In this document: positions 1 through 64,000 of the stretch, one piece after another | Numbering within the stretch: the stretch's first letter is position 1 | How the letters are laid out: each line of letters begins with the position of its first letter | Virus record (IMG/VR): IMGVR_UViG_3300031998_000008 | Span: 96,001-160,000 of that record | DNA from: a virus | Lineage: Duplodnaviria; Caudoviricetes | Length of the DNA stretch: 64,000 nt | Reading direction: 5' to 3' (one strand) | Position numbers and translations under genes: made by a program | Notes under the pieces: generated by a model | Database searches by the model: none | The model's input: the letters and a program-made list of their open reading frames with translations, nothing else | Told to the model about the DNA's origin: nothing

Positions 1-2
1 TT

Positions 3-125
3 GAACGTTTTCTTAAAGAGTTGGAAAGTGGTTTCAGTGATTGTAATAATAATTATGCTAATGTAAATGGATATAATCCTCAAGATTTTGTGCTTTCTTC
101 TACTCAAAAAGATGATAATGAATAA
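3..125 (+). CDS. 3' end of a gene truncated by the window start
   Basis: Frame 3 is open from the edge (ERFLKELESGF...QKDDNE) to TAA at 123-125 and is followed by a terminator. Confidence 0.6.
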   Translation, partial: ERFLKELESGFSDCNNNYANVNGYNPQDFVLSSTQKDDNE

Positions 126-151
126 ATATAGGCCAATTTTAAGTATAAATG

Positions 152-183
152 AACGCATCTTTATCATAAGGTGCGTTTTTTTT
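152..183 (+). terminator. Rho-independent terminator
   Basis: AACGCATCTT/AAGGTGCGTT stem followed by a T-tract. Confidence 0.8.
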
Positions 184-246
184 ATTTACATTTTTAAAAA
201 AGTTGTTAAACTCATGTAAACAAATAATTTTAAAAAAGAGTTAAAA

Positions 247-939
247 ATGAAATCAAATTATGTACATGTTTGCTTTGTAATAGACGAAAGCGGTAGTATG
301 TCAGGAACTGAATCAGATGTTATCGGAGGATTCAAGAGAGTTGTTGACGAACAAAGAGAAAACAAGGAAGGAACTTGTTCAGTGTCTTATTATAAGTTTA
401 ATAGCAAGGTAACTGAGGTTTACAAGGGACGTGATGTAAATGACGTTGAATATATTGATAACGATTATAGACCAGGCGGATGCACAGCATTGTTTGATGC
501 GGTTGGTACTGCAATTGATGAAATTGGAAAGTGGATTGATGCAATGGATGAAAGCGAAAAGCCTGAAAAGAACATCATTGTTGTTATGACAGATGGTATG
601 GAAAATTCATCAGTTGAATACAAGTCAGACAAGGTTAAGGAAATGATTAAGGAACAAGAGGAAAAATATAATTGGAGTTTTGTTTACATGGGTAGTGATG
701 TTAGAGATGCAAATGACGCAAATTCAATGGGATTTGGAACAAAACTTTATGCTTCAAAGGCAAAATATACAGCAAATTACGATGTTATCAACGCATCTGT
801 TTCAGCATACAGATGCTGCACAGGTACGGCATTGCAAAAGGATTTGGCATTTACATCAACATTGAATGAAAACTGTGATGAAATAACAAGAGAGTATGCA
901 GAAGAAAACGGATTGAATGCTGATGATTTATTGTCTTAA
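247..939 (+). CDS. von Willebrand factor A (vWA) domain protein
   Basis: MIDAS motif DESGSM, plus GCTALFDAVG and VVMTDG. Confidence 0.9.
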   Translation: MKSNYVHVCFVIDESGSMSGTESDVIGGFKRVVDEQRENKEGTCSVSYYKFNSKVTEVYKGRDVNDVEYIDNDYRPGGCTALFDAVGTAIDEIGKWIDAMDESEKPEKNIIVVMTDGMENSSVEYKSDKVKEMIKEQEEKYNWSFVYMGSDVRDANDANSMGFGTKLYASKAKYTANYDVINASVSAYRCCTGTALQKDLAFTSTLNENCDEITREYAEENGLNADDLLS

Positions 940-964
940 TAACGAAACAAATTTAATGTAAATA

Positions 965-2200
965 ATGAGTGATAATAAAATAAAAGTACTTGTTGTACCA
1001 AGTGATACATTTGGCGTTGGGCATTTTAGGTCAGTAAGCCCACATACATGGCTTGATAAGATGTATGGCGATGAATTTGATGTTGAAATAGACTATCATC
1101 CTGATTGGGCTGATTTATCACGTTTCGACAAGTACCATATAGTACATGTACACAAGGGTCTTTTCAATAGAATGGAAACATTCTGGAATGCTCTTGATTA
1201 TTTTAAGGAAAACAACATTGTAAGCATTTTGGACATTGACGATAATTGGGAGGTTGGCCCTAATCACCCACTTTATGCACAAAACAAGTCAATGCATATT
1301 ACAGAAAAGATTCTTGAAAACTTAAAGAGGGTTGATTTTGTAACAACAACTACTGAATTGTTTGCTTCAAGAATTAAGAAATACAATAAAAATGTTTTCA
1401 TTTTCCAAAATGCTGTTGACCCTGAAGACCCACAATATAGTCCTGAAAAGGAAGAAAGTGATAGGATTAGATTTGGGTTCTTAATGGGTTCATCACACGA
1501 AAAGGATTTGGAACAATTCCAAGGTTTGGTGTCAAAATTGCCTAAGGATATTCTTGATAAAATCCAAATTGTCATGTGTGGATTTGACTTGAGGGGTACA
1601 ATGACATTATTGAATCCTGATGGAAGCATTCAAGGAAGAAGGCCAATTAAGCCTACCGAATCTGTTTGGTATTCATATGAGAAGATAATGACAAACAACT
1701 ATTCAATATGTAGCCCATTATATAAAGATTTCTTGCTTAAATTCTTGAGAAACGTTCAATGGCCTGATGTTGATAAAGAGCCATACAGAAGAGAATGGAC
1801 AAAGAATATTTCAAATTACGGAGAACTTTATAGGTACATTGATGTGTTGTTTGCACCGTTGGATTGCAATAACTTTAATGAAGTGAAATCAGAACTTAAA
1901 TTCATTGAGGGCGGATTCACAAGAACTGCTGTTATTGCGACTGATTTCGGGCCATATAAGATTGGTAGTAAATCAATTTTCAAGAAAGGTGGAGAAATTG
2001 ATGAAACTGGAAACTGTATTTTAATTGAACCTGAGAAAAAGCATAAGGCTTGGGAACAGGCAATTAAAAAGATTGTTGCTCATCCTGAATATATCAAGAT
2101 GATGACTGACAATATGTATGAAACAGTGAAAGATAAATATGATATAAGAAACGTTACTGAGGCACGTGCCGAATGGTATAAGTCTATTGTAAAGAAGTAA
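965..2200 (+). CDS. Glycosyltransferase (GT-B fold, GT4-like)
   Basis: DIDDNW, DFVTTTTELFA, DVLFAPL..NFNEVKSELKFIE and VIATDFGPY motifs typical of phage GT-B enzymes. Confidence 0.8.
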   Translation: MSDNKIKVLVVPSDTFGVGHFRSVSPHTWLDKMYGDEFDVEIDYHPDWADLSRFDKYHIVHVHKGLFNRMETFWNALDYFKENNIVSILDIDDNWEVGPNHPLYAQNKSMHITEKILENLKRVDFVTTTTELFASRIKKYNKNVFIFQNAVDPEDPQYSPEKEESDRIRFGFLMGSSHEKDLEQFQGLVSKLPKDILDKIQIVMCGFDLRGTMTLLNPDGSIQGRRPIKPTESVWYSYEKIMTNNYSICSPLYKDFLLKFLRNVQWPDVDKEPYRREWTKNISNYGELYRYIDVLFAPLDCNNFNEVKSELKFIEGGFTRTAVIATDFGPYKIGSKSIFKKGGEIDETGNCILIEPEKKHKAWEQAIKKIVAHPEYIKMMTDNMYETVKDKYDIRNVTEARAEWYKSIVKK

Positions 2201-2223
2201 TGTCATAATGTTTTTAGTTTTTG

Positions 2224-2254
2224 CCTCACAGTTGAAAAATTGTGAGGTTTTTTT
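2224..2254 (+). terminator. Rho-independent terminator
   Basis: CCTCACAGTT/AATTGTGAGG stem plus T7. Confidence 0.8.
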
Positions 2255-2303
2255 GTTTTATAAATAAAGTTTTTGTATCTTTACACAAAAGAAAATTTTA
2301 ATT

Positions 2304-2894
2304 ATGAAGACATTGACACAGGAACAAGCCTATACCGAATGGGTAAAATTTTATGGAGTATTTGAAAAACTTGGTCTTACGAAGAACTATGACATGGAAA
2401 AATTGAAAGGTGAACTTCTTTCTTCTCCATGTGCAATCAGTGAAGAAATGGGCACTGCATACAAAGGTGCTTTGCTCATGCATATTAATATGACTATGGC
2501 ACTTGCACAAAGAGTTGCCAAAATGATTTCAGGAACTTTTGAAATCAATGAAGATTCTCTTTTGAAATGTATTGCAATCATGCATCTATCAAAGAGACTT
2601 GTTTATGTTGAGAACGATAACGATTGGGAAGTTAAGAATCGTGGAATGTTGTTCAAATTCTCAAAGAATATTGAGGGCTGTTTGAAAGGTGGAGAAAGAA
2701 GCGCACTTGAGGCCCTTAATAATGGAGTTAAACTTACTCCAATTGAATTTGAAACAATTACTTGTCTTGATGAAGATGTTGAGTCTTCAAAGAAAGCGTT
2801 CCAATCAATCTATACAACAGTTGTAAGGCAAGCAAATGAACTTGCTTATGCAATTGAAAAAGAAAGATATAATAAACTAAAAAACGCTAAATAA
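2304..2894 (+). CDS. Degenerate HD-domain (YhaM-like) protein
   Basis: AYKGALLMH resembles A(Y/F)PGGLxxH; IAIMHLSK resembles ALLHDIGK but lacks the HD aspartate. Confidence 0.5.
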   Translation: MKTLTQEQAYTEWVKFYGVFEKLGLTKNYDMEKLKGELLSSPCAISEEMGTAYKGALLMHINMTMALAQRVAKMISGTFEINEDSLLKCIAIMHLSKRLVYVENDNDWEVKNRGMLFKFSKNIEGCLKGGERSALEALNNGVKLTPIEFETITCLDEDVESSKKAFQSIYTTVVRQANELAYAIEKERYNKLKNAK

Positions 2895-3062
2895 ATGAAA
2901 AATAGTGACCCATGTGCGCCATGGAATAGTGGTCCTGAAAAATATAATCCATTTGCTCCATGGAATGCTGAGGAAACAAAAGATGACCCGCTTGCTCCTT
3001 GGAATAATGAAGAAGGAAAAGATTGGAGTGGCGGAAGATATAATAATTTAAAAAGTTGGTAA
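2895..3062 (+). CDS. 55-aa microprotein with three (D/N)PxAPWN repeats (absent from the ORF track)
   Basis: MKNSDPCAPWNSGPEKYNPFAPWNAEETKDDPLAPWNNEEGKDWSGGRYNNLKSW; ATG directly follows the upstream TAA. Confidence 0.75.
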   Translation: MKNSDPCAPWNSGPEKYNPFAPWNAEETKDDPLAPWNNEEGKDWSGGRYNNLKSW

Positions 3063-3078
3063 ATAATTAAATACACTT

Positions 3079-3117
3079 GGTATTTTAGATAAAAAAAAAT
3101 ATTTATTCTAAAATACC
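3079..3117 (+). terminator. Inverted repeat / probable terminator upstream of the HNH gene
   Basis: GGTATTTTAGA...TCTAAAATACC 11-bp stem followed by a T-rich tail. Confidence 0.55.
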
Positions 3118-3132
3118 TTTTCTATTTTCAAT

Positions 3133-3141
3133 ACTATTTAT
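3133..3141 (+). promoter_or_regulatory. Putative late promoter motif ACTATTTAT
   Basis: Recurrent motif, 15 nt upstream of the HNH ATG. Confidence 0.65.
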
Positions 3142-3156
3142 TGTAAAAATAGTGAT

Positions 3157-3855
3157 ATGAAAATAGAAGTAAAATGCGCTTATTGTGGAAGAGTTGAGTA
3201 TGTTAATCCTTCAAGGGCAAAAAAATATAAATGCTGTTCTGTTGATTGCTTAGGAAAATACAATAGTATTAGATATAGTAAAAAAATAACATTAACTTGC
3301 CCTATTTGTGGAAAAGAATATGAATGTAAACAAAGTAAAATTCATCAGCATAGAACTTGTGGGGATAAAAATTGTAGACATGAATGGCTTAGTAAAACAA
3401 GAATAGGAAATGGAAATAGCAATTATAAAACAGTAAATTCTATATTAAAAGAAAACAATTGCAAGAATATCCATGATAAATCAAAGACAATTTATATGCA
3501 TGTTGTAAAAGAAAATTTTAATATTAGTTCTGTTAAAAATTTGCCAAAAGGATATGTTATTCATCATAAAGATGGAAATCATGAAAATAATGCTCCTGAG
3601 AATTTGATTTTAATTGATAAATCAACACATTCTTTGATTCATAGATATTTTGGAAATGTTTTAATTAATGCATTACACACTAATAAAATTTCAAGAGAAT
3701 TTTTCTTTTCTTTATGCAATGATTCACAAAAAGAATTTTATCTAAATATAATTGATATTAATATAACAAATCAAATATTAACAAACGATTTTAAAAAGAC
3801 AATAAATAATAATAAATACATATATTATGATGAAGGTAAACTTAAAAAAAGTTAA
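3157..3855 (+). CDS. HNH homing endonuclease with Zn-ribbon repeats
   Basis: CxxC pairs (CAYCG, CPICG) and HNH motif VIHHKDGNHENNAPENLILI..STHSLIH. Confidence 0.85.
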   Translation: MKIEVKCAYCGRVEYVNPSRAKKYKCCSVDCLGKYNSIRYSKKITLTCPICGKEYECKQSKIHQHRTCGDKNCRHEWLSKTRIGNGNSNYKTVNSILKENNCKNIHDKSKTIYMHVVKENFNISSVKNLPKGYVIHHKDGNHENNAPENLILIDKSTHSLIHRYFGNVLINALHTNKISREFFFSLCNDSQKEFYLNIIDINITNQILTNDFKKTINNNKYIYYDEGKLKKS

Positions 3856-4333
3856 TGATGAAGCAAAGTTACCAAAGCAATCAAAAGAAGGTGATTTTTG
3901 TTATGATGTATGGGCTGTTGATGAAGAAGAAATAAGCCCAAATGTATGGGGATATAAACTTGGCTTTAAATATGAAATAGATAGAAATAGTTTTAGTGCA
4001 AAATTTTCAGGATGTAATTCTGGCGGACCAATTATAAGTTATGATTTACTTGATAATTTCAGCTTGTCAATTGATTTAAGGCCAAGAAGCGGAATATATA
4101 AAACAGGTATGGTACTTGCTAATTCAGAAGGAACATTAGATGAATTTTTCAGGGGTGAAGCAAGGGCCATATTTTACCATGTAATACCTACATTACCAAG
4201 ATATAAAAAAGGAGATAGAGTTGGTCAAATTAAACTTGGAATTAGTATTCCTTTAGAATTTGAATTTGTTGATGAAATAAATGAAAACACAGAACGTGGA
4301 GAAGGTGGATTTGGGCATACAGGAACAAAGTGA
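3827..4333 (+). CDS. dut: Trimeric dUTPase
   Basis: Motifs RPRSG, NSEGTLDEFFRGE, GDRVGQ and TERGEGGFGHTG. Confidence 0.92.
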   Translation: MMKVNLKKVNDEAKLPKQSKEGDFCYDVWAVDEEEISPNVWGYKLGFKYEIDRNSFSAKFSGCNSGGPIISYDLLDNFSLSIDLRPRSGIYKTGMVLANSEGTLDEFFRGEARAIFYHVIPTLPRYKKGDRVGQIKLGISIPLEFEFVDEINENTERGEGGFGHTGTK

Positions 4334-4523
4334 GTTGTATTATAGCGATGAGTTGAGAAAAAAACTTGATATGTATTTTAACGAAAAGTTAAAAGACAAA
4401 AATTCAAATTTCAATTCATATTATAGTAAAAAAGATGAAACTTTGTATTTAAATTTTAATATTTATATGTCTGGCATGATTTTTGATAGTATTGATATTG
4501 TTTTTAAAATTAATGAAAAATGA
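4281..4523 (+). CDS. Hypothetical protein (start uncertain)
   Basis: Fills the gap between dut and the next gene; stop overlaps the next ATG (ATGA). Confidence 0.45.
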   Translation: MKTQNVEKVDLGIQEQSELYYSDELRKKLDMYFNEKLKDKNSNFNSYYSKKDETLYLNFNIYMSGMIFDSIDIVFKINEK

Positions 4524-4777
4524 TTAGTACAATTATTTCGTGGTACATTATCGGCGTATTTATTTCAGCAGCAGGAATCTTTGCATACGAGTATTTTTAC
4601 CTTTATGACAAAGAAATTGAATACATTTCAACTGAAGAAATCATTGAAGATGTATTGTTAAGCCTTTTATCTTGGCTAATGGTTTTGTGGCTAATCATAA
4701 GCGTTGGCCTTGATTGTTACATGGGTTGGCCATCTAAAGGTTATGATTTGAATAGGCATAAAAAAAGTCAGTCTTAA
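4520..4777 (+). CDS. Small membrane protein
   Basis: Two hydrophobic segments. Confidence 0.65.
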   Translation: MISTIISWYIIGVFISAAGIFAYEYFYLYDKEIEYISTEEIIEDVLLSLLSWLMVLWLIISVGLDCYMGWPSKGYDLNRHKKSQS

Positions 4778-4792
4778 AGGCTGACTTTTTTT
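4760..4792. terminator. Bidirectional terminator
   Basis: A7-GTCAGTCTT..AGGCTGAC-T7 between convergent genes. Confidence 0.85.
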
Positions 4793-4811
4793 GTTTAACA
4801 TGTTGAACAAA

Positions 4812-5330
4812 TTATTCTTCTGCGAAACCTGCATATGGGTTGGTGTTCATTGCTGTACGTCTTCCTTGATATGCTTGATTTCTTGCTTGGTCAAGTGATT
4901 GTTTCTTTCCTTGGTATTTATCCCATTGTTTTTGTGTCTTACCCTTTGCCTTTGCAATTTCTTGTTGTCTTTGTGCTTCCAATGCTTGGATTTTTTGGTC
5001 GTATTTTGCATTGATTTGGTCAATTGCTGCTTGTGAGTTTTGGTTTACGTATTGAGTGCTATTTTGTCCATTTTGAACGCCATATTTTCCTTTAAGGTTT
5101 TCAATATCACCACGTGCTCTTTGTAATTGACGGTTATTGAAGTGTGCATTGTAGTTGCCACCTTTTGTGAAAGTGTCTTTTACAGCACCGAGTTTGTCTT
5201 TCATATTTCCAAAGAATCCTTCTTCCAATTCTTCATCACCGAAAGCGCCTTCAGCTAAAATTCTTTTAACTGATTCTGTAACTATTTGTTCAAGCTGAGA
5301 TTCGTTGAGATGTATGATTTCTTTTCCCAT
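4812..5330 (-). CDS. Putative internal head protein with targeting tag, Q-rich coiled coil
   Basis: N-terminal IHLNESQLEQIVTESVKRILAEG. Confidence 0.7.
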   Translation of the reverse strand: MGKEIIHLNESQLEQIVTESVKRILAEGAFGDEELEEGFFGNMKDKLGAVKDTFTKGGNYNAHFNNRQLQRARGDIENLKGKYGVQNGQNSTQYVNQNSQAAIDQINAKYDQKIQALEAQRQQEIAKAKGKTQKQWDKYQGKKQSLDQARNQAYQGRRTAMNTNPYAGFAEE

Positions 5331-5353
5331 AATATTGTTATATTGCTACTTTA

Positions 5354-5800
5354 TTATTTTTTTACTTGTCTTGGTTTTCTTGTTGTTGTTCTTTTTTGTA
5401 CAGGCTTTTGTGGCTGTTGTGTAGTATCCTGTGTTTGCTGCGGCGTATTTTGTGGCTGCTGTTGTTGAGTGGCCTGTGGTTGTTGTTGTGTACTTCCGCC
5501 TTCCATTGCTGAAATTTGTTGTTTTATTTGGTTAATTTCTGTTTGCAATTTTTCCAATGTTTGTGTTTGTCCTGTATTTACATTACCACCGTTATTTCCT
5601 GTTTGGCCATCAAGTCTTCTATATTCATTACCATCATAGCCTTGTCCTTTTAAACCTCTCCTGAAATTATAATCAAAATCACGTAATCCTTGCTTAAAAT
5701 TAGACCACCATCCTTCAGTTTCCAAGGATTCGGCTAATATTTTATTTGTACTTTCAGCAATTATTTTTGATAATTGTTCTTCTGTTATCTTATATTTCAT
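5354..5800 (-). CDS. Putative internal head protein with targeting tag, Q-rich tail
   Basis: N-terminal KITEEQLSKIIAESTNKILAES; late motif upstream. Confidence 0.7.
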   Translation of the reverse strand: MKYKITEEQLSKIIAESTNKILAESLETEGWWSNFKQGLRDFDYNFRRGLKGQGYDGNEYRRLDGQTGNNGGNVNTGQTQTLEKLQTEINQIKQQISAMEGGSTQQQPQATQQQQPQNTPQQTQDTTQQPQKPVQKRTTTRKPRQVKK

Positions 5801-5822
5801 TCTAAGGTATTATATTTTAACA

Positions 5823-5831
5823 ATAAATAGT
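5823..5831 (-). promoter_or_regulatory. Putative late promoter motif
   Basis: ACTATTTAT on the minus strand, 22 nt before the ATG at 5800. Confidence 0.7.
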
Positions 5832-5891
5832 TCAATAATAGTAAAATTATTTGACTTTATTTGTTAATAGCTTACTTTTAAAATAAAAAAT

Positions 5892-6119
5892 ATGACTAAA
5901 GAAAAATTAAGTAACTACACGTTAGCAGCGTTATTAGAACTTGAAAAAGCAGCAAGAATTGTTTGTATGAAATATGAAAGTGCATCAAAAAGTTATGATG
6001 GCTCAATTATAAACAACGAGCAATATTCCATGTTTAGCAAATACAATATGTTTAGAAATAGGGTAATTGAAGAAATGGAAAAACAATTAAATGAAGAAAT
6101 TAAGTATTTAGATGACTAA
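5892..6119 (+). CDS. Hypothetical protein
   Basis: First ORF of a tightly packed operon; TTGACT-type promoter upstream near 5851. Confidence 0.7.
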   Translation: MTKEKLSNYTLAALLELEKAARIVCMKYESASKSYDGSIINNEQYSMFSKYNMFRNRVIEEMEKQLNEEIKYLDD

Positions 6120-7113
6120 GAAAAAAAACATATTAAGAAATTTTTTGATTTGGGTTAAATTGGCGTGGTATTCATTGTTTTATGGCATGGAGTCTGCAAA
6201 TAAAATGATGTTTGGTCAGGATGGCGATATGTCTAATAACGGAATACATCAAAATGTTTCTAAGGGTGGAGTGATGAATGACTTGCTTGAGCAAAAAGTA
6301 ACAAAGGAAGTCGAAGAATTGCGTGAGAAGCATTATAGGATTATTAAAGAGGCTGATAAATACGATACATCTACAATTCAAATGTCTTTTGATGCTGATG
6401 GGAATCCTATTTTTTCAAATACTGACCATGTAATGAAGAAAACTTATGCTGATTTTATGAAGCATCCGCCGGTGTATGAAACGGAAGACACGAAGTTAAA
6501 GACAATCCAAGACAATAAGGTTTTTGAGAAGGAAACTTCAATTGGTAACATACATGTTCCAAATGGACTTTATGATTATGATACAACATTAACCGTAAAG
6601 CGTGGAATGTATGAACCAAGAATACAAATAGATAAGTTTGTGACAAAGATGGTTGTTAGGGACCGTGTAAATCCTGAGCGTGTCTTTGTTGATTTTTATT
6701 TACCGACAACAGCAAGCCAATTTGGTAAAATTGATGCCATATTGGTTTCAAATCTTTATACCATGTTTGAGACAAAGAACTATCGTTCTGACTTGACTGA
6801 ATTTGAAGAAATTGAATGGTATTCAGATAAGGCTTGGAATTCTGATGATATGTGTTTGTTTAAGTATAATGATGTGAAGTTGGTTGATATAAATGTGTTT
6901 GATGGTAGTTTTGTATTCACATTCGACTGTAATATTATTTCAAATGGTGAATCTGTGGTTGAGAAGTATATGACAGAGGAAATGGATGAAAAATACAAGA
7001 CACTTCAGCCAAAGAACAATACTCTTGATTTAATGACTGGTAAAGGTGCATTGGAAAGAAGAGAGGAAAAACTAAAAGAAATAAATTTAGAAAACACAAC
7101 AATTAAATTATGA
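6112..7113 (+). CDS. Hypothetical protein
   Basis: 333-aa ORF with coupled start/stop overlaps. Confidence 0.8.
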   Translation: MTKKKNILRNFLIWVKLAWYSLFYGMESANKMMFGQDGDMSNNGIHQNVSKGGVMNDLLEQKVTKEVEELREKHYRIIKEADKYDTSTIQMSFDADGNPIFSNTDHVMKKTYADFMKHPPVYETEDTKLKTIQDNKVFEKETSIGNIHVPNGLYDYDTTLTVKRGMYEPRIQIDKFVTKMVVRDRVNPERVFVDFYLPTTASQFGKIDAILVSNLYTMFETKNYRSDLTEFEEIEWYSDKAWNSDDMCLFKYNDVKLVDINVFDGSFVFTFDCNIISNGESVVEKYMTEEMDEKYKTLQPKNNTLDLMTGKGALERREEKLKEINLENTTIKL

Positions 7114-7712
7114 AAATAGCAATTGATTTAAATGATGTAATAAGGGATTTTTCAAATAATTTCTTGAGATATTACATTGAAAGATATAATCATGAGTTTG
7201 ATTTAGATGAATTTGAATTTTGGACAAATAGGCTTGGTGATATTTTCCCATTCAACAGCGAAGCTGCATATCATAATTTCTTGTATAATGACTTTGCTTT
7301 TGAATTGTTTGGAAAATGCGGCGTATGCTCAAGAAATTTGGAAGCAGAGTTGAATACATGGACAGAAAAAACAATTAAAGACCTTGATTTGGATAATGAA
7401 ATTGAATTGATGTTTGTTTCTCCAATGGAATATGGGTTGTCAATTGGTAATACATATTTCTTTTTGTCAAAGTTGGGTACTAAGATTCGTGAAGTGTATT
7501 TCCCTAAGAATTCAGTTGATATTTGGGAAAAATGTGATGTTCTTATTACTGCAAATCCAGATTTATTGGAATGTAAGCCTGAAGGAAAAACATCAGTTAA
7601 GATAAAGATGGATTATAATAAAGATGTTAATTCAGATTATGAATATCCAAGTTTTAGTTCATTTTTAATTGACCCTGATAACACTAAAAAATTAGTAAAT
7701 CATGAAGTTTAA
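7110..7712 (+). CDS. HAD-superfamily 5'(3')-deoxyribonucleotidase-like protein (motif I degenerate)
   Basis: IAIDLNDVIRDF resembles IAIDxDGV; size and layout fit the NT5C family. Confidence 0.6.
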   Translation: MKIAIDLNDVIRDFSNNFLRYYIERYNHEFDLDEFEFWTNRLGDIFPFNSEAAYHNFLYNDFAFELFGKCGVCSRNLEAELNTWTEKTIKDLDLDNEIELMFVSPMEYGLSIGNTYFFLSKLGTKIREVYFPKNSVDIWEKCDVLITANPDLLECKPEGKTSVKIKMDYNKDVNSDYEYPSFSSFLIDPDNTKKLVNHEV

Positions 7713-8061
7713 AGGTAAGTATTTTGAGTTTAACGGAAAAAAGTATGCATTTGACCTTGATAGGCTTAAAGAAGTTTGTTTGACATCATCAAAGGATGGT
7801 GTAAATAAAGAAGTTGAAATTTCACAGGCATACGAAACAAACGAAGACGGGGATTTAACGTTATCAAATAAGGTGGAGCATGAAACAAAGATTTTCGGAA
7901 ACCAACAAAATGACATGATAATCTATGATGTTGTAAAAGTTTTGGTTATAGCGTTGCTTGAAAATAGTCAAGATGAAGCAAACTTTACAATGGATTTTGG
8001 TACATGTTTAACCATGAATACGTTAATTCTTTGGGGAATTTTAATTGAAGTGAAAGAATAA
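7702..8061 (+). CDS. Hypothetical protein
   Basis: ORF within the operon. Confidence 0.75.
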   Translation: MKFKGKYFEFNGKKYAFDLDRLKEVCLTSSKDGVNKEVEISQAYETNEDGDLTLSNKVEHETKIFGNQQNDMIIYDVVKVLVIALLENSQDEANFTMDFGTCLTMNTLILWGILIEVKE

Positions 8062-8080
8062 TAAAAAATAATATATAGTA

Positions 8081-9187
8081 ATGGCAGAAATGACAAAAAG
8101 CGAAATGCTTAGAATAACTAATGAGAGCATTTCAAAATTGAAAGAAAAGAGTTTTAAAGTATTCTTTTTTGTACTTGATACTAAAGGAAATCCATCAGGT
8201 TCACTTGAGTATATCTACCAGACTGCTTTGACATTGAAGAAACTTGGTTATGATGTAGCAATGTTGCATCAAGAAAAGGAATTCATTGGTGTTGGAGACT
8301 GGCTTGGTGAGGAATATGCTGCATTACCACATTTTAATGTTGAAAAGAAAAACGTTGAAATCGGACCATGTGATTTCTTGTTTATACCTGAAATATTTGC
8401 AAATGTTATGATGCAAACTAAGAAGTTGCCATGTAAGAGAGTGATTATAATTCAAAATTACACACATATTTGTGAGTTTATGCCACCTCATCAAACGCCA
8501 ACAAGCTTGGGTATAAATGATGCAATTATAACAACAAATGCACAGGTTGAAAAACTTTCTGTTTATTTCCCTGATTTGAGATACCATGTCGTATCACCAT
8601 CAATTAGAAAGATGTTCAGAAATAATGATGCCCCAAGAAAACTTGTTGTTAATGTTTTGACAAAGGACCAATCAAAGTTCAATCAAATAATGAAATTCTT
8701 CTATTGGAAGAATCCTATGTATAAGTGGGTTTCATTTAGAGATTTACGTGGTTTGGCACAAGAAACATTCTGTGAGGCTTTGAGAGAGTCAGCAATTACA
8801 ATTTGGATGGATGATGAAACACAATTTGGTTACACTTTGTTGGAATCAATGAGATGTGGAAACCTTGTTCTTGCTAAGACACCTACACATCTTTCTGATT
8901 GGATGAAAGATGAAAATGGTGAAATCACTGATTCAGTTTTATGGTTTGAAGATATTGAAGATATTCCAAACATCTTAGCATCAGTTGTTAGAAGTTGGAC
9001 CCTTGACATGATACCTAATGATATTTTCGAAGGTCAGGAAAAACTATCAGGTCTTTATACTGAAGAACAACAAGAAGAGGAAATAGTCAAAGAATATGTT
9101 GACGGTATCTTCAAGAAACGTTTAACCGACTTTGAAGAGGTATTGGTTGATATTGAGAATAATGTGTTTAAAACAAAGGATGAATAA
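8081..9187 (+). CDS. Glycosyltransferase-like protein (GT-B)
   Basis: PSGSLEYIY, DFLFIPE and ETQFGYTLLESMRCG (resembles ExFGxxxLEAMxxG). Confidence 0.7.
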   Translation: MAEMTKSEMLRITNESISKLKEKSFKVFFFVLDTKGNPSGSLEYIYQTALTLKKLGYDVAMLHQEKEFIGVGDWLGEEYAALPHFNVEKKNVEIGPCDFLFIPEIFANVMMQTKKLPCKRVIIIQNYTHICEFMPPHQTPTSLGINDAIITTNAQVEKLSVYFPDLRYHVVSPSIRKMFRNNDAPRKLVVNVLTKDQSKFNQIMKFFYWKNPMYKWVSFRDLRGLAQETFCEALRESAITIWMDDETQFGYTLLESMRCGNLVLAKTPTHLSDWMKDENGEITDSVLWFEDIEDIPNILASVVRSWTLDMIPNDIFEGQEKLSGLYTEEQQEEEIVKEYVDGIFKKRLTDFEEVLVDIENNVFKTKDE

Positions 9188-9972
9188 TGAAAGATTTGAC
9201 TATTATTATACCTGTAAAGGAATATGAGCCATCAATGGATAAACTCATTAACCGTGCGGTTGAAAGTTGTGCAGACAATAAGATAATTTTGGTTGGCAAA
9301 GGCGTTGAAAAATACAAATTCCAAACAGATGACGAAATGGCTGTTCAACCATCATTGACATATCTTGAAAACACTTCAGATAATTTAACATATCAACATA
9401 ATGTTAATATTGCAGTTGACACCGTTGAAACCAAATATTTTTCAGTTCTTGAATATGATGATTTTTATTCAGAAATTTGGTTCGACAATGTTGAAAAGAA
9501 CATTGAATATGATGTTGATGATACTTCAGTGTTTTTGCCATTGACAGAAGTTGTGGAGTATGATGAAGATGACACAAAGCCACATAATACGATTGGCTAT
9601 TCAAATGAAGCATTTTGGGCTTCATCATTCTCAGATGAAATCGGATGCCTTGACATGGAATCATTGCAAAACTATTTGAGTTTTAATGTTTCAGGTGCAA
9701 TTTTCAAGACAAGTGACTTTGTTTCTCTTGGAAAATTGAAAGAATCAATAAAACTTGTGTTTTGGCTTGAATACTTGTTAAGGGCATTACACGAAGAAAA
9801 GAGAATGTATGTTATTCCAAAGGTTGGATGCTATCATTTTATTGGTAGAAAAGATAGTATGATGAGTGAATACGAATCAACAATGTCAGAAAAAGAAGCC
9901 GATTGGTGGGTTGATTTGGCTAAGAAAGAATTCTTCTTTAAAAAGGATAGAAATAAAGTGTACGAAGGATAA
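9187..9972 (+). CDS. Glycosyltransferase family 2-like (GT-A)
   Basis: DLTIIIPV N-terminus and YFSVLEYDD (DxD-like). Confidence 0.7.
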   Translation: MKDLTIIIPVKEYEPSMDKLINRAVESCADNKIILVGKGVEKYKFQTDDEMAVQPSLTYLENTSDNLTYQHNVNIAVDTVETKYFSVLEYDDFYSEIWFDNVEKNIEYDVDDTSVFLPLTEVVEYDEDDTKPHNTIGYSNEAFWASSFSDEIGCLDMESLQNYLSFNVSGAIFKTSDFVSLGKLKESIKLVFWLEYLLRALHEEKRMYVIPKVGCYHFIGRKDSMMSEYESTMSEKEADWWVDLAKKEFFFKKDRNKVYEG

Positions 9973-9991
9973 TAATTAACGATGCAAGCAT

Positions 9992-10023
9992 AAATGGGGT
10001 ACAAGTACATATGTGCCCCATTT
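9992..10023 (+). terminator. Hairpin / probable terminator
   Basis: AAATGGGGTACA/TGTGCCCCATTT stem. Confidence 0.6.
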
Positions 10024-10126
10024 TAAAACATCATCGGTAAGGTCCTTGAAGGAATATGATTAGAGAAAGTACATTTTAAATGTAGAGTGGATGTTTTGCT
10101 GAGTTTTTAAAAGAAATTTAGCAGAA

Positions 10127-11017
10127 ATGGCAAAAAGAGGAAGAAAACCAAAGGAAAGAAAAGGCTATTTTTATGATACAGAAGAGGCCGCTATAGTACA
10201 ATATATTAACGAAGACAACATATTAGAAAAAAACAAGATATTCAACACGATTCTATATCCTGCTTTGACAAAGATGATAGAATCCATAATCAGGAGATAC
10301 AAATTGTTTGTTCCTGATGAAGAGTTTGAACAGAATTTTAGTGATACAATATCATATTTGCTAACAAAAATTAACCATTTTAAGCCTGAAATTTATTGTT
10401 ATGACCCGTATAGTGGAGATACAGAAAACATTGAATTGGTTGAAGTTAGTGAAAGTGAATACAGAGAAAAGGTAAAATGTGCCGAAGAAACTGACCCTGA
10501 GTTCATTCATGTTGATTTTGAGGATGATGAAGAAAAGAATGGTAATTTCAAAAAGACACTTCACAAATATAAAGCATATTCTTATTGTGGTACGGTTTGT
10601 AGAAACTACCTAATGTATAAATGTTCTCAATACACAAAGAAAAAACTTAGAAATTCGTCATATGAAGATGTCTATGAGGATATTAATAATGATGAAAGAT
10701 TTTCAACATATGATGACAGTTTTGCAACCCATGCAGAGAATTTAATTAAAAATGTTTCTTCTGAAATAGAAAAAACAATTGAGGAAAGAGATTTGAATTC
10801 TTTAACTGATGATGAGGTTAAGGTTGGAAAGTCTCTTATAAATCTTTTGAGAAACTGGGAAGATGTTTTACCGAATGAGGGAAGCAAAAAATTACAGAAA
10901 TCTTCAATACTATATTATTTGAGGGAAGATACCATGATGACCACAAAGGCATTGAGGGATAACATGAAGAAATACAAGTGTATGTATCAATTCCTTAAAA
11001 AGAAAGAACTTGAATAG
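10127..11017 (+). CDS. Putative phage late-transcription sigma factor (T4 gp55-like)
   Basis: Sigma region-2-like segments: LTKMIESIIRRY, ISYLLTKINHFKPE ... KAYSYCGTVCRNYL. Confidence 0.55.
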   Translation: MAKRGRKPKERKGYFYDTEEAAIVQYINEDNILEKNKIFNTILYPALTKMIESIIRRYKLFVPDEEFEQNFSDTISYLLTKINHFKPEIYCYDPYSGDTENIELVEVSESEYREKVKCAEETDPEFIHVDFEDDEEKNGNFKKTLHKYKAYSYCGTVCRNYLMYKCSQYTKKKLRNSSYEDVYEDINNDERFSTYDDSFATHAENLIKNVSSEIEKTIEERDLNSLTDDEVKVGKSLINLLRNWEDVLPNEGSKKLQKSSILYYLREDTMMTTKALRDNMKKYKCMYQFLKKKELE

Positions 11018-11030
11018 ATTTTTGGTCCTT

Positions 11031-11039
11031 ACTATTTAT
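11031..11039 (+). promoter_or_regulatory. Putative late promoter motif
   Basis: ACTATTTAT 19 nt upstream of 11059. Confidence 0.7.
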
Positions 11040-11058
11040 TGATATATATTAAGAAATT

Positions 11059-11466
11059 ATGGAAGTAAAGAGATATAAGGTAAGATTAAATTCTGTTGAA
11101 AAGATTGAAGAATTGCTTCAAGAGATATACGACCAAGCATGTAGGCAAATTACAGAAATACAGAATGAAATAAATAAGCTCGTAAATTCAACCAATATGG
11201 CTGAAGAGGGCTTTTCTATTGATGCAAAGGCAACATATGCAAAGTCAATTCATGATTTTATTGGCGATAAGCAAAAAGCAATTGCCGCAAAGTTTGAAGT
11301 TGCCAAATTCATGGGTGAAATATTGAAGCATAATGGCGATGCAGCCGCAACAGTTAACGATAAGAACTTTAAAAAGAGAACATCACTCAACCTTAATGAA
11401 ATCAAGAATATGCTTGATGAGGATAATAGTGATGGTCCCGTTACTTATGACATCAAAAAAAATTAA
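11059..11466 (+). CDS. Hypothetical late protein (helical)
   Basis: First gene after a late motif. Confidence 0.75.
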   Translation: MEVKRYKVRLNSVEKIEELLQEIYDQACRQITEIQNEINKLVNSTNMAEEGFSIDAKATYAKSIHDFIGDKQKAIAAKFEVAKFMGEILKHNGDAAATVNDKNFKKRTSLNLNEIKNMLDEDNSDGPVTYDIKKN

Positions 11467-11472
11467 TGATAA

Positions 11473-14049
11473 ATGACTCAAACTGATAGGATATTAAGCA
11501 ATATTGGCGCAATAAGAACATTGCTTGAGAATTTTCCCATGGGATTGTTCGATAGAAATGGGAAAACATATACCTCATCTTTTGAGTTTATAATGGATGT
11601 TCTTAGGTGCTGTGGTATTAATGACCAAGAACTTATTTCATATATTATTGGTAAGATATATGGATTTGAGGGAAAACCTGGCTATACGATAAATGGGTTA
11701 TATGAAAAAATAAAGCGTGGCGACATTAATGTTGACATGCAAAACCCATTTATTTCTGGTCTTGAAACTGCTATAAAGGCTATTTTAATGGCTTTGTTTA
11801 CAAGTATATACACATGTTCAGCACTGCCAATTTTACCAAATAAGGTATTTGATTATGACAGTCTTTCATATTTAATGACAAACAATGCTGCCATTATTTC
11901 AAGAAGGAGCCAAACTAACGATAGAGATTATAAAGTAAAAATACCAGTATCAACAATTGATATTATGGGTATGTTGTCAATATCACCAACAACAAGTGAT
12001 GGCTCTTTGTATTATTTGACTGACGGTCATGATGTTTATTATCATAAGGAATATATAGATAGTTCTTGGACAATTACACAAAGTAGGCTTGTAAATGCAG
12101 GCGAATCATATTCAGGTCATGAAAAAACGTATGATAGTGAATATTTGATATATTTTGGATATGAATTTCCGAATGGCTTTTTTACTGTAAAAAAATATGA
12201 CATAACACATGGTACTACTAATGTTGCACCTGCACCTACCGATTTATTAGTTAATATTGATTATTTAGAGGCTAATACTGATGCTGCAAAAACAAAATCT
12301 GTTTTGATACCAAGAGGTGAAAGTAGTGTTGACTTATTCACATTACAAAATTGTGTAAGAGTCGGAGATGATTTTTACCCAACAAAAATACTTGGTATGA
12401 CAATTAATGGGAATACACAAGGATGTGAAGTCGGCAATTCAGATGATGGGCTATCTTGGGCCTATTTAACAACAACAAATGGTGATGTTGGTAGGTGGGA
12501 AACAAATGGTGCTCCAATAGATATAGACATGTTTGGTCATTCTAAATCAGGTGAAACAAGTGTTAAGGTTTTAGTTGCTGATGTTACCGATAATTACATG
12601 TGTGAAGTTGAACAATCAGCAACAATAATAACATATAAGTCTGTTGAGAGTGGAGTAAATAAAGATGTTGCAATTAGATATACCTATGTTCCTGAATATG
12701 TATATGAAGAAGACCCTGATGATATTGTTTGTTATGAGGGTATGAATCCTAATCTTGTGTATAGGGCATATGATATGAATGCCTTTATTTGGTATTGCTA
12801 TAATAGGTTTAATATTGCAAATCAAGAAGAGGAAAACCATTTAATGTGGGATAGTAGAATATCAGCAAGTAAAAATGGTATTATAAGGTCAAGCGGTACT
12901 GAATGGAATAGATGGTATTCTTCAAAAAGTGCTGAAGGTGAAGAATTTGAATATATTTCAAATCCAGATTCCGAAGTGTTATATCCAATTATTCAAGTTG
13001 AACGATATAACGACAGTGAACTTTTGGTGAGAATACCTGCACAAAGATATTATGCACCAAGAAAGAGAGAACAAATTTATGATGGCACATATGATGGAAC
13101 TGGCCATTATTTTAATGCAAGTATTTACAGGTTCGATTGGGAGTATCTTAAAAATATACAAATACTTAATCCAAAACTTTTATTGGTTAGGTTAATTGAA
13201 CATTTAATTGGGCTTTCTTTAGATGCTGCTTCAAGTTTAAAATTCAATGTAACACAAAAAAGAATAGAGGCTGTTTTATCAAAGGCTGTTAAGTCTATTA
13301 TTACGGCAAACGACATGGAAGTTGAAGATTGTTGGAAATCGTTTTCAAATGAAGATTATAACGATTTACTTGAAGAAATGCTTCTAAGTAGATATACCGC
13401 AAGTAGCACAAATGGTGAATCAAACAGAATTAGAACATATGACATAAATGATTATGTTAATCAGTTGGACCAAATAAGTCAAAATGTAACATCACAAGGT
13501 ACTACAACGATGATTACAAAGACCGTAACAAACGTTATGATGACAGATGGCTCTGAAGAATCAACTGAATATGGTTTTGAATATGGGTTTGATTCAAATA
13601 TGCTTAGTAAATTGATTTGGGCTGTTGTTATGCCAATTGTCGAATCATTGTTTACACCACAAGTTATGCTTTTGATGATGATTAACTTCCAATTATTGGG
13701 GGTTGTTAATATTGATAATGCATTTGGGAATGATTTTACAAAGATTTTGAATTTGCTTATTAACAAATTGCTTGGACTTGTTAAATCAATTGTTCTTTAT
13801 ATAAAAGATAAGATAATAGCATTATTGCTTGAACTATTCAATAAGATAATAACACCTATTTTAACGAATATGGCTTTAATGCTTTATCTTGAAATGATTA
13901 CTGATTGGCTTGTCATATTACTTAATGCTGTTAAATGTATTCCTATGTTGTTTGGCGGTCTTAATAAGCCAATTGGGTATATTGAAGATGTTGATTATGC
14001 TGATATAGTCAATGAACAGAATGTACCAGAAAGTGCTTCTGAGTGTTAA
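11473..14049 (+). CDS. Large putative virion (baseplate/tail) protein
   Basis: 858 aa, in a late operon with the gp5-like gene; hydrophobic helical C-terminus. Confidence 0.55.
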   Translation: MTQTDRILSNIGAIRTLLENFPMGLFDRNGKTYTSSFEFIMDVLRCCGINDQELISYIIGKIYGFEGKPGYTINGLYEKIKRGDINVDMQNPFISGLETAIKAILMALFTSIYTCSALPILPNKVFDYDSLSYLMTNNAAIISRRSQTNDRDYKVKIPVSTIDIMGMLSISPTTSDGSLYYLTDGHDVYYHKEYIDSSWTITQSRLVNAGESYSGHEKTYDSEYLIYFGYEFPNGFFTVKKYDITHGTTNVAPAPTDLLVNIDYLEANTDAAKTKSVLIPRGESSVDLFTLQNCVRVGDDFYPTKILGMTINGNTQGCEVGNSDDGLSWAYLTTTNGDVGRWETNGAPIDIDMFGHSKSGETSVKVLVADVTDNYMCEVEQSATIITYKSVESGVNKDVAIRYTYVPEYVYEEDPDDIVCYEGMNPNLVYRAYDMNAFIWYCYNRFNIANQEEENHLMWDSRISASKNGIIRSSGTEWNRWYSSKSAEGEEFEYISNPDSEVLYPIIQVERYNDSELLVRIPAQRYYAPRKREQIYDGTYDGTGHYFNASIYRFDWEYLKNIQILNPKLLLVRLIEHLIGLSLDAASSLKFNVTQKRIEAVLSKAVKSIITANDMEVEDCWKSFSNEDYNDLLEEMLLSRYTASSTNGESNRIRTYDINDYVNQLDQISQNVTSQGTTTMITKTVTNVMMTDGSEESTEYGFEYGFDSNMLSKLIWAVVMPIVESLFTPQVMLLMMINFQLLGVVNIDNAFGNDFTKILNLLINKLLGLVKSIVLYIKDKIIALLLELFNKIITPILTNMALMLYLEMITDWLVILLNAVKCIPMLFGGLNKPIGYIEDVDYADIVNEQNVPESASEC

Positions 14050-14071
14050 TAATTTGTTAATTTTAATTGAA

Positions 14072-14464
14072 ATGAATATATCAAGTATAGTAGATGCAAT
14101 AACAAAGACAATGGAGAGTGCAAAAACACCGGTTAATATTTTACCGCCGATGTTATTAAAGTGTACTTCTTTACTTAGAAGTGGGCTTTCCGCATATAAG
14201 ATAACGGCAAAGATAATACAGAACAACAAAAATATAGGTATCCCAACAGAAGAAAATCCTGATGGAACAACAAATCTTATAAATGCATACACATATAATG
14301 TTGTTAGGGAGATGGTTGATGCTATTAAGAATGATGCGTCTGTACAAGTTGCTGTTCCTGCAAGCAGTTTGCTTATTCAGGCTAATGGGGGAAATGCTGG
14401 TGGACCTATTGTTGTAACAGGTACAAATTTGTTGGATTCAACGGCAACAGGAATAATGCAATAA
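14072..14464 (+). CDS. Putative baseplate-associated protein (start revised to MNISS)
   Basis: ATG at 14072 avoids overlap with the upstream gene; Gly-rich beta C-terminus. Confidence 0.6.
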   Translation: MNISSIVDAITKTMESAKTPVNILPPMLLKCTSLLRSGLSAYKITAKIIQNNKNIGIPTEENPDGTTNLINAYTYNVVREMVDAIKNDASVQVAVPASSLLIQANGGNAGGPIVVTGTNLLDSTATGIMQ

Positions 14465-14475
14465 AATTTAAACAT

Positions 14476-14658
14476 ATGGATAGAACTGACTATAATAATA
14501 TGACAAATACAGAGTTAAAACTTTGTGCTGAAACAACTTTGAATGAATTCTACGCAAAAAAAGCCGAATTAATAGAATTGTGTAAAGAAATAGAAAAAAT
14601 TCAAAATAGGTATAACGCCATAGAAACCGAAATAAGTCTTAGAAAAAATATATTTTAA
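14476..14658 (+). CDS. Small coiled-coil protein
   Basis: 60-aa ORF in the late operon. Confidence 0.65.
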   Translation: MDRTDYNNMTNTELKLCAETTLNEFYAKKAELIELCKEIEKIQNRYNAIETEISLRKNIF

Positions 14659-14660
14659 TC

Positions 14661-15656
14661 ATGGGTTATATAAAGGGTGTTAGATATTGTAGAGTTATTG
14701 ACACAAATGAACAATTTAGTGCATCTGGCGAAACAGATATGGATTTGGTTAAAGTAAGAATATCACCTGAAGATGATGGTATTAGTGATAGTCAAATACC
14801 ATGGGCTTTTCCTTTGTTGCCTAAGATGCTTCATGTTAAACCGAAATTTGGCGAGGGTGTTTTTGTTATTTTAACTGAACTTGATAATGCAATGAGTCAG
14901 AGATATTATATTGGCCCTGTGATTTCTCAAGACCATAGAATATTCAAGGATGATTATACTTATGCAACATCTTTCATGCGTGGTGGTGCGTTCAAGCCTG
15001 ATATTGCTCCAAGTACTAAGCCTGAATTTAATGGGTTAATGCCAAACGATGATGATGTTATTCTTCGTGGTAGAAAAAATGCAGACTTACAAATAACGAA
15101 TGATGATGTTAGAATCAAAGCGGGTGTTAAAGTTGTAAATGAAACAAACAGATATGAAATGCATTTTAATGAGCAAGACCCTGCTTATGTTAAAGTTAAA
15201 TATCATCCTGGTGGATTGATTCAACAGAAAGAATATGGCATTGCAACTGGAGCCACAAGAAATGAAAATGGAACATACAGGATGGAAGGGTCACGTGGTT
15301 CAAAAAGAAGTTTAAAACAAGGCGAAACGGAAGTTATGAGTACCGTTACTCTTGTTGGTGATAAAATTAATCTAATTCAAAATCATTCAAAGGAAAAGGA
15401 GTTTGTTACAACAGATAGAAATGATTTAATTACGGATGATGAATTATACAAGGCATTAAACGAGGCTTACAAACTACCTTATGGCGAGAAGTTGGTTGAA
15501 ATCTTGTCAATATTCATTGATGCATTTATAAAACATACACATCCATTTATGATGAAACCTCCGTGTGAAGCAAATGGAATACCAGATTTAAAGGATAAAA
15601 AAACAGAGTATCTTGATAATGGAAAACTGTTATCAGATACTGTTAGGATAAACTAA
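14661..15656 (+). CDS. Baseplate hub/spike protein (gp5/VgrG-like)
   Basis: OB-fold-like PWAFPLLP..KPKFGEGVFV..RYYIGPV and C-terminal HxH (KHTHP). Confidence 0.65.
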   Translation: MGYIKGVRYCRVIDTNEQFSASGETDMDLVKVRISPEDDGISDSQIPWAFPLLPKMLHVKPKFGEGVFVILTELDNAMSQRYYIGPVISQDHRIFKDDYTYATSFMRGGAFKPDIAPSTKPEFNGLMPNDDDVILRGRKNADLQITNDDVRIKAGVKVVNETNRYEMHFNEQDPAYVKVKYHPGGLIQQKEYGIATGATRNENGTYRMEGSRGSKRSLKQGETEVMSTVTLVGDKINLIQNHSKEKEFVTTDRNDLITDDELYKALNEAYKLPYGEKLVEILSIFIDAFIKHTHPFMMKPPCEANGIPDLKDKKTEYLDNGKLLSDTVRIN

Positions 15657-15660
15657 AAGA

Positions 15661-15687
15661 AAAGGCCGCTTTAAAACGGCCTTTTTT
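15661..15687. terminator. Bidirectional terminator
   Basis: AAAGGCCG/CGGCCTTTTTT between convergent genes. Confidence 0.85.
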
Positions 15688-15688
15688 G

Positions 15689-17341
15689 TTATTCATAACG
15701 TTCAGTAACATCACTTACTATTTCAAACGATAACACATTTTCAAAGAATCGTGTTTCCCTACCATCACTTACCTTAATATCTATGTGATATTTGTGTGGT
15801 ATGAAGTCTTGTGTGTGTATTTTGAAGAAGTTATTCAAAAACCCCTTTTCTATCTTTGTATATGGGATAATTTCAATTTGTCTTGGGCCATCATATACAT
15901 ATATTCTGTATTCACAGCTTGAAATAAGCATTCTTTTGTCTGTTGAGTACTTTTCTCTAAAATCAACAACAACTTCACGTTCTTGGCCACGTTTAAGCCT
16001 TTCGTTGTCATTAATTCCGTATAAAGAAGGAACTAATGAGTTCTTTGAATATGAGTTTTCACCAATCATTAGTTTGTTTGATAATGGCTTTGTTGAAAAT
16101 TCCAATTCAACGTCATCGTTTTTAACGCCATTTAAAGCGATTTTAGACCATTTATCATAATAGATAGCACCAACTTCCATTTCAGATGTTAAATTGCCTA
16201 CAGAGGCACGATAAACGCCTTTTGTGACCTGTTTAACGTTAACTTCACTTCCGTTTATAGTGCATTTTGGGGTTTTGTCAAGGTTTGTTGGTGTTCCGTC
16301 ATCAAAAACATACAAATATAGGTTATTGTTTTTTCCGAGTGTGAATGATTCTCTATCATCCATGATATATTCGTCATAATTTGCTTCGATATACGGGTGG
16401 AAGAATGTATTTGTGTTATCAGTGAAGAATCCAACATAAAATTCTTGAATATAAGAACCTATTTTCTCTGTTTCTGGAACAAATGCAAGGCATAATCCGT
16501 AATTGTCAATGCATTTCTTCTCATAATCTTCAAGAGTTTCATCCATTTCGTCACGTAATTCATCCATGACATATTTTGTTATGTCAATTGAAAGGTTTTC
16601 ACTTCCGAAATCGAAATGTTGTGTGCCTATAATGATTGATTCTTCACCATTCAAATATTTTTCATATTCTTCTGCCAATGTTTCATTTGAATACACACCG
16701 CCATGTAATGCTTCGTTGTTTAATGAATATGAATCGGCCATTTCAATAAGGTCTTTCTTTGCCTTTTCCCAATCTTTATCATCTGAATAGTCGCTTGCTA
16801 TATTGTATATTTCCTGTGATATTTCATCTGACCTTTTTCTGTCATAATATCTTTTCTTTCTGATATTCAATGGTTTTGTATCAAGGTTAAATTTATCTTT
16901 TTCATATTTCCATGGGATAAATTTTTTTGAGAAGTACCAGTTTGAGCCATCTTCTGCATATGCAAGCCTGTTTTGGATGTAGAAATCGTTTTTATAGTCG
17001 AATCCACGTCCTGCATCAAAATCCATTGGCAATTTGAATAGCATTAAATCAAATGAAGATGCTCTTTCAAATTCAAAATCAGGTGAGATGTGTATTGGCT
17101 TGTCGTATGGAACTGTGTCAACTGAAAAACAATTTGTCATCTTGAGCGTGAAAGTTAATTTACTTGGGTCGGCAAACGTTTTGTCGTTTATCAAGTTTTT
17201 AATCTCTGAAATGTCAAAATGAAGCAAACCTCTCATCAAAAATTGTCCATACCCAACACCTAAAATTGGATTTAAACCCAAATTTTGGAGTGAATTTTCC
17301 AATATTGTATTAGTTTTGTCTAAGAAAAAATGTCTAATCAT
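15689..17341 (-). CDS. Putative virion structural protein
   Basis: 550 aa, beta-rich, late motif upstream. Confidence 0.6.
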   Translation of the reverse strand: MIRHFFLDKTNTILENSLQNLGLNPILGVGYGQFLMRGLLHFDISEIKNLINDKTFADPSKLTFTLKMTNCFSVDTVPYDKPIHISPDFEFERASSFDLMLFKLPMDFDAGRGFDYKNDFYIQNRLAYAEDGSNWYFSKKFIPWKYEKDKFNLDTKPLNIRKKRYYDRKRSDEISQEIYNIASDYSDDKDWEKAKKDLIEMADSYSLNNEALHGGVYSNETLAEEYEKYLNGEESIIIGTQHFDFGSENLSIDITKYVMDELRDEMDETLEDYEKKCIDNYGLCLAFVPETEKIGSYIQEFYVGFFTDNTNTFFHPYIEANYDEYIMDDRESFTLGKNNNLYLYVFDDGTPTNLDKTPKCTINGSEVNVKQVTKGVYRASVGNLTSEMEVGAIYYDKWSKIALNGVKNDDVELEFSTKPLSNKLMIGENSYSKNSLVPSLYGINDNERLKRGQEREVVVDFREKYSTDKRMLISSCEYRIYVYDGPRQIEIIPYTKIEKGFLNNFFKIHTQDFIPHKYHIDIKVSDGRETRFFENVLSFEIVSDVTERYE

Positions 17342-17361
17342 TTCAGTAATATTTCTTTATG

Positions 17362-17370
17362 ATAAATAGT
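17362..17370 (-). promoter_or_regulatory. Putative late promoter motif
   Basis: ACTATTTAT on the minus strand, 20 nt before 17341. Confidence 0.7.
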
Positions 17371-17422
17371 ACAAATGGACGAATATTTTTTCTTCAAAAA
17401 TTGGTAAAATAAGTATAGAAAG

Positions 17423-17431
17423 ACTATTTAT
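17423..17431 (+). promoter_or_regulatory. Putative late promoter motif with no downstream CDS
   Basis: ACTATTTATA followed by about 115 nt of structured sequence and a terminator. Confidence 0.65.
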
Positions 17432-17434
17432 AGT

Positions 17435-17549
17435 AAAAGAAGATTGGGAAATATGTTAATGGATTGAAATACTGGCACTGCCCAAATCTCCTATGGAGGT
17501 CACAAGGTTAGCCATAAAAGGAGCCCATGCGCAGGACTCCTATTTTTTT
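17435..17549 (+). ncRNA. Candidate late-expressed structured small RNA
   Basis: Stems AGATTGGG/CCCAAATCT, TATGG/CCATA and AGGAG/CTCCT plus T7; locally GC-richer; no credible ORF. Confidence 0.5.
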
Positions 17550-17557
17550 CCACGGAT

Positions 17558-17585
17558 TTGACTTTTTTTTAAAAAATATTATATT
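17558..17585 (+). promoter_or_regulatory. Early/host-type promoter
   Basis: TTGACT-16 nt-TATATT upstream of 17601. Confidence 0.5.
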
Positions 17586-17600
17586 TTTTAAAAACTAAAA

Positions 17601-18047
17601 ATGAAGAAGATAAAAAGCGAATCCAAATTTCAAGACGAAAGTTTCAAAATTAAGATAGGGACCATGGATAAAAAGAATCCAGAGGTCATTTATATTGAAT
17701 TGGGGTCATACATATCTCCAATTGAAGAAAAGAAATCATACAAGCCTAATATTTCAAACATAGAAAGGGAAACAAAGTCGGTTGTTAGTGCGATTCTTCA
17801 AGAAAGCGGGTTATGTAAGAGTGATTTCATTTTTGTTTCCGATATAGCAGATGAACGAATTGCAAAGGATAAAAAATCATACTTGGAAATGCAATTGTTT
17901 GTCAAACCGTTAGATTCCGTCAGGGAATCCGGAAAGTTCTCAGAACTTAGCGAAAAATTCAATGAAGAGTGCGTTTCAAAGATAGTTCCATGTGTAAAAC
18001 AATACATTACAGAGAATGGCTTTGAATACTATAAATCAAGAAAGTAA
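17601..18047 (+). CDS. Hypothetical protein
   Basis: 148-aa ORF with its own promoter. Confidence 0.75.
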   Translation: MKKIKSESKFQDESFKIKIGTMDKKNPEVIYIELGSYISPIEEKKSYKPNISNIERETKSVVSAILQESGLCKSDFIFVSDIADERIAKDKKSYLEMQLFVKPLDSVRESGKFSELSEKFNEECVSKIVPCVKQYITENGFEYYKSRK

Positions 18048-18056
18048 ACTATTTAT
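18048..18056 (+). promoter_or_regulatory. Putative late promoter motif
   Basis: ACTATTTAT 15 nt before 18072. Confidence 0.7.
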
Positions 18057-18071
18057 AGGAAAAACTATAAA

Positions 18072-18461
18072 ATGCAAGAATTTTACATAAGACAATATTC
18101 CGTTAATCCTGTTTTGGAAATGGAATTGATAAACGATGGAAGATATGATTTCCAAAAATCATTGATAAACGAGGCATTGCAAGATAGTGTTGTAACATTT
18201 AGCATGAAAGATGAAGAAACTGGCTTGCTAAAGGTTGCAAAGGCTGAGGCTAATATAGTTCTTGCAAACGATGAGACTTGTAATGAAAAATATATACTTC
18301 AATACAAATGGAAAGAACGTGATGTCGCCAAAAAGGGTGTATTCAATGGTTGGTTTGAGATAAATTTCAACGGTGATTTGACAAATGGCGATGGTACTGT
18401 ATATCCTGAAGGAAATTTGATAGTTCCTGTTGAAGAAGAATTAAGAATATTTGTAAAATGA
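18072..18461 (+). CDS. Putative virion protein (BppU N-terminal-like Ig fold)
   Basis: FSMKD..LQYKW..D..GxFxGWFEI..LIVP pattern; late motif. Confidence 0.45.
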   Translation: MQEFYIRQYSVNPVLEMELINDGRYDFQKSLINEALQDSVVTFSMKDEETGLLKVAKAEANIVLANDETCNEKYILQYKWKERDVAKKGVFNGWFEINFNGDLTNGDGTVYPEGNLIVPVEEELRIFVK

Positions 18462-19426
18462 GTAAAATAATAGATAATACATTGGTCATGTCACAAGAAG
18501 AAACCTTTAATGAAATGACAAAGTTTCTTTCTGAAAATCAAGCGCCTGATGTTGATAGAAAATTGATTAAAGAGCAAATTGATAACATAATAAATGAGGA
18601 ATTGGGAATTGCTGATGAGGTTCTTAAACTTAGCGATTTAATAGAAAAGAAAATATACCAATTACTTAATAATGGTACGTGGGAAGGGGTTTTCAATGTT
18701 AAAACAGACTTGTCAGAAGTAAATGTTGATTTTGCGTACAATGATTTTGCAACAACAAGTGACGCTATTATGTGGATTAAATATAATAGGGGAAATGATG
18801 GCTATTCATATAAAACAAATACAATATATATAACGTTAGTTTCAGTTAACGGGTATATGAATGACTATGATTTGGCTGATACAATTCAACATGAATGCAC
18901 ACATTATTGGGAGTTGAAGAATCGTGGTGAAGATACATATAATTCTGTATATGAAAAAGTTGTACAAGGTGTTAATAGTAGAAATCCTGTTCTTGAACTT
19001 ATGTGTTCCATTCTATATTATTCAAACAAGAGTGAACTTAATGCTTTTGTGAATGGTACTTATGCAAGTGCCATGAAAAAGAAGACAAAGTATGAAAGTT
19101 ACAATGAATTTATAGCCGACAATCAAGTAAATGATATTTATGAAGTTCTTAAAGATGCAAAATCATTAATTGAAGAGAAAAATCAACCACTTATTTTCTC
19201 AGCATCTTTTTGGATTGTCAGTAATGGAATACTTAATTGTGAAATAGATGATGTTCCAAACAAAATAATTAAAATTGCAAATAATAGTTTTAATTATCTA
19301 ATGAAGAAGATAGGACGTGCTTATGCATTCTATTGTAAAAAACTTGAAGAGTATGAGGAACAGATGATGCACCAACGAATTAAGAATATATTTAGAAAAT
19401 GTGGAATAAAAAATGGCGATGTTTAA
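18458..19426 (+). CDS. Zincin-like metallopeptidase (HExxH) with tag
   Basis: TIQHECTHYW, downstream ELNAF; N-terminal LIKEQIDNIINEE. Confidence 0.65.
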   Translation: MSKIIDNTLVMSQEETFNEMTKFLSENQAPDVDRKLIKEQIDNIINEELGIADEVLKLSDLIEKKIYQLLNNGTWEGVFNVKTDLSEVNVDFAYNDFATTSDAIMWIKYNRGNDGYSYKTNTIYITLVSVNGYMNDYDLADTIQHECTHYWELKNRGEDTYNSVYEKVVQGVNSRNPVLELMCSILYYSNKSELNAFVNGTYASAMKKKTKYESYNEFIADNQVNDIYEVLKDAKSLIEEKNQPLIFSASFWIVSNGILNCEIDDVPNKIIKIANNSFNYLMKKIGRAYAFYCKKLEEYEEQMMHQRIKNIFRKCGIKNGDV

Positions 19427-19440
19427 GCACCGCCATTTTT
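19409..19440. terminator. Bidirectional terminator embedded in two convergent CDS ends
   Basis: AAAAATGGCG..TTAA..CGCCATTTTT; both stop codons share the central TTAA. Confidence 0.75.
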
Positions 19441-19728
19441 ATTTGCTATTTTTGAAAATTCGCTTGAAAATTCAGCTCTCATGTCTTTGTTTTTGTAGAG
19501 TTCCATGATTTTTCTACAACATTCCATTATAATGCTTCCGACTCCACGAATACTTATGTTTTGGTATTCTTTACCTATATTTAATTTTGCACCAAAATTG
19601 TACAATTTCATAACTACTGTTTCCAAGCTACTACCATCTTCAAAACCTTCGCTGATAACTCGTTTTGTCGCTTCAGTTACCAAATATTGTAAATCTTGTT
19701 CCGTTAATGTCATTTTTTCGTTTTTCAT
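19423..19728 (-). CDS. Small putative internal head protein with tag
   Basis: MTLTEQDLQYLVTEATKRVISEG. Confidence 0.7.
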   Translation of the reverse strand: MKNEKMTLTEQDLQYLVTEATKRVISEGFEDGSSLETVVMKLYNFGAKLNIGKEYQNISIRGVGSIIMECCRKIMELYKNKDMRAEFSSEFSKIANKNGGA

Positions 19729-20456
19729 TGGTTTAATATTGGGTACATTCTTATTATTCTATTCATTATGCTCCTAACTTGTGATTCATAGTTTTCACGT
19801 TTAGCATATCTGTGGCCGTTCATGTTTACAAATGACTTAGGACTTAATAAATCATCCAAAGTTTTTGTGTTGTTTTGTAAGTAATCATTTTTGATTAGAT
19901 TTATAAATGGTACTATACTTTCATCTGGATTTGAATATGTGCAAACATTTTTACCATTATCATATGAGCCAACTGAAAATACACTGTTTGTTCTTTTTGC
20001 TCTTGGTGTTTGTCCAAAGCATGATTCCAAATTTGCGATTGCCATTGTAAATGCAAGATTGAAATTGTTTTCTTCGCAAGCAGTAACCAATGCCTCAGGC
20101 GTTAAATCTGTTGTTGACCAATCATATCCTTGGTTTTTCATTGCCCATTCCATATAATCTTTACATGCTTGTACTTTTTGGTCATGTATTGTATCTTCCT
20201 GTGGCATTGTATCTTCCGATGCTTCTGTTTGTACCATTTGCTTTAATTCGTTTTTCTCATTATTACTAATATCCAATCGTGCAACCGCACTTAAAATTGC
20301 TGCAACGGTTACACCTGCAAGCAAAGCCTTTTTTATTTTAGACTTTAGAACTTGCATATTTATGGATTCATTTAGTTCACAAAGAAGCAAATCCTCATAT
20401 TGTTCATGTATAAGGATTTGTTTTAATTGTGATTCTGTGAGAACGACTTTTTTCAT
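19725..20456 (-). CDS. Lysozyme-like / glucosaminidase (GH73-like) with tag
   Basis: AFTMAIANLESCFG, NSVFSVGSYD and RYA..NYE motifs; N-terminal VVLTESQLKQIL plus a hydrophobic segment. Confidence 0.7.
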   Translation of the reverse strand: MKKVVLTESQLKQILIHEQYEDLLLCELNESINMQVLKSKIKKALLAGVTVAAILSAVARLDISNNEKNELKQMVQTEASEDTMPQEDTIHDQKVQACKDYMEWAMKNQGYDWSTTDLTPEALVTACEENNFNLAFTMAIANLESCFGQTPRAKRTNSVFSVGSYDNGKNVCTYSNPDESIVPFINLIKNDYLQNNTKTLDDLLSPKSFVNMNGHRYAKRENYESQVRSIMNRIIRMYPILNQ

Positions 20457-21361
20457 TACTCAAATATATTTGAAAGTTCTATCAAGTTGCAAATATCCTC
20501 ACCGATTGTATCCAATGAGAATTTCTTGTTATTTACTTGTTCAAGTACTGATGATAATCTTTGGCTTGAATTTTTGTCACCTTTTTCGTCAAAATTGGTT
20601 TTTGCTTTAGAAATGCTTTCAGCACATAATGATTTATATTTGTTGAATATTTCTTCTCTGTTTTCGCTTGATGCTATTTCTTTAAGAACCCTTGCCTCTT
20701 CTTCGTTTAGTGAATCTGAGTATTTTTTATTGAATTCATTTAAAAGTTCATTTGCCAATTCATCAAGATTCTTTGCCTCGAAAATATTTTCAGCGTTTTC
20801 ATTGTTTTCGATGCTTTCTCTAATGATTTTAACAGCATCGCTGTATTCTGACATGTTATTCAATGAATATTTGTTTTCAACAATGTAGTCAATTGCTGAG
20901 TACAACTTTTTGTTTTCATTCGGAACTAATTCATTTGCTTTTTCTCCAACTGTCAAATAACCTTCAGCCAATACCATACCAAGAGACTTAACGTCTTCTT
21001 TTAGTGTTGCTTTGTTGATATTAAGGTCCTTTTCTGAAAGTTTGTTTATGAAGAAATTAACGTCAGTGTTCTTACCTGATTTTCTAATTCCCTCACAAAT
21101 AGTCTGCATTGTTGAAAGGTTCTTGTTTGAATTAACCAATGAAATATATTTGTTCAATATTCCTTTTCCTTCACGTGTCTTGAAAAGTTCAGGTGATAAT
21201 GACTCAAAGCATTCTTTGATATAGCCAAAACTCTTGTTTGACAAATCATCAGCCTTTGCGACCAATTTTATGAATTTAATCCTTGAATTGCATTCTTCAT
21301 TTAATTTGGCCCTATAGTCTTCTACTTCTTTGATTGTATTAAAAGATTTTATTTTGTCCAT
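20456..21361 (-). CDS. Hypothetical late protein next to the portal
   Basis: 301 aa, helical; late motif at 21376-21384. Confidence 0.75.
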   Translation of the reverse strand: MDKIKSFNTIKEVEDYRAKLNEECNSRIKFIKLVAKADDLSNKSFGYIKECFESLSPELFKTREGKGILNKYISLVNSNKNLSTMQTICEGIRKSGKNTDVNFFINKLSEKDLNINKATLKEDVKSLGMVLAEGYLTVGEKANELVPNENKKLYSAIDYIVENKYSLNNMSEYSDAVKIIRESIENNENAENIFEAKNLDELANELLNEFNKKYSDSLNEEEARVLKEIASSENREEIFNKYKSLCAESISKAKTNFDEKGDKNSSQRLSSVLEQVNNKKFSLDTIGEDICNLIELSNIFE

Positions 21362-21375
21362 TTTTAATTTTTCTT

Positions 21376-21384
21376 ATAAATAGT
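21376..21384 (-). promoter_or_regulatory. Putative late promoter motif
   Basis: ACTATTTATA on the minus strand. Confidence 0.7.
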
Positions 21385-21389
21385 TTATT

Positions 21390-23540
21390 TTAATCATTAA
21401 TTGTATCACCTGAGATACCATTTAAGTCGGAAATTGCTTCATTGATTAAAGTCTCACGATTTAATTCATCCTCATCAATCAATGTATCAATTTTATCACA
21501 AATATTTTTGATATTTTCTTGCAATGTTGCGTTCTTTATGTCGTAATCAATTACTTCTTCAACTCCATCGTTTTGCTTTTGGTTTTCTGAAAGCAAATCC
21601 ATGTATTCTTCAAATGATGATTTACGGCCTTTAGGGTATGCAATTTCTGCAAGCATATCAAAGTATTTGCTTGTAAATGTCTTTGCTATTCCTGATTTTC
21701 CATTTTCTCTTAAAATTTTCTTGTTAATTCTACGTGATTCCATCGGCATACCACTATCTGCATCAGGTGCTCCACCCATATCGGTTTCACCTGCTTCTCC
21801 ATTCATATCACCTTCCATGTCGGCTCCTGGTTCTCCAATATCCAATCCTTCATCACCCATATCACCGCCAATTGGTGCTCCGCCGAGGCCACCGCCTCCG
21901 CCACCCATTCCATCATCTTCTCCTTGTTGTGGCTGTTGTTGATTTGGATTGTGCATTGCGGCATAATCTCCGTAGATTCTATCTGTTATATCAAACATTC
22001 CTGTGTGCTTAATGATATTTGCTGTTGCTGCAAGTTCAGCAGCCATTGCTTTTTCAAGCCTTATTTCATTAAACATATCTTTGATTTCCGAATCGCTCAT
22101 CTTCATAATTTTCTTCAATGCTCTGTGCATTGACATCATAGGCATACCTGTTCCTGGGTCTGCAAGTGCTGTTTGCATTGCTGTTAAACGTTTTTGAAGG
22201 TCATCAAGTTCTTGCGATTCGATAAGAGTTGTAGGACTGTTCAATGTAAGCGAAAAATTGCCAATTTCATCTGCAAGGCCCATAATATACAAGTGAATCA
22301 TAGCAATCTTGTTAAGTTCCATCAACAAGAATTGTTGTATTCTATTAATCATTCTTGCAAATCTAATATCCATGAATGAAAGATTTTGTCCTTTACCTTG
22401 TGCTTCTTGGAAATTCAAGAAAGTCTTAGGGACTCTCATTGCAGCAAAAATCTTGTTTTGCATGTATTCAATATCTTCCATTTGGACTTGGCTATTAGCC
22501 GCTTGAAGAGTTTCGATTGGGTTTGGCGCATCTTCCCTTCTAACAGGGATGAAGTAGTCACTTGAAACATCCAAGAAATTCTTTCTCAAATCAACCTGGC
22601 CAGTCATTGGGTCAATGATTTGTGTTCTTTTGAAGTTGTTTGCAATCTCATTGATATATGCAGGAACGTCAGCATCATCAATAGCACCAACATAAACCTT
22701 ATAAACACGTCTCTCAATTGCTTTATCCAATCTCCAAATAAGCATTGCATCTTCCATCATTGACCACATTCTCCATGCTCTACGTGCTTTATGCAACATT
22801 GAAACACCATAAGGTAAGAAGAATGAGTCGTTTAACAATCTGAAGTGTGCAACCTGCCAATTAAAGTATGGATTATCTCCGTTGTGTCCTTTCCATACGA
22901 ACCTAATGTCATCAGGCTTAATTTCACTTGTTTGCTGAACAACTGTTTGTGTATATGTTGAGCCATATCCATTTTCTTCACGGTCAACTTCGTAAACAGG
23001 CATCATCATCCAACCCATGACACCGTTTGATTTGTCAATGTTCAATAACATGAATGTATTTCCATATTTTGTAACATGACGTGCAATCATGGGCAATTCT
23101 GTATAAATATGAAGCCTATTCACAAACAAATCTTCCAATATTGATTTTGTCCTTTGTGATTTTGAATATATATTAAGCATCATACCCTCTGAATTAATTG
23201 GGCATGCTTCCTCAGATATAATATCCAATGCAGAACCAATTTCACAAGTTCCATCCATTAAATCAGCATCACGGTACATCAATTTAACAGCGTTGTAACC
23301 CGCCAAACTTTCCATGGCGTTGTCAGCACCTGCTTTTTTCCATTGATATGCCAAATACTTTTGCTGCTTGAAAGTTTCTAACTTTCTTTCATATTCAGCC
23401 CTGTCGTTTGTGCTGAAAAGAACTTCGTTTCTTTCTTCATAGTTCTTTGATGTCACAACTGACTGAGGAACTTGGTTATTTGAAGGGCCCCTGAACACGT
23501 CAGTAAGCCTTTGAAATATAGTTTGATTGTTATTTGCCAT
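21390..23540 (-). CDS. gp20: Portal protein (T4 gp20-like)
   Basis: MMEDAMLIWRLDKAIERRVYKVYVG, DYFIPVR, IETL, EDIEY, DIRFARMINRIQ. Confidence 0.93.
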   Translation of the reverse strand: MANNNQTIFQRLTDVFRGPSNNQVPQSVVTSKNYEERNEVLFSTNDRAEYERKLETFKQQKYLAYQWKKAGADNAMESLAGYNAVKLMYRDADLMDGTCEIGSALDIISEEACPINSEGMMLNIYSKSQRTKSILEDLFVNRLHIYTELPMIARHVTKYGNTFMLLNIDKSNGVMGWMMMPVYEVDREENGYGSTYTQTVVQQTSEIKPDDIRFVWKGHNGDNPYFNWQVAHFRLLNDSFFLPYGVSMLHKARRAWRMWSMMEDAMLIWRLDKAIERRVYKVYVGAIDDADVPAYINEIANNFKRTQIIDPMTGQVDLRKNFLDVSSDYFIPVRREDAPNPIETLQAANSQVQMEDIEYMQNKIFAAMRVPKTFLNFQEAQGKGQNLSFMDIRFARMINRIQQFLLMELNKIAMIHLYIMGLADEIGNFSLTLNSPTTLIESQELDDLQKRLTAMQTALADPGTGMPMMSMHRALKKIMKMSDSEIKDMFNEIRLEKAMAAELAATANIIKHTGMFDITDRIYGDYAAMHNPNQQQPQQGEDDGMGGGGGGLGGAPIGGDMGDEGLDIGEPGADMEGDMNGEAGETDMGGAPDADSGMPMESRRINKKILRENGKSGIAKTFTSKYFDMLAEIAYPKGRKSSFEEYMDLLSENQKQNDGVEEVIDYDIKNATLQENIKNICDKIDTLIDEDELNRETLINEAISDLNGISGDTIND

Positions 23541-23578
23541 ATATATTGTTAATTATTAATTAATATAAGTTTATTTCA

Positions 23579-24676
23579 TTATAAGTAAACATTCTTTAAG
23601 TCATCAAAATTTGATACTCCGAACTTTTTAAGCACATATGCACCTAATTCCATTATTTTTGTTGAATCATTGTCATCTGGATATTCAATTGAATTTAATT
23701 TTCTTATTGGTGCGTTTGTTGTTGATGTTAATAACTCACAGCTTTCTTGAAAACTTGTCCCGTAAGAATGTCTAATTTGATTTATTAAATCACCTTTATA
23801 TTGTTCAAGGCCAAATTGTTTTAAAACACTTGAAATTGTATCAAATGCTTCTTTATCTTTCTTGTAAATCTTTCCGTGTGTTAAAATATTAAATAAATGC
23901 TCTAATATCGTGACATATGTGTTTGTTTTTCTGAATCCATTAAGAACTTTATATCTTTCTGAATTTGTATAACTATTGTCAATGTACGGCTGTGAACCGC
24001 TATTATATTCATTTTCAATTTCAGCGTTTATGTTCTTTTCTGACATTGAGTTAAACGCATTTAAGTCGTTATACACAAATACGTTTATCTTTAAGCGCCT
24101 ACCTAACATGTAAATCGTTGTGGCCATTTCTCTTTCACGTTCAATTGTGCTTTCTCTTGAAGAATCCAAGTAAACATCAATTCGTGTTATATATTTATTA
24201 GCATTTTTGATTACTGGCTTGTATGAAAACACCCTATCTTCCATTTCGAAATCCTGATGTTCTCTTCTTGATGTTGTAAATCCTTTTCCAAACACATCAT
24301 TATATTCAGGGTCATAGTATTTTTGCTTATATTGCCAATAATCCATTGGTTTTCCTTTGTAATTATGTCCTAATGCATCACCATCTAATTGTATTCTTAC
24401 GCAACTTCCAAATTTTCTTGCATATGATATGCTTTTACTTCTACTTCTTTGCGTTGATAAATAAAAAAATCGTTTGTTATCTTGTGCATCTGCTTTATTT
24501 GATGACATTGTTAGGTGAAATTCATTCTTCCCTAATATCTTTACACAAGAATCCAATGAAGCAAAATGATACGTAAGTTTACTCATGCTTTCTGAAATGA
24601 TTTTTTTGACACATTCAGAAACCATTTGTTTTATTTCGGAAATACCTAATTTATATGTGTTATTTTGTTCTATCAT
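23579..24676 (-). CDS. Tagged late protein, possible ADP-ribosyltransferase-like fold
   Basis: Tag ISEIKQMVSECVKKIISES, then LTYHF ... YLSTQRS ... EMEDR (H-S-E-like triad). Confidence 0.45.
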   Translation of the reverse strand: MIEQNNTYKLGISEIKQMVSECVKKIISESMSKLTYHFASLDSCVKILGKNEFHLTMSSNKADAQDNKRFFYLSTQRSRSKSISYARKFGSCVRIQLDGDALGHNYKGKPMDYWQYKQKYYDPEYNDVFGKGFTTSRREHQDFEMEDRVFSYKPVIKNANKYITRIDVYLDSSRESTIEREREMATTIYMLGRRLKINVFVYNDLNAFNSMSEKNINAEIENEYNSGSQPYIDNSYTNSERYKVLNGFRKTNTYVTILEHLFNILTHGKIYKKDKEAFDTISSVLKQFGLEQYKGDLINQIRHSYGTSFQESCELLTSTTNAPIRKLNSIEYPDDNDSTKIMELGAYVLKKFGVSNFDDLKNVYL

Positions 24677-24699
24677 TCTTATAGTACATTAATCCACTT

Positions 24700-24708
24700 A
24701 TAAATAGT
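24700..24708 (-). promoter_or_regulatory. Putative late promoter motif
   Basis: ACTATTTATA on the minus strand before 24676. Confidence 0.7.
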
Positions 24709-24769
24709 TTGTTGCTTTCATTTGATTATTAATTAAAATTTTTGTATATATATATGTAAAAAGCAGATT

Positions 24770-25018
24770 ATGGAAACATTTGAAGAAAGAGTTGAAAGAT
24801 ACATGAAATGTGACAAAAGAACGCTTGCAGAATTGCTTGCGATGAAGGAATTGGTTGGTGAAAATAAGCCACAAATTCCTTATATTGATGATTTGAGGCC
24901 AATTGGACCTTATTATGATAATCAGTTAGACCCAAATGTTGTAAGGCCATCTAAAACCGCTCCGTTTACATTTCCACCAAATTACGGGGATTGGGTTGTA
25001 ACTTGCTCAACAAATTAA
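24770..25018 (+). CDS. Hypothetical protein
   Basis: 82-aa ORF after a TTTTTGTATA-type promoter. Confidence 0.7.
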   Translation: METFEERVERYMKCDKRTLAELLAMKELVGENKPQIPYIDDLRPIGPYYDNQLDPNVVRPSKTAPFTFPPNYGDWVVTCSTN

Positions 25019-25027
25019 AATTGAATT

Positions 25028-25360
25028 ATGAAATTGTTTAGAAGAAAAAAGAAAATCAAGCCGCTTAATTTCAGTGTATTAAACGCATATCGTTGCGAAG
25101 CTTTATCAAGGCTTCGATTTTTTGGAAGATGGAGTGGATATTGGGAAACTACAATAGATGAAGTTAGATATAGAAGTGAAATTGTGAGTGGATTTAAATA
25201 CATTAGTGGTGATTATGGAAATTTTATAAGGGATTCTATATTGGATAGGGTTAGACTTCGTAAAGACAAGAAAAACAAAGAAATAATATCCAATATGATT
25301 AGGTATGGAAATGAGCGTTTCGTTGATAACGAAGGAAATGCTGAATGGTGGAATTTTTAA
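25028..25360 (+). CDS. Hypothetical basic protein
   Basis: 110-aa ORF ending at a terminator. Confidence 0.65.
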   Translation: MKLFRRKKKIKPLNFSVLNAYRCEALSRLRFFGRWSGYWETTIDEVRYRSEIVSGFKYISGDYGNFIRDSILDRVRLRKDKKNKEIISNMIRYGNERFVDNEGNAEWWNF

Positions 25361-25392
25361 AAAAAAAGCGGTCAAATGGCCGCTTTTCTTTT
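25361..25392. terminator. Bidirectional terminator
   Basis: A-tract GCGGTCA/TGGCCGC T-tract. Confidence 0.8.
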
Positions 25393-26530
25393 ATATTGCA
25401 TATATTCCTAATGGCGTATATTGCTGCAACTTAACGTTGCTTTCCATTAGTTCTGCTTGCTCTTTCATCATATTTGCAGGTCTCATTCTTTCAAGACGTT
25501 TTATTAATGCTTCCATGGCAGCATCGTATTCTTCTTTACCTTGTTGGATTAACATTTGGTAATCCATTGTCATTTCTGCTTGAGGAATACTTACCTTTCC
25601 TGAGAATTTACCTCTAATAAGACCAAGAGTTTGTTTTGCTTTTGCTATGAGCAATTGACGAACAATAACTTTTGCAGGTTCATTCAAGAAATCATATTGC
25701 ATGCTTTCCATTGGAACTTGGTCGGGGCTTAAAATAACGTCATCGGCGTGGTATAACATACACTCATCTTCACTTCCGTCTGATGTGTCATAATAAGTGT
25801 ACCATACTTCACATCCTATAAGTCCGATTCCACCTGTTGCTGTTGCACCTGCAAATCCAAATGATAATTTACTTCCTGGTGTTGACATTAAGTGCAATAA
25901 ATGTGTTCCGTCAGGACCTGCTGTTACCTTATAAGTTAAGTCGCCTCTGAATAATCTACTCTTGAAGTTCAAGTCTGCTGCCATATAAGCAACATCCATT
26001 GCTTGTGTTGTGTAGAATCCGCCAAGTCCGCCACCATATCCATATCCTGCTCCAACTTGACCAAGACCTGGCATGAATCCAACACCGCCGCCCATGTAGT
26101 TTGCAAATAAAGCGGTATCAGTCATAGGTGGGTTTACGTACATAACCTTATTAATTGTTCTTCCAGATGGTATTACATAAACTTGCTTACCTGCTTCAAT
26201 TGTTACGAAATCCTTTTTAAGTTCCCATGGACCTTCTTGTTGCAATCCAACTTGTTTTGAAAACCAATATGAGTATTGTTTTGTTAAATCAAGGTTTCTC
26301 ATCATAAAACCATACATTAACTCTTTTGCATTACTCATATTTTTTCCATAGAATCCCATCCATTGGTTCGCAATTATTTCATTTTGAACCCTTTCTGAAT
26401 AGTCTTGTATTGCAATTTGCAAAAGGTCACATAATTGTTCATCAGTCAATTCGACACTTCTAACAGGAGCACCGAGTGCTGAACGAACAAGTCTGAATAA
26501 ATATTCTATATCTTTTGTTATTTTAGTCAT
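25391..26530 (-). CDS. gp13: Neck protein (T4 gp13-like)
   Basis: LGAPVRSVELTDEQL N-terminus; AKAKQTLGLIRGKFSG ... GKEE C-terminus. Confidence 0.75.
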   Translation of the reverse strand: MTKITKDIEYLFRLVRSALGAPVRSVELTDEQLCDLLQIAIQDYSERVQNEIIANQWMGFYGKNMSNAKELMYGFMMRNLDLTKQYSYWFSKQVGLQQEGPWELKKDFVTIEAGKQVYVIPSGRTINKVMYVNPPMTDTALFANYMGGGVGFMPGLGQVGAGYGYGGGLGGFYTTQAMDVAYMAADLNFKSRLFRGDLTYKVTAGPDGTHLLHLMSTPGSKLSFGFAGATATGGIGLIGCEVWYTYYDTSDGSEDECMLYHADDVILSPDQVPMESMQYDFLNEPAKVIVRQLLIAKAKQTLGLIRGKFSGKVSIPQAEMTMDYQMLIQQGKEEYDAAMEALIKRLERMRPANMMKEQAELMESNVKLQQYTPLGIYAI

Positions 26531-26549
26531 TGCAAATAATTACTTTACT

Positions 26550-26558
26550 ATAAATAGT
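26550..26558 (-). promoter_or_regulatory. Putative late promoter motif
   Basis: ACTATTTATA on the minus strand before 26530. Confidence 0.7.
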
Positions 26559-26562
26559 TTGT

Positions 26563-28455
26563 TTAGACAATAAGCCATCTATATGGGCTAAATTTATCTT
26601 GTTTAAGGTCTTTATTTGTATAGAACGGCATTCTAAAGTCTTTCTTAGGTTCAATTGTCATTTCTGTTCTATAAGTTATATTGTGCGTCAATGTTTGTGC
26701 TGTTAATGTTGCTGATGCAGTCCAAGCCTTTAACATCGCTTTATCCTTTTCCTTTGCTGCAATGAATTTCTTCATTGAGAAGTTTATAACGAATGTTGTC
26801 ATTGCTAAGCATGTCAAAGTATCATCATGACAACCGTCTTGGTGGTCAATCTTAGCACTTGGGCCTTTGTAAATCCAAGTGTCAAGTTCACCGATAACAC
26901 GTTTAGACCTAATTTTAATTTGGTTAGTTTTAACCATGTTTGCAAAAGCAGTAAGCATTTGGAAACGAACAGCATTACTATGGAATCCTGGCAATTTACC
27001 ATCTTCAGTTGGCTTCAATGATGAAGCGTCACGTTGCATTGTATATTTATTCAAATCAGCATCATCATAGTAAAGATTTGGATATTTAAGTCTCAAAAGC
27101 ATTAAAACTGTAGCGTCACCGACACCACCTATACATTCAACAACACAGAACGCATCTCCATACATTTTACCATATCTATATGCGAGTTCACCAACATCGT
27201 CACCTGTCATTTTTCCATGGTATTCAAGAACTTGTTCAAGGCATGGCGTTCCATCATCATCAATACCATCCAAATCAAGAATTTCTATTGCAGTTCTATC
27301 TGCTGCATCACCTCTTGAGTTATCTATTCCCATTACATATCTATGCCCTGGTATTGGCTCTTTCCATATCCATGTATCATCAATTAACGGGTCCACATAC
27401 AATGGGTCTTTAACATTAAGTTTTTCCTGCATTTCAATAAATTCAGGTTCAACAACGTTTGATGCTGACCCCAAGAATGAAACATCCAACTCTTGTGCAA
27501 TTTTTTGTGAGTCGTTGTTGAATTGCTGACACATTTTTATGTACCAAGGTGAACGTGGGAGCCAACCGTCATTAATCATTTGGTCCCAATGTTCTTGGTC
27601 ATATTTTATATTACCCTCTTTATCAAGTAATGGCTCTTTTTCAATTAAAACTTCTCCTGTTTCTTCATCTTTTTTGGTCCATTCCAAGAACTTATTATAT
27701 CTTGGGTCTTGATACCATTTCATTTCAACAAGTTCAAAAGCGTTCCAATCTTTTGTTCCTTTTAATTTTGCTTTTCTACAAGTTTCATAGTAAAGCATAT
27801 CTTTACCGTTAGGGGTTGAAATCATGATAATGTGACCACCTGTTGAAACTGTAGGAAGTGCTGATGCGTAAACGTCTTTACCGTTTTCAATAAATGCAGC
27901 CTCATCGAATATAAGCCAGTTAACACCACCGACACCTCTAGATGCGTCAGGACCTGATGAACGTGCTACAACTTTACATCCGTTTTTAAGTTTAAGTTCC
28001 TTTGAGTTACATATTTCAAATATAACATTTTTGTTAGGCGGTGGAAGCAATGGGTCATATCCAATATCCATGTATTCATCACCCCACATCCATAACGGGA
28101 ATTGTAGTAAGAAGTATCTGATTTTAAACAACATTTGTTGTGCAAGGTCCAAAGTATTACCAATTGCCAAAACGGTTTGTGGTGAATCTTTGTCAGCAAG
28201 AACCATTTCACAGGCGATAAAAGCACCTGCCGTTGTTGTTATACCTGCCTGTCTTGGCTTTGTTGTAACAACGTTGTTTGCATTACCCAATACTTTACAC
28301 AAATCTTGCTGTCTTGGGAATAATTTGAATTGAACATCCCTTTTCTTTGTGTTATCGTATGTTTTAAGGAAGTGCTGTATCATATAGACACGGCTCTTAT
28401 CCTTATAACACTTTGTGTATTCTAACGCTAAATAATCATAATCTATTATCTGCAT
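26563..28455 (-). CDS. gp17: Terminase large subunit (T4 gp17-like)
   Basis: KPRQAGITT (Walker A), LIFDEAAFI (Walker B), ISTPNG, nuclease motifs GIDNSRGD and HDD. Confidence 0.95.
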   Translation of the reverse strand: MQIIDYDYLALEYTKCYKDKSRVYMIQHFLKTYDNTKKRDVQFKLFPRQQDLCKVLGNANNVVTTKPRQAGITTTAGAFIACEMVLADKDSPQTVLAIGNTLDLAQQMLFKIRYFLLQFPLWMWGDEYMDIGYDPLLPPPNKNVIFEICNSKELKLKNGCKVVARSSGPDASRGVGGVNWLIFDEAAFIENGKDVYASALPTVSTGGHIIMISTPNGKDMLYYETCRKAKLKGTKDWNAFELVEMKWYQDPRYNKFLEWTKKDEETGEVLIEKEPLLDKEGNIKYDQEHWDQMINDGWLPRSPWYIKMCQQFNNDSQKIAQELDVSFLGSASNVVEPEFIEMQEKLNVKDPLYVDPLIDDTWIWKEPIPGHRYVMGIDNSRGDAADRTAIEILDLDGIDDDGTPCLEQVLEYHGKMTGDDVGELAYRYGKMYGDAFCVVECIGGVGDATVLMLLRLKYPNLYYDDADLNKYTMQRDASSLKPTEDGKLPGFHSNAVRFQMLTAFANMVKTNQIKIRSKRVIGELDTWIYKGPSAKIDHQDGCHDDTLTCLAMTTFVINFSMKKFIAAKEKDKAMLKAWTASATLTAQTLTHNITYRTEMTIEPKKDFRMPFYTNKDLKQDKFSPYRWLIV

Positions 28456-28565
28456 GGTATATTCTCCTTATAAATAAATATGATAAATAGCATAAAAATT
28501 GTTTTTTTACTAAATAATTTGATTGGTAAGAAAATATTTTGTATAATAATAAAAATATTGATTTT

Positions 28566-28976
28566 ATGTTTGATTACGAGATTTATTCTAAGAAATCTTA
28601 TAGCGAGTTAGTTACTGAACAAAATAGGCTTGAAGAAAAATATGAGCAAGTGGAAACAGAATGTCTTAATGATAATTTGACATTTGCTGAGTTCTGTAAC
28701 AAGGTCCATGATGTTAAGGAACGTTTATTCATGGTTGATAAGTTTATGAGATTGAAAAGAGACCCCATTTTAACATATGGTAAAGAGTGGTCTGGACATT
28801 TATACGAAATAAATAATTTTAAGGAAATGTGTGAACATGAAATGTTTACTGATGATGATGGCATTGGATATTATGCAACTGAAACAGCAAAAAGTGACAT
28901 AATTATAAGACCATCTGATTTTGACCAAAAAATGGTTAGAGAAGATTTCACACACGTTCTTTGGTTTAATAAATAA
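28566..28976 (+). CDS. Hypothetical protein (start revised to MFDYE)
   Basis: ATG downstream of a TTTTGTATAAT promoter element. Confidence 0.7.
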   Translation: MFDYEIYSKKSYSELVTEQNRLEEKYEQVETECLNDNLTFAEFCNKVHDVKERLFMVDKFMRLKRDPILTYGKEWSGHLYEINNFKEMCEHEMFTDDDGIGYYATETAKSDIIIRPSDFDQKMVREDFTHVLWFNK

Positions 28977-28982
28977 TTTAAA

Positions 28983-29177
28983 ATGGAAGTAGTACTTAAA
29001 GTTTTGGGCATTATTGCCTTGATTGTTGTTTTAGCAATTTTGTTTTCATTTCCAACAATGTGGCTTTGGAATTGGTTAATGCCAACGTTGTTTGGGCTAA
29101 CAAAAATAACTTGGGTTCAAGCCCTTGGAATAAATGTCTTGAGTGGTATTTTGTTTAGACCATCTTCAGGAAAATAA
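28983..29177 (+). CDS. Small membrane protein
   Basis: Hydrophobic; WLWNWLMPTLFGL..ITWVQALG. Confidence 0.75.
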   Translation: MEVVLKVLGIIALIVVLAILFSFPTMWLWNWLMPTLFGLTKITWVQALGINVLSGILFRPSSGK

Positions 29178-29192
29178 AAATTTTTAATTATT

Positions 29193-29909
29193 ATGAATTT
29201 TGGTGAAGCAATTGAAGCCTTAAAGAAAGGTAAAAGAGTTACAAGAAAAGGTTGGAACGGCAAGAATATGTTCCTTTGGCTGTTACCTGCATCAATGGTT
29301 AAAGCTGAATGGTGCAAAGATGAATATTTAAAGGGCCTTGCAGAAGCAAATGGTGGTGAAGTCGAATGTCTTGGCGCTATACGTATGAAAACTGCTGACA
29401 ATAAAGTTTTGACGGGTTGGTTGGCAAGCCAAACAGATATGTTGTCTGAGGATTGGGAACTTTATGGAGAAAGTGAAAATTCTACAACCGATGATTGGAA
29501 TTGTCGTGGTGTTAGATTCTTCCGTGCAGATGTTTGTCCAATATCATTTGAGGATGCTGAAGTCAATGGCGAAGATGATGATGAGGATGAGCCAAATATT
29601 CCATGTTATGAAGATGGAAGATGGAATATTCTTATTGACATTAAGACCGGTAAAGTTTTAAATTGGAAACAAGGTGTTGAGGCACGTGTCTATTATAAAG
29701 TTGTTGATGAGGGTGTATATACCATGTACGACAATTCTATGAGAAAAGTTGATGAATATGAAGGATATGTTCCTGATTTAATGTCTCTTGATGATGAAGG
29801 TTATGGCGATTATATGAATCTAACAATCAATGAAGATGGTTTCATTGAAGATTGGCCAGACAATGAAGATATTAGTTCATATATTGACGAAGTTTTTGAC
29901 GAATGCTAA
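29193..29909 (+). CDS. DUF2829 (Tad2-like) domain fused to an acidic C-terminal domain
   Basis: MNFGEAIEALKKGKRVTRKGWNGK...GWLASQTDMLSEDW signature. Confidence 0.8.
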   Translation: MNFGEAIEALKKGKRVTRKGWNGKNMFLWLLPASMVKAEWCKDEYLKGLAEANGGEVECLGAIRMKTADNKVLTGWLASQTDMLSEDWELYGESENSTTDDWNCRGVRFFRADVCPISFEDAEVNGEDDDEDEPNIPCYEDGRWNILIDIKTGKVLNWKQGVEARVYYKVVDEGVYTMYDNSMRKVDEYEGYVPDLMSLDDEGYGDYMNLTINEDGFIEDWPDNEDISSYIDEVFDEC

Positions 29910-29928
29910 ATAATGAATTGCGTGTATT

Positions 29929-29962
29929 AAAAAAGCCAATTAATAATAGTTGGCTTTTTTTT
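29929..29962. terminator. Bidirectional terminator
   Basis: A6GCCAA/TTGGC-T8. Confidence 0.8.
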
Positions 29963-29969
29963 GTTTTAA

Positions 29970-30116
29970 TTAATTATTATAAAGTAATATATTTTTCAGT
30001 AAAATTTCATTATATAATTCTTCTTTTGGTAATTGTACCCAATTGTTATCAATTTTCTTATAAAAATAATTCGCCTTAATATATTCTGATTCTTTTTTGA
30101 TGTAAATATCTTTCAT
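29970..30116 (-). CDS. 48-aa protein, tail-fibre-terminal-like (absent from the ORF track)
   Basis: MKDIYIKKESEYIKANYFYKKIDNNWVQL...; lies between 30140..30511 and the terminator. Confidence 0.5.
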   Translation of the reverse strand: MKDIYIKKESEYIKANYFYKKIDNNWVQLPKEELYNEILLKNILLYNN

Positions 30117-30139
30117 ATTTTTAATTTTATGAAAAATTA

Positions 30140-30511
30140 TTAACTTTGTAAGTATATATCACCATTTGTTCCAATTGAATTATTTGGTGTTTCATTACCG
30201 TAATAAACTGTAATCGGAGTAACTAAAGCAAATTTTCCATTAACTACTTGTATAATTTTACCATTATCAATTGATGTTACTTGTGGTAAGTGTAGCGCTG
30301 AATTTTCTGTATGTGCTGAAAGTTTAGCATCTCTTATCTCATCGCAAGAAAATGTTGTAATTCCACTTTCGCTATTTAGTGTAGAAATTGTTTCAAATCC
30401 TTTTGCAAAATTAATTTCAATTTCTCCGTGTAATAATTCTTCTGATAATGGTAATTTAGGATTATTGTTGACAACATTTAAAGTGTTTTTGTGTATTATT
30501 TTTCTACTCAT
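30140..30511 (-). CDS. Short tail-fibre-like protein
   Basis: NGKIIQVVNGKF and TPNNSIGTNGDIYLQ motifs typical of fibres. Confidence 0.5.
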   Translation of the reverse strand: MSRKIIHKNTLNVVNNNPKLPLSEELLHGEIEINFAKGFETISTLNSESGITTFSCDEIRDAKLSAHTENSALHLPQVTSIDNGKIIQVVNGKFALVTPITVYYGNETPNNSIGTNGDIYLQS

Positions 30512-30533
30512 TACAATATTTATTATACGTTTA

Positions 30534-30956
30534 TTAAATTAAATTTAGTTCTTTTTTAGCCAAATTGAATGACTTTGCTCTTTGTATGAAAGATAGAACT
30601 TCTTGCTTATTTTTGAATTTTCTTGGAAATGAATTATCAAATACTTCCCAATGTCCATTTCTGTATATAACGGCGTTTACTTCCCATCCTAAGTAATTCC
30701 AATATTTGTTATACCAACCGTTTGCGGGATTCATATTGTCAGGGTGTTCGTACCTTTTATATGCGCTTAACCTGATGCCGCAATCATCTGAACATATTAC
30801 GATTGATTTTGGGGTGCTCTCAAGCACTCTTTCACCATTTTCATAGTCCAAGTATTCCCATTTCTTTCGATTGATTAGGATTGATTTTTCCTCGCTTAAA
30901 ATGGATTTTATTGAGTTGTATATTAATTGAGATAATTTATTTTCTGATATAACCAT
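30534..30956 (-). CDS. Tagged putative internal head protein
   Basis: ISENKLSQLIYNSIKSILSEE; late motif at 30977-30985. Confidence 0.7.
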   Translation of the reverse strand: MVISENKLSQLIYNSIKSILSEEKSILINRKKWEYLDYENGERVLESTPKSIVICSDDCGIRLSAYKRYEHPDNMNPANGWYNKYWNYLGWEVNAVIYRNGHWEVFDNSFPRKFKNKQEVLSFIQRAKSFNLAKKELNLI

Positions 30957-30976
30957 TATTAGTGGTGTTTTTCTAT

Positions 30977-30985
30977 ATAAATAGT
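30977..30985 (-). promoter_or_regulatory. Putative late promoter motif
   Basis: ACTATTTATA directly after the capsid terminator. Confidence 0.7.
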
Positions 30986-30996
30986 CAAAAGGGCAT

Positions 30997-31030
30997 AAAA
31001 AAAGGAGAGATTTGAGGTCTCTCCTTTTTT
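30997..31030 (-). terminator. Terminator after the major capsid gene
   Basis: A7GGAGAGA/TCTCTCC-T6. Confidence 0.85.
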
Positions 31031-31046
31031 ATTATTAGATGTTAGA

Positions 31047-32987
31047 TTATCTAATTTCTTGTGGGTCCCATTGTACAAGACCATCAACTTTAACAGCTCC
31101 GTAGAATCTGTTGTTAACGCACTTCTTAGCGTATCTTGTCATGATACCCTTAACAGGTGCAAAGTTTTCAGGGTTGTAGATGGTTGGGGTCAATTGCATT
31201 GGGATATAAGGTGCATAGATGTAACCTGTATCCAATAATGATTTACCCTTATGACCGATAATTATTGACCATGCTGGTGAATATGGGTCTCTATAAACTT
31301 GGTATCTGTTTTGAAGAGCACCGATTCTTTCAATACCCATATTGTATTGGTCTGATTCAGCGTTAGCGTCTGAAACGTGGAAGTATTCCAAGTTATCGAA
31401 GACTGCTGAGATTTCTGATGACACAACGATGAAGTTAGCGCCACCTCTAAGAGTTGTCTTGTGGATTTGAGCTGAAACTTGGTTAATCTTAGTCATTAAC
31501 TCTTGGTTCCAGTCCTTTTGAGTATAGTTGGTTGAGAAACCAGCTTGTCTTCTCCATCCGTTGACATCCCATCTTGCTTGCCATGGAGCAAACTTTCTAA
31601 GGTCTCTAAGGATTTCACGGTCAATTTCAGCAGCGATTTGTTCTGACAAAAGTGCTGTCAATTCTGCTTCAGCGTCAATGTTATGGAAAGCACTAACGTC
31701 TTGTGCAAGTTCTGGTGACCATGTTGCTCTAAGTTTTCTTTCTTCAACTGCAACTGTTACGCTGTCAAGTTTGAAAGAAACTTCACCGATTTCAGTTTCA
31801 AGTTCTAATGAGTCGTATTGTGACCAAGCGACTGCGAACATTGATGGGTCAATTGTTTCAGTGTAGTCAATACCTTTGTAACCGTCTAATGAGTCACCTT
31901 GTTTCTTAACTGGTTTTGCCAAGTCAAGGTCAATAAGGATTGAACCGTCAGGTGTGCAGACGTTGTTGTATTCAACCATACCTTTACCGTATTTTTGTGA
32001 TACGACTCTGAATGGGATACCTTCGTATTGTTCGAATGTAGTGTTGCCACTTTCTGATTCGATTGCTTGGTTAGCATAGACTTTCAATGAAGCCAAGAAT
32101 GCTTCTGTGTCCATTTCGTTTCCATCAGGACCTGTTAATTTACCAGCGTTGAATGCTGAGAAACCTTTAACTTTAAGCATGATGTTTCTGATTGTACCAT
32201 CAGCATATGCTTGTGGTTTAACGTTTGTACCATCAATTTCAACTGGTTCAAAGTCAACCAACATAACAGGAGTTACATCGTTAGAAACTCTGATACGAAT
32301 CTTACCTTTTGAGTTGTCATACAAGAAGTCATTGTAGAACAAATCGTAAAGAGTTCTCTTGTTGTATTTTGTTACGTTTGGTGATTTTTGTCTTACGATA
32401 GCATTTTCAATTGTCATTGTTGCTTGAACTGCTTCATCGTAGTTAGTTGCATCAGCAACGTCTGTCCATGTAAGACCACCGTCTGTTGTGTATTCAAATG
32501 CCATTCCGTTGACTACTTCGTCAGGAAGATAGAAACGGTTGTAAGTGCTACCATTTCTTCTGTCTGTTCTTTCGTAGCCCATAAGACCTTTATGTCTGCC
32601 AACTGAACCGTCTTTAACACGGCCATTGTCATCCAAATAATCCCATTCTCTTTCGCTTGTTACAGGAAGCATGAAGAACAACTTACCAACAGGAAGGTTC
32701 ATAGCTTGAACTGAAACGATGTCATTAGCAAGAAGTTTACTGAAAACTCTTCTGATGATAGGGAAAACAACAGTTTCGAATGAACCGCTATTGTCTGATG
32801 CAGTAGCTTCTGAAAGAAGAGCCTTTGCTTCGTTTTCGTACAATGTAGCGATATTTTCCTTAACTATTCCCTTGAGGCCATCGACCATGCCAAGAGCAGA
32901 CCAACGGTCATTGATTTCTTTTCTAATTCTTTTCTGTTCATTGAGTTCGATATTACCCACTTGACCAGATGCTAAAAATTCTCTCAT
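31047..32987 (-). CDS. gp23: Major capsid protein (T4 gp23-like)
   Basis: PIIRRVF..DIVSVQAMNLPVG, RKLRATWSPELAQD, AEIDREI, GYIYAPYIP, KGIMTRY. Confidence 0.96.
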   Translation of the reverse strand: MREFLASGQVGNIELNEQKRIRKEINDRWSALGMVDGLKGIVKENIATLYENEAKALLSEATASDNSGSFETVVFPIIRRVFSKLLANDIVSVQAMNLPVGKLFFMLPVTSEREWDYLDDNGRVKDGSVGRHKGLMGYERTDRRNGSTYNRFYLPDEVVNGMAFEYTTDGGLTWTDVADATNYDEAVQATMTIENAIVRQKSPNVTKYNKRTLYDLFYNDFLYDNSKGKIRIRVSNDVTPVMLVDFEPVEIDGTNVKPQAYADGTIRNIMLKVKGFSAFNAGKLTGPDGNEMDTEAFLASLKVYANQAIESESGNTTFEQYEGIPFRVVSQKYGKGMVEYNNVCTPDGSILIDLDLAKPVKKQGDSLDGYKGIDYTETIDPSMFAVAWSQYDSLELETEIGEVSFKLDSVTVAVEERKLRATWSPELAQDVSAFHNIDAEAELTALLSEQIAAEIDREILRDLRKFAPWQARWDVNGWRRQAGFSTNYTQKDWNQELMTKINQVSAQIHKTTLRGGANFIVVSSEISAVFDNLEYFHVSDANAESDQYNMGIERIGALQNRYQVYRDPYSPAWSIIIGHKGKSLLDTGYIYAPYIPMQLTPTIYNPENFAPVKGIMTRYAKKCVNNRFYGAVKVDGLVQWDPQEIR

Positions 32988-33026
32988 TTTAATTTATTTT
33001 TACTTTTTTTTATTCTTTTTTTGTAA

Positions 33027-33035
33027 ATAAATAGT
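33027..33035 (-). promoter_or_regulatory. Putative late promoter motif
   Basis: ACTATTTAT upstream of the capsid gene. Confidence 0.7.
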
Positions 33036-33036
33036 A

Positions 33037-34830
33037 TTAACAATTCAAAACTCTGCCCATAAGGTCAATTGTTTTCATTAAATCGTTACTTTTATAGATT
33101 TTTTGTTCATTTAACTCTTTAGTTCCATTAGCAGTTGCTGATGTTTCATTAAGAGATATTTGTTCTTTTCTCTTTAATTGTTTGTCTATTGATTCATAAA
33201 GAGCTTTTGATTGTTCTACAGTTTTTGCCTCATTTGAGAAACGATTAACAATGTCAATCTTTTCTTCTTTTGAAGTTGCGTTTTCAAGGAACAATTTTGT
33301 AATCTTTCCAAGGTTAACGTTTGTGATGTAAGCTTCGTTCAAACTCTTGCGAAGTTCTAAGATAGCCTTTTTAAGTTCTTTGTTTTCGTTCTTAATGGCT
33401 TTCAATTCCTTGCTTTCGTTTGTTGCTGAAGAATAACGTGGGTCAGCACTACCTGTTACCTTAACATCAGTACCTCTTTGGCTTCTTGCTTTTCTACCAT
33501 TGCTGTTAGGAATATTTGAAGCTGTTACTGAATTTTGTTGTACGAAACCGCCAACATTTTTTTGTTCTTCCATTTCACCTGCACCTGCGTTCATAACGTC
33601 AGTTGGGTTAATGTCTTCTTCATTGACGCTGCCTTGTACTTTTTGAGTGTCTTTGAATGGGTCGCCTTTTGATTTTGTTTCACCGGCCCATGGTTTCTTT
33701 GTTCCTGTTGGAACGCCTTTGTGCCAAGATTTGCCACCCTTAGAAGGTTCATTGTTAGAAAGTCCTGCTATCGGGTCCTTATCTTGGTAATTGTCTGTAT
33801 ATCCAAGGTCAACCTCGAATAGTACGTTTTCTTTACTTTCTTTCATTGGCTTTCTTGTGTTTTTATTAGTTTTCATTTTTTTGCCTTCCATTAATTCATT
33901 ATCATTATCTAAAAATTCTGAACCTTGTTCAAAACCGTCTAAATCTTCATTGCTAACATCGTCATATCCAAGTTCTCCTGGAAATGCGTCATCTTCCCAG
34001 CCTTCATAATCTCCGAATTCAACATCATCGAAAGAATTGTCATGTTCATTGTCAGGGAATCCAGCCATTTCTGAATCTTCGAAGGTTTCATCATCTTCAA
34101 AATCTTCAGGTGATGTTTCAACAACACCATCAAAATCTAATGATTCATTCATTTCTTCAGGCATTTCCTCACCATTCATATCGTCAGTTGGTTGTTCATC
34201 GTCACCACCCAAGTCAATGATGTATTCAGTGCCGGCGTTGTTATCTTGAAGTTGAAGTGTGTCACCGTCTTTCTTAACGACAACTTGGTCTTCATCGTTC
34301 AAAAGTTTATAAACCTTTACTACTGTGTCGTAGTCATTCTCACCCGTGAGGTCATATGTATTACTGTCACCTACTTGATAATCTGAGAATTCATCCCAAC
34401 CTGCTTCATTGCCACTACCTTCTGCGCCATCTTGTGACATGTCAGGTTCTGCACCTGCTTGTTCTGCGCCTGGTACTTCCTCGGCTCCTGCTTCTTGTCC
34501 ACCCATTTCAGGTTCTGCGCCTTGTGGTTGATTCATTTCATCATTACCACTTTCGTCACCACCATTCATTTCTGGATTTCCAATTTCATTTTCTGATTTT
34601 TTTGGGCTTTCTTCTTTGTTATCAGAAGTGTTTTCATTTTCGTTTTCGTCATCTCCGTCTTGAACTTCGTAGTCATCATCTTCTTCATTGCAACTTTCTC
34701 TTAAAGCTTTTTTAACTGCTTCAGATAAAAGAGTATTCAATGATTTCTTGCTTTCCTCCTTTATTGCAGAAGTGATGGCATCCATTTCCAATAATGCTTG
34801 AGATGCTATGCTTTTATTTTTAGTGCTCAT
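33037..34830 (-). CDS. Prohead core/scaffold protein (gp22-like position)
   Basis: Lies between protease and capsid; very acidic, coiled-coil C-terminus, many [LMV]xE sites. Confidence 0.75.
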   Translation of the reverse strand: MSTKNKSIASQALLEMDAITSAIKEESKKSLNTLLSEAVKKALRESCNEEDDDYEVQDGDDENENENTSDNKEESPKKSENEIGNPEMNGGDESGNDEMNQPQGAEPEMGGQEAGAEEVPGAEQAGAEPDMSQDGAEGSGNEAGWDEFSDYQVGDSNTYDLTGENDYDTVVKVYKLLNDEDQVVVKKDGDTLQLQDNNAGTEYIIDLGGDDEQPTDDMNGEEMPEEMNESLDFDGVVETSPEDFEDDETFEDSEMAGFPDNEHDNSFDDVEFGDYEGWEDDAFPGELGYDDVSNEDLDGFEQGSEFLDNDNELMEGKKMKTNKNTRKPMKESKENVLFEVDLGYTDNYQDKDPIAGLSNNEPSKGGKSWHKGVPTGTKKPWAGETKSKGDPFKDTQKVQGSVNEEDINPTDVMNAGAGEMEEQKNVGGFVQQNSVTASNIPNSNGRKARSQRGTDVKVTGSADPRYSSATNESKELKAIKNENKELKKAILELRKSLNEAYITNVNLGKITKLFLENATSKEEKIDIVNRFSNEAKTVEQSKALYESIDKQLKRKEQISLNETSATANGTKELNEQKIYKSNDLMKTIDLMGRVLNC

Positions 34831-34917
34831 TAGTAATCAGCAATTTTAATTGTTATTTTTAATAATAAATATCATTTAATTTCAAAAAAGTACGTCAGTC
34901 TTAGTGTTTTAACAAAA

Positions 34918-35628
34918 TTAATCATTCAACCATGATGAAAATTTTCCTAATTCTTCAAAAATTTGGTTCTTTTCTGTTTCTTTGCTTTCAATATATTGCT
35001 GTGGAATTTGGTCTTCAGGTGTAATCCATGCTTGTGGGGTTGATGGGTCAGAAACAACGTCCCAACATACTATTTCGTAGTCATCGGCAACATATAGAAC
35101 ACCCATTTTATTCGTAACAGTACCAAGACCCCTTGAAGAGACACCAATTTTAATTCCTTGCAATATTAAGTTTGCAACTTGGTCCCCTTGACATGTAATC
35201 ATGCCATATTTTCTAAATCCTGGACTTGTTATTATTTCAAGTTTTCCAACCAATGTGTGGCCTTCCCAATGTAATTCAACAATATTGATTGCTACTCTTG
35301 AAAGGTCAATTACTGATTCGCTTGGGTGATTACATTCACCTATTGCACGTTTTTCGGCAATTTTTTCCATGTATTTTTGGACCTCACGTTTCAACACGTC
35401 TTCAGGATATATTCTTCCATTGGCGTTTTCTATTCCGAACTTTTGGAATACTGCTGAAACAATGAAAGGGTATGGGCAATGGAAATCATCGCTTACTTTT
35501 CCGTTGTTAATATCCTCGAAAAGTTTCTTGTTTTCTCCGATTTCAGGTGAAATATATCCATCGTGTTCAATAAGAAGACCAGTTCCCGTTTCACCACGTT
35601 TTATTTCTACTAAACTTCCTTTTGCCAT
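34918..35628 (-). CDS. gp21: Prohead core protease (T4 gp21-like)
   Basis: NANGRIYP, GECNHP, GVSSRGLG, WDVVSDPST. Confidence 0.93.
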   Translation of the reverse strand: MAKGSLVEIKRGETGTGLLIEHDGYISPEIGENKKLFEDINNGKVSDDFHCPYPFIVSAVFQKFGIENANGRIYPEDVLKREVQKYMEKIAEKRAIGECNHPSESVIDLSRVAINIVELHWEGHTLVGKLEIITSPGFRKYGMITCQGDQVANLILQGIKIGVSSRGLGTVTNKMGVLYVADDYEIVCWDVVSDPSTPQAWITPEDQIPQQYIESKETEKNQIFEELGKFSSWLND

Positions 35629-35630
35629 GA

Positions 35631-36797
35631 TTATAATTCGTTTTCGTTTATAAATTCATCAGTTATTATTGATTTATCAACTTTCATCTTGCTCATTCTG
35701 TCGGTAAATCTTGTATATTCAATGTCATCTTTAGCTTTTGCGCATATTTTTGACATTATTTGTCTTCCTTTTTTTGTTCTTGCAAACACTTCTTTCATCA
35801 AAAAATTGAATTTTTCGACATCAAGTGATGCTATTCTTCTTAATAAATAAGGTAATTCATCCAAAGTTAAGTCATTAAATGATTTTGACATAAGAAGCCA
35901 TAAACTTGGTCCTAATCTCATATCCCAAGGCTCTGCTTTAAGAAAATCTGACTTTCCGATGACTATTTCAGCCATTTTTTTGTTTTTTGGTAATCCGTGT
36001 GAAATGAACAATTCCATGAATCCACGTAATGTTTCACTAAGAAGAACAGGGAATATAACACCTTGTGCTGTTATTCTTACTTGTTCACCTTCATTACCAA
36101 ATTCAACATTAACAGTGCCTAATTGCTTTTTGTTTTCATCATCAATGCCTAAATCATCTGCCATATACATTGAATAATTGTTTAGGGCCAAAATCTTCAA
36201 ATAAAGAGTGCATAACTCAGGTGAAAATTTTGAAATACTATCCGCATATGAATCAATATCAGATGATAGAACTATTGCTTCACCCATGCACAATGCATCC
36301 AATATTCTTCTTTTGTATATTTCTCCACGAATACTTGAGGCCATTTCAACATCATCGAATTGGAAATCATCATCACCGTCAATCGGGTCAACAATTATTG
36401 ATTTTGCTGATAAATCAATTGTGTCTGACAATGAAACATTCAATTCAACAGAATCTTCAGGAACGTTGAAAGTGTCTATAACATAATTAACACAAAGTTT
36501 TTCAAGTTCGTTCCTATATGGCCTTTCTATTTCTTTACATTTGTTAATTAATTTAGCCAACATTGAATTTATTTCTGTATCTTCAAAGTCATCAATTTCT
36601 CCAATATTCAATAACACATTTTTAATGTCATCAAATCTGTTGTTGGCTATTTTCAAAAGAAATGGCATATCGTATATATCAGGAATTGCAGGATTATTAC
36701 CCAATGATGTTGTATTGTTTAGTAATGCCATTTTTACATCCTCAGGTAATGAATCTGACAAAATTCCTTCGTTTATATGTTCTTTGTTATCTATCAT
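35631..36797 (-). CDS. Head-module hypothetical protein
   Basis: 388 aa directly upstream of the protease; late motif; HINEG site. Confidence 0.75.
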   Translation of the reverse strand: MIDNKEHINEGILSDSLPEDVKMALLNNTTSLGNNPAIPDIYDMPFLLKIANNRFDDIKNVLLNIGEIDDFEDTEINSMLAKLINKCKEIERPYRNELEKLCVNYVIDTFNVPEDSVELNVSLSDTIDLSAKSIIVDPIDGDDDFQFDDVEMASSIRGEIYKRRILDALCMGEAIVLSSDIDSYADSISKFSPELCTLYLKILALNNYSMYMADDLGIDDENKKQLGTVNVEFGNEGEQVRITAQGVIFPVLLSETLRGFMELFISHGLPKNKKMAEIVIGKSDFLKAEPWDMRLGPSLWLLMSKSFNDLTLDELPYLLRRIASLDVEKFNFLMKEVFARTKKGRQIMSKICAKAKDDIEYTRFTDRMSKMKVDKSIITDEFINENEL

Positions 36798-36814
36798 AGC
36801 ATATTATATCATCA

Positions 36815-36823
36815 ATAAATAGT
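36815..36823 (-). promoter_or_regulatory. Putative late promoter motif
   Basis: ACTATTTAT adjacent to a terminator. Confidence 0.7.
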
Positions 36824-36834
36824 TTGCAGATAAT

Positions 36835-36866
36835 AAAAAAAGTCAGCCGTTTTATGACTGACTTTT
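36835..36866 (-). terminator. Terminator (GTCAG family)
   Basis: A7GTCAGCC..GACTGAC-T4. Confidence 0.8.
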
Positions 36867-36888
36867 GACTTTTATTCTTTTTATTTTT

Positions 36889-37251
36889 TTATGCGTAAGG
36901 CTGACGTGGCTGACTTTTTGCCTTTTCTATTTCTCTGCAAACCCAATCATATACTTTAGGGTCTTGTCTTAAAAACTCTTTCATGTTTTCATCCCAATTG
37001 AAAAATCTATGCTGTCTTGCACGACTTACAATTTCTTGTGCCCTATCGTTGATAAGTTGTTGTGTTGATTGACTTATTTTAAACCCTCCATTTTGCTGTT
37101 GAGGCTGTTGTGGTTGCTGTTGCTGTGGCTGTTGTTTTCTACCCCAATTAAAAAGTCCTTCGTTTAATGATTTTTTTAATATTCTTTTTACTGACTCAGA
37201 AACAATTTCTTCCAATTGTTGCGGGGTTATTTGTACGGTTTGCTTACTCAT
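36889..37251 (-). CDS. Tagged Q-rich putative internal head protein
   Basis: QITPQQLEEIVSESVKRILKKSLNEG. Confidence 0.7.
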   Translation of the reverse strand: MSKQTVQITPQQLEEIVSESVKRILKKSLNEGLFNWGRKQQPQQQQPQQPQQQNGGFKISQSTQQLINDRAQEIVSRARQHRFFNWDENMKEFLRQDPKVYDWVCREIEKAKSQPRQPYA

Positions 37252-37265
37252 TGTTTTATGTGTTT

Positions 37266-40200
37266 TTACTTTTTATTCCATTTTTTTGCGTTTTGTGCGA
37301 ATATTGCCCTTTTCCTTGTTAATGGGTTTTTTGAGTGGGTCAATTCTTCGGTTGATTTTCCGGTTTTTTCTTTTGTCGCATTGAATTTACCTTTATTTTC
37401 GGGTTTTATTTCAATTTTACTTTCGTACATTTCAAATCCGTTGTAATCTATTAACTCTGGTAACATATCTTCCCAACCGGCGTTATAATAAATGTCTTTT
37501 AATTGTGAATCACTTAATGTTGGGCTGTCTTGCATATAGAAATGGTCATCGTGCAATCTATTTTCACCTTTTCTTATGTAAGCATATCTTGGGTCATTTT
37601 CTGCTGTTTGTCCCCTAAATATTTCAACATAAAGTGTATCGCCATCTAACAAATAATCACCTCTTCTTAATCCATCCATGAACATTTTTATTTCATGCGC
37701 CCATTGTTCATCAGTATCAAAACTTTCTTTCAATTCTTTCTTTGTCATTTTGTGGCCTTCATGTATTTTTTTAAGACGGGCCTCTTCTATTTGTTTTTTA
37801 GAAAAACATTTGTGTTCTGATATGCCATCACCAGACACTTCAATATCACCGCCATCGCTTAATACAGTAGGATTGACTTGTTGTTGTATCGCTTGGTTTA
37901 TATTTTGCCCACGTTCAACTTCTACATGTTGAGTTGGAACTGTATCATTAGAACCATTTAATTTTTGGTTTGATATGTGAAGATTTACATCACCATATTT
38001 GCTTGCATTATTAATTTCTGGAGTGTTATTTAAAACCGTGTTTGTTACAGCAGGGATTGTGTTGCCTGTTGTGTTCAATTGAACTGTTGTTGTGTTTTCT
38101 TCTTTTAACACCTCATTCAATTGTTGCCTTGTTAAAATAACTCTTTTAACGTTTTTATTTTCGTACATTGTTCTTTCTTTTATTGTAAATTCATTTTCAT
38201 TTTCTGTTAATTTTAATTCGTGCATGTGTAAATTATCATCGTATATGTCAACATGTCCTGTATCTGCATTTATTCCATATAGTATGAAGTTAAGTTGTCC
38301 GTTTAATGGGTTTTTAAGCCAAACTCTTCCTTTTGTTGAGAAAAACATAACTTCTTGTTTTCCTAACGAATTTCTGTATGTGATATTAAATTGTATTAGT
38401 CTATCACCACCTCTTAAAAATGATGGAATTTTTCCGTCTATTTGTGGAACCTCATATGATTGCCCCGTTTCAATATCATAAATAACATCACCTGTTCCAT
38501 GACCAATTGGCCTATAAACAAACAAAGGACCGTTTGCGTGTTTTACTGACAAGAATTCAGATATTCCATTTAGTTCAACTAGTCTTTCTTTCCTAATTAA
38601 AAAGTTTTTATGTGTTCCTGAATCATATGATGTTATCAATGTTAAACCATAAGGAAATGAACTATCTATTTGAATTGATTCATAATTGCCAATTAATTCG
38701 TTAATGTTAAAGAAATGTCTTGTTGGCATGTCATACCAATAATCTTCTCTTGCAGATGAATCATATATTATATGGAGTATATTTTTTGATGGGCTTATGA
38801 ATTCTGTTTGTACACTTCTTCCATATGAATGATGCCCATTTTGAAGGTCTTCCATCCATGAGTGACCGTTTGGTAACACTAATGGCTCGTTTGTGTTTAT
38901 GTCAATTAATGCCAATTGCTTATCAGTCATTTTAACCTCATAGAAGCCGTCTGGGTTATTTTCATCAATTTCCCATGTTGATATTCTTGTAATAAATTTG
39001 AACTTTTTTTGCCCTTCTACTTCAACAAATTTATGGTTTCTTGTGTCATAAATCATATATGAAGAGCCAACAGAACAAAGAATTACGTTTCTGTATCCAC
39101 TTGCTTCTAAGCCATAGTATCCGTTCTTCGACTCAGGAGATGTAAAGTCACCTCTATACCATCCATCTATTTTATGTATTGTTTCAAATAGGATTTTGTT
39201 ACCGTCAATTAAACAAGCCCATGTATTATCGTTTATTGTTACAAGCAAAGACCTTACAGAATTATTTAATGCTTTATCATACATTTTTCCATATTTAGCC
39301 AATACTTCTTCCTCATTACCGTCAGCGCTATTACGTGCTGCTAATGCTTCTTGGCTTATTGCTGAAATCTTTGCTGTATTTGTTAATACAGTGTCTAATC
39401 TTGACTCAAATTCGCCGAATGCTGACTTTATATTACCGCCATTCATTCTCATTTGGGCATACTTGAAAATTCTAAGTACATCAAGTTTTTCCTTGTTTGC
39501 TATTTTTCTTTGGTTTCCTGCATCAGATTCAATCTTTTCACGGTCATGTTGCCATATCTTGAATATTCTTTTCAAATCATCAACATTTACGCCTGTAATT
39601 CTCATAAATTCATCTGTTGTGTAAGCATGGTCTGCTTCACAATATGAATCGTCTTTACTACTACCATGGTTCCATCTTGAAGTAATATATGTTGGTTCCC
39701 ATGAACTATTCTTTTGTAAAACGGCAATTAATGAGTTTCCATATTCGTCTTGTGGCTTATCGTATGACCATCCTTCGGTTTTTCTTCTTGGTATATTTTC
39801 AAATCCATCTTTTCTGAATATTACATAGTGTATTCCTAATCTTCTTATATATCCATTATAGTGTTGTTCACCATACGTAATACACCATGCTCCTGGCTCC
39901 GTAAATGAATTGTATTTTCTTGCTTCATCATATGAATATAATATATCAAATGTGTATCCGTTTCCAACGTGATTATCTCTATTGAGCGTTTCAACCTTTT
40001 CTTTTGGAACTTTAACGGGCTCTATTCCAAGTTCTTTATCAATTGCCTTATTGTATTTTCTTAATAGTTTTTCCAAAGACAATGAACCAAAGTCTTCAGG
40101 CTGTTCAAATTGAGTACCAACACTATCAATATAGGCATTTCTTAAAACAAGAATCAATGCGCTTAGTCTTTCGCATATTTCGGGTATAAATTTATCTTCT

Positions 40201-40499
40201 TTTTGTGGGTAAAGTGCATTGATGTATTTATCAGTTGTTAACTTTCCTTCAAAATAATATCTTGTAACACCTGCTAAATAATAATTTGACTCTAAAGACA
40301 AATTTCTTATGTTTGCTTCGTTTACAAATTTAGACAAAAGGAATTGTTTAAGTTGACTAATGTTTTGTATTGATGGGTTGTATTTTTGTACATACCCAAG
40401 GTATGGCATCAAAAGGTTGTCTCTTGAGCCCTCGTTTAACTTTTCCTTAAACTCTCTTATTACATTTGAAATTATATTATATGTTTTTTTACTATTCAC
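37266..40499 (-). CDS. Large multi-domain tagged protein with a WC[IT] domain (start revised to GTG at 40499)
   Basis: The track start crosses a terminator and promoter; GAWCITYG, DEYGNSLIAV..ITSRWNH; internal tags ILTRQQLNEVLKEE, MTKKELKES; basic C-terminal module. Confidence 0.75.
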   Translation of the reverse strand: MNSKKTYNIISNVIREFKEKLNEGSRDNLLMPYLGYVQKYNPSIQNISQLKQFLLSKFVNEANIRNLSLESNYYLAGVTRYYFEGKLTTDKYINALYPQKEDKFIPEICERLSALILVLRNAYIDSVGTQFEQPEDFGSLSLEKLLRKYNKAIDKELGIEPVKVPKEKVETLNRDNHVGNGYTFDILYSYDEARKYNSFTEPGAWCITYGEQHYNGYIRRLGIHYVIFRKDGFENIPRRKTEGWSYDKPQDEYGNSLIAVLQKNSSWEPTYITSRWNHGSSKDDSYCEADHAYTTDEFMRITGVNVDDLKRIFKIWQHDREKIESDAGNQRKIANKEKLDVLRIFKYAQMRMNGGNIKSAFGEFESRLDTVLTNTAKISAISQEALAARNSADGNEEEVLAKYGKMYDKALNNSVRSLLVTINDNTWACLIDGNKILFETIHKIDGWYRGDFTSPESKNGYYGLEASGYRNVILCSVGSSYMIYDTRNHKFVEVEGQKKFKFITRISTWEIDENNPDGFYEVKMTDKQLALIDINTNEPLVLPNGHSWMEDLQNGHHSYGRSVQTEFISPSKNILHIIYDSSAREDYWYDMPTRHFFNINELIGNYESIQIDSSFPYGLTLITSYDSGTHKNFLIRKERLVELNGISEFLSVKHANGPLFVYRPIGHGTGDVIYDIETGQSYEVPQIDGKIPSFLRGGDRLIQFNITYRNSLGKQEVMFFSTKGRVWLKNPLNGQLNFILYGINADTGHVDIYDDNLHMHELKLTENENEFTIKERTMYENKNVKRVILTRQQLNEVLKEENTTTVQLNTTGNTIPAVTNTVLNNTPEINNASKYGDVNLHISNQKLNGSNDTVPTQHVEVERGQNINQAIQQQVNPTVLSDGGDIEVSGDGISEHKCFSKKQIEEARLKKIHEGHKMTKKELKESFDTDEQWAHEIKMFMDGLRRGDYLLDGDTLYVEIFRGQTAENDPRYAYIRKGENRLHDDHFYMQDSPTLSDSQLKDIYYNAGWEDMLPELIDYNGFEMYESKIEIKPENKGKFNATKEKTGKSTEELTHSKNPLTRKRAIFAQNAKKWNKK

Positions 40500-40515
40500 T
40501 AAGAAATATTTTATA

Positions 40516-40524
40516 ATAAATAGT
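40516..40524 (-). promoter_or_regulatory. Putative late promoter motif
   Basis: ACTATTTAT 16 nt before the GTG at 40499. Confidence 0.7.
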
Positions 40525-40534
40525 TTTGGGCAAT

Positions 40535-40565
40535 AAAAAAACGAGCGCTTTTTCAAACGCTCGTT
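40535..40565 (-). terminator. Terminator
   Basis: A7CGAGCG/CGCTCGTT. Confidence 0.8.
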
Positions 40566-40585
40566 CACGTATAATGTTCTTAGTT

Positions 40586-41225
40586 TTAGTCAAATTTTGG
40601 AGAACTGAAAGGTGAATTGTTTGGCTTTGATTGTTTTTTAGGTAACTCTTTTCTGCTTTTATCCATTAATTCATCTTGTGTTGGTCCCAAGTTTTCTTGT
40701 ATCATGTTTAATTGCTTTTTTGTAAAGATAACTTGTTCCATCATTGGTGGTTGTTCATCACCTTGTGCCATATCATCACCATTTTGTGTCTCATCTCTAC
40801 TTAACATACTTTCAGCATATGACCTAACAGCTTCTCTATCTTCGTCTGATAATTGGTTTATTATTGACATTGTATCATCAGAGCCTTCTCCTGCTGTGTT
40901 CGGGTCTTCTCCCATTGGTCCACCGTCCATTTGTTCATCATCTCCCATTGTTCCACCTGCATTTGGGTCATCCATTGGTGCATCACCCATTGGTCCACCC
41001 GCATTTGGGTCATCCATTGGCGCATCACCCATAGGGCCACCTGCGTTTGGGTCATCCATTGGTGCGCCTCCCATTGCATTAGGGTCGCCACCCATCATTG
41101 GGTCTTGTGAAAAAGAAGCATCATCTATAGGAGGTTGTTGAGCATTTCCTCCTGTAGACGATGCATTATTTAATTTTAAGAACGTTTTTTCGTCAACTGA
41201 ATTTTCAGTTAATCCTCTTTTTTTT
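40586..41225 (-). CDS. Acidic repeat protein segment, probably the -1 frameshift extension of 41209..43008
   Basis: Frame stays open from the A9 run (about 41225) through the ATG at 41098 to the stop at 40586; tag IFTKKQLNMIQE. Confidence 0.6.
40945..41070 (-). repeat. 42-bp tandem repeat (APMDDPNAGGPMGD x about 3)
   Basis: Repeated in both protein and DNA. Confidence 0.85.
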
Positions 41226-41226
41226 T
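41193..41226 (-). other. Candidate programmed -1 frameshift signal
   Basis: mRNA U AAA AAA AAA GAGGA, then hairpin UUAACUGA-AAAU-UCAGUUGA. Confidence 0.55.
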
Positions 41227-43008
41227 ATTTTCGCCTTCAATCGGAATACCTTTCTTTAATTGGTACATAACATCTTTAGTGACTGCATTTACCAATTGTG
41301 TGAATGGGTCGCCATCACCAATTTTGCTACCAAATGGTTCTTCGCTGTGAACACTGTCATCGTTCCAGTCTCTACCCCATTGATTTTGGTCTTCACCTGT
41401 TGTTGGTAATTGCATAGGTTGCTTTCTGTAACCAGGGTGTTTACCGAAAACATGAAGTTCATCTTCTTTTAAGATTCTCTTAACAACTGATTCAACGATT
41501 CTGTCCATTCTTTGTCTCTTTGCTTCCATCATTGGTTCTTCCTCAGTGTCTTCTTCACCGCCAAAATCTTCTTCGCCACCGAAATTTTCTTCACCGCCGA
41601 AGTCTTCTTCACCGCCAAAGTCTTCGCCACCAAAGTCTTCACCACCTTCGAAATCTTCTTCACCACCGAAGTCTTCTTCACCACCGAAGTCTTCTTCGCC
41701 ACCGAAATCTTCTTCACCACCTAAATCGTCAGTTTCATCTCCATTGATTTGTGCTTTCAATGCTTCCAATTCTGCTTTTAATGATTCGATTTCTGCTCTC
41801 AAGTCTTCGTCACCTGTTTCTTCATCACCTAATTCTTCATCACCTTCAAAGTTTTCTTCATCACCGAAGTCTTCACCACCCTCTTCATCTGAAAATTCAT
41901 CATCAAGGCCAGCGTCAAAATCAGTATCTGTTGAAGCGTCACCATCTTCTGAATCAAAATCATCGTTATTCAAGTCGAAGTCTTCACCATCTTCTTCAGA
42001 ACCGTTAGCTTCTAATGATTCATCACCATTACCATCATCGTCTGAATTGAAGTCATCTTCTTCACCTTCGTTTATTGAGTTGTTGAATGGGTCGTTGTTA
42101 TGGTCTGTGTCAGGTTCTCCTATACCTGCTGAACTTGGTAAGCCTTCATCCCATTCAGTTGTTTCTTCGTTTACATTTTTTTGGCCATCCATTTCCCAGC
42201 CTACTTGTTTTGGGTCTCTACCTTTACCTATTCCCTCTGTTCCCCAATTTTCTGTGTTAGGCATCAATGGGTTGTCACCAATATCACCCGCTTCTTCGTT
42301 GCAGTTCTTGCAAGTGCATGGGTTGTTGCCGCATTTTTCACAGCAAGTGTTTTCGTTTACTGATGATGGCTTTTGATTGAATGGTCCACTTGTTTGTTTT
42401 TCATGTGGATTGTTTCCATTGAATCCTTTAACATCGTCTTGTTCAACAACCTTTGCTTCAGTACCATCGTTTATTGAATTTCCATTTTTCTTTGGAGTTT
42501 CTGGATTTGTACCACTGAACTTAACAACACCGTCTTTATTTGAAGCACCGATTTCGTTTGCTTCATTCATAATCATTGAAGCGTTGTACATGATTTGTCT
42601 TTGACGTGCAATTTCATTTCTCATCCTATCAGTACCTTCAACCAAGAATTCTTCTTTCTTGAATGGGTCCAAAGTAGCGATGTTTACATTGCCTTCACAA
42701 GCCTCATTAATTGAAGCAAGTTTAAGTTCAAAGTTCTTCAAAGCATTTGCATAACTCTTGTATTCATAGTTTCCTCTGTTGCAGAAACCGCCAAGATAAT
42801 CATATGCTTCAGCTACCATTTCCTTATCCTTAGGTGCTGATTTGATATAATATTTATTGCATTCTCTAATAATACCATAGCTCTTGCCATCTGCTGCAAT
42901 TGCGTGATATTCTAATGTGTGACTTTTAAAGTCATTGCCTTCGTTTAATTCTTTACCATAAGTGTAAAGTCCTTTCATTCTGGCAATTGTTTCTTCAAAA
43001 TTTGACAT
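41209..43008 (-). CDS. Highly acidic prohead-core/internal protein
   Basis: GGEEDF repeats, many [LIVM]xE sites, tag RIVESVVKRILKED; late-motif variant at 43051-43059. Confidence 0.75.
   Translation of the reverse strand: MSNFEETIARMKGLYTYGKELNEGNDFKSHTLEYHAIAADGKSYGIIRECNKYYIKSAPKDKEMVAEAYDYLGGFCNRGNYEYKSYANALKNFELKLASINEACEGNVNIATLDPFKKEEFLVEGTDRMRNEIARQRQIMYNASMIMNEANEIGASNKDGVVKFSGTNPETPKKNGNSINDGTEAKVVEQDDVKGFNGNNPHEKQTSGPFNQKPSSVNENTCCEKCGNNPCTCKNCNEEAGDIGDNPLMPNTENWGTEGIGKGRDPKQVGWEMDGQKNVNEETTEWDEGLPSSAGIGEPDTDHNNDPFNNSINEGEEDDFNSDDDGNGDESLEANGSEEDGEDFDLNNDDFDSEDGDASTDTDFDAGLDDEFSDEEGGEDFGDEENFEGDEELGDEETGDEDLRAEIESLKAELEALKAQINGDETDDLGGEEDFGGEEDFGGEEDFGGEEDFEGGEDFGGEDFGGEEDFGGEENFGGEEDFGGEEDTEEEPMMEAKRQRMDRIVESVVKRILKEDELHVFGKHPGYRKQPMQLPTTGEDQNQWGRDWNDDSVHSEEPFGSKIGDGDPFTQLVNAVTKDVMYQLKKGIPIEGENKKKED
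41548..41722 (-). repeat. Imperfect 18-bp tandem repeat (GGEEDF x about 10)
   Basis: (gaa)gtcttcttcaccacc units on the + strand. Confidence 0.9.
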
Positions 43009-43077
43009 ATTATTTGATTGTTTTTAATCTATTATTTTCCTTTTTTTCATATAAATAGCATTGAAAATGAAAAAAAA

Positions 43078-45453
43078 TTATGGTAAACTGTTTAAATTAT
43101 CATAGGTTTGGGTTTTTAATTTATACAATTTGTCTAAGTATCCAAGTCTGCGAAGTGACTTAAATACAATGTTTCCGTTTGATATTTCTGATTTGCCTTT
43201 ATTAAGTTCACCTTTTCTTTCATTTTTGATGGTGTCCCAAAGTTTGTTTGCTTTGTGTGCTATAATCTCAATTTTATGGTTATCTTTTTTGTATTTTTTG
43301 TATAAATCAATTAATTCATCAACATTGTCCATGTATTTTGCAACTTTTGATTTAATCAAATGTTTGTTTACTTTTGCCTTTGCTAATGTGTCTCTTTTTG
43401 GCTCCGTTAGCCATTCATTTTTATCTAATGAGTAAACTCCTGTTGATGCATGCGCTTCGTTTGTGTCTTGTACATATACTTCAACAGGAAAACCAAATAT
43501 ATTAAGACCCTCATGTTCATCATTCCATAAATTCTTCAAAGAATCGAAATATTTTTTAACAAAGTCTGTTCTTCTATCAACCTTTGAAAAATCCATTAAC
43601 ACATGTAAGTCAATGTCTGAATATTTGTCATTCCAATTGAAATTAGCCAAAGAGCCTGTCATAATGACATCATCGGGCTTTACCCAATCAACGCCTAAGA
43701 ATTCAATGAAATCATCTGCAATATCCATGAGTTTAAGCCTGATTCTTGAATCAAGCAAATTGTTCTTCCAAAATTTTGGATTTAATTCACGTTTTATATT
43801 GAATGATGATAAATCAACATCTTCAGGGTCTGTGTCATCTATGATTCTTGCTTCTTTAAGCATTTCTTTTTCTGAGTTTTCATATTCAGTCCATTTTCTG
43901 AAGTAAATATTACCTTTTAGATATGCTTCTGCTTCAACTTTTTCCAACTCTTTATTGTCTTTCACGTCATCATTTGAGGTGAATGTGAGGTTTATTCCCC
44001 TCAAATTTTGTGAGTGGTGAATCATTTCATGCGCAAAAGTTCTTAAAATATCTTTAGGGTGTCTGTCTTTACAGAAAACAGTAATTTCCTTTTCTTCAGG
44101 TGAATAGAAGCCAGTTTTAATGAATAAACCATCTTGTTCTGACCAATCCAAATGAACTTTTGGGAATGGTGACACTTGTAGCCCGCTTTTTTCCATAAAC
44201 TCAGCGATTTTTTTGAAATTTTCTTCAAATTCGCTGTTTTTTGAAGATTCGTTTACATGGTAATATGGATTTAAGTCCATTGACCTTTCAGGACCAAGCA
44301 TAAATACATCAGGACCACCAGGTTCAGCACCTTCTTCCATTGCTCCACCTGCTGTTACACCATCCATAATTCCTGCGTTTACTTTGTTATGTACTTGGTC
44401 TTGTGCTGTTGGAACTTTTTCTTCATACACTGAAAGTCGGCCAGCATCTTCCTCGCTTCTTGGCTTGAATGTTGCTCTATAATTGATTCCTGTTAATCTT
44501 TGTAAATCAACAGAAGTTTGTAATCCTGGTACATTTTCCCCATCAAAGTCATGGTTCCATCTTGTGGTTATATTATCAGGCTCACCATCCAATCCAACAA
44601 TAACAGATATTAATGATAGGCCATATTCATCAAGTGGACAATTTTCACCTTGTTCTTTGGGAATATCTTCAAAACCACGTTTTTCCAATATATAGAATTT
44701 TCCACCATCACTTGTATATTGACCATATTCAAATTGACCTTTTTGTCCACAAATACACCAATCAGTGTAATTTTTCAACATTGCAAGATGTAACTTGCTT
44801 TCTTCAGTAGGAACAAACATTCTTGTGTTATACCCACCAACTAAATGGTCTTTAACTTCAAATACTGTATAATCATGTGAATCTGAATATTCTGAAGAAT
44901 CCAATTCGCTGTTTGTAACTTCCATGAATTTTTCAATGAATGGCTTTGTGTATTCAATAAGTTCGTCATATGAAAATCCGTTCAAATTTCCGTCCAACTG
45001 CAATCCCATTTCGTGCAATAGGTTTTCTCTATTGCATATTCTATTCATTAACTTTCCAAGGTTCATAATTTTACCGCCTTGCATTTCTGAGCCAAAACTG
45101 TAAAATCCAAGTTCTGTTATTGCTATTCTTGCAATACCTTTAATATACTTTTTAATACCATTGTTATATGTTAATCCAAATTGCTGAAGGAAATTTGCTC
45201 TTAAATAATCGAAAAATGTGTTTTTTCCATCCGGATGGTCTGCAACAGATGTGAACAATCCTGATTCACCCTCATCACCTGGGTTCAAAATCCTTTGTAT
45301 CATATCAGGGAGTTCCCTAAGAGGTGTGTCCATCATTGGTTGGAAATATGGTGCTGTATATTCTCTTATGTAAGTATTTACAGCACGGTCAGCTGCTGAT
45401 TCAGCCAACATTATTTTTCTCTTTTGCTCTTCTGTTATGTATATTGTTTTCAT
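43078..45453 (-). CDS. Tagged polyvalent protein: WC[IT] domain + HExxH metallopeptidase + Pol-beta-type nucleotidyltransferase
   Basis: MKTIYITEEQ tag; TDWCICG..ITTRWNH; RTFAHEMIHHSQ..EAEAY; MTGSLANFNW..YSDIDLH. Confidence 0.8.
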   Translation of the reverse strand: MKTIYITEEQKRKIMLAESAADRAVNTYIREYTAPYFQPMMDTPLRELPDMIQRILNPGDEGESGLFTSVADHPDGKNTFFDYLRANFLQQFGLTYNNGIKKYIKGIARIAITELGFYSFGSEMQGGKIMNLGKLMNRICNRENLLHEMGLQLDGNLNGFSYDELIEYTKPFIEKFMEVTNSELDSSEYSDSHDYTVFEVKDHLVGGYNTRMFVPTEESKLHLAMLKNYTDWCICGQKGQFEYGQYTSDGGKFYILEKRGFEDIPKEQGENCPLDEYGLSLISVIVGLDGEPDNITTRWNHDFDGENVPGLQTSVDLQRLTGINYRATFKPRSEEDAGRLSVYEEKVPTAQDQVHNKVNAGIMDGVTAGGAMEEGAEPGGPDVFMLGPERSMDLNPYYHVNESSKNSEFEENFKKIAEFMEKSGLQVSPFPKVHLDWSEQDGLFIKTGFYSPEEKEITVFCKDRHPKDILRTFAHEMIHHSQNLRGINLTFTSNDDVKDNKELEKVEAEAYLKGNIYFRKWTEYENSEKEMLKEARIIDDTDPEDVDLSSFNIKRELNPKFWKNNLLDSRIRLKLMDIADDFIEFLGVDWVKPDDVIMTGSLANFNWNDKYSDIDLHVLMDFSKVDRRTDFVKKYFDSLKNLWNDEHEGLNIFGFPVEVYVQDTNEAHASTGVYSLDKNEWLTEPKRDTLAKAKVNKHLIKSKVAKYMDNVDELIDLYKKYKKDNHKIEIIAHKANKLWDTIKNERKGELNKGKSEISNGNIVFKSLRRLGYLDKLYKLKTQTYDNLNSLP

Positions 45454-45473
45454 TTATAGACAAATTATCATTT

Positions 45474-45482
45474 ATAAATAGT
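45474..45482 (-). promoter_or_regulatory. Putative late promoter motif
   Basis: ACTATTTATA adjacent to a terminator. Confidence 0.7.
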
Positions 45483-45495
45483 TTAATGAACACAT

Positions 45496-45525
45496 AAAAA
45501 AAGTCAGCCATTTCTGACTGACTTT
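45496..45525 (-). terminator. Terminator (GTCAG family)
   Basis: A7GTCAGCC..GACTGACTTT. Confidence 0.8.
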
Positions 45526-45556
45526 ATATTATTATATATGTAGTTTAATTAAAATA

Positions 45557-46054
45557 TTAGTTTTGTAATTTAACCCATATATCAATTGGTGATTTGTTTG
45601 TGTCGTATAATTGGTAAAGTGTGTCACCAATTTGTGCTGTTGAAATTACATAATAATAATTATTAACAAATTCAGGAACTGTATTTTCTGTTACTTTTAT
45701 TTTTGTGTATTCATCTTGTCCTATTGTTGTTTTATCTTCTGTTGTTTCCGCTCTACCTGTTGCGTATTCTATTGTTCCTGCTGAATCTCCGTAAGAAATA
45801 AACCCATAAACAGTTGGTGTAAATCCTGATTCATCTCCACCATCATCATCTTTATTCATTATAGTGTCAATGTCAACAACTTCCAATGAATCACAGCCCT
45901 TAGCATCAAATCCAAAGTTTTTTACTGAAATTTCGCTTGCACCTGTTGTTTCAATGCCTTCAATTTTCATTATTTCAGGCATAAGACCTTGGAATTCAAT
46001 TCCTTCTGAGTAATCGTATTGATTTAATTCGTGGTTTATTTTATAATTTTCCAT
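45557..46054 (-). CDS. Hypothetical late (virion) protein
   Basis: Monocistronic; late motif at 46104-46112. Confidence 0.7.
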   Translation of the reverse strand: MENYKINHELNQYDYSEGIEFQGLMPEIMKIEGIETTGASEISVKNFGFDAKGCDSLEVVDIDTIMNKDDDGGDESGFTPTVYGFISYGDSAGTIEYATGRAETTEDKTTIGQDEYTKIKVTENTVPEFVNNYYYVISTAQIGDTLYQLYDTNKSPIDIWVKLQN

Positions 46055-46103
46055 GTCAAATATTTGTTTATAGTTTTTATTATTTTCAATTTTTTATTCA
46101 ATT

Positions 46104-46112
46104 ATAAATAGT
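46104..46112 (-). promoter_or_regulatory. Putative late promoter motif
   Basis: ACTATTTATA on the minus strand. Confidence 0.65.
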
Positions 46113-46117
46113 CTAAA

Positions 46118-46843
46118 TTAATTAAAAGTTTTTAATAAATACCTTCTTAAAATATTTGAGCCTGTTCCTGAAATTTTAGTATGGTCTCTTACAAACGCTA
46201 TATCCTTTGATGAAGCCATTGTCATTGCCGCATCTCTCTCTTCGTCAGTTTGGAATCCACCTTTTGTTTTTGTTATTTTTTCGTTTTTATTTCTTGGTGC
46301 ATCAAACATATGATACACTGTTACACGTTTAGGGTCAATTAGCAAAGCATCCATTAAATAATCTTGAGCCATAATATCAACACCGTAATAATCACCTACA
46401 ACAAATTTTGCATTTGGATTTTCATATAGTGCGTAGTCTATTGCTAATTTATAGTTCATTTCAAACTCTTCTTCTGTAATATTTCTATGCCCTGAAATGA
46501 AATATGTGTTTGCAACATCAAGTTCTTCTTCCATTGCTTTTTGCAATTCTATTGCTAATTCATCCATATCAGCATCACCAATCTTTTCATAGTCGTACTT
46601 GCTCTTAATTACCTTATTAAGAGTTTTTCCTTGTGATGCGTCAGTTCCACCATTGATAAAAACAAGATAATCCTCAAATCTTACATCTTTATAGACGTAT
46701 TTTTGTCCGTTTTTGAACACAACAAAAAGATTTCCACAGTTTTCATTTTCATCCTCAACCATTTCTGTATAGTATATCATGGATGAATCATACCATATTT
46801 TTTGCGTTCTTGTTTCCTCATCATATACTTTCTTTATAATCAT
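46118..46843 (-). CDS. KTSC-like domain fused to a SLOG (YspA-like) domain (start revised to MIIKK)
   Basis: DSSMI..LFVVFKNGQKYVYKDV..SQGK.LNK.IK (KTSC); FISGHR, VVGDYYGVDIMAQ, RDAAM, SGT (SLOG). Confidence 0.65.
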   Translation of the reverse strand: MIIKKVYDEETRTQKIWYDSSMIYYTEMVEDENENCGNLFVVFKNGQKYVYKDVRFEDYLVFINGGTDASQGKTLNKVIKSKYDYEKIGDADMDELAIELQKAMEEELDVANTYFISGHRNITEEEFEMNYKLAIDYALYENPNAKFVVGDYYGVDIMAQDYLMDALLIDPKRVTVYHMFDAPRNKNEKITKTKGGFQTDEERDAAMTMASSKDIAFVRDHTKISGTGSNILRRYLLKTFN

Positions 46844-46952
46844 AACAAAATGTATTTTATTATAATAATATACGCTTTTTTTGCCAAAAATCAAAACATT
46901 TGTTTTTATTGTTAATTTTTTGTACATTAGCCTTAACAAGAAATTTTTGAAT

Positions 46953-49535
46953 ATGGCAGAGATTGAAAAAAATGCTAACGAACAATCATTTGACAACATT
47001 AATATGTCAAATGAACTTGAAGAACTTTTGGATTTTATTATTAACGATTTATCTAAGGAATTACCGACATTAACTGTTGATTTGAATTATTTCCTTCTTG
47101 GGTCTTTAGTGCAGAAGAATAACAATCTGTATAAGAGGCTTGAGATGTGTATGATGACAACAACAATGAATGCCATATATAATTCTTTCTATCAAGTTGT
47201 TTCTTCAAAGGCTCTTAGTGCTGTAAAAAGCAATAGAAAGACTAATTTTGACAATAAATTTTATGAAATAGTAAACAAGGCAAGTGAAATAGCAAAGGAA
47301 CTTGAAAGTGAAGAGGTGACTTCAGAACACGTATTCCTTGCTATTTTAGGAGATAGTGATGATGGAAACAAAATCAGGAAAGTTTTCAACAAAGCCGGCC
47401 TTACTTATGGTGTTTTCAAAGACAAACTCCAAGACAGCTTGGTAAGTTTCGATGAAAATGGTATTATGAGTGGAAATCTTGGGAACGGAATGGGCGTTAA
47501 GATTATCCAAGCAAAAACTCCTGAGGAAGCAATGCGTAAGATGAAAGAAAGCATTGAAAACGAAATGAATCAGATGACTGGTGGTAAGAAATCAAGCAAG
47601 ACTTCATCAAAAACACCTTATATAGATGAATATTGCACTGATTTGAATGCTTTGGCTGAAAGCGGTAAGATGGAGCCAATCATTGGCCGTGAGAAAGAAA
47701 TTGCACAAATCATTAGAATCCTTGGTAGGAAAAACAAGAACAACACAATTCTTGTTGGCGGCGAGGGCGTTGGTAAAACAGCAATTGGTGAAAGTATTGC
47801 CTATAAGATTGTTAATGGCGAAGTTCCTGAATTTTTACTTAACAAGAGGGTTGTTTCACTTGACATGACTGCTATGATGGCAGGTACTACTCTTAGAGGT
47901 ATGTTTGAGGAACGTGTAAAGGGCGTTATGGATGAAATCAAGAAATATAGGAATTTCATTTTATTCATGGATAATATTGGTGCAATTCTTGCTGATAAAG
48001 GTAAGAATGACTATGAAATCTCTTCAATGCTTTCACGTGGTCTTGAAACCGGTGAAATCCAAGTAATCGGTACTTCAGATTTTGCTTCTTATAGAAAGAC
48101 ATTCGATAAAGACCCAAGTTTGGCAAGACGTTTCCAAAAGATTATTGTTGAATCACCAAGTATTGATGAATCAATTAGAATTTTGGATGGCATTAAGGAA
48201 TCATATGAGACCTACCATAAGGTTAGATATGAAGATGGTGTTATCGAAGCATGTGTAAAACTTGCGGATAAGTACATTTCAGAACGTAATTTGCCTGATT
48301 CAGCAATTGATATTCTTGATGAAATTGGTTCATTGAATGGTACATCAAACGAGCCTACTGCTCTTAAAGAACTGAAGGCCCGTATTACGTTATTTGAGGA
48401 TAAGATGGATGAAGCAAAGAGGGAAAAGGATTATGAAAGTGCTGATGCTATTTCAAAAGAAATTATTTTGTTGAAGAAACAATATAACGAGGAAAAGGAT
48501 AGTTACGAAAAGGACCGTAACGAAAACCATATTCCTGTAACTGTTAATGACATTCTTAACCTTATTTCAGTTAAAACAGGTATTCCTGTAAGCAATCTTA
48601 ATTCAGATGACAAGAAGAAATTGTCAGGAATGAATGATAGGCTTAAAGAAAGTGTTGTTGGTCAAGATGAGGCAATTGACACTGTTTGCAAGGCGTTGAA
48701 ACGTAATAGAGTTGGCCTTAGCAATAATGGTTGCATGTATAGTTACATGGCAATTGGTAAAACAGGTACAGGTAAAACCTTGTTGGCAAAGAAACTTGCT
48801 AAAGAGTTATTCGGTGATGAAAAGGCCCTTGTTAGATTTGATATGTCTGAATATTCAGATAAGGTTTCAGTAAACAAACTTATTGGCTCAAATCCTGGTT
48901 ATGTTGGATATGAAGAGGGTGGACAATTGACTGAAACAATCAAAAATAAGAAACATTGCGTTCTTTTGCTTGATGAAATTGAAAAGGCTGACCCTGAGGT
49001 TTACAACATTTTCTTACAGGTTCTTGATGAAGGATTCTTAACAGATAACTCTGGCCAGCGTGTGGATTTCAAGAATGTAATCGTGGTATTTACATCAAAC
49101 GTTGGTGCAAAGGCTGCAAGTGAATTTGGTAAAGGAATCGGATTTGCTAACGATGAGGAAGAAAATACAAAGAGAATCTTGTTGAAACAACTTAAAAATA
49201 GATTTCCACCTGAATTTCTTAACCGTATCAATGATGTTATATACTTTAACACATTGAATGACGATGACCTTAATTCAATTATTAAGATTGAAATTGGTAA
49301 ACTTGAGAGCAGGTTAAATGGAATGGGATATTCCATGGAATATGACAACGATGTTGTTCAATACATTCTTAAAGAAATACAAGATGAAAAAGACTTCGGT
49401 GCAAGACCTATTATTAGGTGTATTCAAGAAAACATCGAAGACAAACTAACGGACAAACTTCTTGAGAATGATTACGAAAAAGGATATGTGTTCAAAATTT
49501 CTTGTCCTGAATTAAGTGCCGTAACAGTCGCTTAA
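46953..49535 (+). CDS. clpC: ClpC/ClpA-like AAA+ unfoldase (start revised to MAEIEK)
   Basis: Two NBDs (GEGVGKT; GKTGTGKT, LLLDEIEKA), RRFQ, PDSAIDILDE, RFDMSEY, IGF loop, GARP. Confidence 0.9.
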   Translation: MAEIEKNANEQSFDNINMSNELEELLDFIINDLSKELPTLTVDLNYFLLGSLVQKNNNLYKRLEMCMMTTTMNAIYNSFYQVVSSKALSAVKSNRKTNFDNKFYEIVNKASEIAKELESEEVTSEHVFLAILGDSDDGNKIRKVFNKAGLTYGVFKDKLQDSLVSFDENGIMSGNLGNGMGVKIIQAKTPEEAMRKMKESIENEMNQMTGGKKSSKTSSKTPYIDEYCTDLNALAESGKMEPIIGREKEIAQIIRILGRKNKNNTILVGGEGVGKTAIGESIAYKIVNGEVPEFLLNKRVVSLDMTAMMAGTTLRGMFEERVKGVMDEIKKYRNFILFMDNIGAILADKGKNDYEISSMLSRGLETGEIQVIGTSDFASYRKTFDKDPSLARRFQKIIVESPSIDESIRILDGIKESYETYHKVRYEDGVIEACVKLADKYISERNLPDSAIDILDEIGSLNGTSNEPTALKELKARITLFEDKMDEAKREKDYESADAISKEIILLKKQYNEEKDSYEKDRNENHIPVTVNDILNLISVKTGIPVSNLNSDDKKKLSGMNDRLKESVVGQDEAIDTVCKALKRNRVGLSNNGCMYSYMAIGKTGTGKTLLAKKLAKELFGDEKALVRFDMSEYSDKVSVNKLIGSNPGYVGYEEGGQLTETIKNKKHCVLLLDEIEKADPEVYNIFLQVLDEGFLTDNSGQRVDFKNVIVVFTSNVGAKAASEFGKGIGFANDEEENTKRILLKQLKNRFPPEFLNRINDVIYFNTLNDDDLNSIIKIEIGKLESRLNGMGYSMEYDNDVVQYILKEIQDEKDFGARPIIRCIQENIEDKLTDKLLENDYEKGYVFKISCPELSAVTVA

Positions 49536-49536
49536 T

Positions 49537-49568
49537 AAAAAAGCCCGATTTAGTTCGGGCTTTTTTTT
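49537..49568. terminator. Bidirectional terminator
   Basis: A6GCCCGA/TCGGGC-T8. Confidence 0.85.
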
Positions 49569-52077
49569 ATTTCATTCTTGCTCTTTTTGGAATTTCAAAA
49601 CTAAAATTCTTATTTTGAGGAACAAATAATGTATTAGTTGATAGAACATTTGTTAATTCCTTGAAAGCTGAAGAATTTGCTGAATGTATATAATACATTG
49701 GTATTTGTTCACCATGCTTTTTGCAATAATTCACTAAGAATATAGCACAATCTTTTGAACTTTTCCCATCAGTTGATGCAGCGCCTAAATCCCTATCAAA
49801 TGATATGAATTCAGGAACACCATTTTTCTGTATGTATTCAACAAACTCAGTGTAATTATGCACACAGTCAAACATTATATTATATTTTTTCATTAGTTCA
49901 ACAAACGCAATTTGGTTGTTCATTCCAACTTTACTTGTTTGTTTTCCTTGTGCGGCTAATTCAAATTGTTTGAATGGCTTTCTTGTATCATCAACCCATA
50001 ATATTTTTAGGTTTTGCTTTCTCTTGCTGTATCCATTTACAAACTCTGAGCCGTATTCAATGTTCGTTGACAATTTCTTTATTTCTTGTTCTTCAGGTGA
50101 AACTTCACGTCTTGACGGTGATAAAGATGGGTCGTTTGTAAAATTAAATCCACCTTCAGGTTTAAATAATGGTATTCTTCCAAGAGTCCAACTTTCTGAC
50201 ATTTGTCCAAAAGTTATCGGAAGCATATATCTCTTTTCTATTCCTTTTTGCATAAATTGATAGCAAACATCAGATAATGTTGAACCACCGCTTATGTTAT
50301 CATCAAAAACAATAAATAATGTTCCTTTTATTCTTTCCAATTCTTCTTGTACATGCTTTATTGTCTCAGGACTTGTTGTGTGTGGGTCATCATCAAATCT
50401 GTATATGTTTCTAAGTCCCATTCTTTCACCGTTTGATATTTTTTTGATTTCAAATGGTGATGGCCTCCATTCACATATTTCATATGGGTTTTTCAAATAA
50501 GGTTCACCATCAATTTCACTTCTTTCACCCCATAGGCGTGTTTTAATCATTTCAATAATTTTTCTTGTTCTGTTTTCTATTGATGGGCCTTTTGAATATT
50601 TGATAGGTTTAATTATCTTATATAAAGTAACTTTTGAGTCTTCATCAGTTATTTCGTTGTGATAATGTGCATCACGTATTATTTGCTTTATGTAATCAGC
50701 ATAAAGTTTGTAATGTTCTGCAATTCTGTCTATTGCGGTTTCTTGATTTTTTGCATATTTTAAGTTTTGGATACAATGAAGTATTTTTTTCGTTTGTAAG
50801 TTTACTAAATTAATTGTTTGTTGTGCTTTTTGTATGTTTGTGCTTCTGTTTATATCGTTTTGTAGGAAGTTCATAACAGAAGTTTCTCTCTTTGACCTTG
50901 GTGAATCATAAAATCCTTGATTCATTCTAACAAAATCTGAGTCAATTTGAAGATTGTTCAAGTCTTTTGTGAGTATATTTGTGTCAATTGCTTGAATTGG
51001 CATTCCACATACTTGTAACTTTGATAATTCTTGTGCCATTTTTACATTAAAGTTGCTTGAACTTTTTATTGGATAAATTGATATGGCCCTAAATTCTGTA
51101 TCAGGACGCATTCTTAAATCCTTCATATAATCTTCAACGACAATTTCAATTTTTCTTTTGAATTGATTCATGAAATCATTAAACTCGTTTGCTTCCATGT
51201 CCATTTCATATTCCTTGCCACCAATTTCTGCTTTTGCCTTTTGTGAATCAAAATAGTGTTTGAAATATTGCATTACGTATTCACCTTTAATTGATGTTAT
51301 GTTATATGACATCAATCCGCCTTTTAATTGTACTTTGTATGTGTCGTTGTTTGATTTATCCATTAAGTCGGTTTTAAGTTTTTCACCACTTAAAAGATTT
51401 CCTTTTGCACGGTCAGTTCCGTTATCACCGTTTTTCTCATAATGAATCATTGCTTTTTTACCTTTAATCCTGTCAATATATGCAGATTCATTAAGTTTAC
51501 TTTCTTCTAATTTTTTCTTTTGGATTTCAACGTAGTCAGCGAAAGGTTTTCTTTGCTTATTGCCCCTGTAAAGCCATTTTTTGAATAGTCTTAAAGAAAC
51601 ACCAGTAATAGACCTAAACCCAGTCCAACCTTTATTGTAGTTTGATAAATATGCACTTTTTGCTTCTTCTTTTGACTTGAAGCCAATCATAACTTTACTT
51701 TCGTCAAATTCACCATCTTTGTTGTTTTGGTCAATGACATATACTTTATCAAAGTCATCTGGATATGGGCCAATGAAAACATCAACGGCATCACCGTCTT
51801 TTCCGTTACCACTTGTGTTCCTAAAGTATCCATAGTGATTTTGCATGGTTACTTCACCATATCCTTTATCGTTTTTGTATTTTCTAACTGAGCCTTTGGG
51901 GTTTTCTATTGAAATTGGCATGCCTTTAACTGAAAAATGACCCATTTTATAGTTTCCGGCTTCTTTTTGCGCATCCGTTGGGGTCAAATTAACATTCTTG
52001 CACTCAGCGTCAATTTCTGACGTTGAAACTTCAGATATAAGGTGTTTGAACTGTTCTTCTGTCAATATAATTTTCAT
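49567..52077 (-). CDS. Tagged polyvalent protein: InPase domain + PRTase-like + cyclic-phosphate-processing receiver (cREC)
   Basis: MKIILTEEQF tag; KEAGNYK..ISIENPKGS..HYGY..DGDAVDVFIG..FDESKVMIGF; IVFDDNISGGSTL; LWVDDTR..ISFDRDLG..IHSAN. Confidence 0.8.
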   Translation of the reverse strand: MKIILTEEQFKHLISEVSTSEIDAECKNVNLTPTDAQKEAGNYKMGHFSVKGMPISIENPKGSVRKYKNDKGYGEVTMQNHYGYFRNTSGNGKDGDAVDVFIGPYPDDFDKVYVIDQNNKDGEFDESKVMIGFKSKEEAKSAYLSNYNKGWTGFRSITGVSLRLFKKWLYRGNKQRKPFADYVEIQKKKLEESKLNESAYIDRIKGKKAMIHYEKNGDNGTDRAKGNLLSGEKLKTDLMDKSNNDTYKVQLKGGLMSYNITSIKGEYVMQYFKHYFDSQKAKAEIGGKEYEMDMEANEFNDFMNQFKRKIEIVVEDYMKDLRMRPDTEFRAISIYPIKSSSNFNVKMAQELSKLQVCGMPIQAIDTNILTKDLNNLQIDSDFVRMNQGFYDSPRSKRETSVMNFLQNDINRSTNIQKAQQTINLVNLQTKKILHCIQNLKYAKNQETAIDRIAEHYKLYADYIKQIIRDAHYHNEITDEDSKVTLYKIIKPIKYSKGPSIENRTRKIIEMIKTRLWGERSEIDGEPYLKNPYEICEWRPSPFEIKKISNGERMGLRNIYRFDDDPHTTSPETIKHVQEELERIKGTLFIVFDDNISGGSTLSDVCYQFMQKGIEKRYMLPITFGQMSESWTLGRIPLFKPEGGFNFTNDPSLSPSRREVSPEEQEIKKLSTNIEYGSEFVNGYSKRKQNLKILWVDDTRKPFKQFELAAQGKQTSKVGMNNQIAFVELMKKYNIMFDCVHNYTEFVEYIQKNGVPEFISFDRDLGAASTDGKSSKDCAIFLVNYCKKHGEQIPMYYIHSANSSAFKELTNVLSTNTLFVPQNKNFSFEIPKRARMK

Positions 52078-52079
52078 TT

Positions 52080-53069
52080 TTACATCAAAAAATTACTGTC
52101 AAGCGTTCCATGTACGCCAATTTTATTATTCAACCAAGCATCCATGACTTTTGTCAAGAATAACTCACGTTCTGTTTTATCCAAGAACATTTTTTGGAAT
52201 GTATCAATAAGATAATCTTTCAAATCGTCAGTGTACATATATTTTAACACATTATCACCATCCATCATACCGACAATTTTGATTTTCTTTTTCTTACCAC
52301 CTTCCAATGTTGTATAATTGAATTGTCTGAAGTTGTTATCAAGGTGTTTTTTGACTATAAGAACCTTTTCAGGGTCTATACAATACGGCTTGTTCATTTT
52401 TTTATCAACAGGCATTTGCGCTTTTTGTATATCTGATTCTTTTAGAAGTTCTATAAGTCTTTTTTCCTGTTCTTCTGATATTATGAGTTTTTTACATTCG
52501 TTCATTTGTCTTGCTTGTTGTATTTTTGCTAACCTTTCTCTGCATTGTTGTAATTCAGCGAACATTTTTTGTGCTGTTTCATTGAAATCAGAACCATTCA
52601 TTATTTTGTCACCTTGGTTTTCCTTATCATTTAAAATGTCAGGTATTTTTTCACCTTGGATTAATATGTCTGTGTCGCTTTTATCGTTTTTTTCTGATAT
52701 TTGCCAACCGTCTTGGTTAATTTTTTCCGCCAATTGGTTAAACTCTTGTCCATGTTCTGGAACAATTTTCAAAACGAATAAACAATACATGTGAATCATT
52801 TCATGGAGCAATGAGTTTTGTATTGATGATTCGGTCCTGTAATATCTGTTTGTAAATGCCATTTCACCTGATGATGTGACGTTGGTGATTTTGTTTCCAT
52901 TATACTCAGCCGTTTCGTTATTATAACAGGCCCAATTATTAGCAGGACACCTATAACTAAATTTTGGCATTGGTAATTTACCACCAAAATACTTGGTATT
53001 AAATGCCTTGAAATTAGTTACAAGCCACTGTGTATTTGGGACCATTTTATTTTTATCGTATTGCTCCAT
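52080..53069 (-). CDS. SprT-like metallopeptidase with internal tag (start revised to MEQYD)
   Basis: FNTKYFGGKLP, LLHEMIH, HGQEF; KKLIISEEQEKRLIELLKES. Confidence 0.8.
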   Translation of the reverse strand: MEQYDKNKMVPNTQWLVTNFKAFNTKYFGGKLPMPKFSYRCPANNWACYNNETAEYNGNKITNVTSSGEMAFTNRYYRTESSIQNSLLHEMIHMYCLFVLKIVPEHGQEFNQLAEKINQDGWQISEKNDKSDTDILIQGEKIPDILNDKENQGDKIMNGSDFNETAQKMFAELQQCRERLAKIQQARQMNECKKLIISEEQEKRLIELLKESDIQKAQMPVDKKMNKPYCIDPEKVLIVKKHLDNNFRQFNYTTLEGGKKKKIKIVGMMDGDNVLKYMYTDDLKDYLIDTFQKMFLDKTERELFLTKVMDAWLNNKIGVHGTLDSNFLM

Positions 53070-53095
53070 GCAAATTTTCGGTTTTATCTTTAAGT

Positions 53096-53104
53096 ATAAA
53101 TAGT
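53096..53104 (-). promoter_or_regulatory. Putative late promoter motif
   Basis: ACTATTTATA adjacent to a terminator. Confidence 0.7.
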
Positions 53105-53114
53105 TTAAGGGCAT

Positions 53115-53138
53115 AAAAAAAGCAGACCGAAGTCTGCT
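53115..53138 (-). terminator. Terminator with cUUCGg tetraloop
   Basis: Minus strand reads AGCAGAC-TTCG-GTCTGC-T7. Confidence 0.85.
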
Positions 53139-53275
53139 AAAAACTATTCGAGTAAACGGCGCTCGGTAACATACTTTAATATGCGCTCACTATACTAAAT
53201 GTTTTGCTATAATTATCATTTACTTTGTAAAAAGATATTTTTTTTGTATAATTTATATGAAAATTTTTAAAAAGA

Positions 53276-54004
53276 ATGAAATATCAGGGAAATAAGAATA
53301 GAATTGTTGATGATATATTGCCTATCTTGTTGAAAAACAGAAAGGAAGGCCAATGGTATGTTGAGCCTTTTTGTGGAAGTTGTTCTGTGATTCAGCGTGT
53401 TAGTGGAAATAGGCTTGCGTCTGATAAGAACAAGTATTTGGTTGCTATGTGGAAATCTTTAATTGAAGGAAAAGAAATGCCAACAAACATACCAAAGGAA
53501 TATTATGATGATGTTAGAGATTGTTTCCATGGAAGAAATGATAGGTACACTGATGATATAATCGGATGGGTTGGATATATGGCATCATTTAATGGCAGAT
53601 TTTTCGATGGAGGATATTCTGGCCACAATGTTGTTGGTAAAAACGGAAAGGCGAGAGATTATATTGCTGAGAACATTGCAAACACAATGAAGCAGCCTGA
53701 ATATCTTAAAGACGTTGTGTTTACAAGTGGCGATTATGATACAATAGAAATTCCTGATAATTCAATTATATATTGTGACCCACCTTACAGGAACACGAAA
53801 CAATATCAATTTTCAAGAGATTTTGATTTTGATAAATTCTATATATGGTTAGTTGAAATGGCAAAGAAAGGACATGAGGTTTATATATCAGAGTATGCAA
53901 TGCCTGATAATTTTGAATGTATATGGTCAAAGGAAGTGACTAATGCCATGAATCCAACAATCACAAAACAAACAGTTGAAAAATTATTTATACCAAAAAT
54001 ATAA
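53276..54004 (+). CDS. dam: DNA adenine methyltransferase (Dam/D12 class)
   Basis: MKYQGNK, YVEPFCGSCSV, IYCDPPY. Confidence 0.88.
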   Translation: MKYQGNKNRIVDDILPILLKNRKEGQWYVEPFCGSCSVIQRVSGNRLASDKNKYLVAMWKSLIEGKEMPTNIPKEYYDDVRDCFHGRNDRYTDDIIGWVGYMASFNGRFFDGGYSGHNVVGKNGKARDYIAENIANTMKQPEYLKDVVFTSGDYDTIEIPDNSIIYCDPPYRNTKQYQFSRDFDFDKFYIWLVEMAKKGHEVYISEYAMPDNFECIWSKEVTNAMNPTITKQTVEKLFIPKI

Positions 54005-54006
54005 TA

Positions 54007-55596
54007 ATGGGAGAAATAAAGTTTAGTGAAGAGCAAAACGCAATATTTGATTTTGCTGAGCATGGTATATTAAACATGATTATTCAGGCAGTTGCAGGTG
54101 CAGGAAAAACAACAACACTGGTTGAATGCGCAAATAGGATTAAGACTGATAAGCGTGTTATGCTTTTGGCCCACAATAGGTCAACAAGAGATACCTTAGT
54201 TGAAAAGATTGGGGATAGAAAGAATGTGAAGGTATATACAATCCATGGACTTGCATATAGAATGTTTGTTGAACATTTTGAATTCAATCCAAATATTGAT
54301 GATGACAAATACAGGAACTACATAAACAAAAACATGGATGAACTTGCAAGCGAAGAATATTTGGCAATGCCAAGGAATGCAAGGATGATGTATAAGTCCA
54401 ATGTTTTTGATTTGATAAATAAGGCCCGCCATAATCTCAAAAAGTCTGAGCGTGAGTTAAAAAGACTTGCCGAAAAGAAATATGGAATGATATTGCTTGC
54501 AGATGAATGTGCATTTGTCAGCAAGATTCTTGATTGGGGGTATAAAACAACAGACATTGTTGATTTTCAGGATTTGCTTTGGTATCCAAGCCAATATGGA
54601 TATTATACAAAGAAATATACGGCAGACATAATAATGCTTGATGAAGCACAAGATGCTTCTATAGCACAACAAGACGTTATTAGTAGGTGTTTTAAGCGTG
54701 AAACAAGAATGTTCTCTTTTGGCGATAGGGACCAAACAATCAATTCATGGTGCGGAAGTGATACTGCATCATTTGAGCATCTTAAAGATAAGGATTTGTT
54801 CAGGCGTGACTCTAAAGAGTTTCCATTGACAACAAATTATAGGTGTGGAACGAGAATCATAGATTATGCAAAACAATATACAAATAACAATATCCATGCA
54901 AGGGAAGATGCTCCTGAAGGTGAAATAGTGTTTGGGGCCCATGTAAGCGACATTAAGAATGGCGATATGGTGTTGTGTAGAAACATATCTCCATTGATGG
55001 AGTTTTACAGAATGGGCGTTGCAAACGGTAAAAAGATGTATTTCAAAGGTGAAGAACTTGGTAAATCAATTATCACAGCAATAGACTGTTCATATGGTGA
55101 TACACCTGCTGAAATATTGGATAGTTTGAAGCGTAGGCTTATTGCTACATGGGATTTTCTAACTGAGGAAACTGGCCTTGATAAACATGAAACAATGTCA
55201 AATCCAATTATAATTTCACTATTGGATACGATAAAAACTATAGAAAATTTTCCAAAAACAGTTGAAAATAGAGAAGATATTGAGAAATTTATAAATGAGA
55301 TATTTTCAAATGAGGAAAATGGCGGTATTGAATTATCAACCATACACAGGGCAAAGGGACTTGAATCTGAAAATGTATTTATAATATGCCCGTCATTGAT
55401 TCCAAGTAAACTTGCTGAAAGCGATTGGGAAATAGAAGAGGAAAAGCATCTTCAATATGTTATGTGTACAAGGGCCAAGAATAGTCTTAATTTTGTATCC
55501 GAACAAGAAATAAAGCCAAGAACGTTCTTTTCAGAAAAGAACATACTATATAAAGAATTAGAAACAATTAGAACAGAAATATCAAAAAATGAGTAA
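54007..55596 (+). CDS. UvrD/Rep-like SF1 helicase
   Basis: AVAGAGKTT, LDEAQD, GDRDQTI, LTTNYRC, STIHRAKGLE, YVMCTRAK. Confidence 0.9.
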   Translation: MGEIKFSEEQNAIFDFAEHGILNMIIQAVAGAGKTTTLVECANRIKTDKRVMLLAHNRSTRDTLVEKIGDRKNVKVYTIHGLAYRMFVEHFEFNPNIDDDKYRNYINKNMDELASEEYLAMPRNARMMYKSNVFDLINKARHNLKKSERELKRLAEKKYGMILLADECAFVSKILDWGYKTTDIVDFQDLLWYPSQYGYYTKKYTADIIMLDEAQDASIAQQDVISRCFKRETRMFSFGDRDQTINSWCGSDTASFEHLKDKDLFRRDSKEFPLTTNYRCGTRIIDYAKQYTNNNIHAREDAPEGEIVFGAHVSDIKNGDMVLCRNISPLMEFYRMGVANGKKMYFKGEELGKSIITAIDCSYGDTPAEILDSLKRRLIATWDFLTEETGLDKHETMSNPIIISLLDTIKTIENFPKTVENREDIEKFINEIFSNEENGGIELSTIHRAKGLESENVFIICPSLIPSKLAESDWEIEEEKHLQYVMCTRAKNSLNFVSEQEIKPRTFFSEKNILYKELETIRTEISKNE

Positions 55597-55819
55597 GTTA
55601 ATAAGACGTGCTAAAAAACTAAATTCTGACACCGAAAACCATTTTATATATGAAGAAGGTGAGGTTGCAAAGATAGGGCCAGTTCCCTATGATGGCGATT
55701 ATGATTTTAGTAAAAATGGCGCATCATATATAACTGAAGGCTTGTATTTTTCTGATAATAACTTTTTCCCAAGAAGAAGCTTCGAGGGAAATGACATAAA
55801 ACATCCATATAAGATATGA
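55589..55819 (+). CDS. Hypothetical protein
   Basis: Translationally coupled small ORF. Confidence 0.6.
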   Translation: MSKLIRRAKKLNSDTENHFIYEEGEVAKIGPVPYDGDYDFSKNGASYITEGLYFSDNNFFPRRSFEGNDIKHPYKI

Positions 55820-56040
55820 AATCAAAAAAAGAGTATGCAATGACCGATAACATGTATTCGGTTTACATGTACGAAGAAAATCATTATCAGTATAAGCATA
55901 TATTTATGCCGAATGCAATATCTGGGAGAAATTCAGCAAGTCATATAATAAATGGAAACGGGTTTAATGGCCCACAAAGAGCACGTAGCCTTTTTGATTT
56001 AACAAGATGGCTTCTTTATGAATCTTGGGAAAAAATTTGA
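55816..56040 (+). CDS. Hypothetical protein
   Basis: ATGA overlap. Confidence 0.6.
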   Translation: MKSKKEYAMTDNMYSVYMYEENHYQYKHIFMPNAISGRNSASHIINGNGFNGPQRARSLFDLTRWLLYESWEKI

Positions 56041-56245
56041 TAATATGAAATGCGAAAAACTTATAAAAGATTCTCCATGCTATGTTATTACATATGACTT
56101 TGTAAAGAATAAACTGAAATGGGGCCCGATAAAAAGATTCTCATTTTCAAATGTGAAAAGCTCATTAAAGAATATTCTTGAATATAAGAACTTATATAAG
56201 GTACATGGAATTGGGGATTACAATAAAATCAATAAAAGATTTTGA
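56018..56245 (+). CDS. Hypothetical protein
   Basis: Small ORF in a chain; start could be 56045. Confidence 0.55.
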   Translation: MNLGKKFDNMKCEKLIKDSPCYVITYDFVKNKLKWGPIKRFSFSNVKSSLKNILEYKNLYKVHGIGDYNKINKRF

Positions 56246-56247
56246 CC

Positions 56248-56433
56248 ATGGGAAAATTTGTTAGGGATAACCTCCATTATTCATATAGATTAGGAAAAAG
56301 AAAACCTGTCGTGTCAAAATATAGCGGGTCGTTTTTTCAAATAAGGGATGAAGTATCTTTTGAAAGAAACGGAAACAGATTCTCAATTGAAGATAATTAC
56401 TACAAAGTGTATAGGATAAGAAAAAGAGTTTAA
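56248..56433 (+). CDS. Hypothetical basic protein
   Basis: Small ORF in the chain. Confidence 0.5.
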   Translation: MGKFVRDNLHYSYRLGKRKPVVSKYSGSFFQIRDEVSFERNGNRFSIEDNYYKVYRIRKRV

Positions 56434-56491
56434 TTAATTTTGAAAAAATAATTTTTATTTGTATAATATAGTAAATAATTTTGATTAACAC

Positions 56492-57607
56492 ATGATTGAA
56501 GGAATTAAAAAGATTGAAAACATCAAATTACCATTCGAAAGTTCAGGCAGATATGGCGATGTTGATGGAATTTCATTACAAAACTTATTTTACGCTAAGA
56601 ATGGCTATTTTCCTGGATGCTATCTATTCGATTATGAATCAAGAACAAACGGTGACTACAAGTTTGATACCAAGAAAATAGCAAAGTACCTTTTGGAAAA
56701 TACGCCAAAAGATGAAAACATTGAATTTACTCCTTATTTTACAACAGTTCTTGGAAACAAGGAAGATAAGACAAATCTTGGTTTCTGTATTATTTTGAAT
56801 AAAAGTAACATTTATGCAAGATTTGAAACCTCAGTAACGGAATCATATGTTCTTTTTGACAACAAGCACATTGATGAATTGAATTCATTTGTTGAATCAG
56901 TTCTTCAATTCTATATTGCTCCTGAGGGTGAAGAAAACAATATTTGGAGATTGTGCAGTAGTCAATCTGGATATTATCTTGATAAGGGTAAGGTTAAGAT
57001 TTATCAAAACTTTGATATTAATAAACTTTACAACGATGGATTTGAAGTTGAGGATGAAAAAATCCGTAATTTCATTGCTGAAGATGATAAAAGTGGTCTT
57101 GTTATTCTCCATGGAGAAAAGGGTACAGGAAAAACTTCATACATCAAACACCTTGTCAATTTATTCCCGAATAGAAAGTTTGTGTATGTTCCTGCAAGTA
57201 TGATTAGCCTTTTGGGTGAACCATCATTCGGCTCATTCCTTATCACATTGAACAACCATGTTATTGTTCTTGAAGACTGTGAGAATGCAATTAGGGATAG
57301 AAGAGAAAATGGTAGTGCATCTGCCGTTTCATTGCTTCTTAACATGACCGATGGATTGCTTTCAGATGACCTTGGAATGAAATTCATCTGCACATTCAAC
57401 GAAGACATGAAGAATATTGACCCTGCTCTTTTGAGAAAAGGTAGATTGATGTCAAAATATGAGTTTAAGGAGTTGGCAACAGATAAGGCTGAGGCAATTC
57501 TTAGTGAACGTGGAATTGAAACAACACTTACAAAACCAATTACTCTTGCAGAAATTTTCCACTATGGAGAAGCTGGCTATGAGACTGTTAAAAAATCAAT
57601 TATTTAA
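56492..57607 (+). CDS. AAA+ ATPase
   Basis: [37 protein letters not shown]. Confidence 0.88.
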
Positions 57608-57825
57608 TGGGTAAGAAAGATTTAATAGTACAGGAAGGATTAGTAATACAAGCATTACCAAATGCCATGTTCAAGGTTGAACTTGATGATAGTGGTATAG
57701 TGTTGTTATGTGTTATAAGTGGGAAGATTAGGCAAAACTATATAAAGATACTTGAAGGTGATAGGGTGAGGGTTGAAATTTCACCCTATGACCTAACAAG
57801 AGGTCGTATTGTAACAAGATTATAA
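57607..57825 (+). CDS. infA: Translation initiation factor IF-1
   Basis: [46 protein letters not shown]. Confidence 0.95.
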
Positions 57826-57846
57826 ACTTTTTTAAATATTAGTACT

Positions 57847-58212
57847 ATGTTAGAAAGATTATTTAATTTACTTCAAAGTAAGTCATTTGAAGATGAAATG
57901 GCTTCAATGTTTGACAATGTAAAACTTATTGCTCCATTTTGGGGCGTATCAACGTTTAACAATGTTTCAAACTTTGCATTAAAAGATGGCGTTTATGAAC
58001 TTTCAATGGATGTTGATGACAACGCCACAGCAGACAATGTTGAAATCAATCTTGACAAGAAAAATGTGTTGAGCATTAAGTATTCAGTTAAGACTGTTTC
58101 ATCAGAACGCATGGTAAGCGTAAGAGAATCACTTCCTGAAGATTGTGATTCAGACACACTTGATGCATCAATTAAAAATGGTAAACTTGTTGTTACTGTA
58201 AACCAAAAGTAA
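57847..58212 (+). CDS. Small heat-shock protein (Hsp20/alpha-crystallin-like)
   Basis: LPEDCDSDTLDASIKNGKLVVTV C-terminal motif. Confidence 0.75.
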   Translation: MLERLFNLLQSKSFEDEMASMFDNVKLIAPFWGVSTFNNVSNFALKDGVYELSMDVDDNATADNVEINLDKKNVLSIKYSVKTVSSERMVSVRESLPEDCDSDTLDASIKNGKLVVTVNQK

Positions 58213-58230
58213 TACAGGAATACTTAAAAT

Positions 58231-58262
58231 AAAAAAGGAGAGCTTAACAGCCCTCCTTTTTT
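58231..58262. terminator. Bidirectional terminator
   Basis: A6GGAG..CTCC-T6. Confidence 0.8.
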
Positions 58263-58279
58263 TATTTAATATAATTATT

Positions 58280-59116
58280 TTATTTCTTTATTGAATCCAA
58301 ATATTTTATGATTCCATCAACGTGCGTTTTGATAACGGCTTCTCTACCTTCATCAGATAAAATGTATTTAACATCATCAACATTGTCATAGAAGAAGTTT
58401 TCTGTCAAAACAGCAGGACAATATGTCTTATATATGATATAGAAGTTTGATTCCCAATCACTATCTCCATCTGTCTTGTCAGTTCTTATTTGATGACCAA
58501 CGAAGTTCTTTTTTGCCTCATCATATAGGCATTCAGCAAAAGCATCACTTTTTGTTGTTCCTTTTGTTGTGAATGCACACCAGCCTCTTGCTGATTTCCA
58601 TTCTCTTCCGTTTCCTGCGGCATTTGCGTGAATTGAAATTAGTATTACATTTGATGTACCGACTTCATTACATATTGCATTTGCCCTGTTTGCACGTTCC
58701 TTTAATGAAATATCAATTTCCTCAGGTACAAGTATTCTTGCGTCATATCCAAGGTCTTTTAGCCTTTTATGGACTTCATTTGATATTTCTCTATTCCATT
58801 TGTATTCGTAAAATTCTATTTCAGGTTTAACACCGTAGCAAGAATATGGGCTTTTCTTCCCTGGCGTGTTATACCCGTGTCCGTTGTCAATTAAAATAAC
58901 CATCTTACAATCGTTAGATGTTGGTTCTCCTGATTGGCCTAAATTTGGTTCATCATTTGGCTCATCATTGGGGTCATCAATGGGCTCATAATTAGGCTCA
59001 TCATCGTTTACAATCGTGTCATTCTCATTACTGATAATCTCAGTGTCTTTAGGCTCTTCCTTTTTACCGAATAGAGACTTAAAAAAATTAATAATAGCCA
59101 TAAAAATTTTTTTCAT
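58280..59116 (-). CDS. N-acetylmuramoyl-L-alanine amidase (Amidase_3), probable endolysin
   Basis: ILIDNGHG, EYKWN, ISIHANA, PAVLTENFFYDN; late motif upstream. Confidence 0.9.
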   Translation of the reverse strand: MKKIFMAIINFFKSLFGKKEEPKDTEIISNENDTIVNDDEPNYEPIDDPNDEPNDEPNLGQSGEPTSNDCKMVILIDNGHGYNTPGKKSPYSCYGVKPEIEFYEYKWNREISNEVHKRLKDLGYDARILVPEEIDISLKERANRANAICNEVGTSNVILISIHANAAGNGREWKSARGWCAFTTKGTTKSDAFAECLYDEAKKNFVGHQIRTDKTDGDSDWESNFYIIYKTYCPAVLTENFFYDNVDDVKYILSDEGREAVIKTHVDGIIKYLDSIKK

Positions 59117-59133
59117 TTTTTTTACGTTTTTTA

Positions 59134-59142
59134 ATAAATAGT
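59134..59142 (-). promoter_or_regulatory. Putative late promoter motif
   Basis: ACTATTTAT 17 nt before 59116. Confidence 0.7.
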
Positions 59143-59143
59143 G

Positions 59144-61687
59144 TTAAAACTTCACATCGTTTATTCTTTTTAACATTGAGTTGAAACTTTCACGTATTTG
59201 ATTGATTGGTTGAAATTGTTTAAGCCAATTTATATCTTGTTCTTGATTATTTCCACTGTATGAGTTTACTGTAAAAACACCATTTTCGTCAACGCTAAAG
59301 TTCATTTTGCTACCTGAAGCAAGTACTATTACAAATTGATTCTCATACCTGCATTTAAACGATGCAACAGAGGCCCTATCAATACCATTAATAACTATTT
59401 TTGGGTCATAACTTGACCAATAATAAGTGTATATTTTGTTTCCTTTTATAAAGGTAGTGAAATATCTTGAAGAGCCACCATCAACTAATTCATCATATGC
59501 TATTTTATGCGTGAAGTCTGGGCCTTCATAATCTGCCAATATCATAATCTTCTCGCCATTTACTAATTCAAATTTTGCAATATTTGAATAATCCATTGAA
59601 GACATTTCTTTAATACCTGACAATACAACTTTTCTTTGTGGTATGTCATATATGAACTTTGTAGTATCAGGCTTTGTCAATAGCAAGTATTTATAAAAGT
59701 TTTTCACTGATAATTTTCTTGGAGCAAAATAATGTTCGCTCACCTCTTCTATATTCAAAAACTCTTCATCGAATAATGGCGTAAAATCAAAATTAAGAAT
59801 AATATAATAACCATTTTTTGATGTTGTCACAAAGAATTTTCCTTCTTTACTTACAGAGATAACCATGTCAAAATTTTTCATAAAGTCGCCATTCATGTTT
59901 AAAACATCAACCTGAGTTCCTTTGTAACAAAAATACATGTTAAATCCGTTTTCTTTTTGTGCAGGAATAATGTTTTCATACATTGACGAAACAATTTTGT
60001 CATATCTAAAGTTAAATAGGGCCTTTTCAGAATCATTGAATTTAAGAACCCATGTTTCATCTGTTTTTTCAACGACATCTACTTGTTTGAATGGTTTTTT
60101 TAGAATCATTTTTTCTTTTTTACCATTGTAGATGTTATAAAAATCTTCCCATTCACCACTTGTATATTTTACTATTGCGTGAATACCATCTCCATAACTG
60201 TAACTGAAAATGTAGTCAGTTGCATTGCTCTCTATATTTTCTAATTTATGGGTAAAATATGTTCCACGGATTATTTCTTCACCGTTTTTAACAGTTACGA
60301 CAAATCCACGTTTTTCATCAATTGGGACATCAGACTTTACTATTACTTTAAATTCCATTGCCGTTTCATCAAAAGCCAATAATCCATATGCGCTATCTTG
60401 CCTTACTGTTAAGAATGGTGTGTCGGTATGTAGTATAGCGCCATTTTCTGAAGGTATCCCCATGGTTATATCTATTCCCTCGTTTGAGTTTTTAGCTGTT
60501 ACTATTTTGGCACAGTCGTTTGTTTTCAAGTTAAACGCATAAATACTATTTGGGCCGTTTTGTACAAACAATATGTCACCGATTTGCTCTTGATAATACA
60601 CACTTTCAAGTGTTTGCCAATTACTGCTATATCCGTTTTGTTTTTCAACGTATGCTATGACTTTATCAACATCGTTTCCTGCTACATTTAATTCTATAAG
60701 AGAACAACTTTCATAATTCTTGCTTATTGGCTCGTTAATATTGATGTCAACATATGATATTGGGTCTGTTGAATCCATTCCTGTATCATATAGGTAATAA
60801 TTGTCATTTACATCGAATACATAATCATTATTCCATTCAGGCATAAGTTCCAAGTAGCAACCATCATATTCTTTTAGTAGATATGAATGGTTACTTCTTT
60901 CTTCGTCATAGCGTTCATACCTTTCTTCATCGCTGATTAATGTATTTTCTAATTTATCTTTATAATTCTCGTTTTGTTCTCCGTAAAATTCAAGAACATC
61001 GTCAGGCATTTCAATGTCTTCAATTGAATTAATGGATTCATCATTAGAATCTCTAAAATCTCCTGATTCAAAACAGAATTGATACCTTGTATATGGATAT
61101 TCTTTGTTATTTGTTGGCGATGTTTCTCCTTTTCTCATGTCAAAGTTAATCCATAGCGGGCCTTGCCTTGTATATTGATTATAATAACTAAGCCCGTTTC
61201 TATATGCACCTGCTGTACACCATCTACATCCTTGTCCTAATTTTTCAGACGCTTCATATGTGTGTGGTACTGCCACTTTCCAATCAGGCGTATCATAAAC
61301 AATATCATAATCATCTTCAGGTCCACCGTTTCCGTTTTTTTCTAAAACGGGGTCAAAATCAGGCATCATTTCTATCGCTTCTTTAACACTTCCAATGTTA
61401 ACCAAATTCAATCCATTATTTTGTCTTGATTGAAAGTATTGGAAAAGCCTTGCAACTTCTTGTTTTTGTACCAAATCAACTATTAACTTTTTCTCACTTT
61501 CCCAATGGCTGAGTAGCCACCTTGTGTATGATTTTTTCTTTGTAGGGTCAGCACCTAATATATAATAAAATATGCTTTCAGGTACGTTTTTACCTTGAAC
61601 GAATTGATAGTGTAATATCTTTTGAATTTCTTCTGGAGATTTTGCCTCAAGAATCAGATTATCATAAAATTCATCTAAACCTAACAT
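59144..61687 (-). CDS. Large WCT-domain protein with beta-repeat C-terminus, paralog 1
   Basis: ADPT..YTRWLL; YDTPDWKVAVPHTYEASEKLGQGCRWCTAG..GPLWINFD..RYQF. Confidence 0.75.
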   Translation of the reverse strand: MLGLDEFYDNLILEAKSPEEIQKILHYQFVQGKNVPESIFYYILGADPTKKKSYTRWLLSHWESEKKLIVDLVQKQEVARLFQYFQSRQNNGLNLVNIGSVKEAIEMMPDFDPVLEKNGNGGPEDDYDIVYDTPDWKVAVPHTYEASEKLGQGCRWCTAGAYRNGLSYYNQYTRQGPLWINFDMRKGETSPTNNKEYPYTRYQFCFESGDFRDSNDESINSIEDIEMPDDVLEFYGEQNENYKDKLENTLISDEERYERYDEERSNHSYLLKEYDGCYLELMPEWNNDYVFDVNDNYYLYDTGMDSTDPISYVDININEPISKNYESCSLIELNVAGNDVDKVIAYVEKQNGYSSNWQTLESVYYQEQIGDILFVQNGPNSIYAFNLKTNDCAKIVTAKNSNEGIDITMGIPSENGAILHTDTPFLTVRQDSAYGLLAFDETAMEFKVIVKSDVPIDEKRGFVVTVKNGEEIIRGTYFTHKLENIESNATDYIFSYSYGDGIHAIVKYTSGEWEDFYNIYNGKKEKMILKKPFKQVDVVEKTDETWVLKFNDSEKALFNFRYDKIVSSMYENIIPAQKENGFNMYFCYKGTQVDVLNMNGDFMKNFDMVISVSKEGKFFVTTSKNGYYIILNFDFTPLFDEEFLNIEEVSEHYFAPRKLSVKNFYKYLLLTKPDTTKFIYDIPQRKVVLSGIKEMSSMDYSNIAKFELVNGEKIMILADYEGPDFTHKIAYDELVDGGSSRYFTTFIKGNKIYTYYWSSYDPKIVINGIDRASVASFKCRYENQFVIVLASGSKMNFSVDENGVFTVNSYSGNNQEQDINWLKQFQPINQIRESFNSMLKRINDVKF

Positions 61688-61690
61688 ACA

Positions 61691-64000
61691 TTAAAATTTT
61701 GTTTTACTTATTTTGTTGTATATTTTGTTAAAGTTTTCGGCCATTTGTGTTATCTGACTGTTTACTATGGCATCAACTTTTTGTTGGTTTGCTTGTGTAT
61801 TTGGTGCGGCAGGTGTTGTTATTGCTGTCAATCTGTTTTTATCTGCATAGAATCTACATTCAATATCATTACCTGTTTCATCGTCTTGTAAGTTCATTGT
61901 TACAAGCATTATACCTGCACCCACATGTACATCCTTTATATATTCTTTGTTTATACCGTTTGTTGACGGGAATATTATATTTTTGCTTCCAATTAAAAAT
62001 AGCCTTGTGTTGAAGAACATAACCTTATTGTCTGTTGTTGTGAATGCAAATGAGTGGTCTGGAAGTTCTGCTATTATTTTATTTGCTGTCTCAGGTATTA
62101 AAAGAGCGCCTTTATAGAAAACGTTCACTTTTTCATCTTTATATATCTTATATGCATATCCATCAGATATTATGTTACAACCATTCATTCTTTTTATGCC
62201 TGTCATTATAATTTTTTGGTATTTTGAATCATATATGCACATTTGAAGTTCCTCATTCCAAAATACAATGTATTCACCATAATCACCGATAACGCCATAT
62301 TTTTCAAAATTATATTCAGATGCATATAGTTTTGCATCATTGGCATCAAATAGACCGAGGTAAGGTTCTTGTTCGTTAATTTTAACCACGAATCTTCCAT
62401 TGTGTAATGTTTTTTCTATATTAGCAAAACTTCCTATTATTTTACCATTTTCCAAGAATATTGATACCCCATTTTGTATATCGCCATTGTTAAGCATCAT
62501 ATTATACCCAACATAAAAGTCAGTTCCGTTAACAAAGTCAATTTTTTGAAATCTTTCTTTTCTTAATGTTTTGATGTTTAAGAAATCAACGAAACCTTCT
62601 CTAAAATAAACCAAAGCAGAATATGCATTCTTAGATGGTCTTATTTTACTTGGTAGTTTTTCTATATCGCTTGAATCGTATAAGAATTCATTTTTATCTT
62701 TTAGATATATGTTATAATATTTACCGTCACCCGAATGTCTGTACCTTACGATATAGGCATTGTCTTGTAATTCTTCTTCAAGGTCATATGAATAATTAAC
62801 AGGTGTTCCCCAGTGATTTGCACTAAGATAATGCACACCAAATCTACCTCTAATATAACACATATCTTTTTCTTCGTCATATTCTATTTTATATCCCTCA
62901 TCATAGAATGGGGCATCTTTTGAAATGACTGTTTCAAAATCGTCTTTTTCAATATAGAACAATGCACTATAGCCATTTGAATAATTTACTTGAATGAATG
63001 AGCCATCTGAGTAATAATCAAGGTATCCGTCACCTCTTGATATTTCGCTATATAAAAATTCGGGATTTACAATGACATCATAATCAGACATTGTATTAAG
63101 GTCCCCAACCGGTATCATGTAATCACATTCACTTTTTTCATCACACACAAACAATGTGTTTCTGTCGGTGATAAACCAAGCAAGACTGCCTGTTCCATAT
63201 GACTGTTCATTTTTAAGTGGTGATGCTGTCCAATATGACGAATTTCTGCTTCCATTATTTTCTTTATAGCAAGCAAAAAACTCGTTTGCTGTTGTTCTTA
63301 ATATAATACATGGATAAGCATCTTCTCCATAATATTCATTGTAGAATGGCTCAACAACACAGTCTTCTGGATTGTTTGGCACTGGTTTAAGGCAAATTGG
63401 GTCTGATTCATCATCACCATCATAAACAAACCATTCACCGTCAGGACTATAAACAGGAACTTCATCGTTTGATTTTACCAATAACAATAATTCATGGTAA
63501 CTATCTTCACTTCCTTTCAATGTATATCCGTTTTCACGTCTTATTACATAGTAATCATTCCAATCATCTTCTGTGTATTCTCTTTCTCTTTCATATTCAC
63601 CGTTGATTACTTGTGCGTATCTTTCATCCTGTTCACCATAGAAATCAACAACCTCTTGCGGCATGTGAATATTTTCAAATTCAACTCTATTATCTCTTGA
63701 ATCCATTAACTCGCCATAGAAATTTCTATACTCGAAAAGGAATTGATACCTTTTATATGGATATTCTTTTTTATCAACGGGGCATATTTCGCCTCTTCTC
63801 ATGTCGAAGTTAATCCATAATGGTCCATATTCGGTATATCTTCTATAATATCCTGGCCCATCACCAAATGCACCTGCCGTACACCATTTACACCCTTGTC
63901 CTAATTTTACTGATGCTTGATATGAATGAGGTACTGCTATCTTCCAATCTGGGGTGTCATACACAATTTCATAATTATCCTCAGGACCGCCATTTCCAAC
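61691..64000 (-). CDS. Large WCT-domain protein, paralog 2 (5' end beyond the window)
   Basis: Frame open to the window edge (VGNGGPEDNYEIVYDTPDW...GCKWCTAG); near-identical WCT block to paralog 1. Confidence 0.8.
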   Translation of the reverse strand, partial: VGNGGPEDNYEIVYDTPDWKIAVPHSYQASVKLGQGCKWCTAGAFGDGPGYYRRYTEYGPLWINFDMRRGEICPVDKKEYPYKRYQFLFEYRNFYGELMDSRDNRVEFENIHMPQEVVDFYGEQDERYAQVINGEYEREREYTEDDWNDYYVIRRENGYTLKGSEDSYHELLLLVKSNDEVPVYSPDGEWFVYDGDDESDPICLKPVPNNPEDCVVEPFYNEYYGEDAYPCIILRTTANEFFACYKENNGSRNSSYWTASPLKNEQSYGTGSLAWFITDRNTLFVCDEKSECDYMIPVGDLNTMSDYDVIVNPEFLYSEISRGDGYLDYYSDGSFIQVNYSNGYSALFYIEKDDFETVISKDAPFYDEGYKIEYDEEKDMCYIRGRFGVHYLSANHWGTPVNYSYDLEEELQDNAYIVRYRHSGDGKYYNIYLKDKNEFLYDSSDIEKLPSKIRPSKNAYSALVYFREGFVDFLNIKTLRKERFQKIDFVNGTDFYVGYNMMLNNGDIQNGVSIFLENGKIIGSFANIEKTLHNGRFVVKINEQEPYLGLFDANDAKLYASEYNFEKYGVIGDYGEYIVFWNEELQMCIYDSKYQKIIMTGIKRMNGCNIISDGYAYKIYKDEKVNVFYKGALLIPETANKIIAELPDHSFAFTTTDNKVMFFNTRLFLIGSKNIIFPSTNGINKEYIKDVHVGAGIMLVTMNLQDDETGNDIECRFYADKNRLTAITTPAAPNTQANQQKVDAIVNSQITQMAENFNKIYNKISKTKF

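Follow-up and report, generated by a model that had tools for sequence, protein, structure and literature searches.

A candidate free-standing small RNA gene behind a virion-gene-type promoter in a clade of huge T4-like phages

The locus and its promoters

The window, meaning the whole 64,000-nt stretch of DNA that was analysed, corresponds to bases 96001-160000 of a 207,929-bp IMG/VR virus record with a G+C content of 33% and an estimated completeness of 56%. A major capsid protein of the gp23 type is encoded in the record together with a portal protein and a large terminase, and the phage is therefore regarded as a huge T4-like phage; it is apparently virulent. Within the window, a 259-nt gap separates two divergent genes that encode proteins of 550 and 148 amino acids, and the unit described here (17423-17549) lies in this gap. 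The gene order is 550-aa gene (divergent), promoter, RNA, terminator, second promoter, 148-aa gene and 129-aa gene. The genes and promoters that frame the RNA are the following.

15689-17341, minus strand: 550-aa gene, the divergent neighbour, with its ATG at 17341
17362-17369, minus strand: CTATTTAT promoter motif of the 550-aa gene, 20 nt before that ATG and outside the RNA
17423-17432, plus strand: structural-gene ('late-type') promoter motif ACTATTTATA, which would drive the RNA
17558-17585, plus strand: TTGACT-N16-TATATT promoter of the 148-aa gene, conserved with and without the RNA
17601-18047, plus strand: 148-aa gene, always the next gene after the RNA in the synteny comparison

All of the strings quoted in a preliminary description of this DNA were recovered at their positions by direct reading, including the perfect ACTATTTATA motif that it had found to be followed by no gene: behind the motif lie ~110 nt of non-coding sequence that end in a hairpin and T7. 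The description had also called this segment GC-richer and had listed very short ORFs only, and both observations held. The G+C content of the segment is 42-43%, compared to 33% for the genome, and none of the short ORFs is conserved among the homologues described below, across which no conserved ORF was found on either strand. The RNA is present as a single copy in its own genome.

We found 9 exact copies of ACTATTTATA in the window, where 0.40 would be expected, and 47 sites with the CTATTTAT core in the whole record. Most of these cores are followed, 14-23 nt after their 3' end, by an ATG on the same strand, and the genes concerned include the portal, terminase and capsid operons. As judged from orientation and placement, the CTATTTAT motif looks like a virion-gene promoter. 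The site at 17423 is an outlier in that the next ATG is 169 nt away. A CTATTTAT core precedes every RNA homologue read, at a variable spacing of 4 to 9 nt before the RNA, and ACTATTTAT is invariant among the eight closer homologues. We infer that transcription would start 0-7 nt upstream of 17441. The motif of the 550-aa gene has a counterpart in all relatives; in the window it stands back to back with that of the RNA, the two CTATTTAT motifs being 54 nt apart and pointing in opposite directions. Outside the window, CTATTTAT motifs whose distance to the next called start exceeds 100 nt occur at G000 10162 (+), 20267 (-), 22907 (-), 48591 (-) and 69996 (+). These distant sites may be intragenic, may precede small genes or may mark further orphan transcription units.

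A late promoter of the T4 type, which depends on gp55 and reads TATAAATA, was considered and rejected. The coding strand reads CTATTTAT, with TATAAATA present on the opposite strand only, and a search with T4 gp55 as the query detected no homologue in the 56%-complete record. The ORF at 10127-11017 showed no PHROG, Pfam or phage tblastn match and no BLASTP similarity to T4 gp55. 'Late-type' is used here for where the motif acts, namely before virion genes, and not for membership in the T4 promoter family. The preliminary description had proposed a dedicated late small RNA; a dedicated non-coding unit with its own predicted promoter and a terminator agrees with our findings, whereas 'late' reflects solely the fact that the motif precedes virion genes.

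The same description had assigned the next coding sequence a promoter of its own, and TTGACT-N16-TATATT is indeed found before the ATG at 17601. Promoters of the form TTGAC-N16-18-TAnAWT are not enriched in the genome (7 sites compared to 10.5 expected); despite this, the copy before the 148-aa gene is kept in every relative. A second gene-proximal copy, at G000 3219 (-) and outside the window, begins with the same TTGACTTTT, and TTGAC-type sites may represent a small special promoter class. The 148-aa protein itself had no Pfam or PHROG match. Its predicted structure is confident (pLDDT 93.7), and fold searches with this model returned generic alpha/beta matches only (best Z 7.8), with no RNA-binding fold among them. 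ESM Atlas look-ups for the 550-aa and 148-aa neighbours returned hypothetical viral proteins only.

Structure of the RNA

Structure was assessed with RNAalifold on MAFFT alignments and with pair counts on model-based alignments. Both approaches agree on one long irregular hairpin followed by a terminator, and alignments made with MAFFT only yield the same helices. The parts of the RNA are listed below, with all coordinates on the plus strand.

17441-17455, plus strand: conserved unpaired 5' segment AGAUUGGGAAAUAUG, the first 15 nt; AGAUU is invariant, and no consensus pairing is predicted
17456-17472, plus strand: variable A/U-rich linker, poorly conserved and of varying length in the alignments
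17473-17514, plus strand: long irregular hairpin made up of P2, P2a and P3
17473-76 with 17511-14, plus strand: P2, 4 of 5 pairs with compensatory changes, 87% paired
17480-82 with 17506-08, plus strand: P2a, GCC with GGU, invariant or changed from G-U to G-C, 99-100% paired
17486-91 with 17495-500, plus strand: P3, AUCUCC with GGAGGU, double changes in 4 of 6 pairs, 99-100% paired
17519-17549, plus strand: intrinsic terminator, AGGAG.CC/GG.CUCCU (17519-26 with 17534-41), 7-nt loop, UAU7

Overall, 93.9% of cells were paired and compensatory (double) changes were found in 14 of the 21 pairs. None of 500 column shuffles equalled the observed covariation, and slid controls gave 34-54% pairing. 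P2 in particular takes a different form in different lineages (UGGC/GCCA, UGAC/GUCA, CGGC/GCCG and GCAAC/GUUGC). The internal loops of the hairpin, ACU/UA and CAA/CACAA, are conserved and unpaired. Double changes affect 6 of the 7 pairs of the terminator stem, after which a run of at least 3-4 U follows in every homologue. An all-against-all screen of the columns revealed no further helix, and a pseudoknot between GGG (17446-48) and CCC (17481-83) was rejected, since its pairing is lost in the L006, L007 and L020 lineages. Elsewhere in the window, a strong two-way intrinsic terminator with an 11-bp stem lies at 15658-15687 between the convergent 331-aa and 550-aa genes, and hairpin-plus-U terminators are therefore in use by this phage.

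These results retain one of the three stems that had originally been drawn. The terminator (AGGAG at 17519-23, CTCCT at 17537-41, T7 at 17543-49) was correctly recognized and its stem covaries, while the first and second stems were not supported. The strands of the first, AGATTGGG at 17441-48 and CCCAAATCT at 17481-89, can pair in 90% of cells because both are conserved, yet 335 of 500 column shuffles did as well and covariation was absent. The AAUCU part of its 3' half serves as the 5' strand in the covarying P3, and its GGG/CCC half is the one broken in three lineages. A switch between alternative pairings of the 5' end and P3 is possible, albeit unsupported. The second stem, TATGG (17492-96) with CCATA (17512-16), pairs in only 47% of homologue cells. 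Finally, CTCCTAT does occur twice (17487 and 17537), as had been pointed out, whereas the alternative pairing that this duplication would allow is specific to the lineage of the window and is not conserved in the alignments.

We also considered whether the conserved stretch might act as DNA, for instance as an origin, as a binding region for a regulator, or as a signal for recombination or packaging. Its location between divergent promoters would suit such an element, as would the finding that the single window sequence folds no better than its shuffles (z = -0.70). A DNA element would not account for the compensatory changes that preserve base pairs, nor for the promoter upstream and the hairpin and T-run downstream that follow the direction of transcription in every member. 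Moreover, two G-U pairs are invariant. On the opposite strand these would read C-A, so that the plus strand is the functional one. We regard a DNA-level role as very improbable.

Nucleotide identity of the homologues to the window copy ranges from 50 to 96%, compared to protein identities of 33-45% for the 148-aa protein in more distant relatives and about 46-56% for the 550-aa protein. Thus, the non-coding stretch is conserved at least as strongly as its coding neighbors. It combines an intrinsic terminator, conserved structure and the lack of a conserved ORF, which are among the features expected of a free-standing sRNA gene. Taken together, comparative sequence analysis makes this RNA a solid candidate for a free-standing non-coding gene of about 105-115 nt in a clade of huge T4-like phages whose capsid is of the gp23 type, and we consider it highly probable that a real stand-alone RNA gene is present.

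Distribution and comparison with known RNAs

A search of IMG/VR with the 550-aa protein identified 18 related loci. The RNA was found at 11 of these by blastn and covariance model R1, always in the same place. Five further distinct RNA sequences came from a pattern scan of metagenomes, and a scan of species genomes added one more copy (L324:1891-2000; G006 contig C115), on a contig of 22.6 kb that had been assigned to the bin of an uncultured Bacteroidales MAG. This gives 16 distinct versions in total, 15 of them from related phage contigs and 1 from the MAG-binned contig. Judging by their sample ids, we take the related phage contigs to be from rumen samples. No copy was found in the 150 other Bacteroidales genomes searched, and a blastn search with the region returned nothing from 50,697 phage records. 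A first, loose DNA pattern produced chance hits only, none of which matched the model; a second also hit a 57-nt family in gut phage contigs, which is unrelated and was rejected by the covariance model.

In the 550-aa protein tree, the RNA-bearing genomes fall within a supported clade of 14 rows that contains two nested absences, and the outgroups are without the RNA. This distribution is consistent with a single gain and two losses. No copy of the RNA exists anywhere in the genomes of two relatives with a completeness rating of 100% (361 and 393 kb). In the L008/L009 lineage the RNA is absent and the 148-aa gene (L008:2499-2951 (+)) is inverted relative to all other relatives, so that a local rearrangement seems to have removed the RNA. 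In L010, L011, L016 and L017, which also are without the RNA, only two promoters separate the divergent genes, namely the 550-aa gene's own and the TTGAC...TATATT promoter of the 148-aa homologue. Since the 148-aa gene and its promoter are kept in RNA-less relatives, the two complete genomes among them, the RNA constitutes an accessory, self-contained unit rather than a required leader. The 550-aa gene no longer adjoins the RNA in the L004, L211 and L324 lineage, where the RNA stays beside the 148-aa gene. In L004, an inserted gene for a 600-aa ConA-like lectin (Laminin_G_3; L004:1157-2959 (+)) separates the RNA from the 550-aa gene, suggesting that the region houses receptor-binding or fibre-type late genes.

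The constant association with the 148-aa gene raises the alternative that the RNA is a cis-acting late leader or attenuator, in which transcription from the late promoter would extend to the 148-aa gene, with the RNA and its terminator setting the level of read-through. The RNA always immediately precedes this gene in the same orientation, it remains next to it despite the lectin-like insertion on its other side, and its conserved internal loops could form a ligand pocket. Like riboswitches and attenuators, it is a structured element with conserved internal loops, an intrinsic terminator and a downstream gene on the same strand. It differs from them in three respects that led us to reject membership in these classes: the terminator is followed by a separate conserved promoter before the gene begins, relatives retain the gene in the absence of the element, and no antiterminator pairing is conserved, the CUCCU duplication being restricted to one lineage. 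In addition, all members have retained a strong terminator, and riboswitch and leader families gave no match. A cis-acting leader is therefore improbable in our estimation.

Rfam 15 at gathering thresholds, with its families of riboswitches, ribozymes, sRNAs, tRNA-like RNAs and CRISPR repeats, gave no matches in the whole window. Under permissive settings, the best Rfam scores were 12-25 bits against thresholds of 37-229, with E values of at least 2.5. ARAGORN found no tRNA or tmRNA genes in the window. tRNA-like sequence occurs upstream of some called ORFs at G000 ~179.5 kb and 198.9 kb (e.g. GGGGAAGUGGUGGAACUGGUAGACACG), and a tRNA region of the phage seems to lie beyond the window. On these sequence comparisons, the RNA represents a new family of phage-encoded small RNA that matches no described family.

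The known RNAs nearest in kind are of two sorts. T4 species 1 and 2 (rnaC/rnaD) are likewise non-coding RNAs of a T4-type phage, 119-139 nt in length and with no function in the annotation. They are processed from tRNA precursor transcripts and lie in a tRNA cluster, in contrast to the RNA described here, which sits among structural genes with its own predicted promoter and a terminator. Covariance model R1, run with filters off on an 8-kb T4 region, gave a best score of 9.6 bits (E 1.2), and this hit was not at rnaC/rnaD. The second sort comprises RybB-type sRNAs and the prophage RNAs DicF and IsrK, with which the phage RNA shares a length of ~100 nt and the lack of an ORF, as well as a conserved 5' segment free of pairing, a stem-loop and a GC-rich terminator hairpin with a U tail; the promoter of its own is, for the phage RNA, a predicted one. 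Trans-acting sRNAs usually have this layout, in which a hairpin and a terminator with a U tail follow a conserved 5' end that is not paired. Nevertheless, the phage RNA has no sequence or Rfam relationship to RybB-type sRNAs, DicF or IsrK, and its internal loops are unusually conserved. The prophage sRNAs differ further in that the present RNA comes from a huge, apparently virulent phage and stands under a virion-gene promoter; the phage-derived sRNAs treated in the part of a review considered here (PMC12197685) are from temperate phages and prophages.

Possible modes of action

Based on this likeness in layout, the RNA is most likely a trans-acting late sRNA. We propose that it would be made late, together with virion genes, released as a discrete transcript, and act in trans, with the 5' segment AGAUUGGGAAAUAUG, and perhaps the CACAAGGUUA loop, pairing with a host RNA or with the RNA of an unsampled phage gene. 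The hairpin and terminator would provide stability or a handle for a protein. The 5' segment is likely to be a functional surface. The proposal in its entirety, a stand-alone trans-acting RNA gene that works by base-pairing, is put forward tentatively, at somewhat less than an even chance, and base-pairing taken as the working mode is at best equally tentative.

Searches for phage targets gave no signal above controls. Complementarity at the 237 translation starts of the genome reached at best -18.0 kcal/mol, compared to a mean of -18.9 for shuffled seeds. Among the 156 orthologue groups of three RNA-bearing genomes, the best combined p value was 2e-3, a figure equalled by 6 of 25 permuted seeds, and loose seed complements were no more common in RNA-bearing genomes than in RNA-less ones. 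An RNA target is therefore more likely to belong to the host or to the 44% of the phage genome that the record leaves unsampled.

The same results bear on a different proposal, in which a stand-alone RNA would bind a protein through its internal loops and 5' tail and serve as a decoy, a sponge or a component of an RNP. The partner could be of host or phage origin; defence sensors, RNases and translation factors are examples. As in protein-binding RNAs, covarying helices flank the unpaired bases with the highest conservation, CAA/CACAA and ACU/UA, and for these loops protein binding or a tertiary fold fits about as well as a seed. That the phage genomes yielded no RNA target also agrees with a protein partner, as does the accessory nature of the RNA, which is present in some relatives and absent from others in the manner often seen for anti-defence genes. 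Against this stand the absence of the repeated motifs expected of a sponge and the properties of the 148-aa neighbor, which lacks an RNA-binding fold and also occurs without the RNA. A sponge for RegA in particular, an idea that came from the AAUAUGUU-like tail, was rejected, as no PF01818 homologue was found in five related genomes. Overall, we judge protein binding to be less likely than not and somewhat behind base-pairing in trans, the mode we prefer.

Two further systems were discarded. A type III toxin-antitoxin pair is at odds with an RNA that is not repeated and with a 148-aa protein that also occurs without the RNA and has no ToxN-like fold. An RNA-guided nuclease, with the 550-aa neighbor as the protein, is at odds with the RNA being divergent from that gene and missing in many genomes that have the protein.

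To our knowledge, only a handful of small RNAs from virulent phages have been described, and comparative support exists for almost none of them. The RNA presented here is well defined, with a covariance model and a supported fold in hand, and would be suited as a new entry for RNA family databases. Its interest lies in the fact that, among these uncultured huge phages, a non-coding RNA is under stronger selection than its protein-coding neighbors; it is coupled to the virion-gene promoter and has been lost by some relatives. A more far-reaching reading is that of a late weapon directed at the host, such as a decoy or guide acting against a defence or RNA-surveillance factor, or an agent that reprograms translation, in hosts of the Bacteroidales type. 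The 5' tail and loop motifs would then mimic or pair with host RNA. We consider this reading quite unlikely; if true, the RNA would be the founding example of an RNA-level factor for counter-defence or takeover in virulent T4-like phages.

The leaders at CTATTTAT sites are mostly A-rich and poor in Shine-Dalgarno sequences, as gathered from a reading of the list rather than a count. Together with the MAG-binned copy, the A-rich leaders provide a weak hint of a Bacteroidales-type host. The Bacteroidales MAG, which is not a proven host, contains 66 loose seed-complement hits compared to 28 for the reversed control, which is at chance level. One site in this MAG (L330; G006 contig C48, 23004-23017, minus strand), likewise at chance level and no more than a lead, is complementary to the 5' segment of the RNA at 13 of 14 positions and lies ~10 codons downstream of the start of a P-loop ATPase gene (motif GANGAGKSN).

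Follow-up and report, generated by a model that had tools for sequence, protein, structure and literature searches.

Probable recoding at a conserved run of nine A's would yield two proteins from one gene in the head module of a giant phage, uncultured, from the rumen

The DNA analysed here, which we call the window, is a 64,000-nucleotide stretch of a Caudoviricetes genome (positions 96,001 to 160,000 of IMG/VR record IMGVR_UViG_3300031998_000008). On its minus strand, an ORF for an acidic protein of 599 residues ends just past a run of nine A's at 41226-41218, in the context ...GGC GAA AAT AAA AAA AAA GAG GAT TAA, and the heptamer A_AAA_AAA within the run is in phase with the 0 frame, in the X_XXY_YYZ arrangement. 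After the TAA at 41227-41225 the -1 frame reads KKRGLTENSVDEKTFLKLNNASSTGGNAQQPPIDDASFSQDP MMGG... and stays open for 212 codons to 40586, entering the listed ORF 40586..41098 from the run. With one base inserted in the run (A10), the sequence becomes KKKRGLTEN... and is read on to 40586. The long form computed from these frames consists of residues 1-597 followed by 210 residues of the start-less -1 frame, 807 aa in all. The preliminary description of this locus had given the run, the end of the 599-aa ORF and the passage of the -1 frame into the second ORF just as we find them; the frame of its long form exists as well, with a length of 807 aa in place of the roughly 810 aa it had estimated. 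There are 12 A/T runs of at least nine bases in the 208-kb genome, of which this one alone is flanked by long open frames on both sides. By itself the run is not beyond chance, but its conservation in relatives is far beyond it.

The two frames seem to share a promoter and a terminator (Table 1). The motif TATTTATA has 17 copies where 8.3 are expected, and many late genes on the minus strand of the window have an exact copy 14-49 nt ahead of them. From 40586 to 43008 this strand has none, nor does it have any late-type motif between the 599-aa ORF and the second ORF. As the motif occurs only upstream of the 599-aa ORF and the terminator follows the second ORF, both frames would form one transcription unit. 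Furthermore, the -1 frame after the run is without ATG, GTG or TTG before 41098, in agreement with the earlier statement that this stretch holds neither start codon nor promoter. A T4 late promoter reading TATAAATA in the sense direction ahead of the ORFs was considered and rejected, the enriched orientation being the reverse one, TATTTATA.

Table 1. Features of the recoding locus and of the neighbouring head genes in the window
Feature	Position	Strand	Remarks
Portal gene	21390..23540		PF07230 match
Gp23-type capsid gene	31047..32987		PF07068 match, 5e-74
Peptidase_S77 protease gene	34918..35628		PF03420 match, 4.5e-28; product of 236 aa
Intrinsic terminator	40539..40566	-	12-bp stem then T run; follows second ORF, ends unit
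-1-frame ORF	40586..41224	-	212 codons + stop; reachable via A9 run only
First ATG of -1 frame	41096..41098	-	codon 42; start used by ORF list and gene callers
Bridge motif EKTFLKL	41171..41191	-	E(K/R)(K/T)(V/F)(L/I)K(L/I); conserved in alignment, precedes any start codon
Hairpin UUAACUGA-AAAU-UCAGUUGA	41193..41212	-	8 bp, 5 nt past run; 5' arm covers 0-frame stop
LTE, [LIV]xE site of T4 gp21 type	41204..41212	-	three residues past junction; candidate cleavage site
0-frame stop TAA	41209..41211	-	two codons past A9 run; terminates 599-aa ORF
0-frame ORF, 599-aa acidic protein (putative carrier)	41209..43008	-	net charge -103; GGEEDF repeats, coiled coil, conserved C-terminal region
Slip site A9	41218..41226	-	0 frame AAA AAA AAA; contains heptamer A_AAA_AAA
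TAA closing -1 frame	41225..41227	-	directly before A9 run
TATTTATA motif, candidate late promoter	43050..43057	-	exact copy, 42 nt upstream of 599-aa ORF

The gene for the 599-aa protein is flanked on one side by a leader-tagged cargo polyprotein and on the other by the Peptidase_S77 protease, a scaffold-like ORF and the Gp23-type capsid gene. At residues 21-24 the protein has LNE|G, in which N22 and E23 do not vary, and motifs of the same type are present near the N-termini of neighbouring head-module proteins. Across the long ORFs of the genome, [LIVM]NEG is found six times, four of them in head-module proteins and three of these four near the N-terminus. A protease-type LTE site had also been reported past the junction; it is indeed present, at 41212-41204, and [LIV]xE lies within 12 residues of the junction in 32/32 aligned family members. 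The earlier naming of both products as head proteins draws support from gene position and processing motifs, and not from homology: searches of PHROG, Pfam, PDB profiles and BFVD revealed no relationship to T4 gp22, gp67, gp68, the internal proteins (IPs) or Alt.

Neither the 599-aa ORF nor the -1 ORF has a Pfam or PHROG match, the PDB profile search gave only noise, and megablast and tblastn against 50,697 GenBank phage records returned no match, while all relatives found in the BFVD fold search are uncharacterised proteins. For the 599-aa protein we found more than 681 homologues of 540-723 aa; AF2 predicts disorder over most of its length, with a mean pLDDT of 46.5. The -1 product, whose family comprises 316 representative clusters, is likewise disordered and rich in P, M, G and D, with conserved motifs MSIINQLSDEDREAVRSYAESML, PMMEqVIFTKKQL and SPFSSPKF; AF2 predicts a single confident helix pair in it and disorder in the remainder.

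We collected 74 related loci. They reduce to 54 distinct junctions, which group into 24 lineages when the -1 product is clustered at 60% identity. The run has at least nine A's in all 54 (A9 in 46, A10 in six, A11 and A12 in one each), and variants with seven or eight A's are absent from this set. It is preceded by T in 53 junctions, T making up 46% of the non-A third codon positions in these genes, while the remaining one has TG-A10, giving TGA; G follows the run in 46/46 A9 junctions. A 0-frame stop is found 1-6 nt (1-2 codons) past the run in 51/54, at 3 or 6 nt in every A9 junction. The exceptions make up a single clade, L078-L080, in which L078 reads through in frame and the stop lies 10 nt (L079) or 21 nt (L080) past the run. 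In 52/54 junctions a -1 shift is required, into a frame of 158-245 codons. In 53/54 this frame is closed by TAA or TGA just ahead of the run and open from there on, only L079 (A12) being offset; the third frame stops within 3-24 nt, also in 53/54. The phase of the heptamer is kept in 46/46 A9 and 4/6 A10 junctions. Run, phase, nearby stop and open -1 frame occur together in 52 of the 54, down to about 35% protein identity.

Recoding at the A9 run, with one unit giving two proteins, is well supported by comparative sequence data, and the proposal that a short and a long form arise through a -1 event on the run gains strong support from them. Of the traits that were to be looked for in relatives, the run and the frame offset are kept, while the hairpin is limited to certain clades. 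Homologues without the slippery site, named in the preliminary description as a possible refutation, were not found, and independent assemblies agree on A9.

If there were no recoding, the downstream ORF would be a separate gene translated from the ATG at 41098, and the KKK a conserved lysine tail. Gene callers annotate the locus in this manner and start most of the 316 clusters at the first Met, and Bacteroidota-type initiation needs no Shine-Dalgarno sequence. In some lineages the downstream protein is indeed encoded on its own, starting independently and with a leader that ends in LSE-KKVIKIP. However, this leader is absent from the window's -1 ORF. A search of viral contigs with the free-standing forms recovered frameshift-type loci only. 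The 25-40 codons ahead of the first Met are conserved as protein, and codon-position differences upstream of the first ATG (0.45, 0.32 and 0.56) show the pattern of coding sequence; the first Met itself varies in position (alignment columns 23-85), with most database entries of the family beginning only at profile positions 25-38. Neither a start codon nor a late motif intervenes between the ORFs, and the opening of the -1 frame exactly at the run in all but one junction is hard to reconcile with independent genes. Moreover, all three lysines of the run are encoded by AAA in every lineage, compared with 58% of lysine codons elsewhere in the same genes. KKK plus one or two residues forms the C-terminal end of 118/120 protein homologues of the 599-aa protein, and this conservation could partly stem from a need at the protein level. 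Overall, we consider separate genes very improbable. Under recoding, several hundred database clusters of this giant-phage family would be annotated with a wrong internal start.

Homopolymers are prone to error, and one relative (L078) is in frame, so that the split could in principle be an assembly or sequencing artefact, or a recent pseudogene, of a true single ORF of 807 codons. Against this, the identical A9 and frame offset recur across many projects and samples, in 46 distinct junctions altogether, the 0-frame stop 1-2 codons past the run is kept in 51/54 and the -1-frame stop just before it in 53/54, and almost all database homologues (118/120) end at the same point. This explanation strikes us as scarcely credible. 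The A10-A12 variation among metagenome assemblies, on the other hand, could partly be homopolymer error.

The near-identical members L078, L079 and L080 raise the alternative of a contingency locus at the DNA level, where slippage of DNA polymerase would interchange A9 and A10 in the population as bet-hedging, as proposed for T2 and T4. These three are 1-3% apart (L079 differing from L078 by 1.2% and L080 by 3.2%), differ at the junction in run length only, and yet have A11, A12 and A10, respectively; L078 reads the junction in frame, which indicates that the fusion is a legitimate product. Phage homopolymer contingency loci have been reported by Gomez, Barrick and Waters 2025 (bioRxiv 10.1101/2025.10.21.683753), and as in those a homopolymer in a phage gene controls the frame, with a run length that varies in L078-L080. 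But such polymorphism among very close genomes is seen in this clade only. The 46 A9 junctions are invariant and all split, across deep divergence and many independent assemblies, and their close relatives are never fused. Rather than switching, this uniformity suggests that purifying selection maintains genomes able to make both forms, and with the DNA state fixed in the A9 clades, diversity must arise at the level of RNA or protein. We hold a contingency locus to be highly unlikely, slightly more so than separate genes.

Under recoding, standard decoding would give the 599-aa acidic protein and a one-base slip on the run the 807-aa form. We propose that the element common to all lineages is RNA-polymerase slippage on the nine A's; one A would thereby be added in a share of transcripts, and normal translation would read these transcripts as the fusion. 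That the run has at least nine A's in every lineage, though a heptamer would suffice for ribosomes, points to polymerase slippage. Bacterial RNA polymerase slips efficiently on 9-base A or T runs, and E. coli ribosomes find A_AAA_AAA less shift-prone than A_AAA_AAG (PMC5009743). Polymerase slippage is also favoured by the three frame states in L078-L080, which give both products only if the mRNA is heterogeneous in length. The preliminary description had mentioned slippage as another route to the same product, and the constant minimum of nine A's is explained by it no worse than by ribosomal frameshifting. Polymerase slippage has, in our judgement, roughly even chances of being the main route to the fusion. 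Frameshifting by ribosomes as the main route seems to us a tentative second choice, and it is quite possible that the two act together.

A purely ribosomal mechanism, in which a hairpin stimulates a -1 frameshift on A_AAA_AAA in faithful A9 transcripts, finds evidence in the window itself and among its relatives. The phase of the run is conserved, and the in-phase heptamer is followed after 5 nt by an 8-bp hairpin that folds at -7.0 kcal/mol (z = -3.9), equalled by 0/200 dinucleotide shuffles; against synonymous-codon randomisation the window hairpin is marginal (P = 0.09). In close relatives the hairpin stands in the same place but differs in sequence, with a stem of 7 bp (GAAA loop), 9 bp or 6 bp, and two compensatory pair changes separate L023 and L036. 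Synonymous-codon randomisations of the 48 nt past the run fold less well than the native sequence in 22 of 45 distinct junctions (P <= 0.05), where about two are expected. Downstream hairpins thus seem to have been selected in about half of the lineages, the window's clade included, which would suggest that ribosomes contribute. While the polymerase is on the run, the RNA beyond it has not yet been made, so any structure there must act later.

The hairpin, which had been described as a classic stimulator, is real in the window's clade but does not extend to the whole family. In other clades a different one stands about 15 nt past the run, which is too far away, or there is none; downstream structure is absent in about one third of lineages, and a single family-wide stimulatory hairpin is rejected on these grounds. 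No conserved purine-rich element resembling the Shine-Dalgarno-like stimulator of dnaX was found across lineages in the 30 nt upstream. Neither did we find an upstream nascent-RNA hairpin that might promote slippage (mean z = +0.2 for the upstream 45 nt), though polymerase slippage does not require one. None of the stimulator models fits all lineages. A purely ribosomal mechanism, for which seven A's would do, also leaves unexplained the nine or more kept in 54/54 junctions, relies on a heptamer that is a weaker shift site than A_AAA_AAG in E. coli (bacterial RNA polymerase slipping efficiently on A9 anyway), and would require +1 or -2, not -1, in L079. We consider it unlikely, if still a serious contender. 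In the window's clade, -1 ribosomal frameshifting aided by the hairpin probably contributes to the fusion alongside polymerase slippage.

The closest parallel for polymerase slippage is dnaX of Thermus thermophilus (tau/gamma), where transcriptional slippage on a nine-base A/T run has been demonstrated (PMC5009743). Both have a run of exactly nine and nearby stops in the unused frames. In Thermus, a mixed mRNA yields two proteins in a set ratio, whereas in the window slippage is what the conserved run suggests. The direction also differs: in Thermus the 0 frame encodes the long form of DnaX and slippage shortens the product, while in the window slippage would extend the protein into a start-less ORF. 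The former is a bacterial replication gene and the latter a phage head-module gene. A second parallel is tssM of Citrobacter rodentium and Yersinia, with transcriptional frameshifting on a poly-A tract (PMC4256274). There, too, a poly-A run precedes a stop codon and extra A's restore access to a C-terminal domain, and the two length variants, as well as the ratio between them, are important when a phage-tail-like machine is built (PMC4256274). The tssM tract, however, is A11 and not A9, in a gene for a bacterial membrane protein, and its split looks like a rescued interruption, unlike the ancient, family-wide arrangement described here, which spans at least 24 lineages.

Extension of phage structural proteins by -1 frameshifting is described for the lambda G/GT tail chaperone, the T7 capsid protein 10A/10B and the major head protein of Lactobacillus phage A2 (cited in PMC5009743 and PMC10885494). 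These and E. coli dnaX (A_AAA_AAG) resemble the window in the in-phase heptamer, the 5-nt spacer and the hairpin. They produce a C-terminal extension in a fixed ratio that is needed for assembly; in the window, a fixed ratio would follow by analogy. The differences are that in every lineage of the window's family the run exceeds a heptamer by two bases, and that the stimulator is not conserved in the family. Among the frameshift-extended gene classes described in the literature we found no acidic protein of the prohead-core type. We see here a known recoding trick in a gene family not known to have been described before, from an uncultured giant rumen phage. Since the run length is invariant and the hairpin varies among clades, nature provides in this family a clean case in which polymerase slippage and ribosomal frameshifting can be told apart.

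What might the two proteins do? We suggest that the 599-aa protein is a carrier of the prohead-core type, which would take the extension along into the prohead in a set ratio. Next, the head protease, which is of the T4 type, would cut after the conserved [LIV]xE (LTE, past residue 602) and free a disordered internal protein of 205 residues. In T4 the internal proteins and Alt have a capsid-targeting sequence and are cleaved by gp21 (PMC5694885 and references there). The order of parts is the same, with a targeting part followed by an [LIV]xE site for a Peptidase_S77-type protease, cleavage in the window being predicted, and free-standing family members have a short N-terminal leader that ends in LSE. 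However, the T4 leader has 10-20 residues, while the "leader" in the window would be a 597-residue protein joined by recoding, and neither the T4 IPs nor gp22, gp67 or gp68 share sequence homology with the window proteins. Within this account, programmed recoding at A9 into 599-aa and 807-aa forms we regard as very probable; the lead of slippage, and the prohead-core carrier with its cleavable extension, are its more tentative parts.

A more specific form of this account is that the junction serves as a "loading port": a start-less cargo would be expressed only as the transframe tail of the prohead-core carrier and afterwards clipped at [LIV]xE. The transframe tail would set the stoichiometry of cargo to carrier, through polymerase slippage and, in some clades, ribosomal frameshifting as well, and for one and the same cargo, lineages would have changed over between the port and an N-terminal leader of the ordinary kind. 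We put this forward tentatively, at somewhat less than even odds. If the carrier-cargo reading is true, a fixed share of an internal protein is loaded into the capsid without a leader of its own, which bears on how giant-phage heads are assembled and stocked, and a possible applied use would be the packaging of foreign proteins into phage capsids. More generally, one late gene of abundant rumen and gut phages would make two proteins.

Natural in-frame fusions of about 800 aa were not found when longer proteins were searched with the -1 product, which returned only two members, of 402-406 aa, with an inserted domain. An extra free product of 170 aa from the internal ATG at 41098 is possible. 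Finally, some versions of the putative cargo (P0121, P0122) have extra inserted domains that are flanked by protease sites.

The 3′ end of the 599-aa ORF (41209..43008), which encodes an acidic head-module protein, reads ...GGC GAA AAT AAA AAA AAA GAG GAT TAA on the minus strand, and the −1 frame entered through the A9 run reads KKRGLTENSVDEKTFLKLNNASS...DDASFSQDP ahead of its first ATG (41098), which is the start given to a 170-aa gene in ORF lists. The preliminary description, which proposed a −1 frameshift here from the A9 run, the two stops, the open −1 frame and the hairpin, is borne out in every detail; its long form of about 810 aa would, as computed by translation, be 807 aa. The hairpin (−7.0 kcal/mol, z = −3.9) was equalled in none of 200 shuffles. 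Apart from the A9 run, no run of nine or more A/T in the 208-kb genome is flanked by long open frames on both sides. The only other such run to touch a long ORF (G000:C1:195200-195208, in the phage's own genome outside the window) reads as T9 on the coding strand of a 197-codon ORF, five codons ahead of its stop, with open frames of 56 and 62 codons lying 3′ of it.

Features of the junction and of the surrounding head module
Feature	Position	Strand	Basis or remark
A9 run	41226-41218	−	read from sequence
0-frame stop TAA of 599-aa ORF	41211-41209	−	read from sequence
−1-frame TAA immediately before A9 run	41227-41225	−	read from sequence
Open −1 frame, 212 codons	41224 to 40586	−	translation
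8-bp hairpin	41212-41193	−	begins 5 nt past A9 run
Exact TATTTATA	43050	−	42 nt upstream of 599-aa ORF
TATTTATA copies, minus-sense	43050, 45473, 46103, 30976, 28469, 26549, 24699, 21375	−	exact match
Intrinsic terminator, 12-bp stem	40566-40539	−	after second ORF
T4-type portal gene (PF07230)		as 599-aa ORF	Pfam match
Large terminase gene		as 599-aa ORF	
Gp23-type major capsid gene	31047..32987	as 599-aa ORF	
Scaffold-like 597-aa ORF		as 599-aa ORF	
Peptidase_S77 prohead protease gene	34918..35628	as 599-aa ORF	
LNE↓G, 599-aa protein	residues 21-24		N22, E23 invariant
LNE↓G-type motif, 120-aa ORF	near N-terminus		
LNE↓G-type motif, 388-aa ORF	near N-terminus		
LNE↓G-type motif, next large ORF	near N-terminus		if start is GTG 40499

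The 599-aa protein has more than 681 homologues of 540–723 aa, none of them near 800 aa, and in 118 of the best 120 the C-terminus is KKK followed by one or two further residues. We took 74 related loci from viral and metagenome contigs, all relatives being metagenome assemblies, with 54 distinct junction sequences; grouped by identity of the −1 product, these form 24 lineages at a threshold of 60% and 11 at 50%. The run is A9 in 46 junctions, A10 in six, and A11 and A12 in one each, with a minimum of nine; homologues without the slippery site, which had been named as grounds for rejecting the frameshift, were not seen among these loci. A T precedes the run in 53/54 junctions (the other, TG-A10, forms TGA), and the −1 frame is closed just ahead of the run in 53/54, L079 with its A12 being offset. 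Every A9 run (46/46) is followed by G and has the 0-frame stop 3 or 6 nt past it, the shift required is −1 in 52/54 junctions, and the −1 frame spans 158–245 codons where the contig extends far enough. The run and the frame offset are thus kept in relatives; the hairpin is found only in some clades. Elsewhere in the same genes, AAA makes up only 58% of Lys codons and T 46% of non-A third positions; therefore, both the run and the T on its 5′ side are maintained as nucleotide sequence. Judged from these sequences, the A9 junction is neither an error nor a product of chance. In the annotation of one JGI homologue (P0012), the protein continues past the TGA that follows the run (…KKKVDWMKIQ); a TGA=Trp code was evidently applied to that contig by the gene caller.

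The bridge, meaning the −1 peptide ahead of the first Met, has the properties of coding sequence. In an alignment of 32 −1 products, [LIV]xE lies within 12 residues of the junction in all 32, followed by E(K/R)(K/T)(V/F)(L/I)K(L/I) and then APS...GAS, all ahead of any start codon, while the column of the first Met varies from 23 to 85. Pairwise differences at the three codon positions are 0.45, 0.32 and 0.56 upstream of each sequence's first ATG, and 0.45, 0.39 and 0.63 in the undisputed C-terminal part. On this evidence, the bridge ahead of the first ATG is very probably translated. A profile search of 1.84 billion representatives found 316 clusters of the −1-product family, most of them annotated only from profile positions 25–38, that is, from the first Met.

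The octamer TATTTATA, a candidate late promoter that is the reverse of the T4 late TATAAATA, occurs in 17 copies against 8.3 expected and in the same orientation ahead of many late genes in the window, with exact copies 14–49 nt upstream of many minus-strand late genes. As the preliminary description had it for promoters, no copy lies between the 599-aa ORF and the downstream ORF; with a copy upstream of the former and a terminator after the latter, the two frames form one transcription unit. The 1100-aa ORF that follows, as listed from GTG 40568 (minus strand), runs over this terminator; its true start is more likely GTG 40499-40497, 16 nt after TATTTATT (40522-40515), which places LNE↓G at residues 21–24, as in the 599-aa protein.

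That the fused protein is a legitimate product follows from the most distant clade, in which three near-identical genomes differ in run length. In L078 (A11) the junction is in frame and reads straight through, whereas L079 (A12) and L080 (A10) differ from it by 1.2%, with no indels elsewhere, and 3.2%, respectively. The same fusion would arise by either of two routes: an A added to the mRNA, or a −1 slip of the ribosome. We consider polymerase slippage on the A-run the likeliest common route, at roughly an even chance. The run has at least nine A in every lineage, though a heptamer suffices for ribosomes; the frame has to be corrected in a different way in each of the A10/A11/A12 trio, and only an mRNA pool of mixed run lengths provides for all three; and the third frame meets a stop within 3–24 nt in 53/54 junctions, such that off-target slips would yield products like the short form. 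No upstream hairpin was found near the run. Bacterial RNA polymerase slips efficiently at nine-base runs such as that of Thermus dnaX, and for E. coli ribosomes A_AAA_AAA is a weaker shift site than A_AAA_AAG (PMC5009743).

Ribosomal frameshifting as the main route is a more tentative possibility, to which downstream structure lends weight, since RNA 3′ of the run cannot act on a polymerase that has yet to make it. In 22 of 45 distinct junctions, the 48 nt past the run form a more stable structure than synonymous-codon randomisations do (P ≤ 0.05; P ≤ 0.01 in 12). In the window's clade, where frameshifting is probably a contributor, a hairpin lies 3–6 nt past the run, over the 0-frame stop (a GAAA-looped stem of 7 bp in L023, and stems of 9 bp in L063 and 6 bp in L036), with two compensatory pair changes between L023 and L036. 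A second clade (L030-L033, L044, L047, L049, L055, L056, L065) has an 8–11-bp hairpin about 15 nt downstream (P ~0.01 each), with a purine-rich 9-nt loop and a stem made up of the bridge-motif codons for E-D/G/N and V-L. Rare GTC and CTC codons are used in this hairpin, which covaries between lineages but lies too far from the run for classic frameshift-stimulator geometry. A third clade has no downstream hairpin. From this comparison we conclude that the A-run is the universal signal across lineages.

Recoding on poly-A runs is known in Citrobacter and Yersinia tssM (PMC4256274), in Thermus dnaX (PMC5009743), whose nine-base slippage run resembles the A9 here, and in Shigella secretion genes and IS elements; among phages, structural proteins extended by frameshifting are known in lambda (G/GT), T7 (10A/10B) and phage A2. 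None of the literature searched describes recoding in this family or in genes of the prohead-core type.

The window covers bases 96001-160000 of an IMG/VR virus record of 207.9 kb, whose completeness is rated at 56%; GC is about 33%. The 599-aa gene is flanked on one side by the gene for a 791-aa multi-domain protein and on the other by those leading to the protease. With a net charge of −103, its product contains GGEEDF repeats as well as a short coiled coil, and is mostly disordered in the AF2 prediction; the −1 product is P/M/G/D-rich (net charge −25), with one predicted helix pair and the rest disordered. Neither has relatives in Pfam, PHROG, PDB sequences or GenBank phages, the family being absent from 50,697 GenBank phage records.

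In T4, core proteins are cut by gp21, which also takes short targeting peptides off internal proteins (PMC5694885). The protease encoded in the window belongs to the T4 gp21 family, and several head-module proteins have LNE↓G-type motifs close to the N-terminus. The long ORFs of the 208-kb genome contain only six [LIVM]NEG, four of them in head-module proteins (three near the N-terminus, at residues 8, 29 and 21, and a fourth inside the protein, at residue 312); the window ORFs concerned are 35631..36797, 36889..37251 and 41209..43008. This motif is likely to be the preferred prohead-protease site. In every lineage, [LIV]xE stands straight after the junction, which suggests a prohead cargo: the extension would enter attached as a tail to the acidic 599-aa protein and then be cut off, in the window after E602.

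In some lineages the downstream gene is free-standing (P0170, P0129, P0212), starting at a Met of its own and bearing a leader, for example MIINEEQIHRIVAESLKRILSE-KKVIKIP; the window's −1 ORF is without that leader and in effect begins at the [LIV]xE-KKV motif. In two database homologues of the −1 ORF, of 402–406 aa (P0121, P0122), an inserted domain of about 200 residues separates the YAESML helix from the VIFTKKQL motif; with LNEG/MNEG and VNE sites on either side, it resembles a cargo cassette, in keeping with a modular cargo. The leader helix of the free-standing forms is similar to about residues 503–513 of the 599-aa protein. A candidate capsid-targeting helix, QLExIVxESVKRIL, stands at the N-termini of two small window ORFs, 4812..5330 (−) and 36889..37251 (−), and is shared by the leaders of P0129, P0170 and P0212; a similar form occurs inside the 599-aa protein.

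Follow-up and report, generated by a model that had tools for sequence, protein, structure and literature searches.

How would a phage make use of a protein that strings several enzyme-like modules together within a block of head genes, and would those modules work as one polypeptide or as separate enzymes? This question is raised by an open reading frame (ORF) of 791 aa at 43078..45453 (-) of the window, by which we mean the whole 64,000-nucleotide stretch of DNA analyzed here; its coordinates match those given in the first-pass annotation, and every motif quoted there was found in it, with the coordinates checked. The ORF comes from a huge, uncultured phage whose head is T4-like. In the 791-residue protein, a short shared leader is followed by three enzyme-like modules, in the order leader (residues 1-18), module A (19-344), an intervening segment (345-402), a zincin (module B, 403-534) and a nucleotidyltransferase (NTase; module C, 535-791). 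On balance, and without great assurance, we lean towards reading it as a capsid-targeted polyvalent cargo protein that the prohead protease would cut into separate effectors.

Structurally, module A (44422..45399, -), which ends in V-Y-E/E (slashes mark candidate cleavage positions), consists of a helical N-terminal half and an alpha/beta half that carries the invariant W232-C233, D275, R298, N300 and H301; modeled alone in AF2, it reaches a pLDDT of 89 and a pTM of 0.81. Earlier named a WC[IT] domain, it does contain DWCICG (residues 231-236) and folds separately in AF2, but it corresponds to no recognized family or known fold. Sequence comparisons gave no match in Pfam, NCBIfam, PADLOC, PHROGs or the PDB, its fold had no PDB match (Foldseek best E 0.27; VIA best Z 4.2 over 48,161 chains), and the atlas returned viral hypothetical clusters only. 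The module A profile recovers 1061 cluster representatives; the longest proteins with this module reach 2525 aa, as many as five stretches of one protein match, and a Pfam scan of the giant relatives found no informative partner domains. An ADP-ribosyltransferase, hinted at by weak PARP rows, was rejected because neither an R-S-E nor an H-Y-E order matches that of the conserved residues. PcfJ-like PF14284 matched one of 47 members (E 0.03), and PcfJ occurs on 26% of the members of one atlas neighbor cluster. The N-terminus of a 757-aa protein (61691..63964), which carries KWCTAG, aligned with module A over 52 columns in a comparison of profiles (probability 10.9%, E 0.0028), making kinship between the two suggestive but not established.

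Module A is followed by a conserved segment of low confidence (residues 345-402; 44248..44421, -) that reads KVPxAQDQV...MEE/G...YHVNE/S in the alignment, with motifs at E374 and E402. Its pLDDT is below 50, it always travels with the zincin, and it comes directly after the leader in forms that have no module A; it is missing in P0039.

Functionally, module B (43852..44247, -), which ends in L-K-E/A, is a predicted small zincin metallopeptidase on the basis of fold matches (Wss1 Z 8.0, BepA 7.9, SPRTN 7.2, IrrE 7.2) and invariant residues (H475, E476, H479, H480 and E507, with HEMIHH at 475-480). Its AF2 elements, a helix at 405-422, strands at 432-436, 448-451 and 456-460, a helix at 466-484 bearing HEMIHH and a helix at 501-526 bearing E507, together with the zincin matches at Z 7-8, give it the zincin-type peptidase that is a mark of polyvalent proteins. 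By sequence, its match to Pfam DUF6782 was sub-threshold (E 2.6e-4), none of the polyvalent-protein peptidase models in Pfam matched it, which makes it at most a tentative member of any of the 12 clades of PMC5512222, and searching PDB sequences with the profiles of modules B and C returned nothing meaningful.

Module C (43081..43851, -) is a Pol-beta-type NTase followed by a C-terminal helical bundle, as judged from conservation, PHROG and fold. Its TGSL...SDIDLH stretch spans residues 599-617, and conservation across 113 sequences reaches at least 95% for each of G600, S601, D613, D615, E658 and D663. The Pol-beta signature is present, with hG[GS] at G600-S601, [DE]x[DE] at D613-I-D615 and the third carboxylate, which lies on a later strand, at E658/D663. 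The module matches PHROG 36119 (E 4e-40), scores 19.3 bits against Pfam NTP_transf_2 (cut-off 21) and resembles FAM46 (Z 7.0) and 2rff (Z 6.8) in fold, and its atlas neighbor clusters carry PF01909. The best Foldseek row was CdnE, a weak match (E 6.7e-3, TM 0.21 by target) with ANT and MNT about equal, and a CD-NTase identity found no match in PADLOC or NCBIfam. In other phages, stand-alone relatives are found amid early and replication genes and lack the leader; thus, the NTase module does not need packaging to work, a point against the cargo reading. With three separately folding modules, two of them with conserved catalytic residues, the protein has the two or more unrelated effector or enzymatic domains that characterize polyvalent proteins.

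Genomically, the ORF lies in a same-strand block with an S77 protease gene, a scaffold-like gene and the Gp23 capsid gene, an arrangement kept in L004 and L008, and it adjoins late and virion genes as genes for phage polyvalent proteins do. About 20 nt upstream of its ATG stands a promoter-like motif, ACTATTTAT (45474..45482, -), which occurs 17 times in the window against 1.25 expected from shuffling and which, from the positions inspected, is likewise found ahead of the capsid gene and further head genes. The proposed processing enzyme is the gp21-type prohead serine protease (Peptidase_S77; 34918..35628, -; Pfam PF03420, E 4.5e-28), whose product is 33% identical to T4 gp21, and the phage thereby encodes the gp21-family S77 protease that a T4-type cargo system calls for. 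In the gp23-type major capsid protein (31047..32987, -; Pfam Gp23, E 5e-74), L-L-S-E/A at residues 57-61 is aligned by BLASTP with F-L-T-E/A of T4 gp23, and the L-T-E/A of the latter, the counterpart of L-S-E/A here, we take to be the T4 gp23 cleavage site. In T4, gp21 cleaves after the Glu of L/I-x-E, and unrelated proteins are carried into the head by a targeting sequence of 10 N-terminal residues (PMC9026906).

The leader of the 791-aa protein (residues 1-18, MKTIYITEEQKRKIMLAE; 45400..45453, -), identified by homologue comparison and AF2, closes in L-A-E/S and is of low AF2 confidence at residues 9-18. It stays on homologues regardless of which module comes first, and six or more unrelated genes elsewhere in this genome share it, its pattern being found within the first 30 aa of 7 of the phage's 205 genes against 0.8 expected; an N-terminal propeptide ending in L/I-x-E and common to unrelated proteins of one phage is what would be looked for in T4-type cargo. 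Among the bearers are a 120-aa head-cluster protein (36889..37251, -; ...VQITPQQLEEIVSE/S), found by leader-pattern search, and a 243-aa glucosaminidase-domain protein (19725..20456, -; MKKVVLTESQLKQILIHE), found by Pfam and the same search. Another polyvalent protein that bears the leader, in which Pfam finds InPase and cREC domains (49567..52077, -), belongs to a family unrelated to the 791-aa protein and has the same leader and L-x-E pattern; in homologues of this InPase family the leader is attached to the first module, whatever that may be, and an internal LNE/S junction matches the forms in which the leader ends in LNE/. In giant relatives of the 791-aa protein, the leader recurs internally ahead of modules and is flanked by L-x-E.

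The case for cleavage between the modules depends on where such motifs lie. Raw counting of [LIVM]xE was dropped as evidence because the count equals expectation (17 in the 791-aa protein versus 15.8 expected, no excess), head-cluster proteins show only a modest enrichment in such motifs, and genome-wide the enrichment of [LI]xE[SAG] in the two scaffold-like proteins is likewise only modest. Positionally, the AF2 low-confidence segments are residues 1-5, 9-18, 342-405 and 527-541, and the only [LIVM]xE motifs that they contain are those at E18, E344 (VYE/E, 342-345), E374 (MEE/G, 372-375), E402 (VNE/S, 400-403) and E534 (LKE/A, 532-535). The comparison of AlphaFold boundaries with motif positions that the first-pass annotation had proposed as a check thus places all five junction motifs in low-confidence segments; its description of the sites as lying in linkers is borne out for these five, but residues 345-402 are a conserved, zincin-linked segment and not a mere linker. 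Among 22 orthologues, E18 is conserved in 22, E344 in 20, E374 in 19, E402 in 18 and E534 in 22, so that all five low-confidence motifs are at least 80% conserved versus 2 of the 12 motifs in folded parts (Fisher p = 0.0034). Across 140 control motif classes, [LIVM]xE alone gives five such sites, the runner-up giving two, and in the orthologue alignment the five junction motifs form islands between gaps.

Beyond the orthologues, a motif lies no more than 22 residues upstream of module C in 111 of the 111 homologues that carry this module (76 distinct local upstream sequences; motif background in random windows 0.36), whatever module precedes it, and a motif stands just ahead of module A in 30 of 34 divergent representatives. 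The motifs at E276 and E684 are equally conserved but are located inside folded domains, so the motif alone does not define a cut site. Moreover, the motifs before modules A and C keep a fairly fixed distance from the fold, so that some of the conservation may have a structural cause such as capping of the first helix. This last point favors an alternative in which the protein is packaged but loses only its leader, like the T4 internal proteins and Alt, the rest staying one polypeptide whose internal L-x-E motifs would be helix N-caps or the ends of former leaders left by fusion. It would agree with characterized systems (T4, SPN3US), in which the prohead protease mostly strips N-terminal propeptides instead of parting enzyme domains (PMC9026906, PMC10052503), and with the full leader copies inside giant relatives, which show fusion of once-separate tagged genes. 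We nevertheless regard leader-only removal as unlikely, as the motifs sit in low-confidence, gap-rich linkers outside predicted helices and, as would be seen in a protease site, constraint is confined to P3 and P1, the middle residue and P1' being variable. A vestigial motif would also decay, yet these are conserved in 18-22 of 22 orthologues and in 111 of 111 homologues, and E374 and E402 fall within a segment that starts no fold.

Architecturally, the modules are shuffled among homologues, which take the forms A+B+C, B+C, A+C, A+insert+B+C and A+B+insert+C, the kind of variable mosaic seen among relatives of polyvalent proteins. The recombination points coincide exactly with the junction motifs, and inserted modules bring their own L-x-E-S and are bracketed by L-x-E-S on either side. 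Candidate natural fissions into separate A and B+C genes in L008 and L007 were set aside; these splits occur at poly-A runs, with another frame reading through, and are frameshifts or assembly errors, not clean fissions. A separate module A upstream of the B+C-only form in L004 was likewise rejected, the upstream gene not being module A.

Such shuffling also bears on which protease would act. Alternatively, the embedded zincin could process the precursor, acting in cis or in trans and either ahead of packaging or once injected, in which case the prohead protease would have no part at the internal sites; this is the role that Iyer et al. 2017 proposed for polyvalent zincin-like peptidases (PMC5512222), module B has invariant catalytic residues, and a separate SprT-like zincin gene lies nearby (52080..53114). 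However, the zincin-less A+C forms (P0119, P0104-P0112) keep their junction motifs, which points to a protease acting in trans, the InPase family keeps the motifs too with no zincin domain in Pfam, and the motif fits both the specificity of gp21 and the aligned motif of the capsid protein. Glu-at-P1 specificity is not known to be a feature of Wss1/SprT/IrrE-like zincins, and we consider self-processing improbable. We give as little credence to a non-virion, intracellular multi-domain enzyme whose leader and L-x-E motifs would serve as some other signal (ClpB-like AAA+ recognition, localization or assembly), for although the stand-alone NTase relatives are ordinary early-region genes and a ClpB-like gene (46881..49535) is syntenic among the tagged genes, the gene keeps its place in the conserved block with the protease, scaffold-like and capsid genes and shares the capsid gene's upstream motif, a peptidoglycan hydrolase bears the leader too, as would be sensible for an injected protein, and the leader with its L/I-x-E closely parallels the T4 targeting sequence (PMC9026906).

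Returning to cleavage of a packaged precursor by the prohead protease, we posit that the gene would be expressed late and that its product would serve as polyvalent cargo for the capsid, the 18-residue leader acting like the T4 capsid-targeting sequence to bring the precursor into the prohead core. There, the gp21-type protease would cut after the Glu of [L/I/V/M]-x-E in the disordered linkers, at E18, E344, E374, E402 and E534, removing the leader and freeing module A (about 37 kDa, enzyme-like, its conserved residues including Cys, His, Asp and Arg), a pair of short peptides, the zincin peptidase (about 15 kDa) and the NTase (about 30 kDa). The pieces would remain with the DNA inside the head and, upon infection, pass into the host as ready-made early effectors. 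The first-pass annotation had likewise proposed a polyprotein cut by gp21, and this is upheld as far as the junction motifs, the shuffling, the shared leader, the gp21 orthologue and the L-S-E/A of the capsid protein are concerned; packaging, cleavage by the 34918..35628 protease at five sites and injection, like the catalytic activities and targets of the modules, we infer from sequence.

More tentatively, a large clade of uncultured huge phages might share a cassette grammar, in which an ITEEQ-type leader and L-x-E brackets would allow any module, in any number, to be joined into polyproteins for loading into the capsid, the gp21-type protease would be a genuine polyprotein processor that frees an injected enzyme cocktail, and residues 345-402 would be a pro-peptide whose removal activates the zincin only in the head; we see this broader scheme as possible but doubtful. 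If the packaging and cleavage proposed for the 791-aa protein are true, the T4 rule for loading the capsid (a leader and a cut at L/I-x-E) would apply not just to small individual proteins but also to modular precursors of several enzymes, across a large group of uncultured huge phages, with a sequence rule by which injected effector sets could be listed from metagenomes alone, and polyvalent proteins would have an alternative to processing by their own zincin. Two abundant modules, module A with its many cluster representatives and the phage NTase family of PHROG 36119, are candidate pre-made early effectors, and the leader could tag foreign proteins for the capsids of such phages, as the T4 sequence does.

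Among known systems, IPI-III and Alt of T4 are alike in having a short leader ending in L/I-x-E on unrelated proteins, a gp21-family S77 protease and an aligned capsid L-x-E/A, and the T4 internal proteins delivered in this way are believed to target the host as soon as they have been injected (PMC9026906). Here, in contrast, the leader is longer and of other sequence (an ITEEQ...I...LxE helix) and recurs inside giant relatives, and one chain holds several enzyme modules separated by candidate sites, whereas T4 substrates mostly lose terminal propeptides. Among the ejection and inner-body proteins of phiKZ-like giants (phiKZ, 201phi2-1, SPN3US), many head-internal proteins are also cut after the Glu of a three-residue motif and by a gp21-related prohead protease, with redundant sites in the propeptide regions, an S/A/G-x-E motif and removal of N-terminal propeptides of 20-254 residues (PMC9026906, PMC10052503), but separation of catalytic domains is not described there, and the lineage and capsid gene set are other. 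In eukaryotic RNA viruses and retroviruses, one precursor with short linker sites is cut by a viral protease into separate enzymes, which would be the mode here; there is no homology, however, and the setting would be a DNA-phage prohead and delivered cargo, not replication machinery. Polyvalent proteins (PMC5512222) share with the 791-aa protein the unrelated effector-type domains, variable architectures, zincin-like module and virion-gene neighbors, and a neighboring gene has the InPase domain, which is typical of the polyvalent proteins of phages. They differ in that processing by an embedded zincin is proposed for them, whereas the junction motifs here fit the prohead protease and are retained in zincin-less forms, and in place of a MuF or portal-associated domain there is a short leader. 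Pol-beta NTases appear in the polyvalent survey in conjugative-element proteins only, as a minimal version (PMC5512222), while the NTase here is a two-part, 250-residue phage form. Overall, the 791-aa protein combines two known ideas, the capsid-targeting sequence of T4 and the polyvalent protein, in a new variant.

The IMG/VR virus record around the window measures 207,929 bp at an estimated ~56% completeness, and the virus is therefore a huge phage. ORF 43078..45453 (-) encodes a 791-residue product, here named the tagged precursor, and the motifs that the first-pass annotation had quoted for it were all found in place when the coordinates were checked. Pfam gave no match above threshold, just sub-threshold ones to DUF6782 (putative metallopeptidase; residues 440-501) and NTP_transf_2 (residues 588-666), and residues 552-784 matched PHROGs family 36119 (function unknown) at 4e-40. 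A search among 5.8 billion proteins found 572 relatives, and pairwise mapping resolved three shuffled modules, A (residues 1 to about 344), B (about 345-537) and C (about 537-791), in the architectures A+B+C, B+C, A+C, A+insert+B+C and A+B+insert+C. AlphaFold2 modelled the full-length protein (mean pLDDT 75.9) as three confident folds, with segments of pLDDT <50 between them (1-5, 9-18, 342-405 and 527-541). Module A, also confident when modelled alone (pLDDT 89, pTM 0.81), matched no solved fold (Foldseek against PDB; VIA structure comparison) and no named family (profile and protein-atlas searches); W232, C233, D275, R298, N300 and H301 are invariant in it, and its profile reached 1061 cluster representatives, with proteins of up to 2525 residues. 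Module B has an invariant zincin core (H475, E476, H479, H480, E507) and a fold resembling Wss1 (Z 8.0), BepA, SPRTN and IrrE. The Pol-beta nucleotidyltransferase (NTase) residues of module C (G600-S601, D613-x-D615, E658/D663) are conserved in ≥95% of 113 sequences, and its fold is similar to those of FAM46 and a minimal archaeal NTase, with weaker resemblance to CdnE, aminoglycoside NTases and MNT.

Elsewhere in the window, a 757-aa protein (61691..63964, -) has an N-terminus (KWCTAG...Y..YT...GE.CP.D) similar to the W-C core of module A, perhaps a further, diverged copy of this domain; profile comparison gave E 0.0028 and a probability of only 11%. A separate SprT-like zincin gene (52080..53114, -) lies directly upstream of an InPase polyvalent gene, a pairing kept in related contigs L004 and L005. 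In two contigs (L008:7100-7200 and L007:3150-3300) the orthologue occupies two ORFs, broken at poly-A runs (A10 in L008) with the other frame continuing; natural gene splits between modules were rejected in favour of frameshifts at these runs, which could be assembly error, real frameshift mutation or slippage.

The prohead protease (Peptidase_S77; 34918..35628, -) is 33% identical to T4 gp21, and BLASTP aligned L-L-S-E↓A of the Gp23-type capsid protein (31047..32987, -) with F-L-T-E↓A of T4 gp23 (arrows, proposed cut bonds). We take the latter bond to be where gp21 cuts off the propeptide of gp23. This propeptide is 65 residues long and gp21 cuts after L/I-x-E (PMC9026906); in T4, proteins unrelated to one another reach the prohead core by means of a 10-residue N-terminal sequence (PMC9026906). 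Extending this logic is the most economical reading of the tagged precursor: like T4, this phage encodes a protease of the gp21 kind, its capsid protein has a motif that aligns with that of T4 gp23, and, unlike T4 substrates, the tagged precursor has candidate sites at every module border. Together these features favour a scheme, to which we give slightly better than even chances, whereby the leader (residues 1-18, ending in L-A-E↓S) would bring the tagged precursor into the prohead, and cutting at E18, E344, E374, E402 and E534 would release the cargo, namely module A, the zincin, the NTase and a pair of short peptides; packaging, cleavage and injection are all steps that we infer. The protease itself has L-V-E (residues 6-8) and L-I-E (residues 19-21) near its N-terminus, which recalls the L-I-E near that of T4 gp21 (PMC9026906).

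The first-pass annotation had placed prohead-protease-type sites in the inter-domain linkers, and comparison with the AlphaFold boundaries bore this out, E18, E344, E374, E402 and E534 being exactly the [LIVM]-x-E motifs in low-confidence segments. Over the whole protein, [LIVM]-x-E is no commoner than expected (17 vs 15.8); the evidence lies in where the five motifs sit and how well they are kept. Across 22 full-length orthologues, the five form islands between alignment gaps and are kept in 22/22 (E18), 20/22 (E344), 19/22 (E374), 18/22 (E402) and 22/22 (E534), whereas the 12 in folded parts include only two kept equally well (Fisher p = 0.0034). When 140 control motif classes were compared, five such sites arose with [LIVM]-x-E alone; the runner-up had two. 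A motif lies ≤22 residues upstream of module C in 111/111 relatives having C (background 0.36), whatever precedes C (module B, module A, a zinc ribbon or various other inserts), and just before module A in 30/34 divergent representatives; inserted modules have L-x-E-S on either side, as seen with a small zinc ribbon inserted between B and C. Since two further conserved motifs, E276 and E684, sit inside folds, the motif alone is insufficient to define a cut. Removal of the leader alone seems unlikely. Processing by the precursor's own zincin, of a kind proposed for polyvalent proteins (PMC5512222), is quite improbable, weakened as it is by zincin-less forms that retain the motifs.

The leader (MKTIYITEEQ...I.LAE) is retained regardless of the module that follows, and in B+C forms it is fused directly to the segment following V-Y-E↓E in the tagged precursor. 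A looser leader pattern occurs within the first 30 residues of 7/205 genes of this genome (0.8 expected), including those of a glucosaminidase-domain protein, a 120-aa head-cluster protein and the neighbouring InPase polyvalent protein. The InPase family shows the leader/motif pattern independently, with the leader on whichever module comes first and an internal junction, LNE↓S, corresponding to leader-LNE↓ where the middle module is first. In giant relatives, complete leader copies flanked by L-x-E also stand inside the protein in front of modules (at 404, 968 and 1503 in P0248), and these proteins therefore look like chains of leader-site-module units, or tandem fusions of tagged cargo units. 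Such giants (P0248, P0249, P0266, P0301 and further relatives found with the module A profile) span 1100-2500 aa and carry several internal ITEEQ-type leaders. Stand-alone module C relatives (Synechococcus phage S-CRM01, Maribacter phages) lie among early/replication genes and are without the leader. That the tag has a non-virion role we consider very unlikely.

Gene 43078..45453 belongs to a same-strand block (-) kept in related contigs, encoding, in transcription order, a KTSC-domain protein, a 165-aa protein, the tagged precursor, two acidic low-complexity proteins (40586..41098 and 41209..43008, -), 1100-aa, 120-aa and 388-aa proteins, the protease, a 597-aa scaffold-like protein and the capsid protein. 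The nine-base motif ACTATTTAT has 17 copies in the window where 1.25 are expected, and most lie immediately before genes (for example 33027-33035, 36815-36823, 45474-45482 and 46104-46112, -); that at 45474-45482 lies ~20 nt upstream of the ATG of 43078..45453, and further copies stand before head genes, that of the capsid protein among them. We regard it as a candidate late promoter element; since it is common to their upstream regions, 43078..45453 and the head genes are probably co-regulated. The two proteins encoded directly downstream of 43078..45453 are very acidic, with PMDDPNAGG and EDFGGE repeats, and may be head proteins of the core, scaffold or DNA-mimic kind; the 599-aa acidic protein has 5 [LI]xE[SAG] motifs vs 1.5 expected. 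On the opposite strand, a ClpB/ClpA-like double AAA+ protein (46881..49535, +) is encoded amid tagged cargo genes, a position kept in L004 and L008, and could conceivably handle tagged cargo.

Polyvalent proteins (PMC5512222) and head processing of the T4 and phiKZ types (PMC9026906, PMC10052503) are already known, and our literature search found no account of a prohead-protease site pattern separating enzyme modules in a tagged precursor. We would see here a combination of the two, in which the predicted module-separating site pattern is the new element: in characterised phages cuts mostly take off terminal propeptides, whereas in the tagged precursor the candidate sites lie between enzyme modules.

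Follow-up and report, generated by a model that had tools for sequence, protein, structure and literature searches.

P0001 is encoded by a single 836-residue ORF (positions 49567-52077, minus strand) of the 64,000-nucleotide stretch of phage DNA analysed here, referred to below as the window. It was shown to comprise, in this order, an N-terminal tag, an inorganic pyrophosphatase domain (InPase), a module of about 450 residues with the features of a type I PRTase of the ComF/ShosT clade (PRT module) and a receiver-fold domain (cREC_REC), and the active-site signatures are all conserved. The phage is a jumbo phage of ~370 kb whose host is probably a member of the Bacteroidales; a blastn search with the P0001 gene and the terminase-portal block gave zero matches among INPHARED phages. 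We propose that P0001 could be a virion-delivered three-enzyme effector, which would combine PRPP transfer, PPi removal and dephosphorylation for host takeover or counter-defence, and we give this reading an even chance.

Domain organization of P0001

An earlier note, made from the sequence, had described P0001 as a tagged polyvalent protein. We located in the ORF all the motifs that it quoted. Both its InPase and its cREC were borne out by Pfam, the first with a match to the fold and the second together with a match to the receiver fold, and in both cases the catalytic Asp residues are kept in homologues. Folds that fail to match and Asp residues that are not conserved had been named as the results that would speak against it; when these points were checked, neither was observed. 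As the note had also stated, no characterised protein matches the architecture, and its parts have been described before in polyvalent proteins of phages (PMC5512222). The words "injected" and "nucleotide-modifying or counter-defence", which it had used for P0001, are read from the context, that is, the tag, the prohead protease, the late-type promoter motif and the presence of InPase in virion proteins. The positions of the features are given in Table 1.

Table 1. Features of the P0001 gene, its product and related loci in the window
Feature	Position	Strand	Description
Prohead protease, T4-type (Peptidase_S77)	34918..35628	-	PF03420, E 4.5e-28, passes cut-off; candidate processing enzyme of tagged proteins
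Bidirectional intrinsic terminator	49537..49566	.	12-bp stem between A-run and T-run; separates the P0001 gene from a convergent ClpB-like gene
cREC_REC, residues 692-812	49642..50004	-	Pfam PF20274
PRT module, residues 198-650	50128..51486	-	Beta-rich N-subdomain, type I PRTase core and three PRPP-binding loops
PRPP loop, residues 589-601, IVFDDNISGGSTL	50275..50313	-	Conserved motif, pattern like the ComFC loop
Flexible-loop basic residues K545...R552 (F.IK..N..RMGL.N)	50422..50445	-	Both invariant (63 sequences)
Extended PPi loop, residues 336-344, P-I-K-S-S-S-N-F-N	51046..51072	-	After strand 332-336 in the model
InPase-PRT linker, residues 179-197	51487..51543	-	LEES and LNES, candidate prohead-protease sites
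InPase, residues 35-169	51571..51975	-	Pfam PF18823; family I-type inorganic pyrophosphatase, polyvalent-protein kind
N-terminal tag, residues 1-26	52000..52077	-	Acidic amphipathic helix with [ILV]-x-E motifs
P0002	52080..53114	-	SprT-like zincin (HEMIH) fused to a tagged protein of ~126 aa; upstream of P0001
Late-promoter-like motif AACTATTTATA	53095..53105	-	33 nt upstream of ATG 53069

The InPase domain and its linker

The InPase domain covers positions 1-134 of the 135 of its Pfam profile (E 4.8e-48; 162.9 bits for a cut-off of 26.8), and scored 167.2 bits in a profile search of the genome. In the ten homologues that carry it, E58, D94-G-D96-x-x-D99, D116, D125/E126 and K128 are invariant. 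When the InPase profile was compared with the PDB, it matched the C-terminal domain of the portal protein gp19 (9b41, E 5e-33), with which it has the conserved acidic residues in common; this was the sole match, and cellular PPases were not reached. InPase is known from portal and MuF fusions and from polyvalent proteins (PMC5512222). Neither a second InPase nor a second cREC was found in 208 kb (~56%) of the phage's own genome. The linker that follows, PF[AS][DE]YVEIQKKKLEE[SNA]K..LNE, is kept across InPase-bearing homologues. LEES and LNES occupy residues 190-198 of P0001, and two of its three [LIVM]xE[SAG] sites lie inside the linker.

Fold and motifs of the PRT module

The middle region of P0001 gave zero matches to Pfam or PHROG; at the gathering threshold, Pfam Pribosyltran (PF00156) did not match P0001, and below threshold it was found in 6 of 63 family members (best E 0.0067). 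We observed that an AF2 model of the module (pLDDT 89.7, pTM 0.83) contains a type I PRTase core interrupted by a helical insert of ~140 residues. By VIA-align, its best match is ComFC from H. pylori (7p0h_A; Z 11.1, 177 residues, rmsd 4.3), with some 25 type I PRTases next at Z 6-7, ShosT (8zvb, Z 6.2) among them; HGPRT, UPRT, PyrR, OPRT, APRT and ShosT span Z 5.7-7.0, and PRPP synthetases score far under ComFC. An Atlas search returned a viral Pribosyltran cluster (TM 0.75 by target) and ComF. In other searches, Foldseek with a 516-residue model of the module found nothing in the PDB at E <= 0.001, with weak local rows for UPRT and APRT, an HMM profile of the module run against PDB sequences gave spurious coiled-coil matches and no PRTases, and an Atlas feature search with the N-subdomain (190-325), a region of which the Atlas model is poor, gave nothing usable.

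At the sequence level, the module is aligned by hhalign with a distant group at 100% probability, and this group has sub-threshold matches to Pribosyltran, PRTase-CE and ShosT. With Pfam Pribosyltran, the distant branch reaches 17-26 bits for a cut-off of 26.3, and it provides a sequence bridge to Pribosyltran, PRTase-CE, ShosT and PsyrT. In PADLOC at E <= 0.1, P0001, P0009, P0062 and P0120 were unmatched, and the distant P0239 gave the sole match, a local one.

The three loops were examined in 63 sequences. In the PPi loop, P336, S339 and F343 are invariant, and S341 and N344 are conserved in at least 94%. In the PRPP loop, F591, D592, D593, N594, T600 and D603 are invariant and S596, G597 and G598 are conserved in at least 95%. 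The segment LFIVFDDNISGGSTL at residues 587-601 has the hydrophobic strand, the DD and then the x3-[ST]-G-x-T by which a type I PRTase is recognized; a PPi loop, a basic flexible loop and a PRT core are present as well, and the loops come after the expected strands of the model. The flexible-loop motif is also present in the distant PRTase-like group. In the N-subdomain, K252, SYNIT (257-261) and MHYFK (269-273) are conserved; this subdomain and the helical insert are basic family-wide (median pI ~9.1-9.2).

The Z score of 11.1 given by one aligner, the motifs and the transitive sequence bridge support the prediction that the PRT module is a type I PRTase. The PRTase that the earlier note had proposed stands on the structure match and the invariant motifs. 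The module could merely bind PRPP or a nucleotide, because its closest relatives, ComFC and ShosT, are without demonstrated acceptor transfer.

The cREC domain

The C-terminal domain of P0001 matches cREC_REC with an E value of 1.2e-13 and 51.9 bits for a cut-off of 27 (54.2 bits in the genome search), and carries the motifs LWVDDTR at 693, ISFDRDLG at 758 and IHSAN at 797. Its model (pLDDT 90.5) has as top fold matches nearly exclusively receiver domains (Foldseek E 1.6e-4, probability 1.0; VIA Z 7.0-8.4). In 56-57 cREC domains of the family, D696/D697, S759, D761, D763 and H798-S-A-N801 are conserved, and D761, which is invariant, is aligned with D58, the phospho-acceptor of ComE. We also considered that cREC could correspond to the N-terminal hydrolase of ShosT and found no support for this, the ShosT domain being absent from the top 50 fold matches, nearly all of them receivers.

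The cREC domains of jumbo phages described by Iyer et al. in 2021 and 2022 (PMC7824862, PMC9503650) have, like that of P0001, a receiver fold and a conserved acidic pocket, and both are without a histidine-kinase partner. In contrast, they were described with Nudix, sirtuin/KptA, RNA ligases and 2H as partners, whereas the partner in P0001 is the PRTase module; and, unlike them, the cREC of the P0001 family is interchangeable with a DSP-like phosphatase. cREC is experimentally uncharacterised (PMC9503650).

Distribution and fusions of the PRT-module family

The PRTase module belongs to a large separate family with varying partner domains, a point that the earlier note had missed. This family comprises ~135 clusters at 50% identity and is nearly restricted to phages: it was found in 16 IMG/VR contigs of 27-412 kb and in one of 185,579 species genomes, on a contig of a Paludibacteraceae MAG. 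Among ~172 full-length modules, cREC is N-terminal in 35 and C-terminal in 14, a DSP-like Cys-phosphatase (HCxxGxSRS, phrog_5614) is N-terminal in 4 and C-terminal in at least 1, and InPase is fused N-terminally in 10. The majority of family members, 97 of 172, have neither a fused nor a neighbouring phosphohydrolase, and no separate cREC, InPase or DSP gene was found beside stand-alone modules within the flanks examined. On the remaining N- and C-terminal extensions, the DSP-like phrog_5614 was the sole PHROG. The longest relative has 1039 residues, and giant proteins do not contain the module. Architecture changes were counted on a FastTree tree without support values, and these counts are used qualitatively only.

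Since three unrelated phosphohydrolase folds are repeatedly joined to the PRT module, the fusions argue that the module works in a chemistry in which reactions of PRPP and of phosphate are coupled. InPase and cREC are found within one chain and, we argue, therefore have distinct roles.

Several further observations were made on the family. One A1 family member matches Pfam Nmad5 (E 4e-6), in some members a weak HTH match falls on a small domain at the N-terminus, and stand-alone relatives adjoin SAM synthetase and Dam methylases.

N-terminal tag and packaging context

In P0001 the tag has the sequence MKIILTEEQFKHLISE at residues 1-16. The strict pattern, residues 3-8, is present in 8 ORFs and in no other place among the ~60 ORFs of the window, far above chance, which agrees with the tag claimed earlier. 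All ten InPase-bearing homologues begin with it, and in other family members the tag directly precedes the PRT module, even where it is internal. The tag is also present on genes inside the structural block.

The upstream gene, P0002, matches Pfam SprT-like (E 1.4e-9) and its stop codon is separated by 2 nt from the start of P0001; the two genes are probably co-transcribed. The real start of P0002 is likely the ATG at 53069. In relatives, the two halves of P0002 are separate genes, the second of which starts with the tag. The HExxH region of another protein, P0154, was considered as SprT-like, for which the support was marginal (pairwise E 0.01). TerL and seven further minus-strand structural or tagged genes are likewise preceded, at a distance of 21-56 nt, by the late-promoter-like motif, whose octamer occurs 17 times where 8.3 occurrences are expected.

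The internal proteins of T4 and Alt carry an N-terminal capsid-targeting sequence that is cleaved by gp21. The tagged ORFs resemble them in that a short N-terminal peptide is present on unrelated proteins, with [LI]-x-E motifs and a Peptidase_S77 encoded in the genome. The tag of P0001 differs from the T4 targeting sequence in its letters and is longer. We consider that the tag is a probable capsid-loading signal. The prohead protease, the late-promoter-like motif and the conserved L-x-E sites of the linker would fit a putative packaging and injection of P0001. The tag could also have a purpose other than packaging; the P0001/P0002 pair sits off the contiguous structural block, amid DNA-metabolism genes (Dam MTase, UvrD, ClpB-like).

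Comparison with known systems

The closest characterised analogue of P0001 is ShosT, the toxin of the ShosTA anti-phage system (PDB 8ZVB-D; PMC11961720, PMC12961424), and P0001 looks like a phage-side counterpart of this bacterial defence toxin. Both proteins have a pyrophosphatase fused to a non-canonical type I PRTase. ShosT has, like the PRT module, an extended PPi loop, and its flexible loop is long; it binds PRPP via a DD motif, which is essential. In addition, its PADLOC model (PDLC03962) is matched by the distant branch of the PRT-module family with an E value of 5e-7. In ShosT the PPase is coupled to the PRTase and the DD motif is essential for toxicity, which provides an experimental precedent for a PPase that, by analogy, would pull the PRTase of P0001 forward (PMC11961720). 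However, the PPase of ShosT is Rossmann/HAD-like whereas the InPase of P0001 has an OB-fold; ShosT, unlike P0001, is without cREC, tag, N-subdomain and helical insert; and ShosT, which is paired with a DprA-like antitoxin, serves bacterial defence as a toxin, P0001 being encoded by a phage. With a different PPase fold and no match to the PADLOC model, P0001 falls outside ShosT.

The PRT module shares with ComFC from H. pylori (PDB 7P0H; PMC9005727) the PRPP-loop pattern DD...TG.T.L and the extended PPi loop; in the ComFC loop, LLDDIITTGTTL, T165 is needed for nucleotide binding (PMC9005727). However, ComFC has ~190 residues and an N-terminal zinc finger with four Cys, whereas the phage-encoded PRT module has ~450 residues, no Cys cluster in residues 190-330, another N-subdomain and the helical insert of ~140 residues. 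By its Cys cluster, size, phage origin and near-absence from 185,579 genomes, the module does not belong to ComF/ComFC.

The phage polyvalent proteins described by Iyer et al. in 2017 (PMC5512222) share the InPase family PF18823 with P0001. The logic proposed for them, which would also be that of P0001, is one of packaged, injected, multi-enzyme proteins that often contain a zincin peptidase, and the neighbour of P0001 is a SprT-like zincin; the PRTases of invasive elements are described there as ComFC-like and enigmatic. P0001 has several unrelated effector domains, three of them enzymatic, in one phage polypeptide, as is characteristic of polyvalent proteins. MuF and portal domains are absent from it, and a short N-terminal tag stands in place of MuF, portal or another known virion anchor. 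The InPase-PRTase-cREC combination and a link between cREC and a PRTase are not described in the text of PMC5512222, PMC7824862 or PMC9503650. We rate P0001 as a further variant among polyvalent injected effectors, a kind already known.

Possible mechanisms

If P0001 is a virion-delivered three-enzyme effector, the tag would load it into the prohead, where the T4-type prohead protease would trim the tag and may also cut the L-x-E sites of the InPase-PRT linker, and P0001 would then enter the cell along with the DNA. The PRT module would bind Mg-PRPP, move ribose-5-phosphate to an acceptor and free PPi, which InPase would hydrolyse, making the transfer irreversible. A small molecule resembling a nucleobase, or else a group attached to a nucleic acid, may serve as the acceptor, in line with what is suspected for ComFC, PsyrT and ShosT; to our knowledge, no acceptor substrate has been established for any PRTase of the ComFC/ShosT/PsyrT type. 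cREC would remove a further phosphate, carried by the product or by an intermediate derived from PRPP and present there as the 5'-phosphomonoester or as a ribose 1,2-cyclic phosphate. Overall, in the early phase of infection, a target would be modified with PRPP as the driving force, or the PRPP pool would be drained.

A more specific form of this proposal, which we put forward tentatively, is that P0001 performs a virion-delivered, PRPP-based phosphoribosylation of a specific host or phage target, made irreversible by InPase, and that cREC or the DSP-like phosphatase then leaves a ribosyl mark. Candidate targets are the ends or bases of nucleic acids and nucleotides that act in immune signalling.

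If the acceptor were water or an abundant metabolite, P0001 would be a PRPP-depleting or ShosT-like toxin whose three domains dismantle PRPP to ribose-5-P or to ribose and Pi, and nucleotide, NAD, His and Trp synthesis of the host would be starved, or the many defence effectors that need PRPP (ShosT, PsyrT, retron PRTase effectors) disarmed. ShosT toxicity needs PRPP binding and PRPP depletion is among its proposed mechanisms; in addition, every partner domain of the PRT module is a phosphohydrolase and the distant branch matches the ShosT and PsyrT models. However, a strongly conserved, family-specific N-subdomain that resembles an acceptor hood is not obviously required for plain hydrolysis, and the clade has no known hydrolase activity. 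We regard this explanation as rather unlikely.

The best structural match, ComFC, binds ssDNA and PRPP/AMP without proven catalysis, and Iyer et al. proposed a role in DNA entry for the PRTases of invasive elements. By analogy, the module would bind PRPP or NMP as a regulator, together with ssDNA or incoming phage DNA, and the phosphohydrolases would act on DNA or RNA ends, so that the phage genome would be protected or guided during entry. The basic N-subdomain and helical insert and the weak HTH match of some members are consistent with such a non-catalytic handler, but the zinc finger of ComFC is missing, fusion to an inorganic pyrophosphatase is best explained by real PPi production, and the invariance of the DD, the T and the basic loop residues is the pattern expected of catalysis. 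This makes the handler, in our opinion, unlikely.

The contexts in which cREC occurs are limited to NAD/ADPr and RNA repair, and its predicted substrates are 2',3'- or 1'',2''-cyclic phosphates (PMC7824862, PMC9503650), which would suit a counter-defence based on NAD or ADP-ribose. cREC would open cyclic-phosphate derivatives of ADP-ribose or immune signals, the PRT module would bind the ribose-phosphate moiety or rebuild a nucleotide, and InPase would drive the reaction, in a way akin to NAD reconstitution of the NARP type or to signal degradation; NARP1 reportedly uses a Prs-like enzyme with a PRT fold and frees PPi. However, a search of 208 kb (~56%) of the genome for Nudix and PRPP synthetase found neither, cREC is replaceable by the DSP-like phosphatase or missing, and the structural scores of PRPP synthetases are far under that of ComFC, and we find this reading very unlikely.

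That P0001 is an ordinary, unpackaged cytoplasmic auxiliary enzyme of nucleotide salvage, with an N-terminal helix for translation, oligomerisation or localisation, would suit its DNA-metabolism neighbours and the location of stand-alone relatives beside SAM synthetase and Dam methylases, but is hardly credible when the tag is common to structural-block genes, the promoter motif of the pair is that of TerL and head genes, virion proteins are the typical setting of the InPase family and salvage PRTase families are unmatched at threshold.

Significance

Competence systems, defence toxins and phage polyvalent proteins all contain PRTases of the ComFC/ShosT/PsyrT type. The fusions described here, in which the PRT module is joined to three phosphohydrolase folds, with cREC and the DSP-like phosphatase in either order, are natural evidence for placing PRPP use, PPi removal and further dephosphorylation in one pathway. 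A phage and a bacterial defence system (ShosT) converge on the same PPase and PRTase logic with unrelated PPase folds. The family has no Pfam or PHROG model, and its annotation would therefore close a blind spot. P0001 also lends itself well to testing whether, in T4-like jumbo phages of gut or rumen Bacteroidales, an N-terminal tag found genome-wide acts as a signal for capsid loading.

If the proposed ribosyl mark is true, P0001 would be the first tractable PRTase of the ComF/ShosT/PsyrT clade, its chemistry being revealed by its fusion partners, and a function would be assigned to cREC for the first time, that of a phosphomonoesterase and not of a cyclic phosphodiesterase. It would also define a new pathway of "ribosylation from PRPP" acting on macromolecules or signals in phage-host conflict.

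Domain organization of P0001

P0001 is encoded by a single unbroken ORF of 836 codons. The earlier note had described a tagged polyvalent protein joining an inorganic pyrophosphatase-like domain (InPase), a phosphoribosyltransferase (PRTase) and a cyclic-phosphate receiver (cREC); this observation is confirmed, all the motifs that it named being found in the protein (see the table). The three domain readings are also supported, since the folds match and the key residues, including the catalytic aspartates, are conserved in homologues.

The InPase retains E58, D94-G-D96-x-x-D99, D116, D125/E126 and K128 and is similar, at 5e-33, to the C-terminal domain of the solved portal protein 9b41. Domains of this type were described as family I PPases without one hairpin, typical of packaged phage proteins (Iyer et al., PMC5512222). 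The structural matches of the cREC model (pLDDT 90.5) were nearly all receiver domains (Foldseek E 1.6e-4, probability 1.0; VIA Z 7.0-8.4). D696/D697, S759, D761, D763 and H798-S-A-N801 are conserved across 56-57 cREC domains of the family, and a profile search paired D761 with ComE D58, the phospho-acceptor.

Features of P0001 and its surroundings (window coordinates unless residues are stated)
Feature	Position	Strand	Remarks
P0001	49567-52077	-	
Tag MKIILTEEQFKHLISE	N-terminus of P0001		
InPase (PF18823)	residues 35-169 of P0001		Pfam E 4.8e-48; 162.9 bits, cut-off 26.8; entire model covered
LEES/LNES	residues 190-198 of P0001		
PRPP loop IVFDDNISGGSTL	residues 589-601 of P0001		
cREC_REC (PF20274)	residues 692-812 of P0001		Pfam E 1.2e-13; 51.9 bits, cut-off 27
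LWVDDTR, ISFDRDLG, IHSAN	residues 693, 758, 797 of P0001		
P0002	52080-53114	-	SprT-like zincin (HEMIH) fused to tagged ~126-aa protein
ClpB/Hsp104-like double AAA+ chaperone	46953-49535	+	Clp_N, AAA_lid_9, AAA_2, ClpB_D2-small
Strong bidirectional terminator	49537-49566		12-bp stem, A-run and T-run
Promoter-like motif	21372-21382, 24696-24706, 26546-26556, 28469-28476, 30973-30983, 43050-43057, 45470-45480, 46100-46110, 53095-53105	-	
Promoter-like motif	18047-18057	+	
T4-type prohead core protease (Peptidase_S77)	34918-35628	-	E 4.5e-28; inside structural block
Second multi-domain tagged protein	43078-45453	-	791 aa
IF-1 homologue	57607-57825	+	72 aa; Pfam eIF-1a E 3.2e-24

The middle region is a divergent PRTase

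Residues ~175-690 gave zero matches in Pfam or PHROGs, P0001 itself reached no PRTase model at threshold, and no PRTase was seen in an HMM profile search of the module against PDB sequences. Residues 175-690, used as the query of an exhaustive HMMER search, yielded 135 representatives of 50%-identity clusters, of which 114 had E <= 1e-10 and the longest had 1039 aa. In an alignment of 63 sequences, P336, S339 and F343 of a PxSSSxFN motif, K371, D379, N386, K545, R552, F591-D592-D593-N594, T600 and D603 are invariant; one of the 63 members matches Pfam Nmad5 (nucleotide modification associated domain 5; E 4e-6).

The AlphaFold2 model built with this alignment has a pLDDT of 89.7 and a pTM of 0.83. 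Foldseek of the model against the PDB was uninformative. A scan of 48,161 chains with VIA-align, which does not depend on Foldseek, placed H. pylori ComFC first (7p0h_A, Z 11.1, 177 residues, rmsd 4.3). Well behind it, at Z 5.7-7.0, came about 25 type I PRTases (HGPRT, UPRT, PyrR, XGPRT, OPRT, APRT, PRPP synthetase and ShosT 8zvb). An independent ESM Atlas search also matched the ComF family, as well as a viral Pribosyltran cluster with a TM of 0.75 (by target). In the model, an extended PPi loop (336-344) follows strand 332-336, K545 and R552 lie in the flexible-loop region, and strand 587-595 leads into the PRPP loop. The PRPP loop of ComFC is LLDDIITTGTTL, and its nucleotide binding requires T165 (PMC9005727), whose counterpart in P0001 is the invariant T600. 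A helical insert of ~140 residues splits the core, which is preceded by a highly conserved, family-specific beta-rich subdomain (K252, SYNIT 257-261, MHYFK 269-273).

The weakest HMMER matches group together as a divergent offshoot of the family (hhalign: probability 100%, E 3e-42, 424 columns), which matches Pribosyltran, UPRTase and PRTase-CE, all below threshold; one of its proteins, P0239, scores about 5e-7 against the PADLOC models for ShosT and PsyrT. From the structure scan, the loops, the invariant motifs and this sequence bridge, we conclude that the module belongs, as a divergent member, to the type I PRTases.

The module is repeatedly fused to hydrolases

Among about 172 full-length modules, 97 stand alone, 35 carry a cREC at the N-terminus and 10 at the C-terminus without InPase. 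Six have an InPase without cREC, and four (five with P0003, a copy of P0001 at 98% identity) combine InPase and C-terminal cREC. Four others have an N-terminal domain with the canonical Cys-phosphatase P-loop HCMQG[RK]SRSAAVG, whose PTP/DSP matches are weak but consistent, and 16 bear other N- or C-terminal extensions. Both this P-loop domain and the C-terminal extension of another member, P0167, match phrog_5614, the latter also matching Pfam DSPc (2.5e-4). Two unrelated phosphoesterase folds, cREC and DSP-like, are thus each joined at either side of the module, with the pyrophosphatase N-terminal, and the architectures are interleaved on a module tree that, lacking support values, was used only qualitatively.

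We take these fusions as strong comparative evidence that the module makes or uses phosphorylated ribose species, and so would be catalytic on PRPP. Stand-alone modules had no separate such hydrolase gene in the flanks examined, and we read the fused hydrolases as probably improving the reaction, not enabling it. Since a single chain holds both InPase and cREC, redundancy between them is unlikely. PPi would be the substrate of the InPase, and the cREC or DSP-like domain would act on another phosphate. This could be the product's 5'-phosphate or a 1,2-cyclic phosphate on ribose, the second of which agrees with the published cREC prediction (PMC7824862, PMC9503650).

P0154, a 1039-aa protein of another phage, is a true polyvalent relative, in which an N-terminal HEVKH region (only marginally SprT-like, pairwise E 0.01) is followed by a DSP-like Cys-phosphatase, the tag helix and the module. 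Seven proteins of other phages (P0121, P0064, P0083, P0090, P0102, P0141 and P0150) share a ~120-aa N-terminal domain with no assigned function, placed ahead of the tag and module (W..I.N.DY...I.V..RDIH.LF.HY), which may bind DNA, given a single weak HTH_33 match in P0150 (E 0.005).

Genomic context, expression and delivery

The window is part of an IMG/VR record of 207,929 bp with an estimated completeness of 56%. A protein identical to P0001 lies on a 367-kb contig, so the phage is a jumbo phage. In IMG/VR the module occurs on 16 contigs (27-412 kb); in cellular genomes, only on one contig, of a yak-rumen Paludibacteraceae MAG.

P0001 starts 2 nt after P0002, and the terminator ends this pair before the convergent ClpB-like gene. 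The order UvrD, SprT-like, tagged small protein, InPase-PRT-cREC and convergent ClpB-like is kept in two related phages, where the halves of P0002 are separate adjacent genes (L008:7058-7994; L007:7609-7995), the small one beginning KRLIITEEQEKGLIKILKES. The IF-1 (translation initiation factor) homologue also keeps its syntenic position there.

The pair is preceded by the promoter-like motif AACTATTTATA. Since the annotated P0002 start (53114) overlaps it, the ATG at 53069 is more likely. Copies of the motif, (A)ACTATTTATA, stand 21-56 nt ahead of the start codons of TerL and of seven further structural or tagged genes on the minus strand. Its octamer was counted 17 times where 8.3 would be expected, and we regard the motif as a candidate late promoter.

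The tag heads eight ORFs of the window and is found nowhere else within them. Every InPase-bearing homologue begins with it, and in other family members it immediately precedes the module, even after another domain. The second multi-domain tagged protein has a weak metallopeptidase match (DUF6782) and a C-terminal phrog_36119 domain. T4 gp21 cuts [LIV]-x-E-type sites when stripping capsid-targeting sequences from internal proteins. Here, the Peptidase_S77 is a candidate processing enzyme for the tagged proteins, with [LIV]-x-E motifs in the tag and in the conserved InPase-PRT linker as candidate cleavage sites. Judged by sequence, the tag, protease, cleavage motifs, gene pairing, promoter-like motif, terminator and synteny plausibly fit a late-expressed, packaged and injected P0001.

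Possible function of P0001

We give about an even chance to P0001 being a capsid-delivered, PRPP-dependent phosphoribosyl-transfer cassette, whose InPase removes PPi and whose cREC dephosphorylates the product. In logic, the closest characterised analogue is the defence toxin ShosT, which likewise joins an N-terminal PPase to a non-canonical PRTase whose PPi loop is extended and whose flexible loop is long; its toxicity requires PRPP binding and the DD motif, and its acceptor was not identified in published work (PMC11961720, PMC12961424). The ShosT PPase, however, is HAD-like, unlike the InPase, which makes the similarity one of convergent architecture.

That P0001 acts by depleting PRPP is possible but unlikely. 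A ComFC-like binder handling DNA appears slightly less probable again. ComFC is the nearest structure, but zinc finger, size and biological context all differ, and we therefore rejected a ComF identity for the module. Counter-defence centred on NAD/ADPr seems improbable, and an unpackaged metabolic enzyme, to be set against the delivery evidence, very improbable.

A published catalogue of phage polyvalent proteins includes InPase and ComFC-like PRTases among their domains, the PRTase being termed 'enigmatic' (PMC5512222). The text of PMC5512222, PMC7824862 and PMC9503650 mentions neither an InPase-PRTase-cREC protein nor a cREC-PRTase link. With a delivery and function that we consider plausible, P0001 would be an injected effector of the polyvalent kind, with a PRTase family without earlier annotation at its centre.
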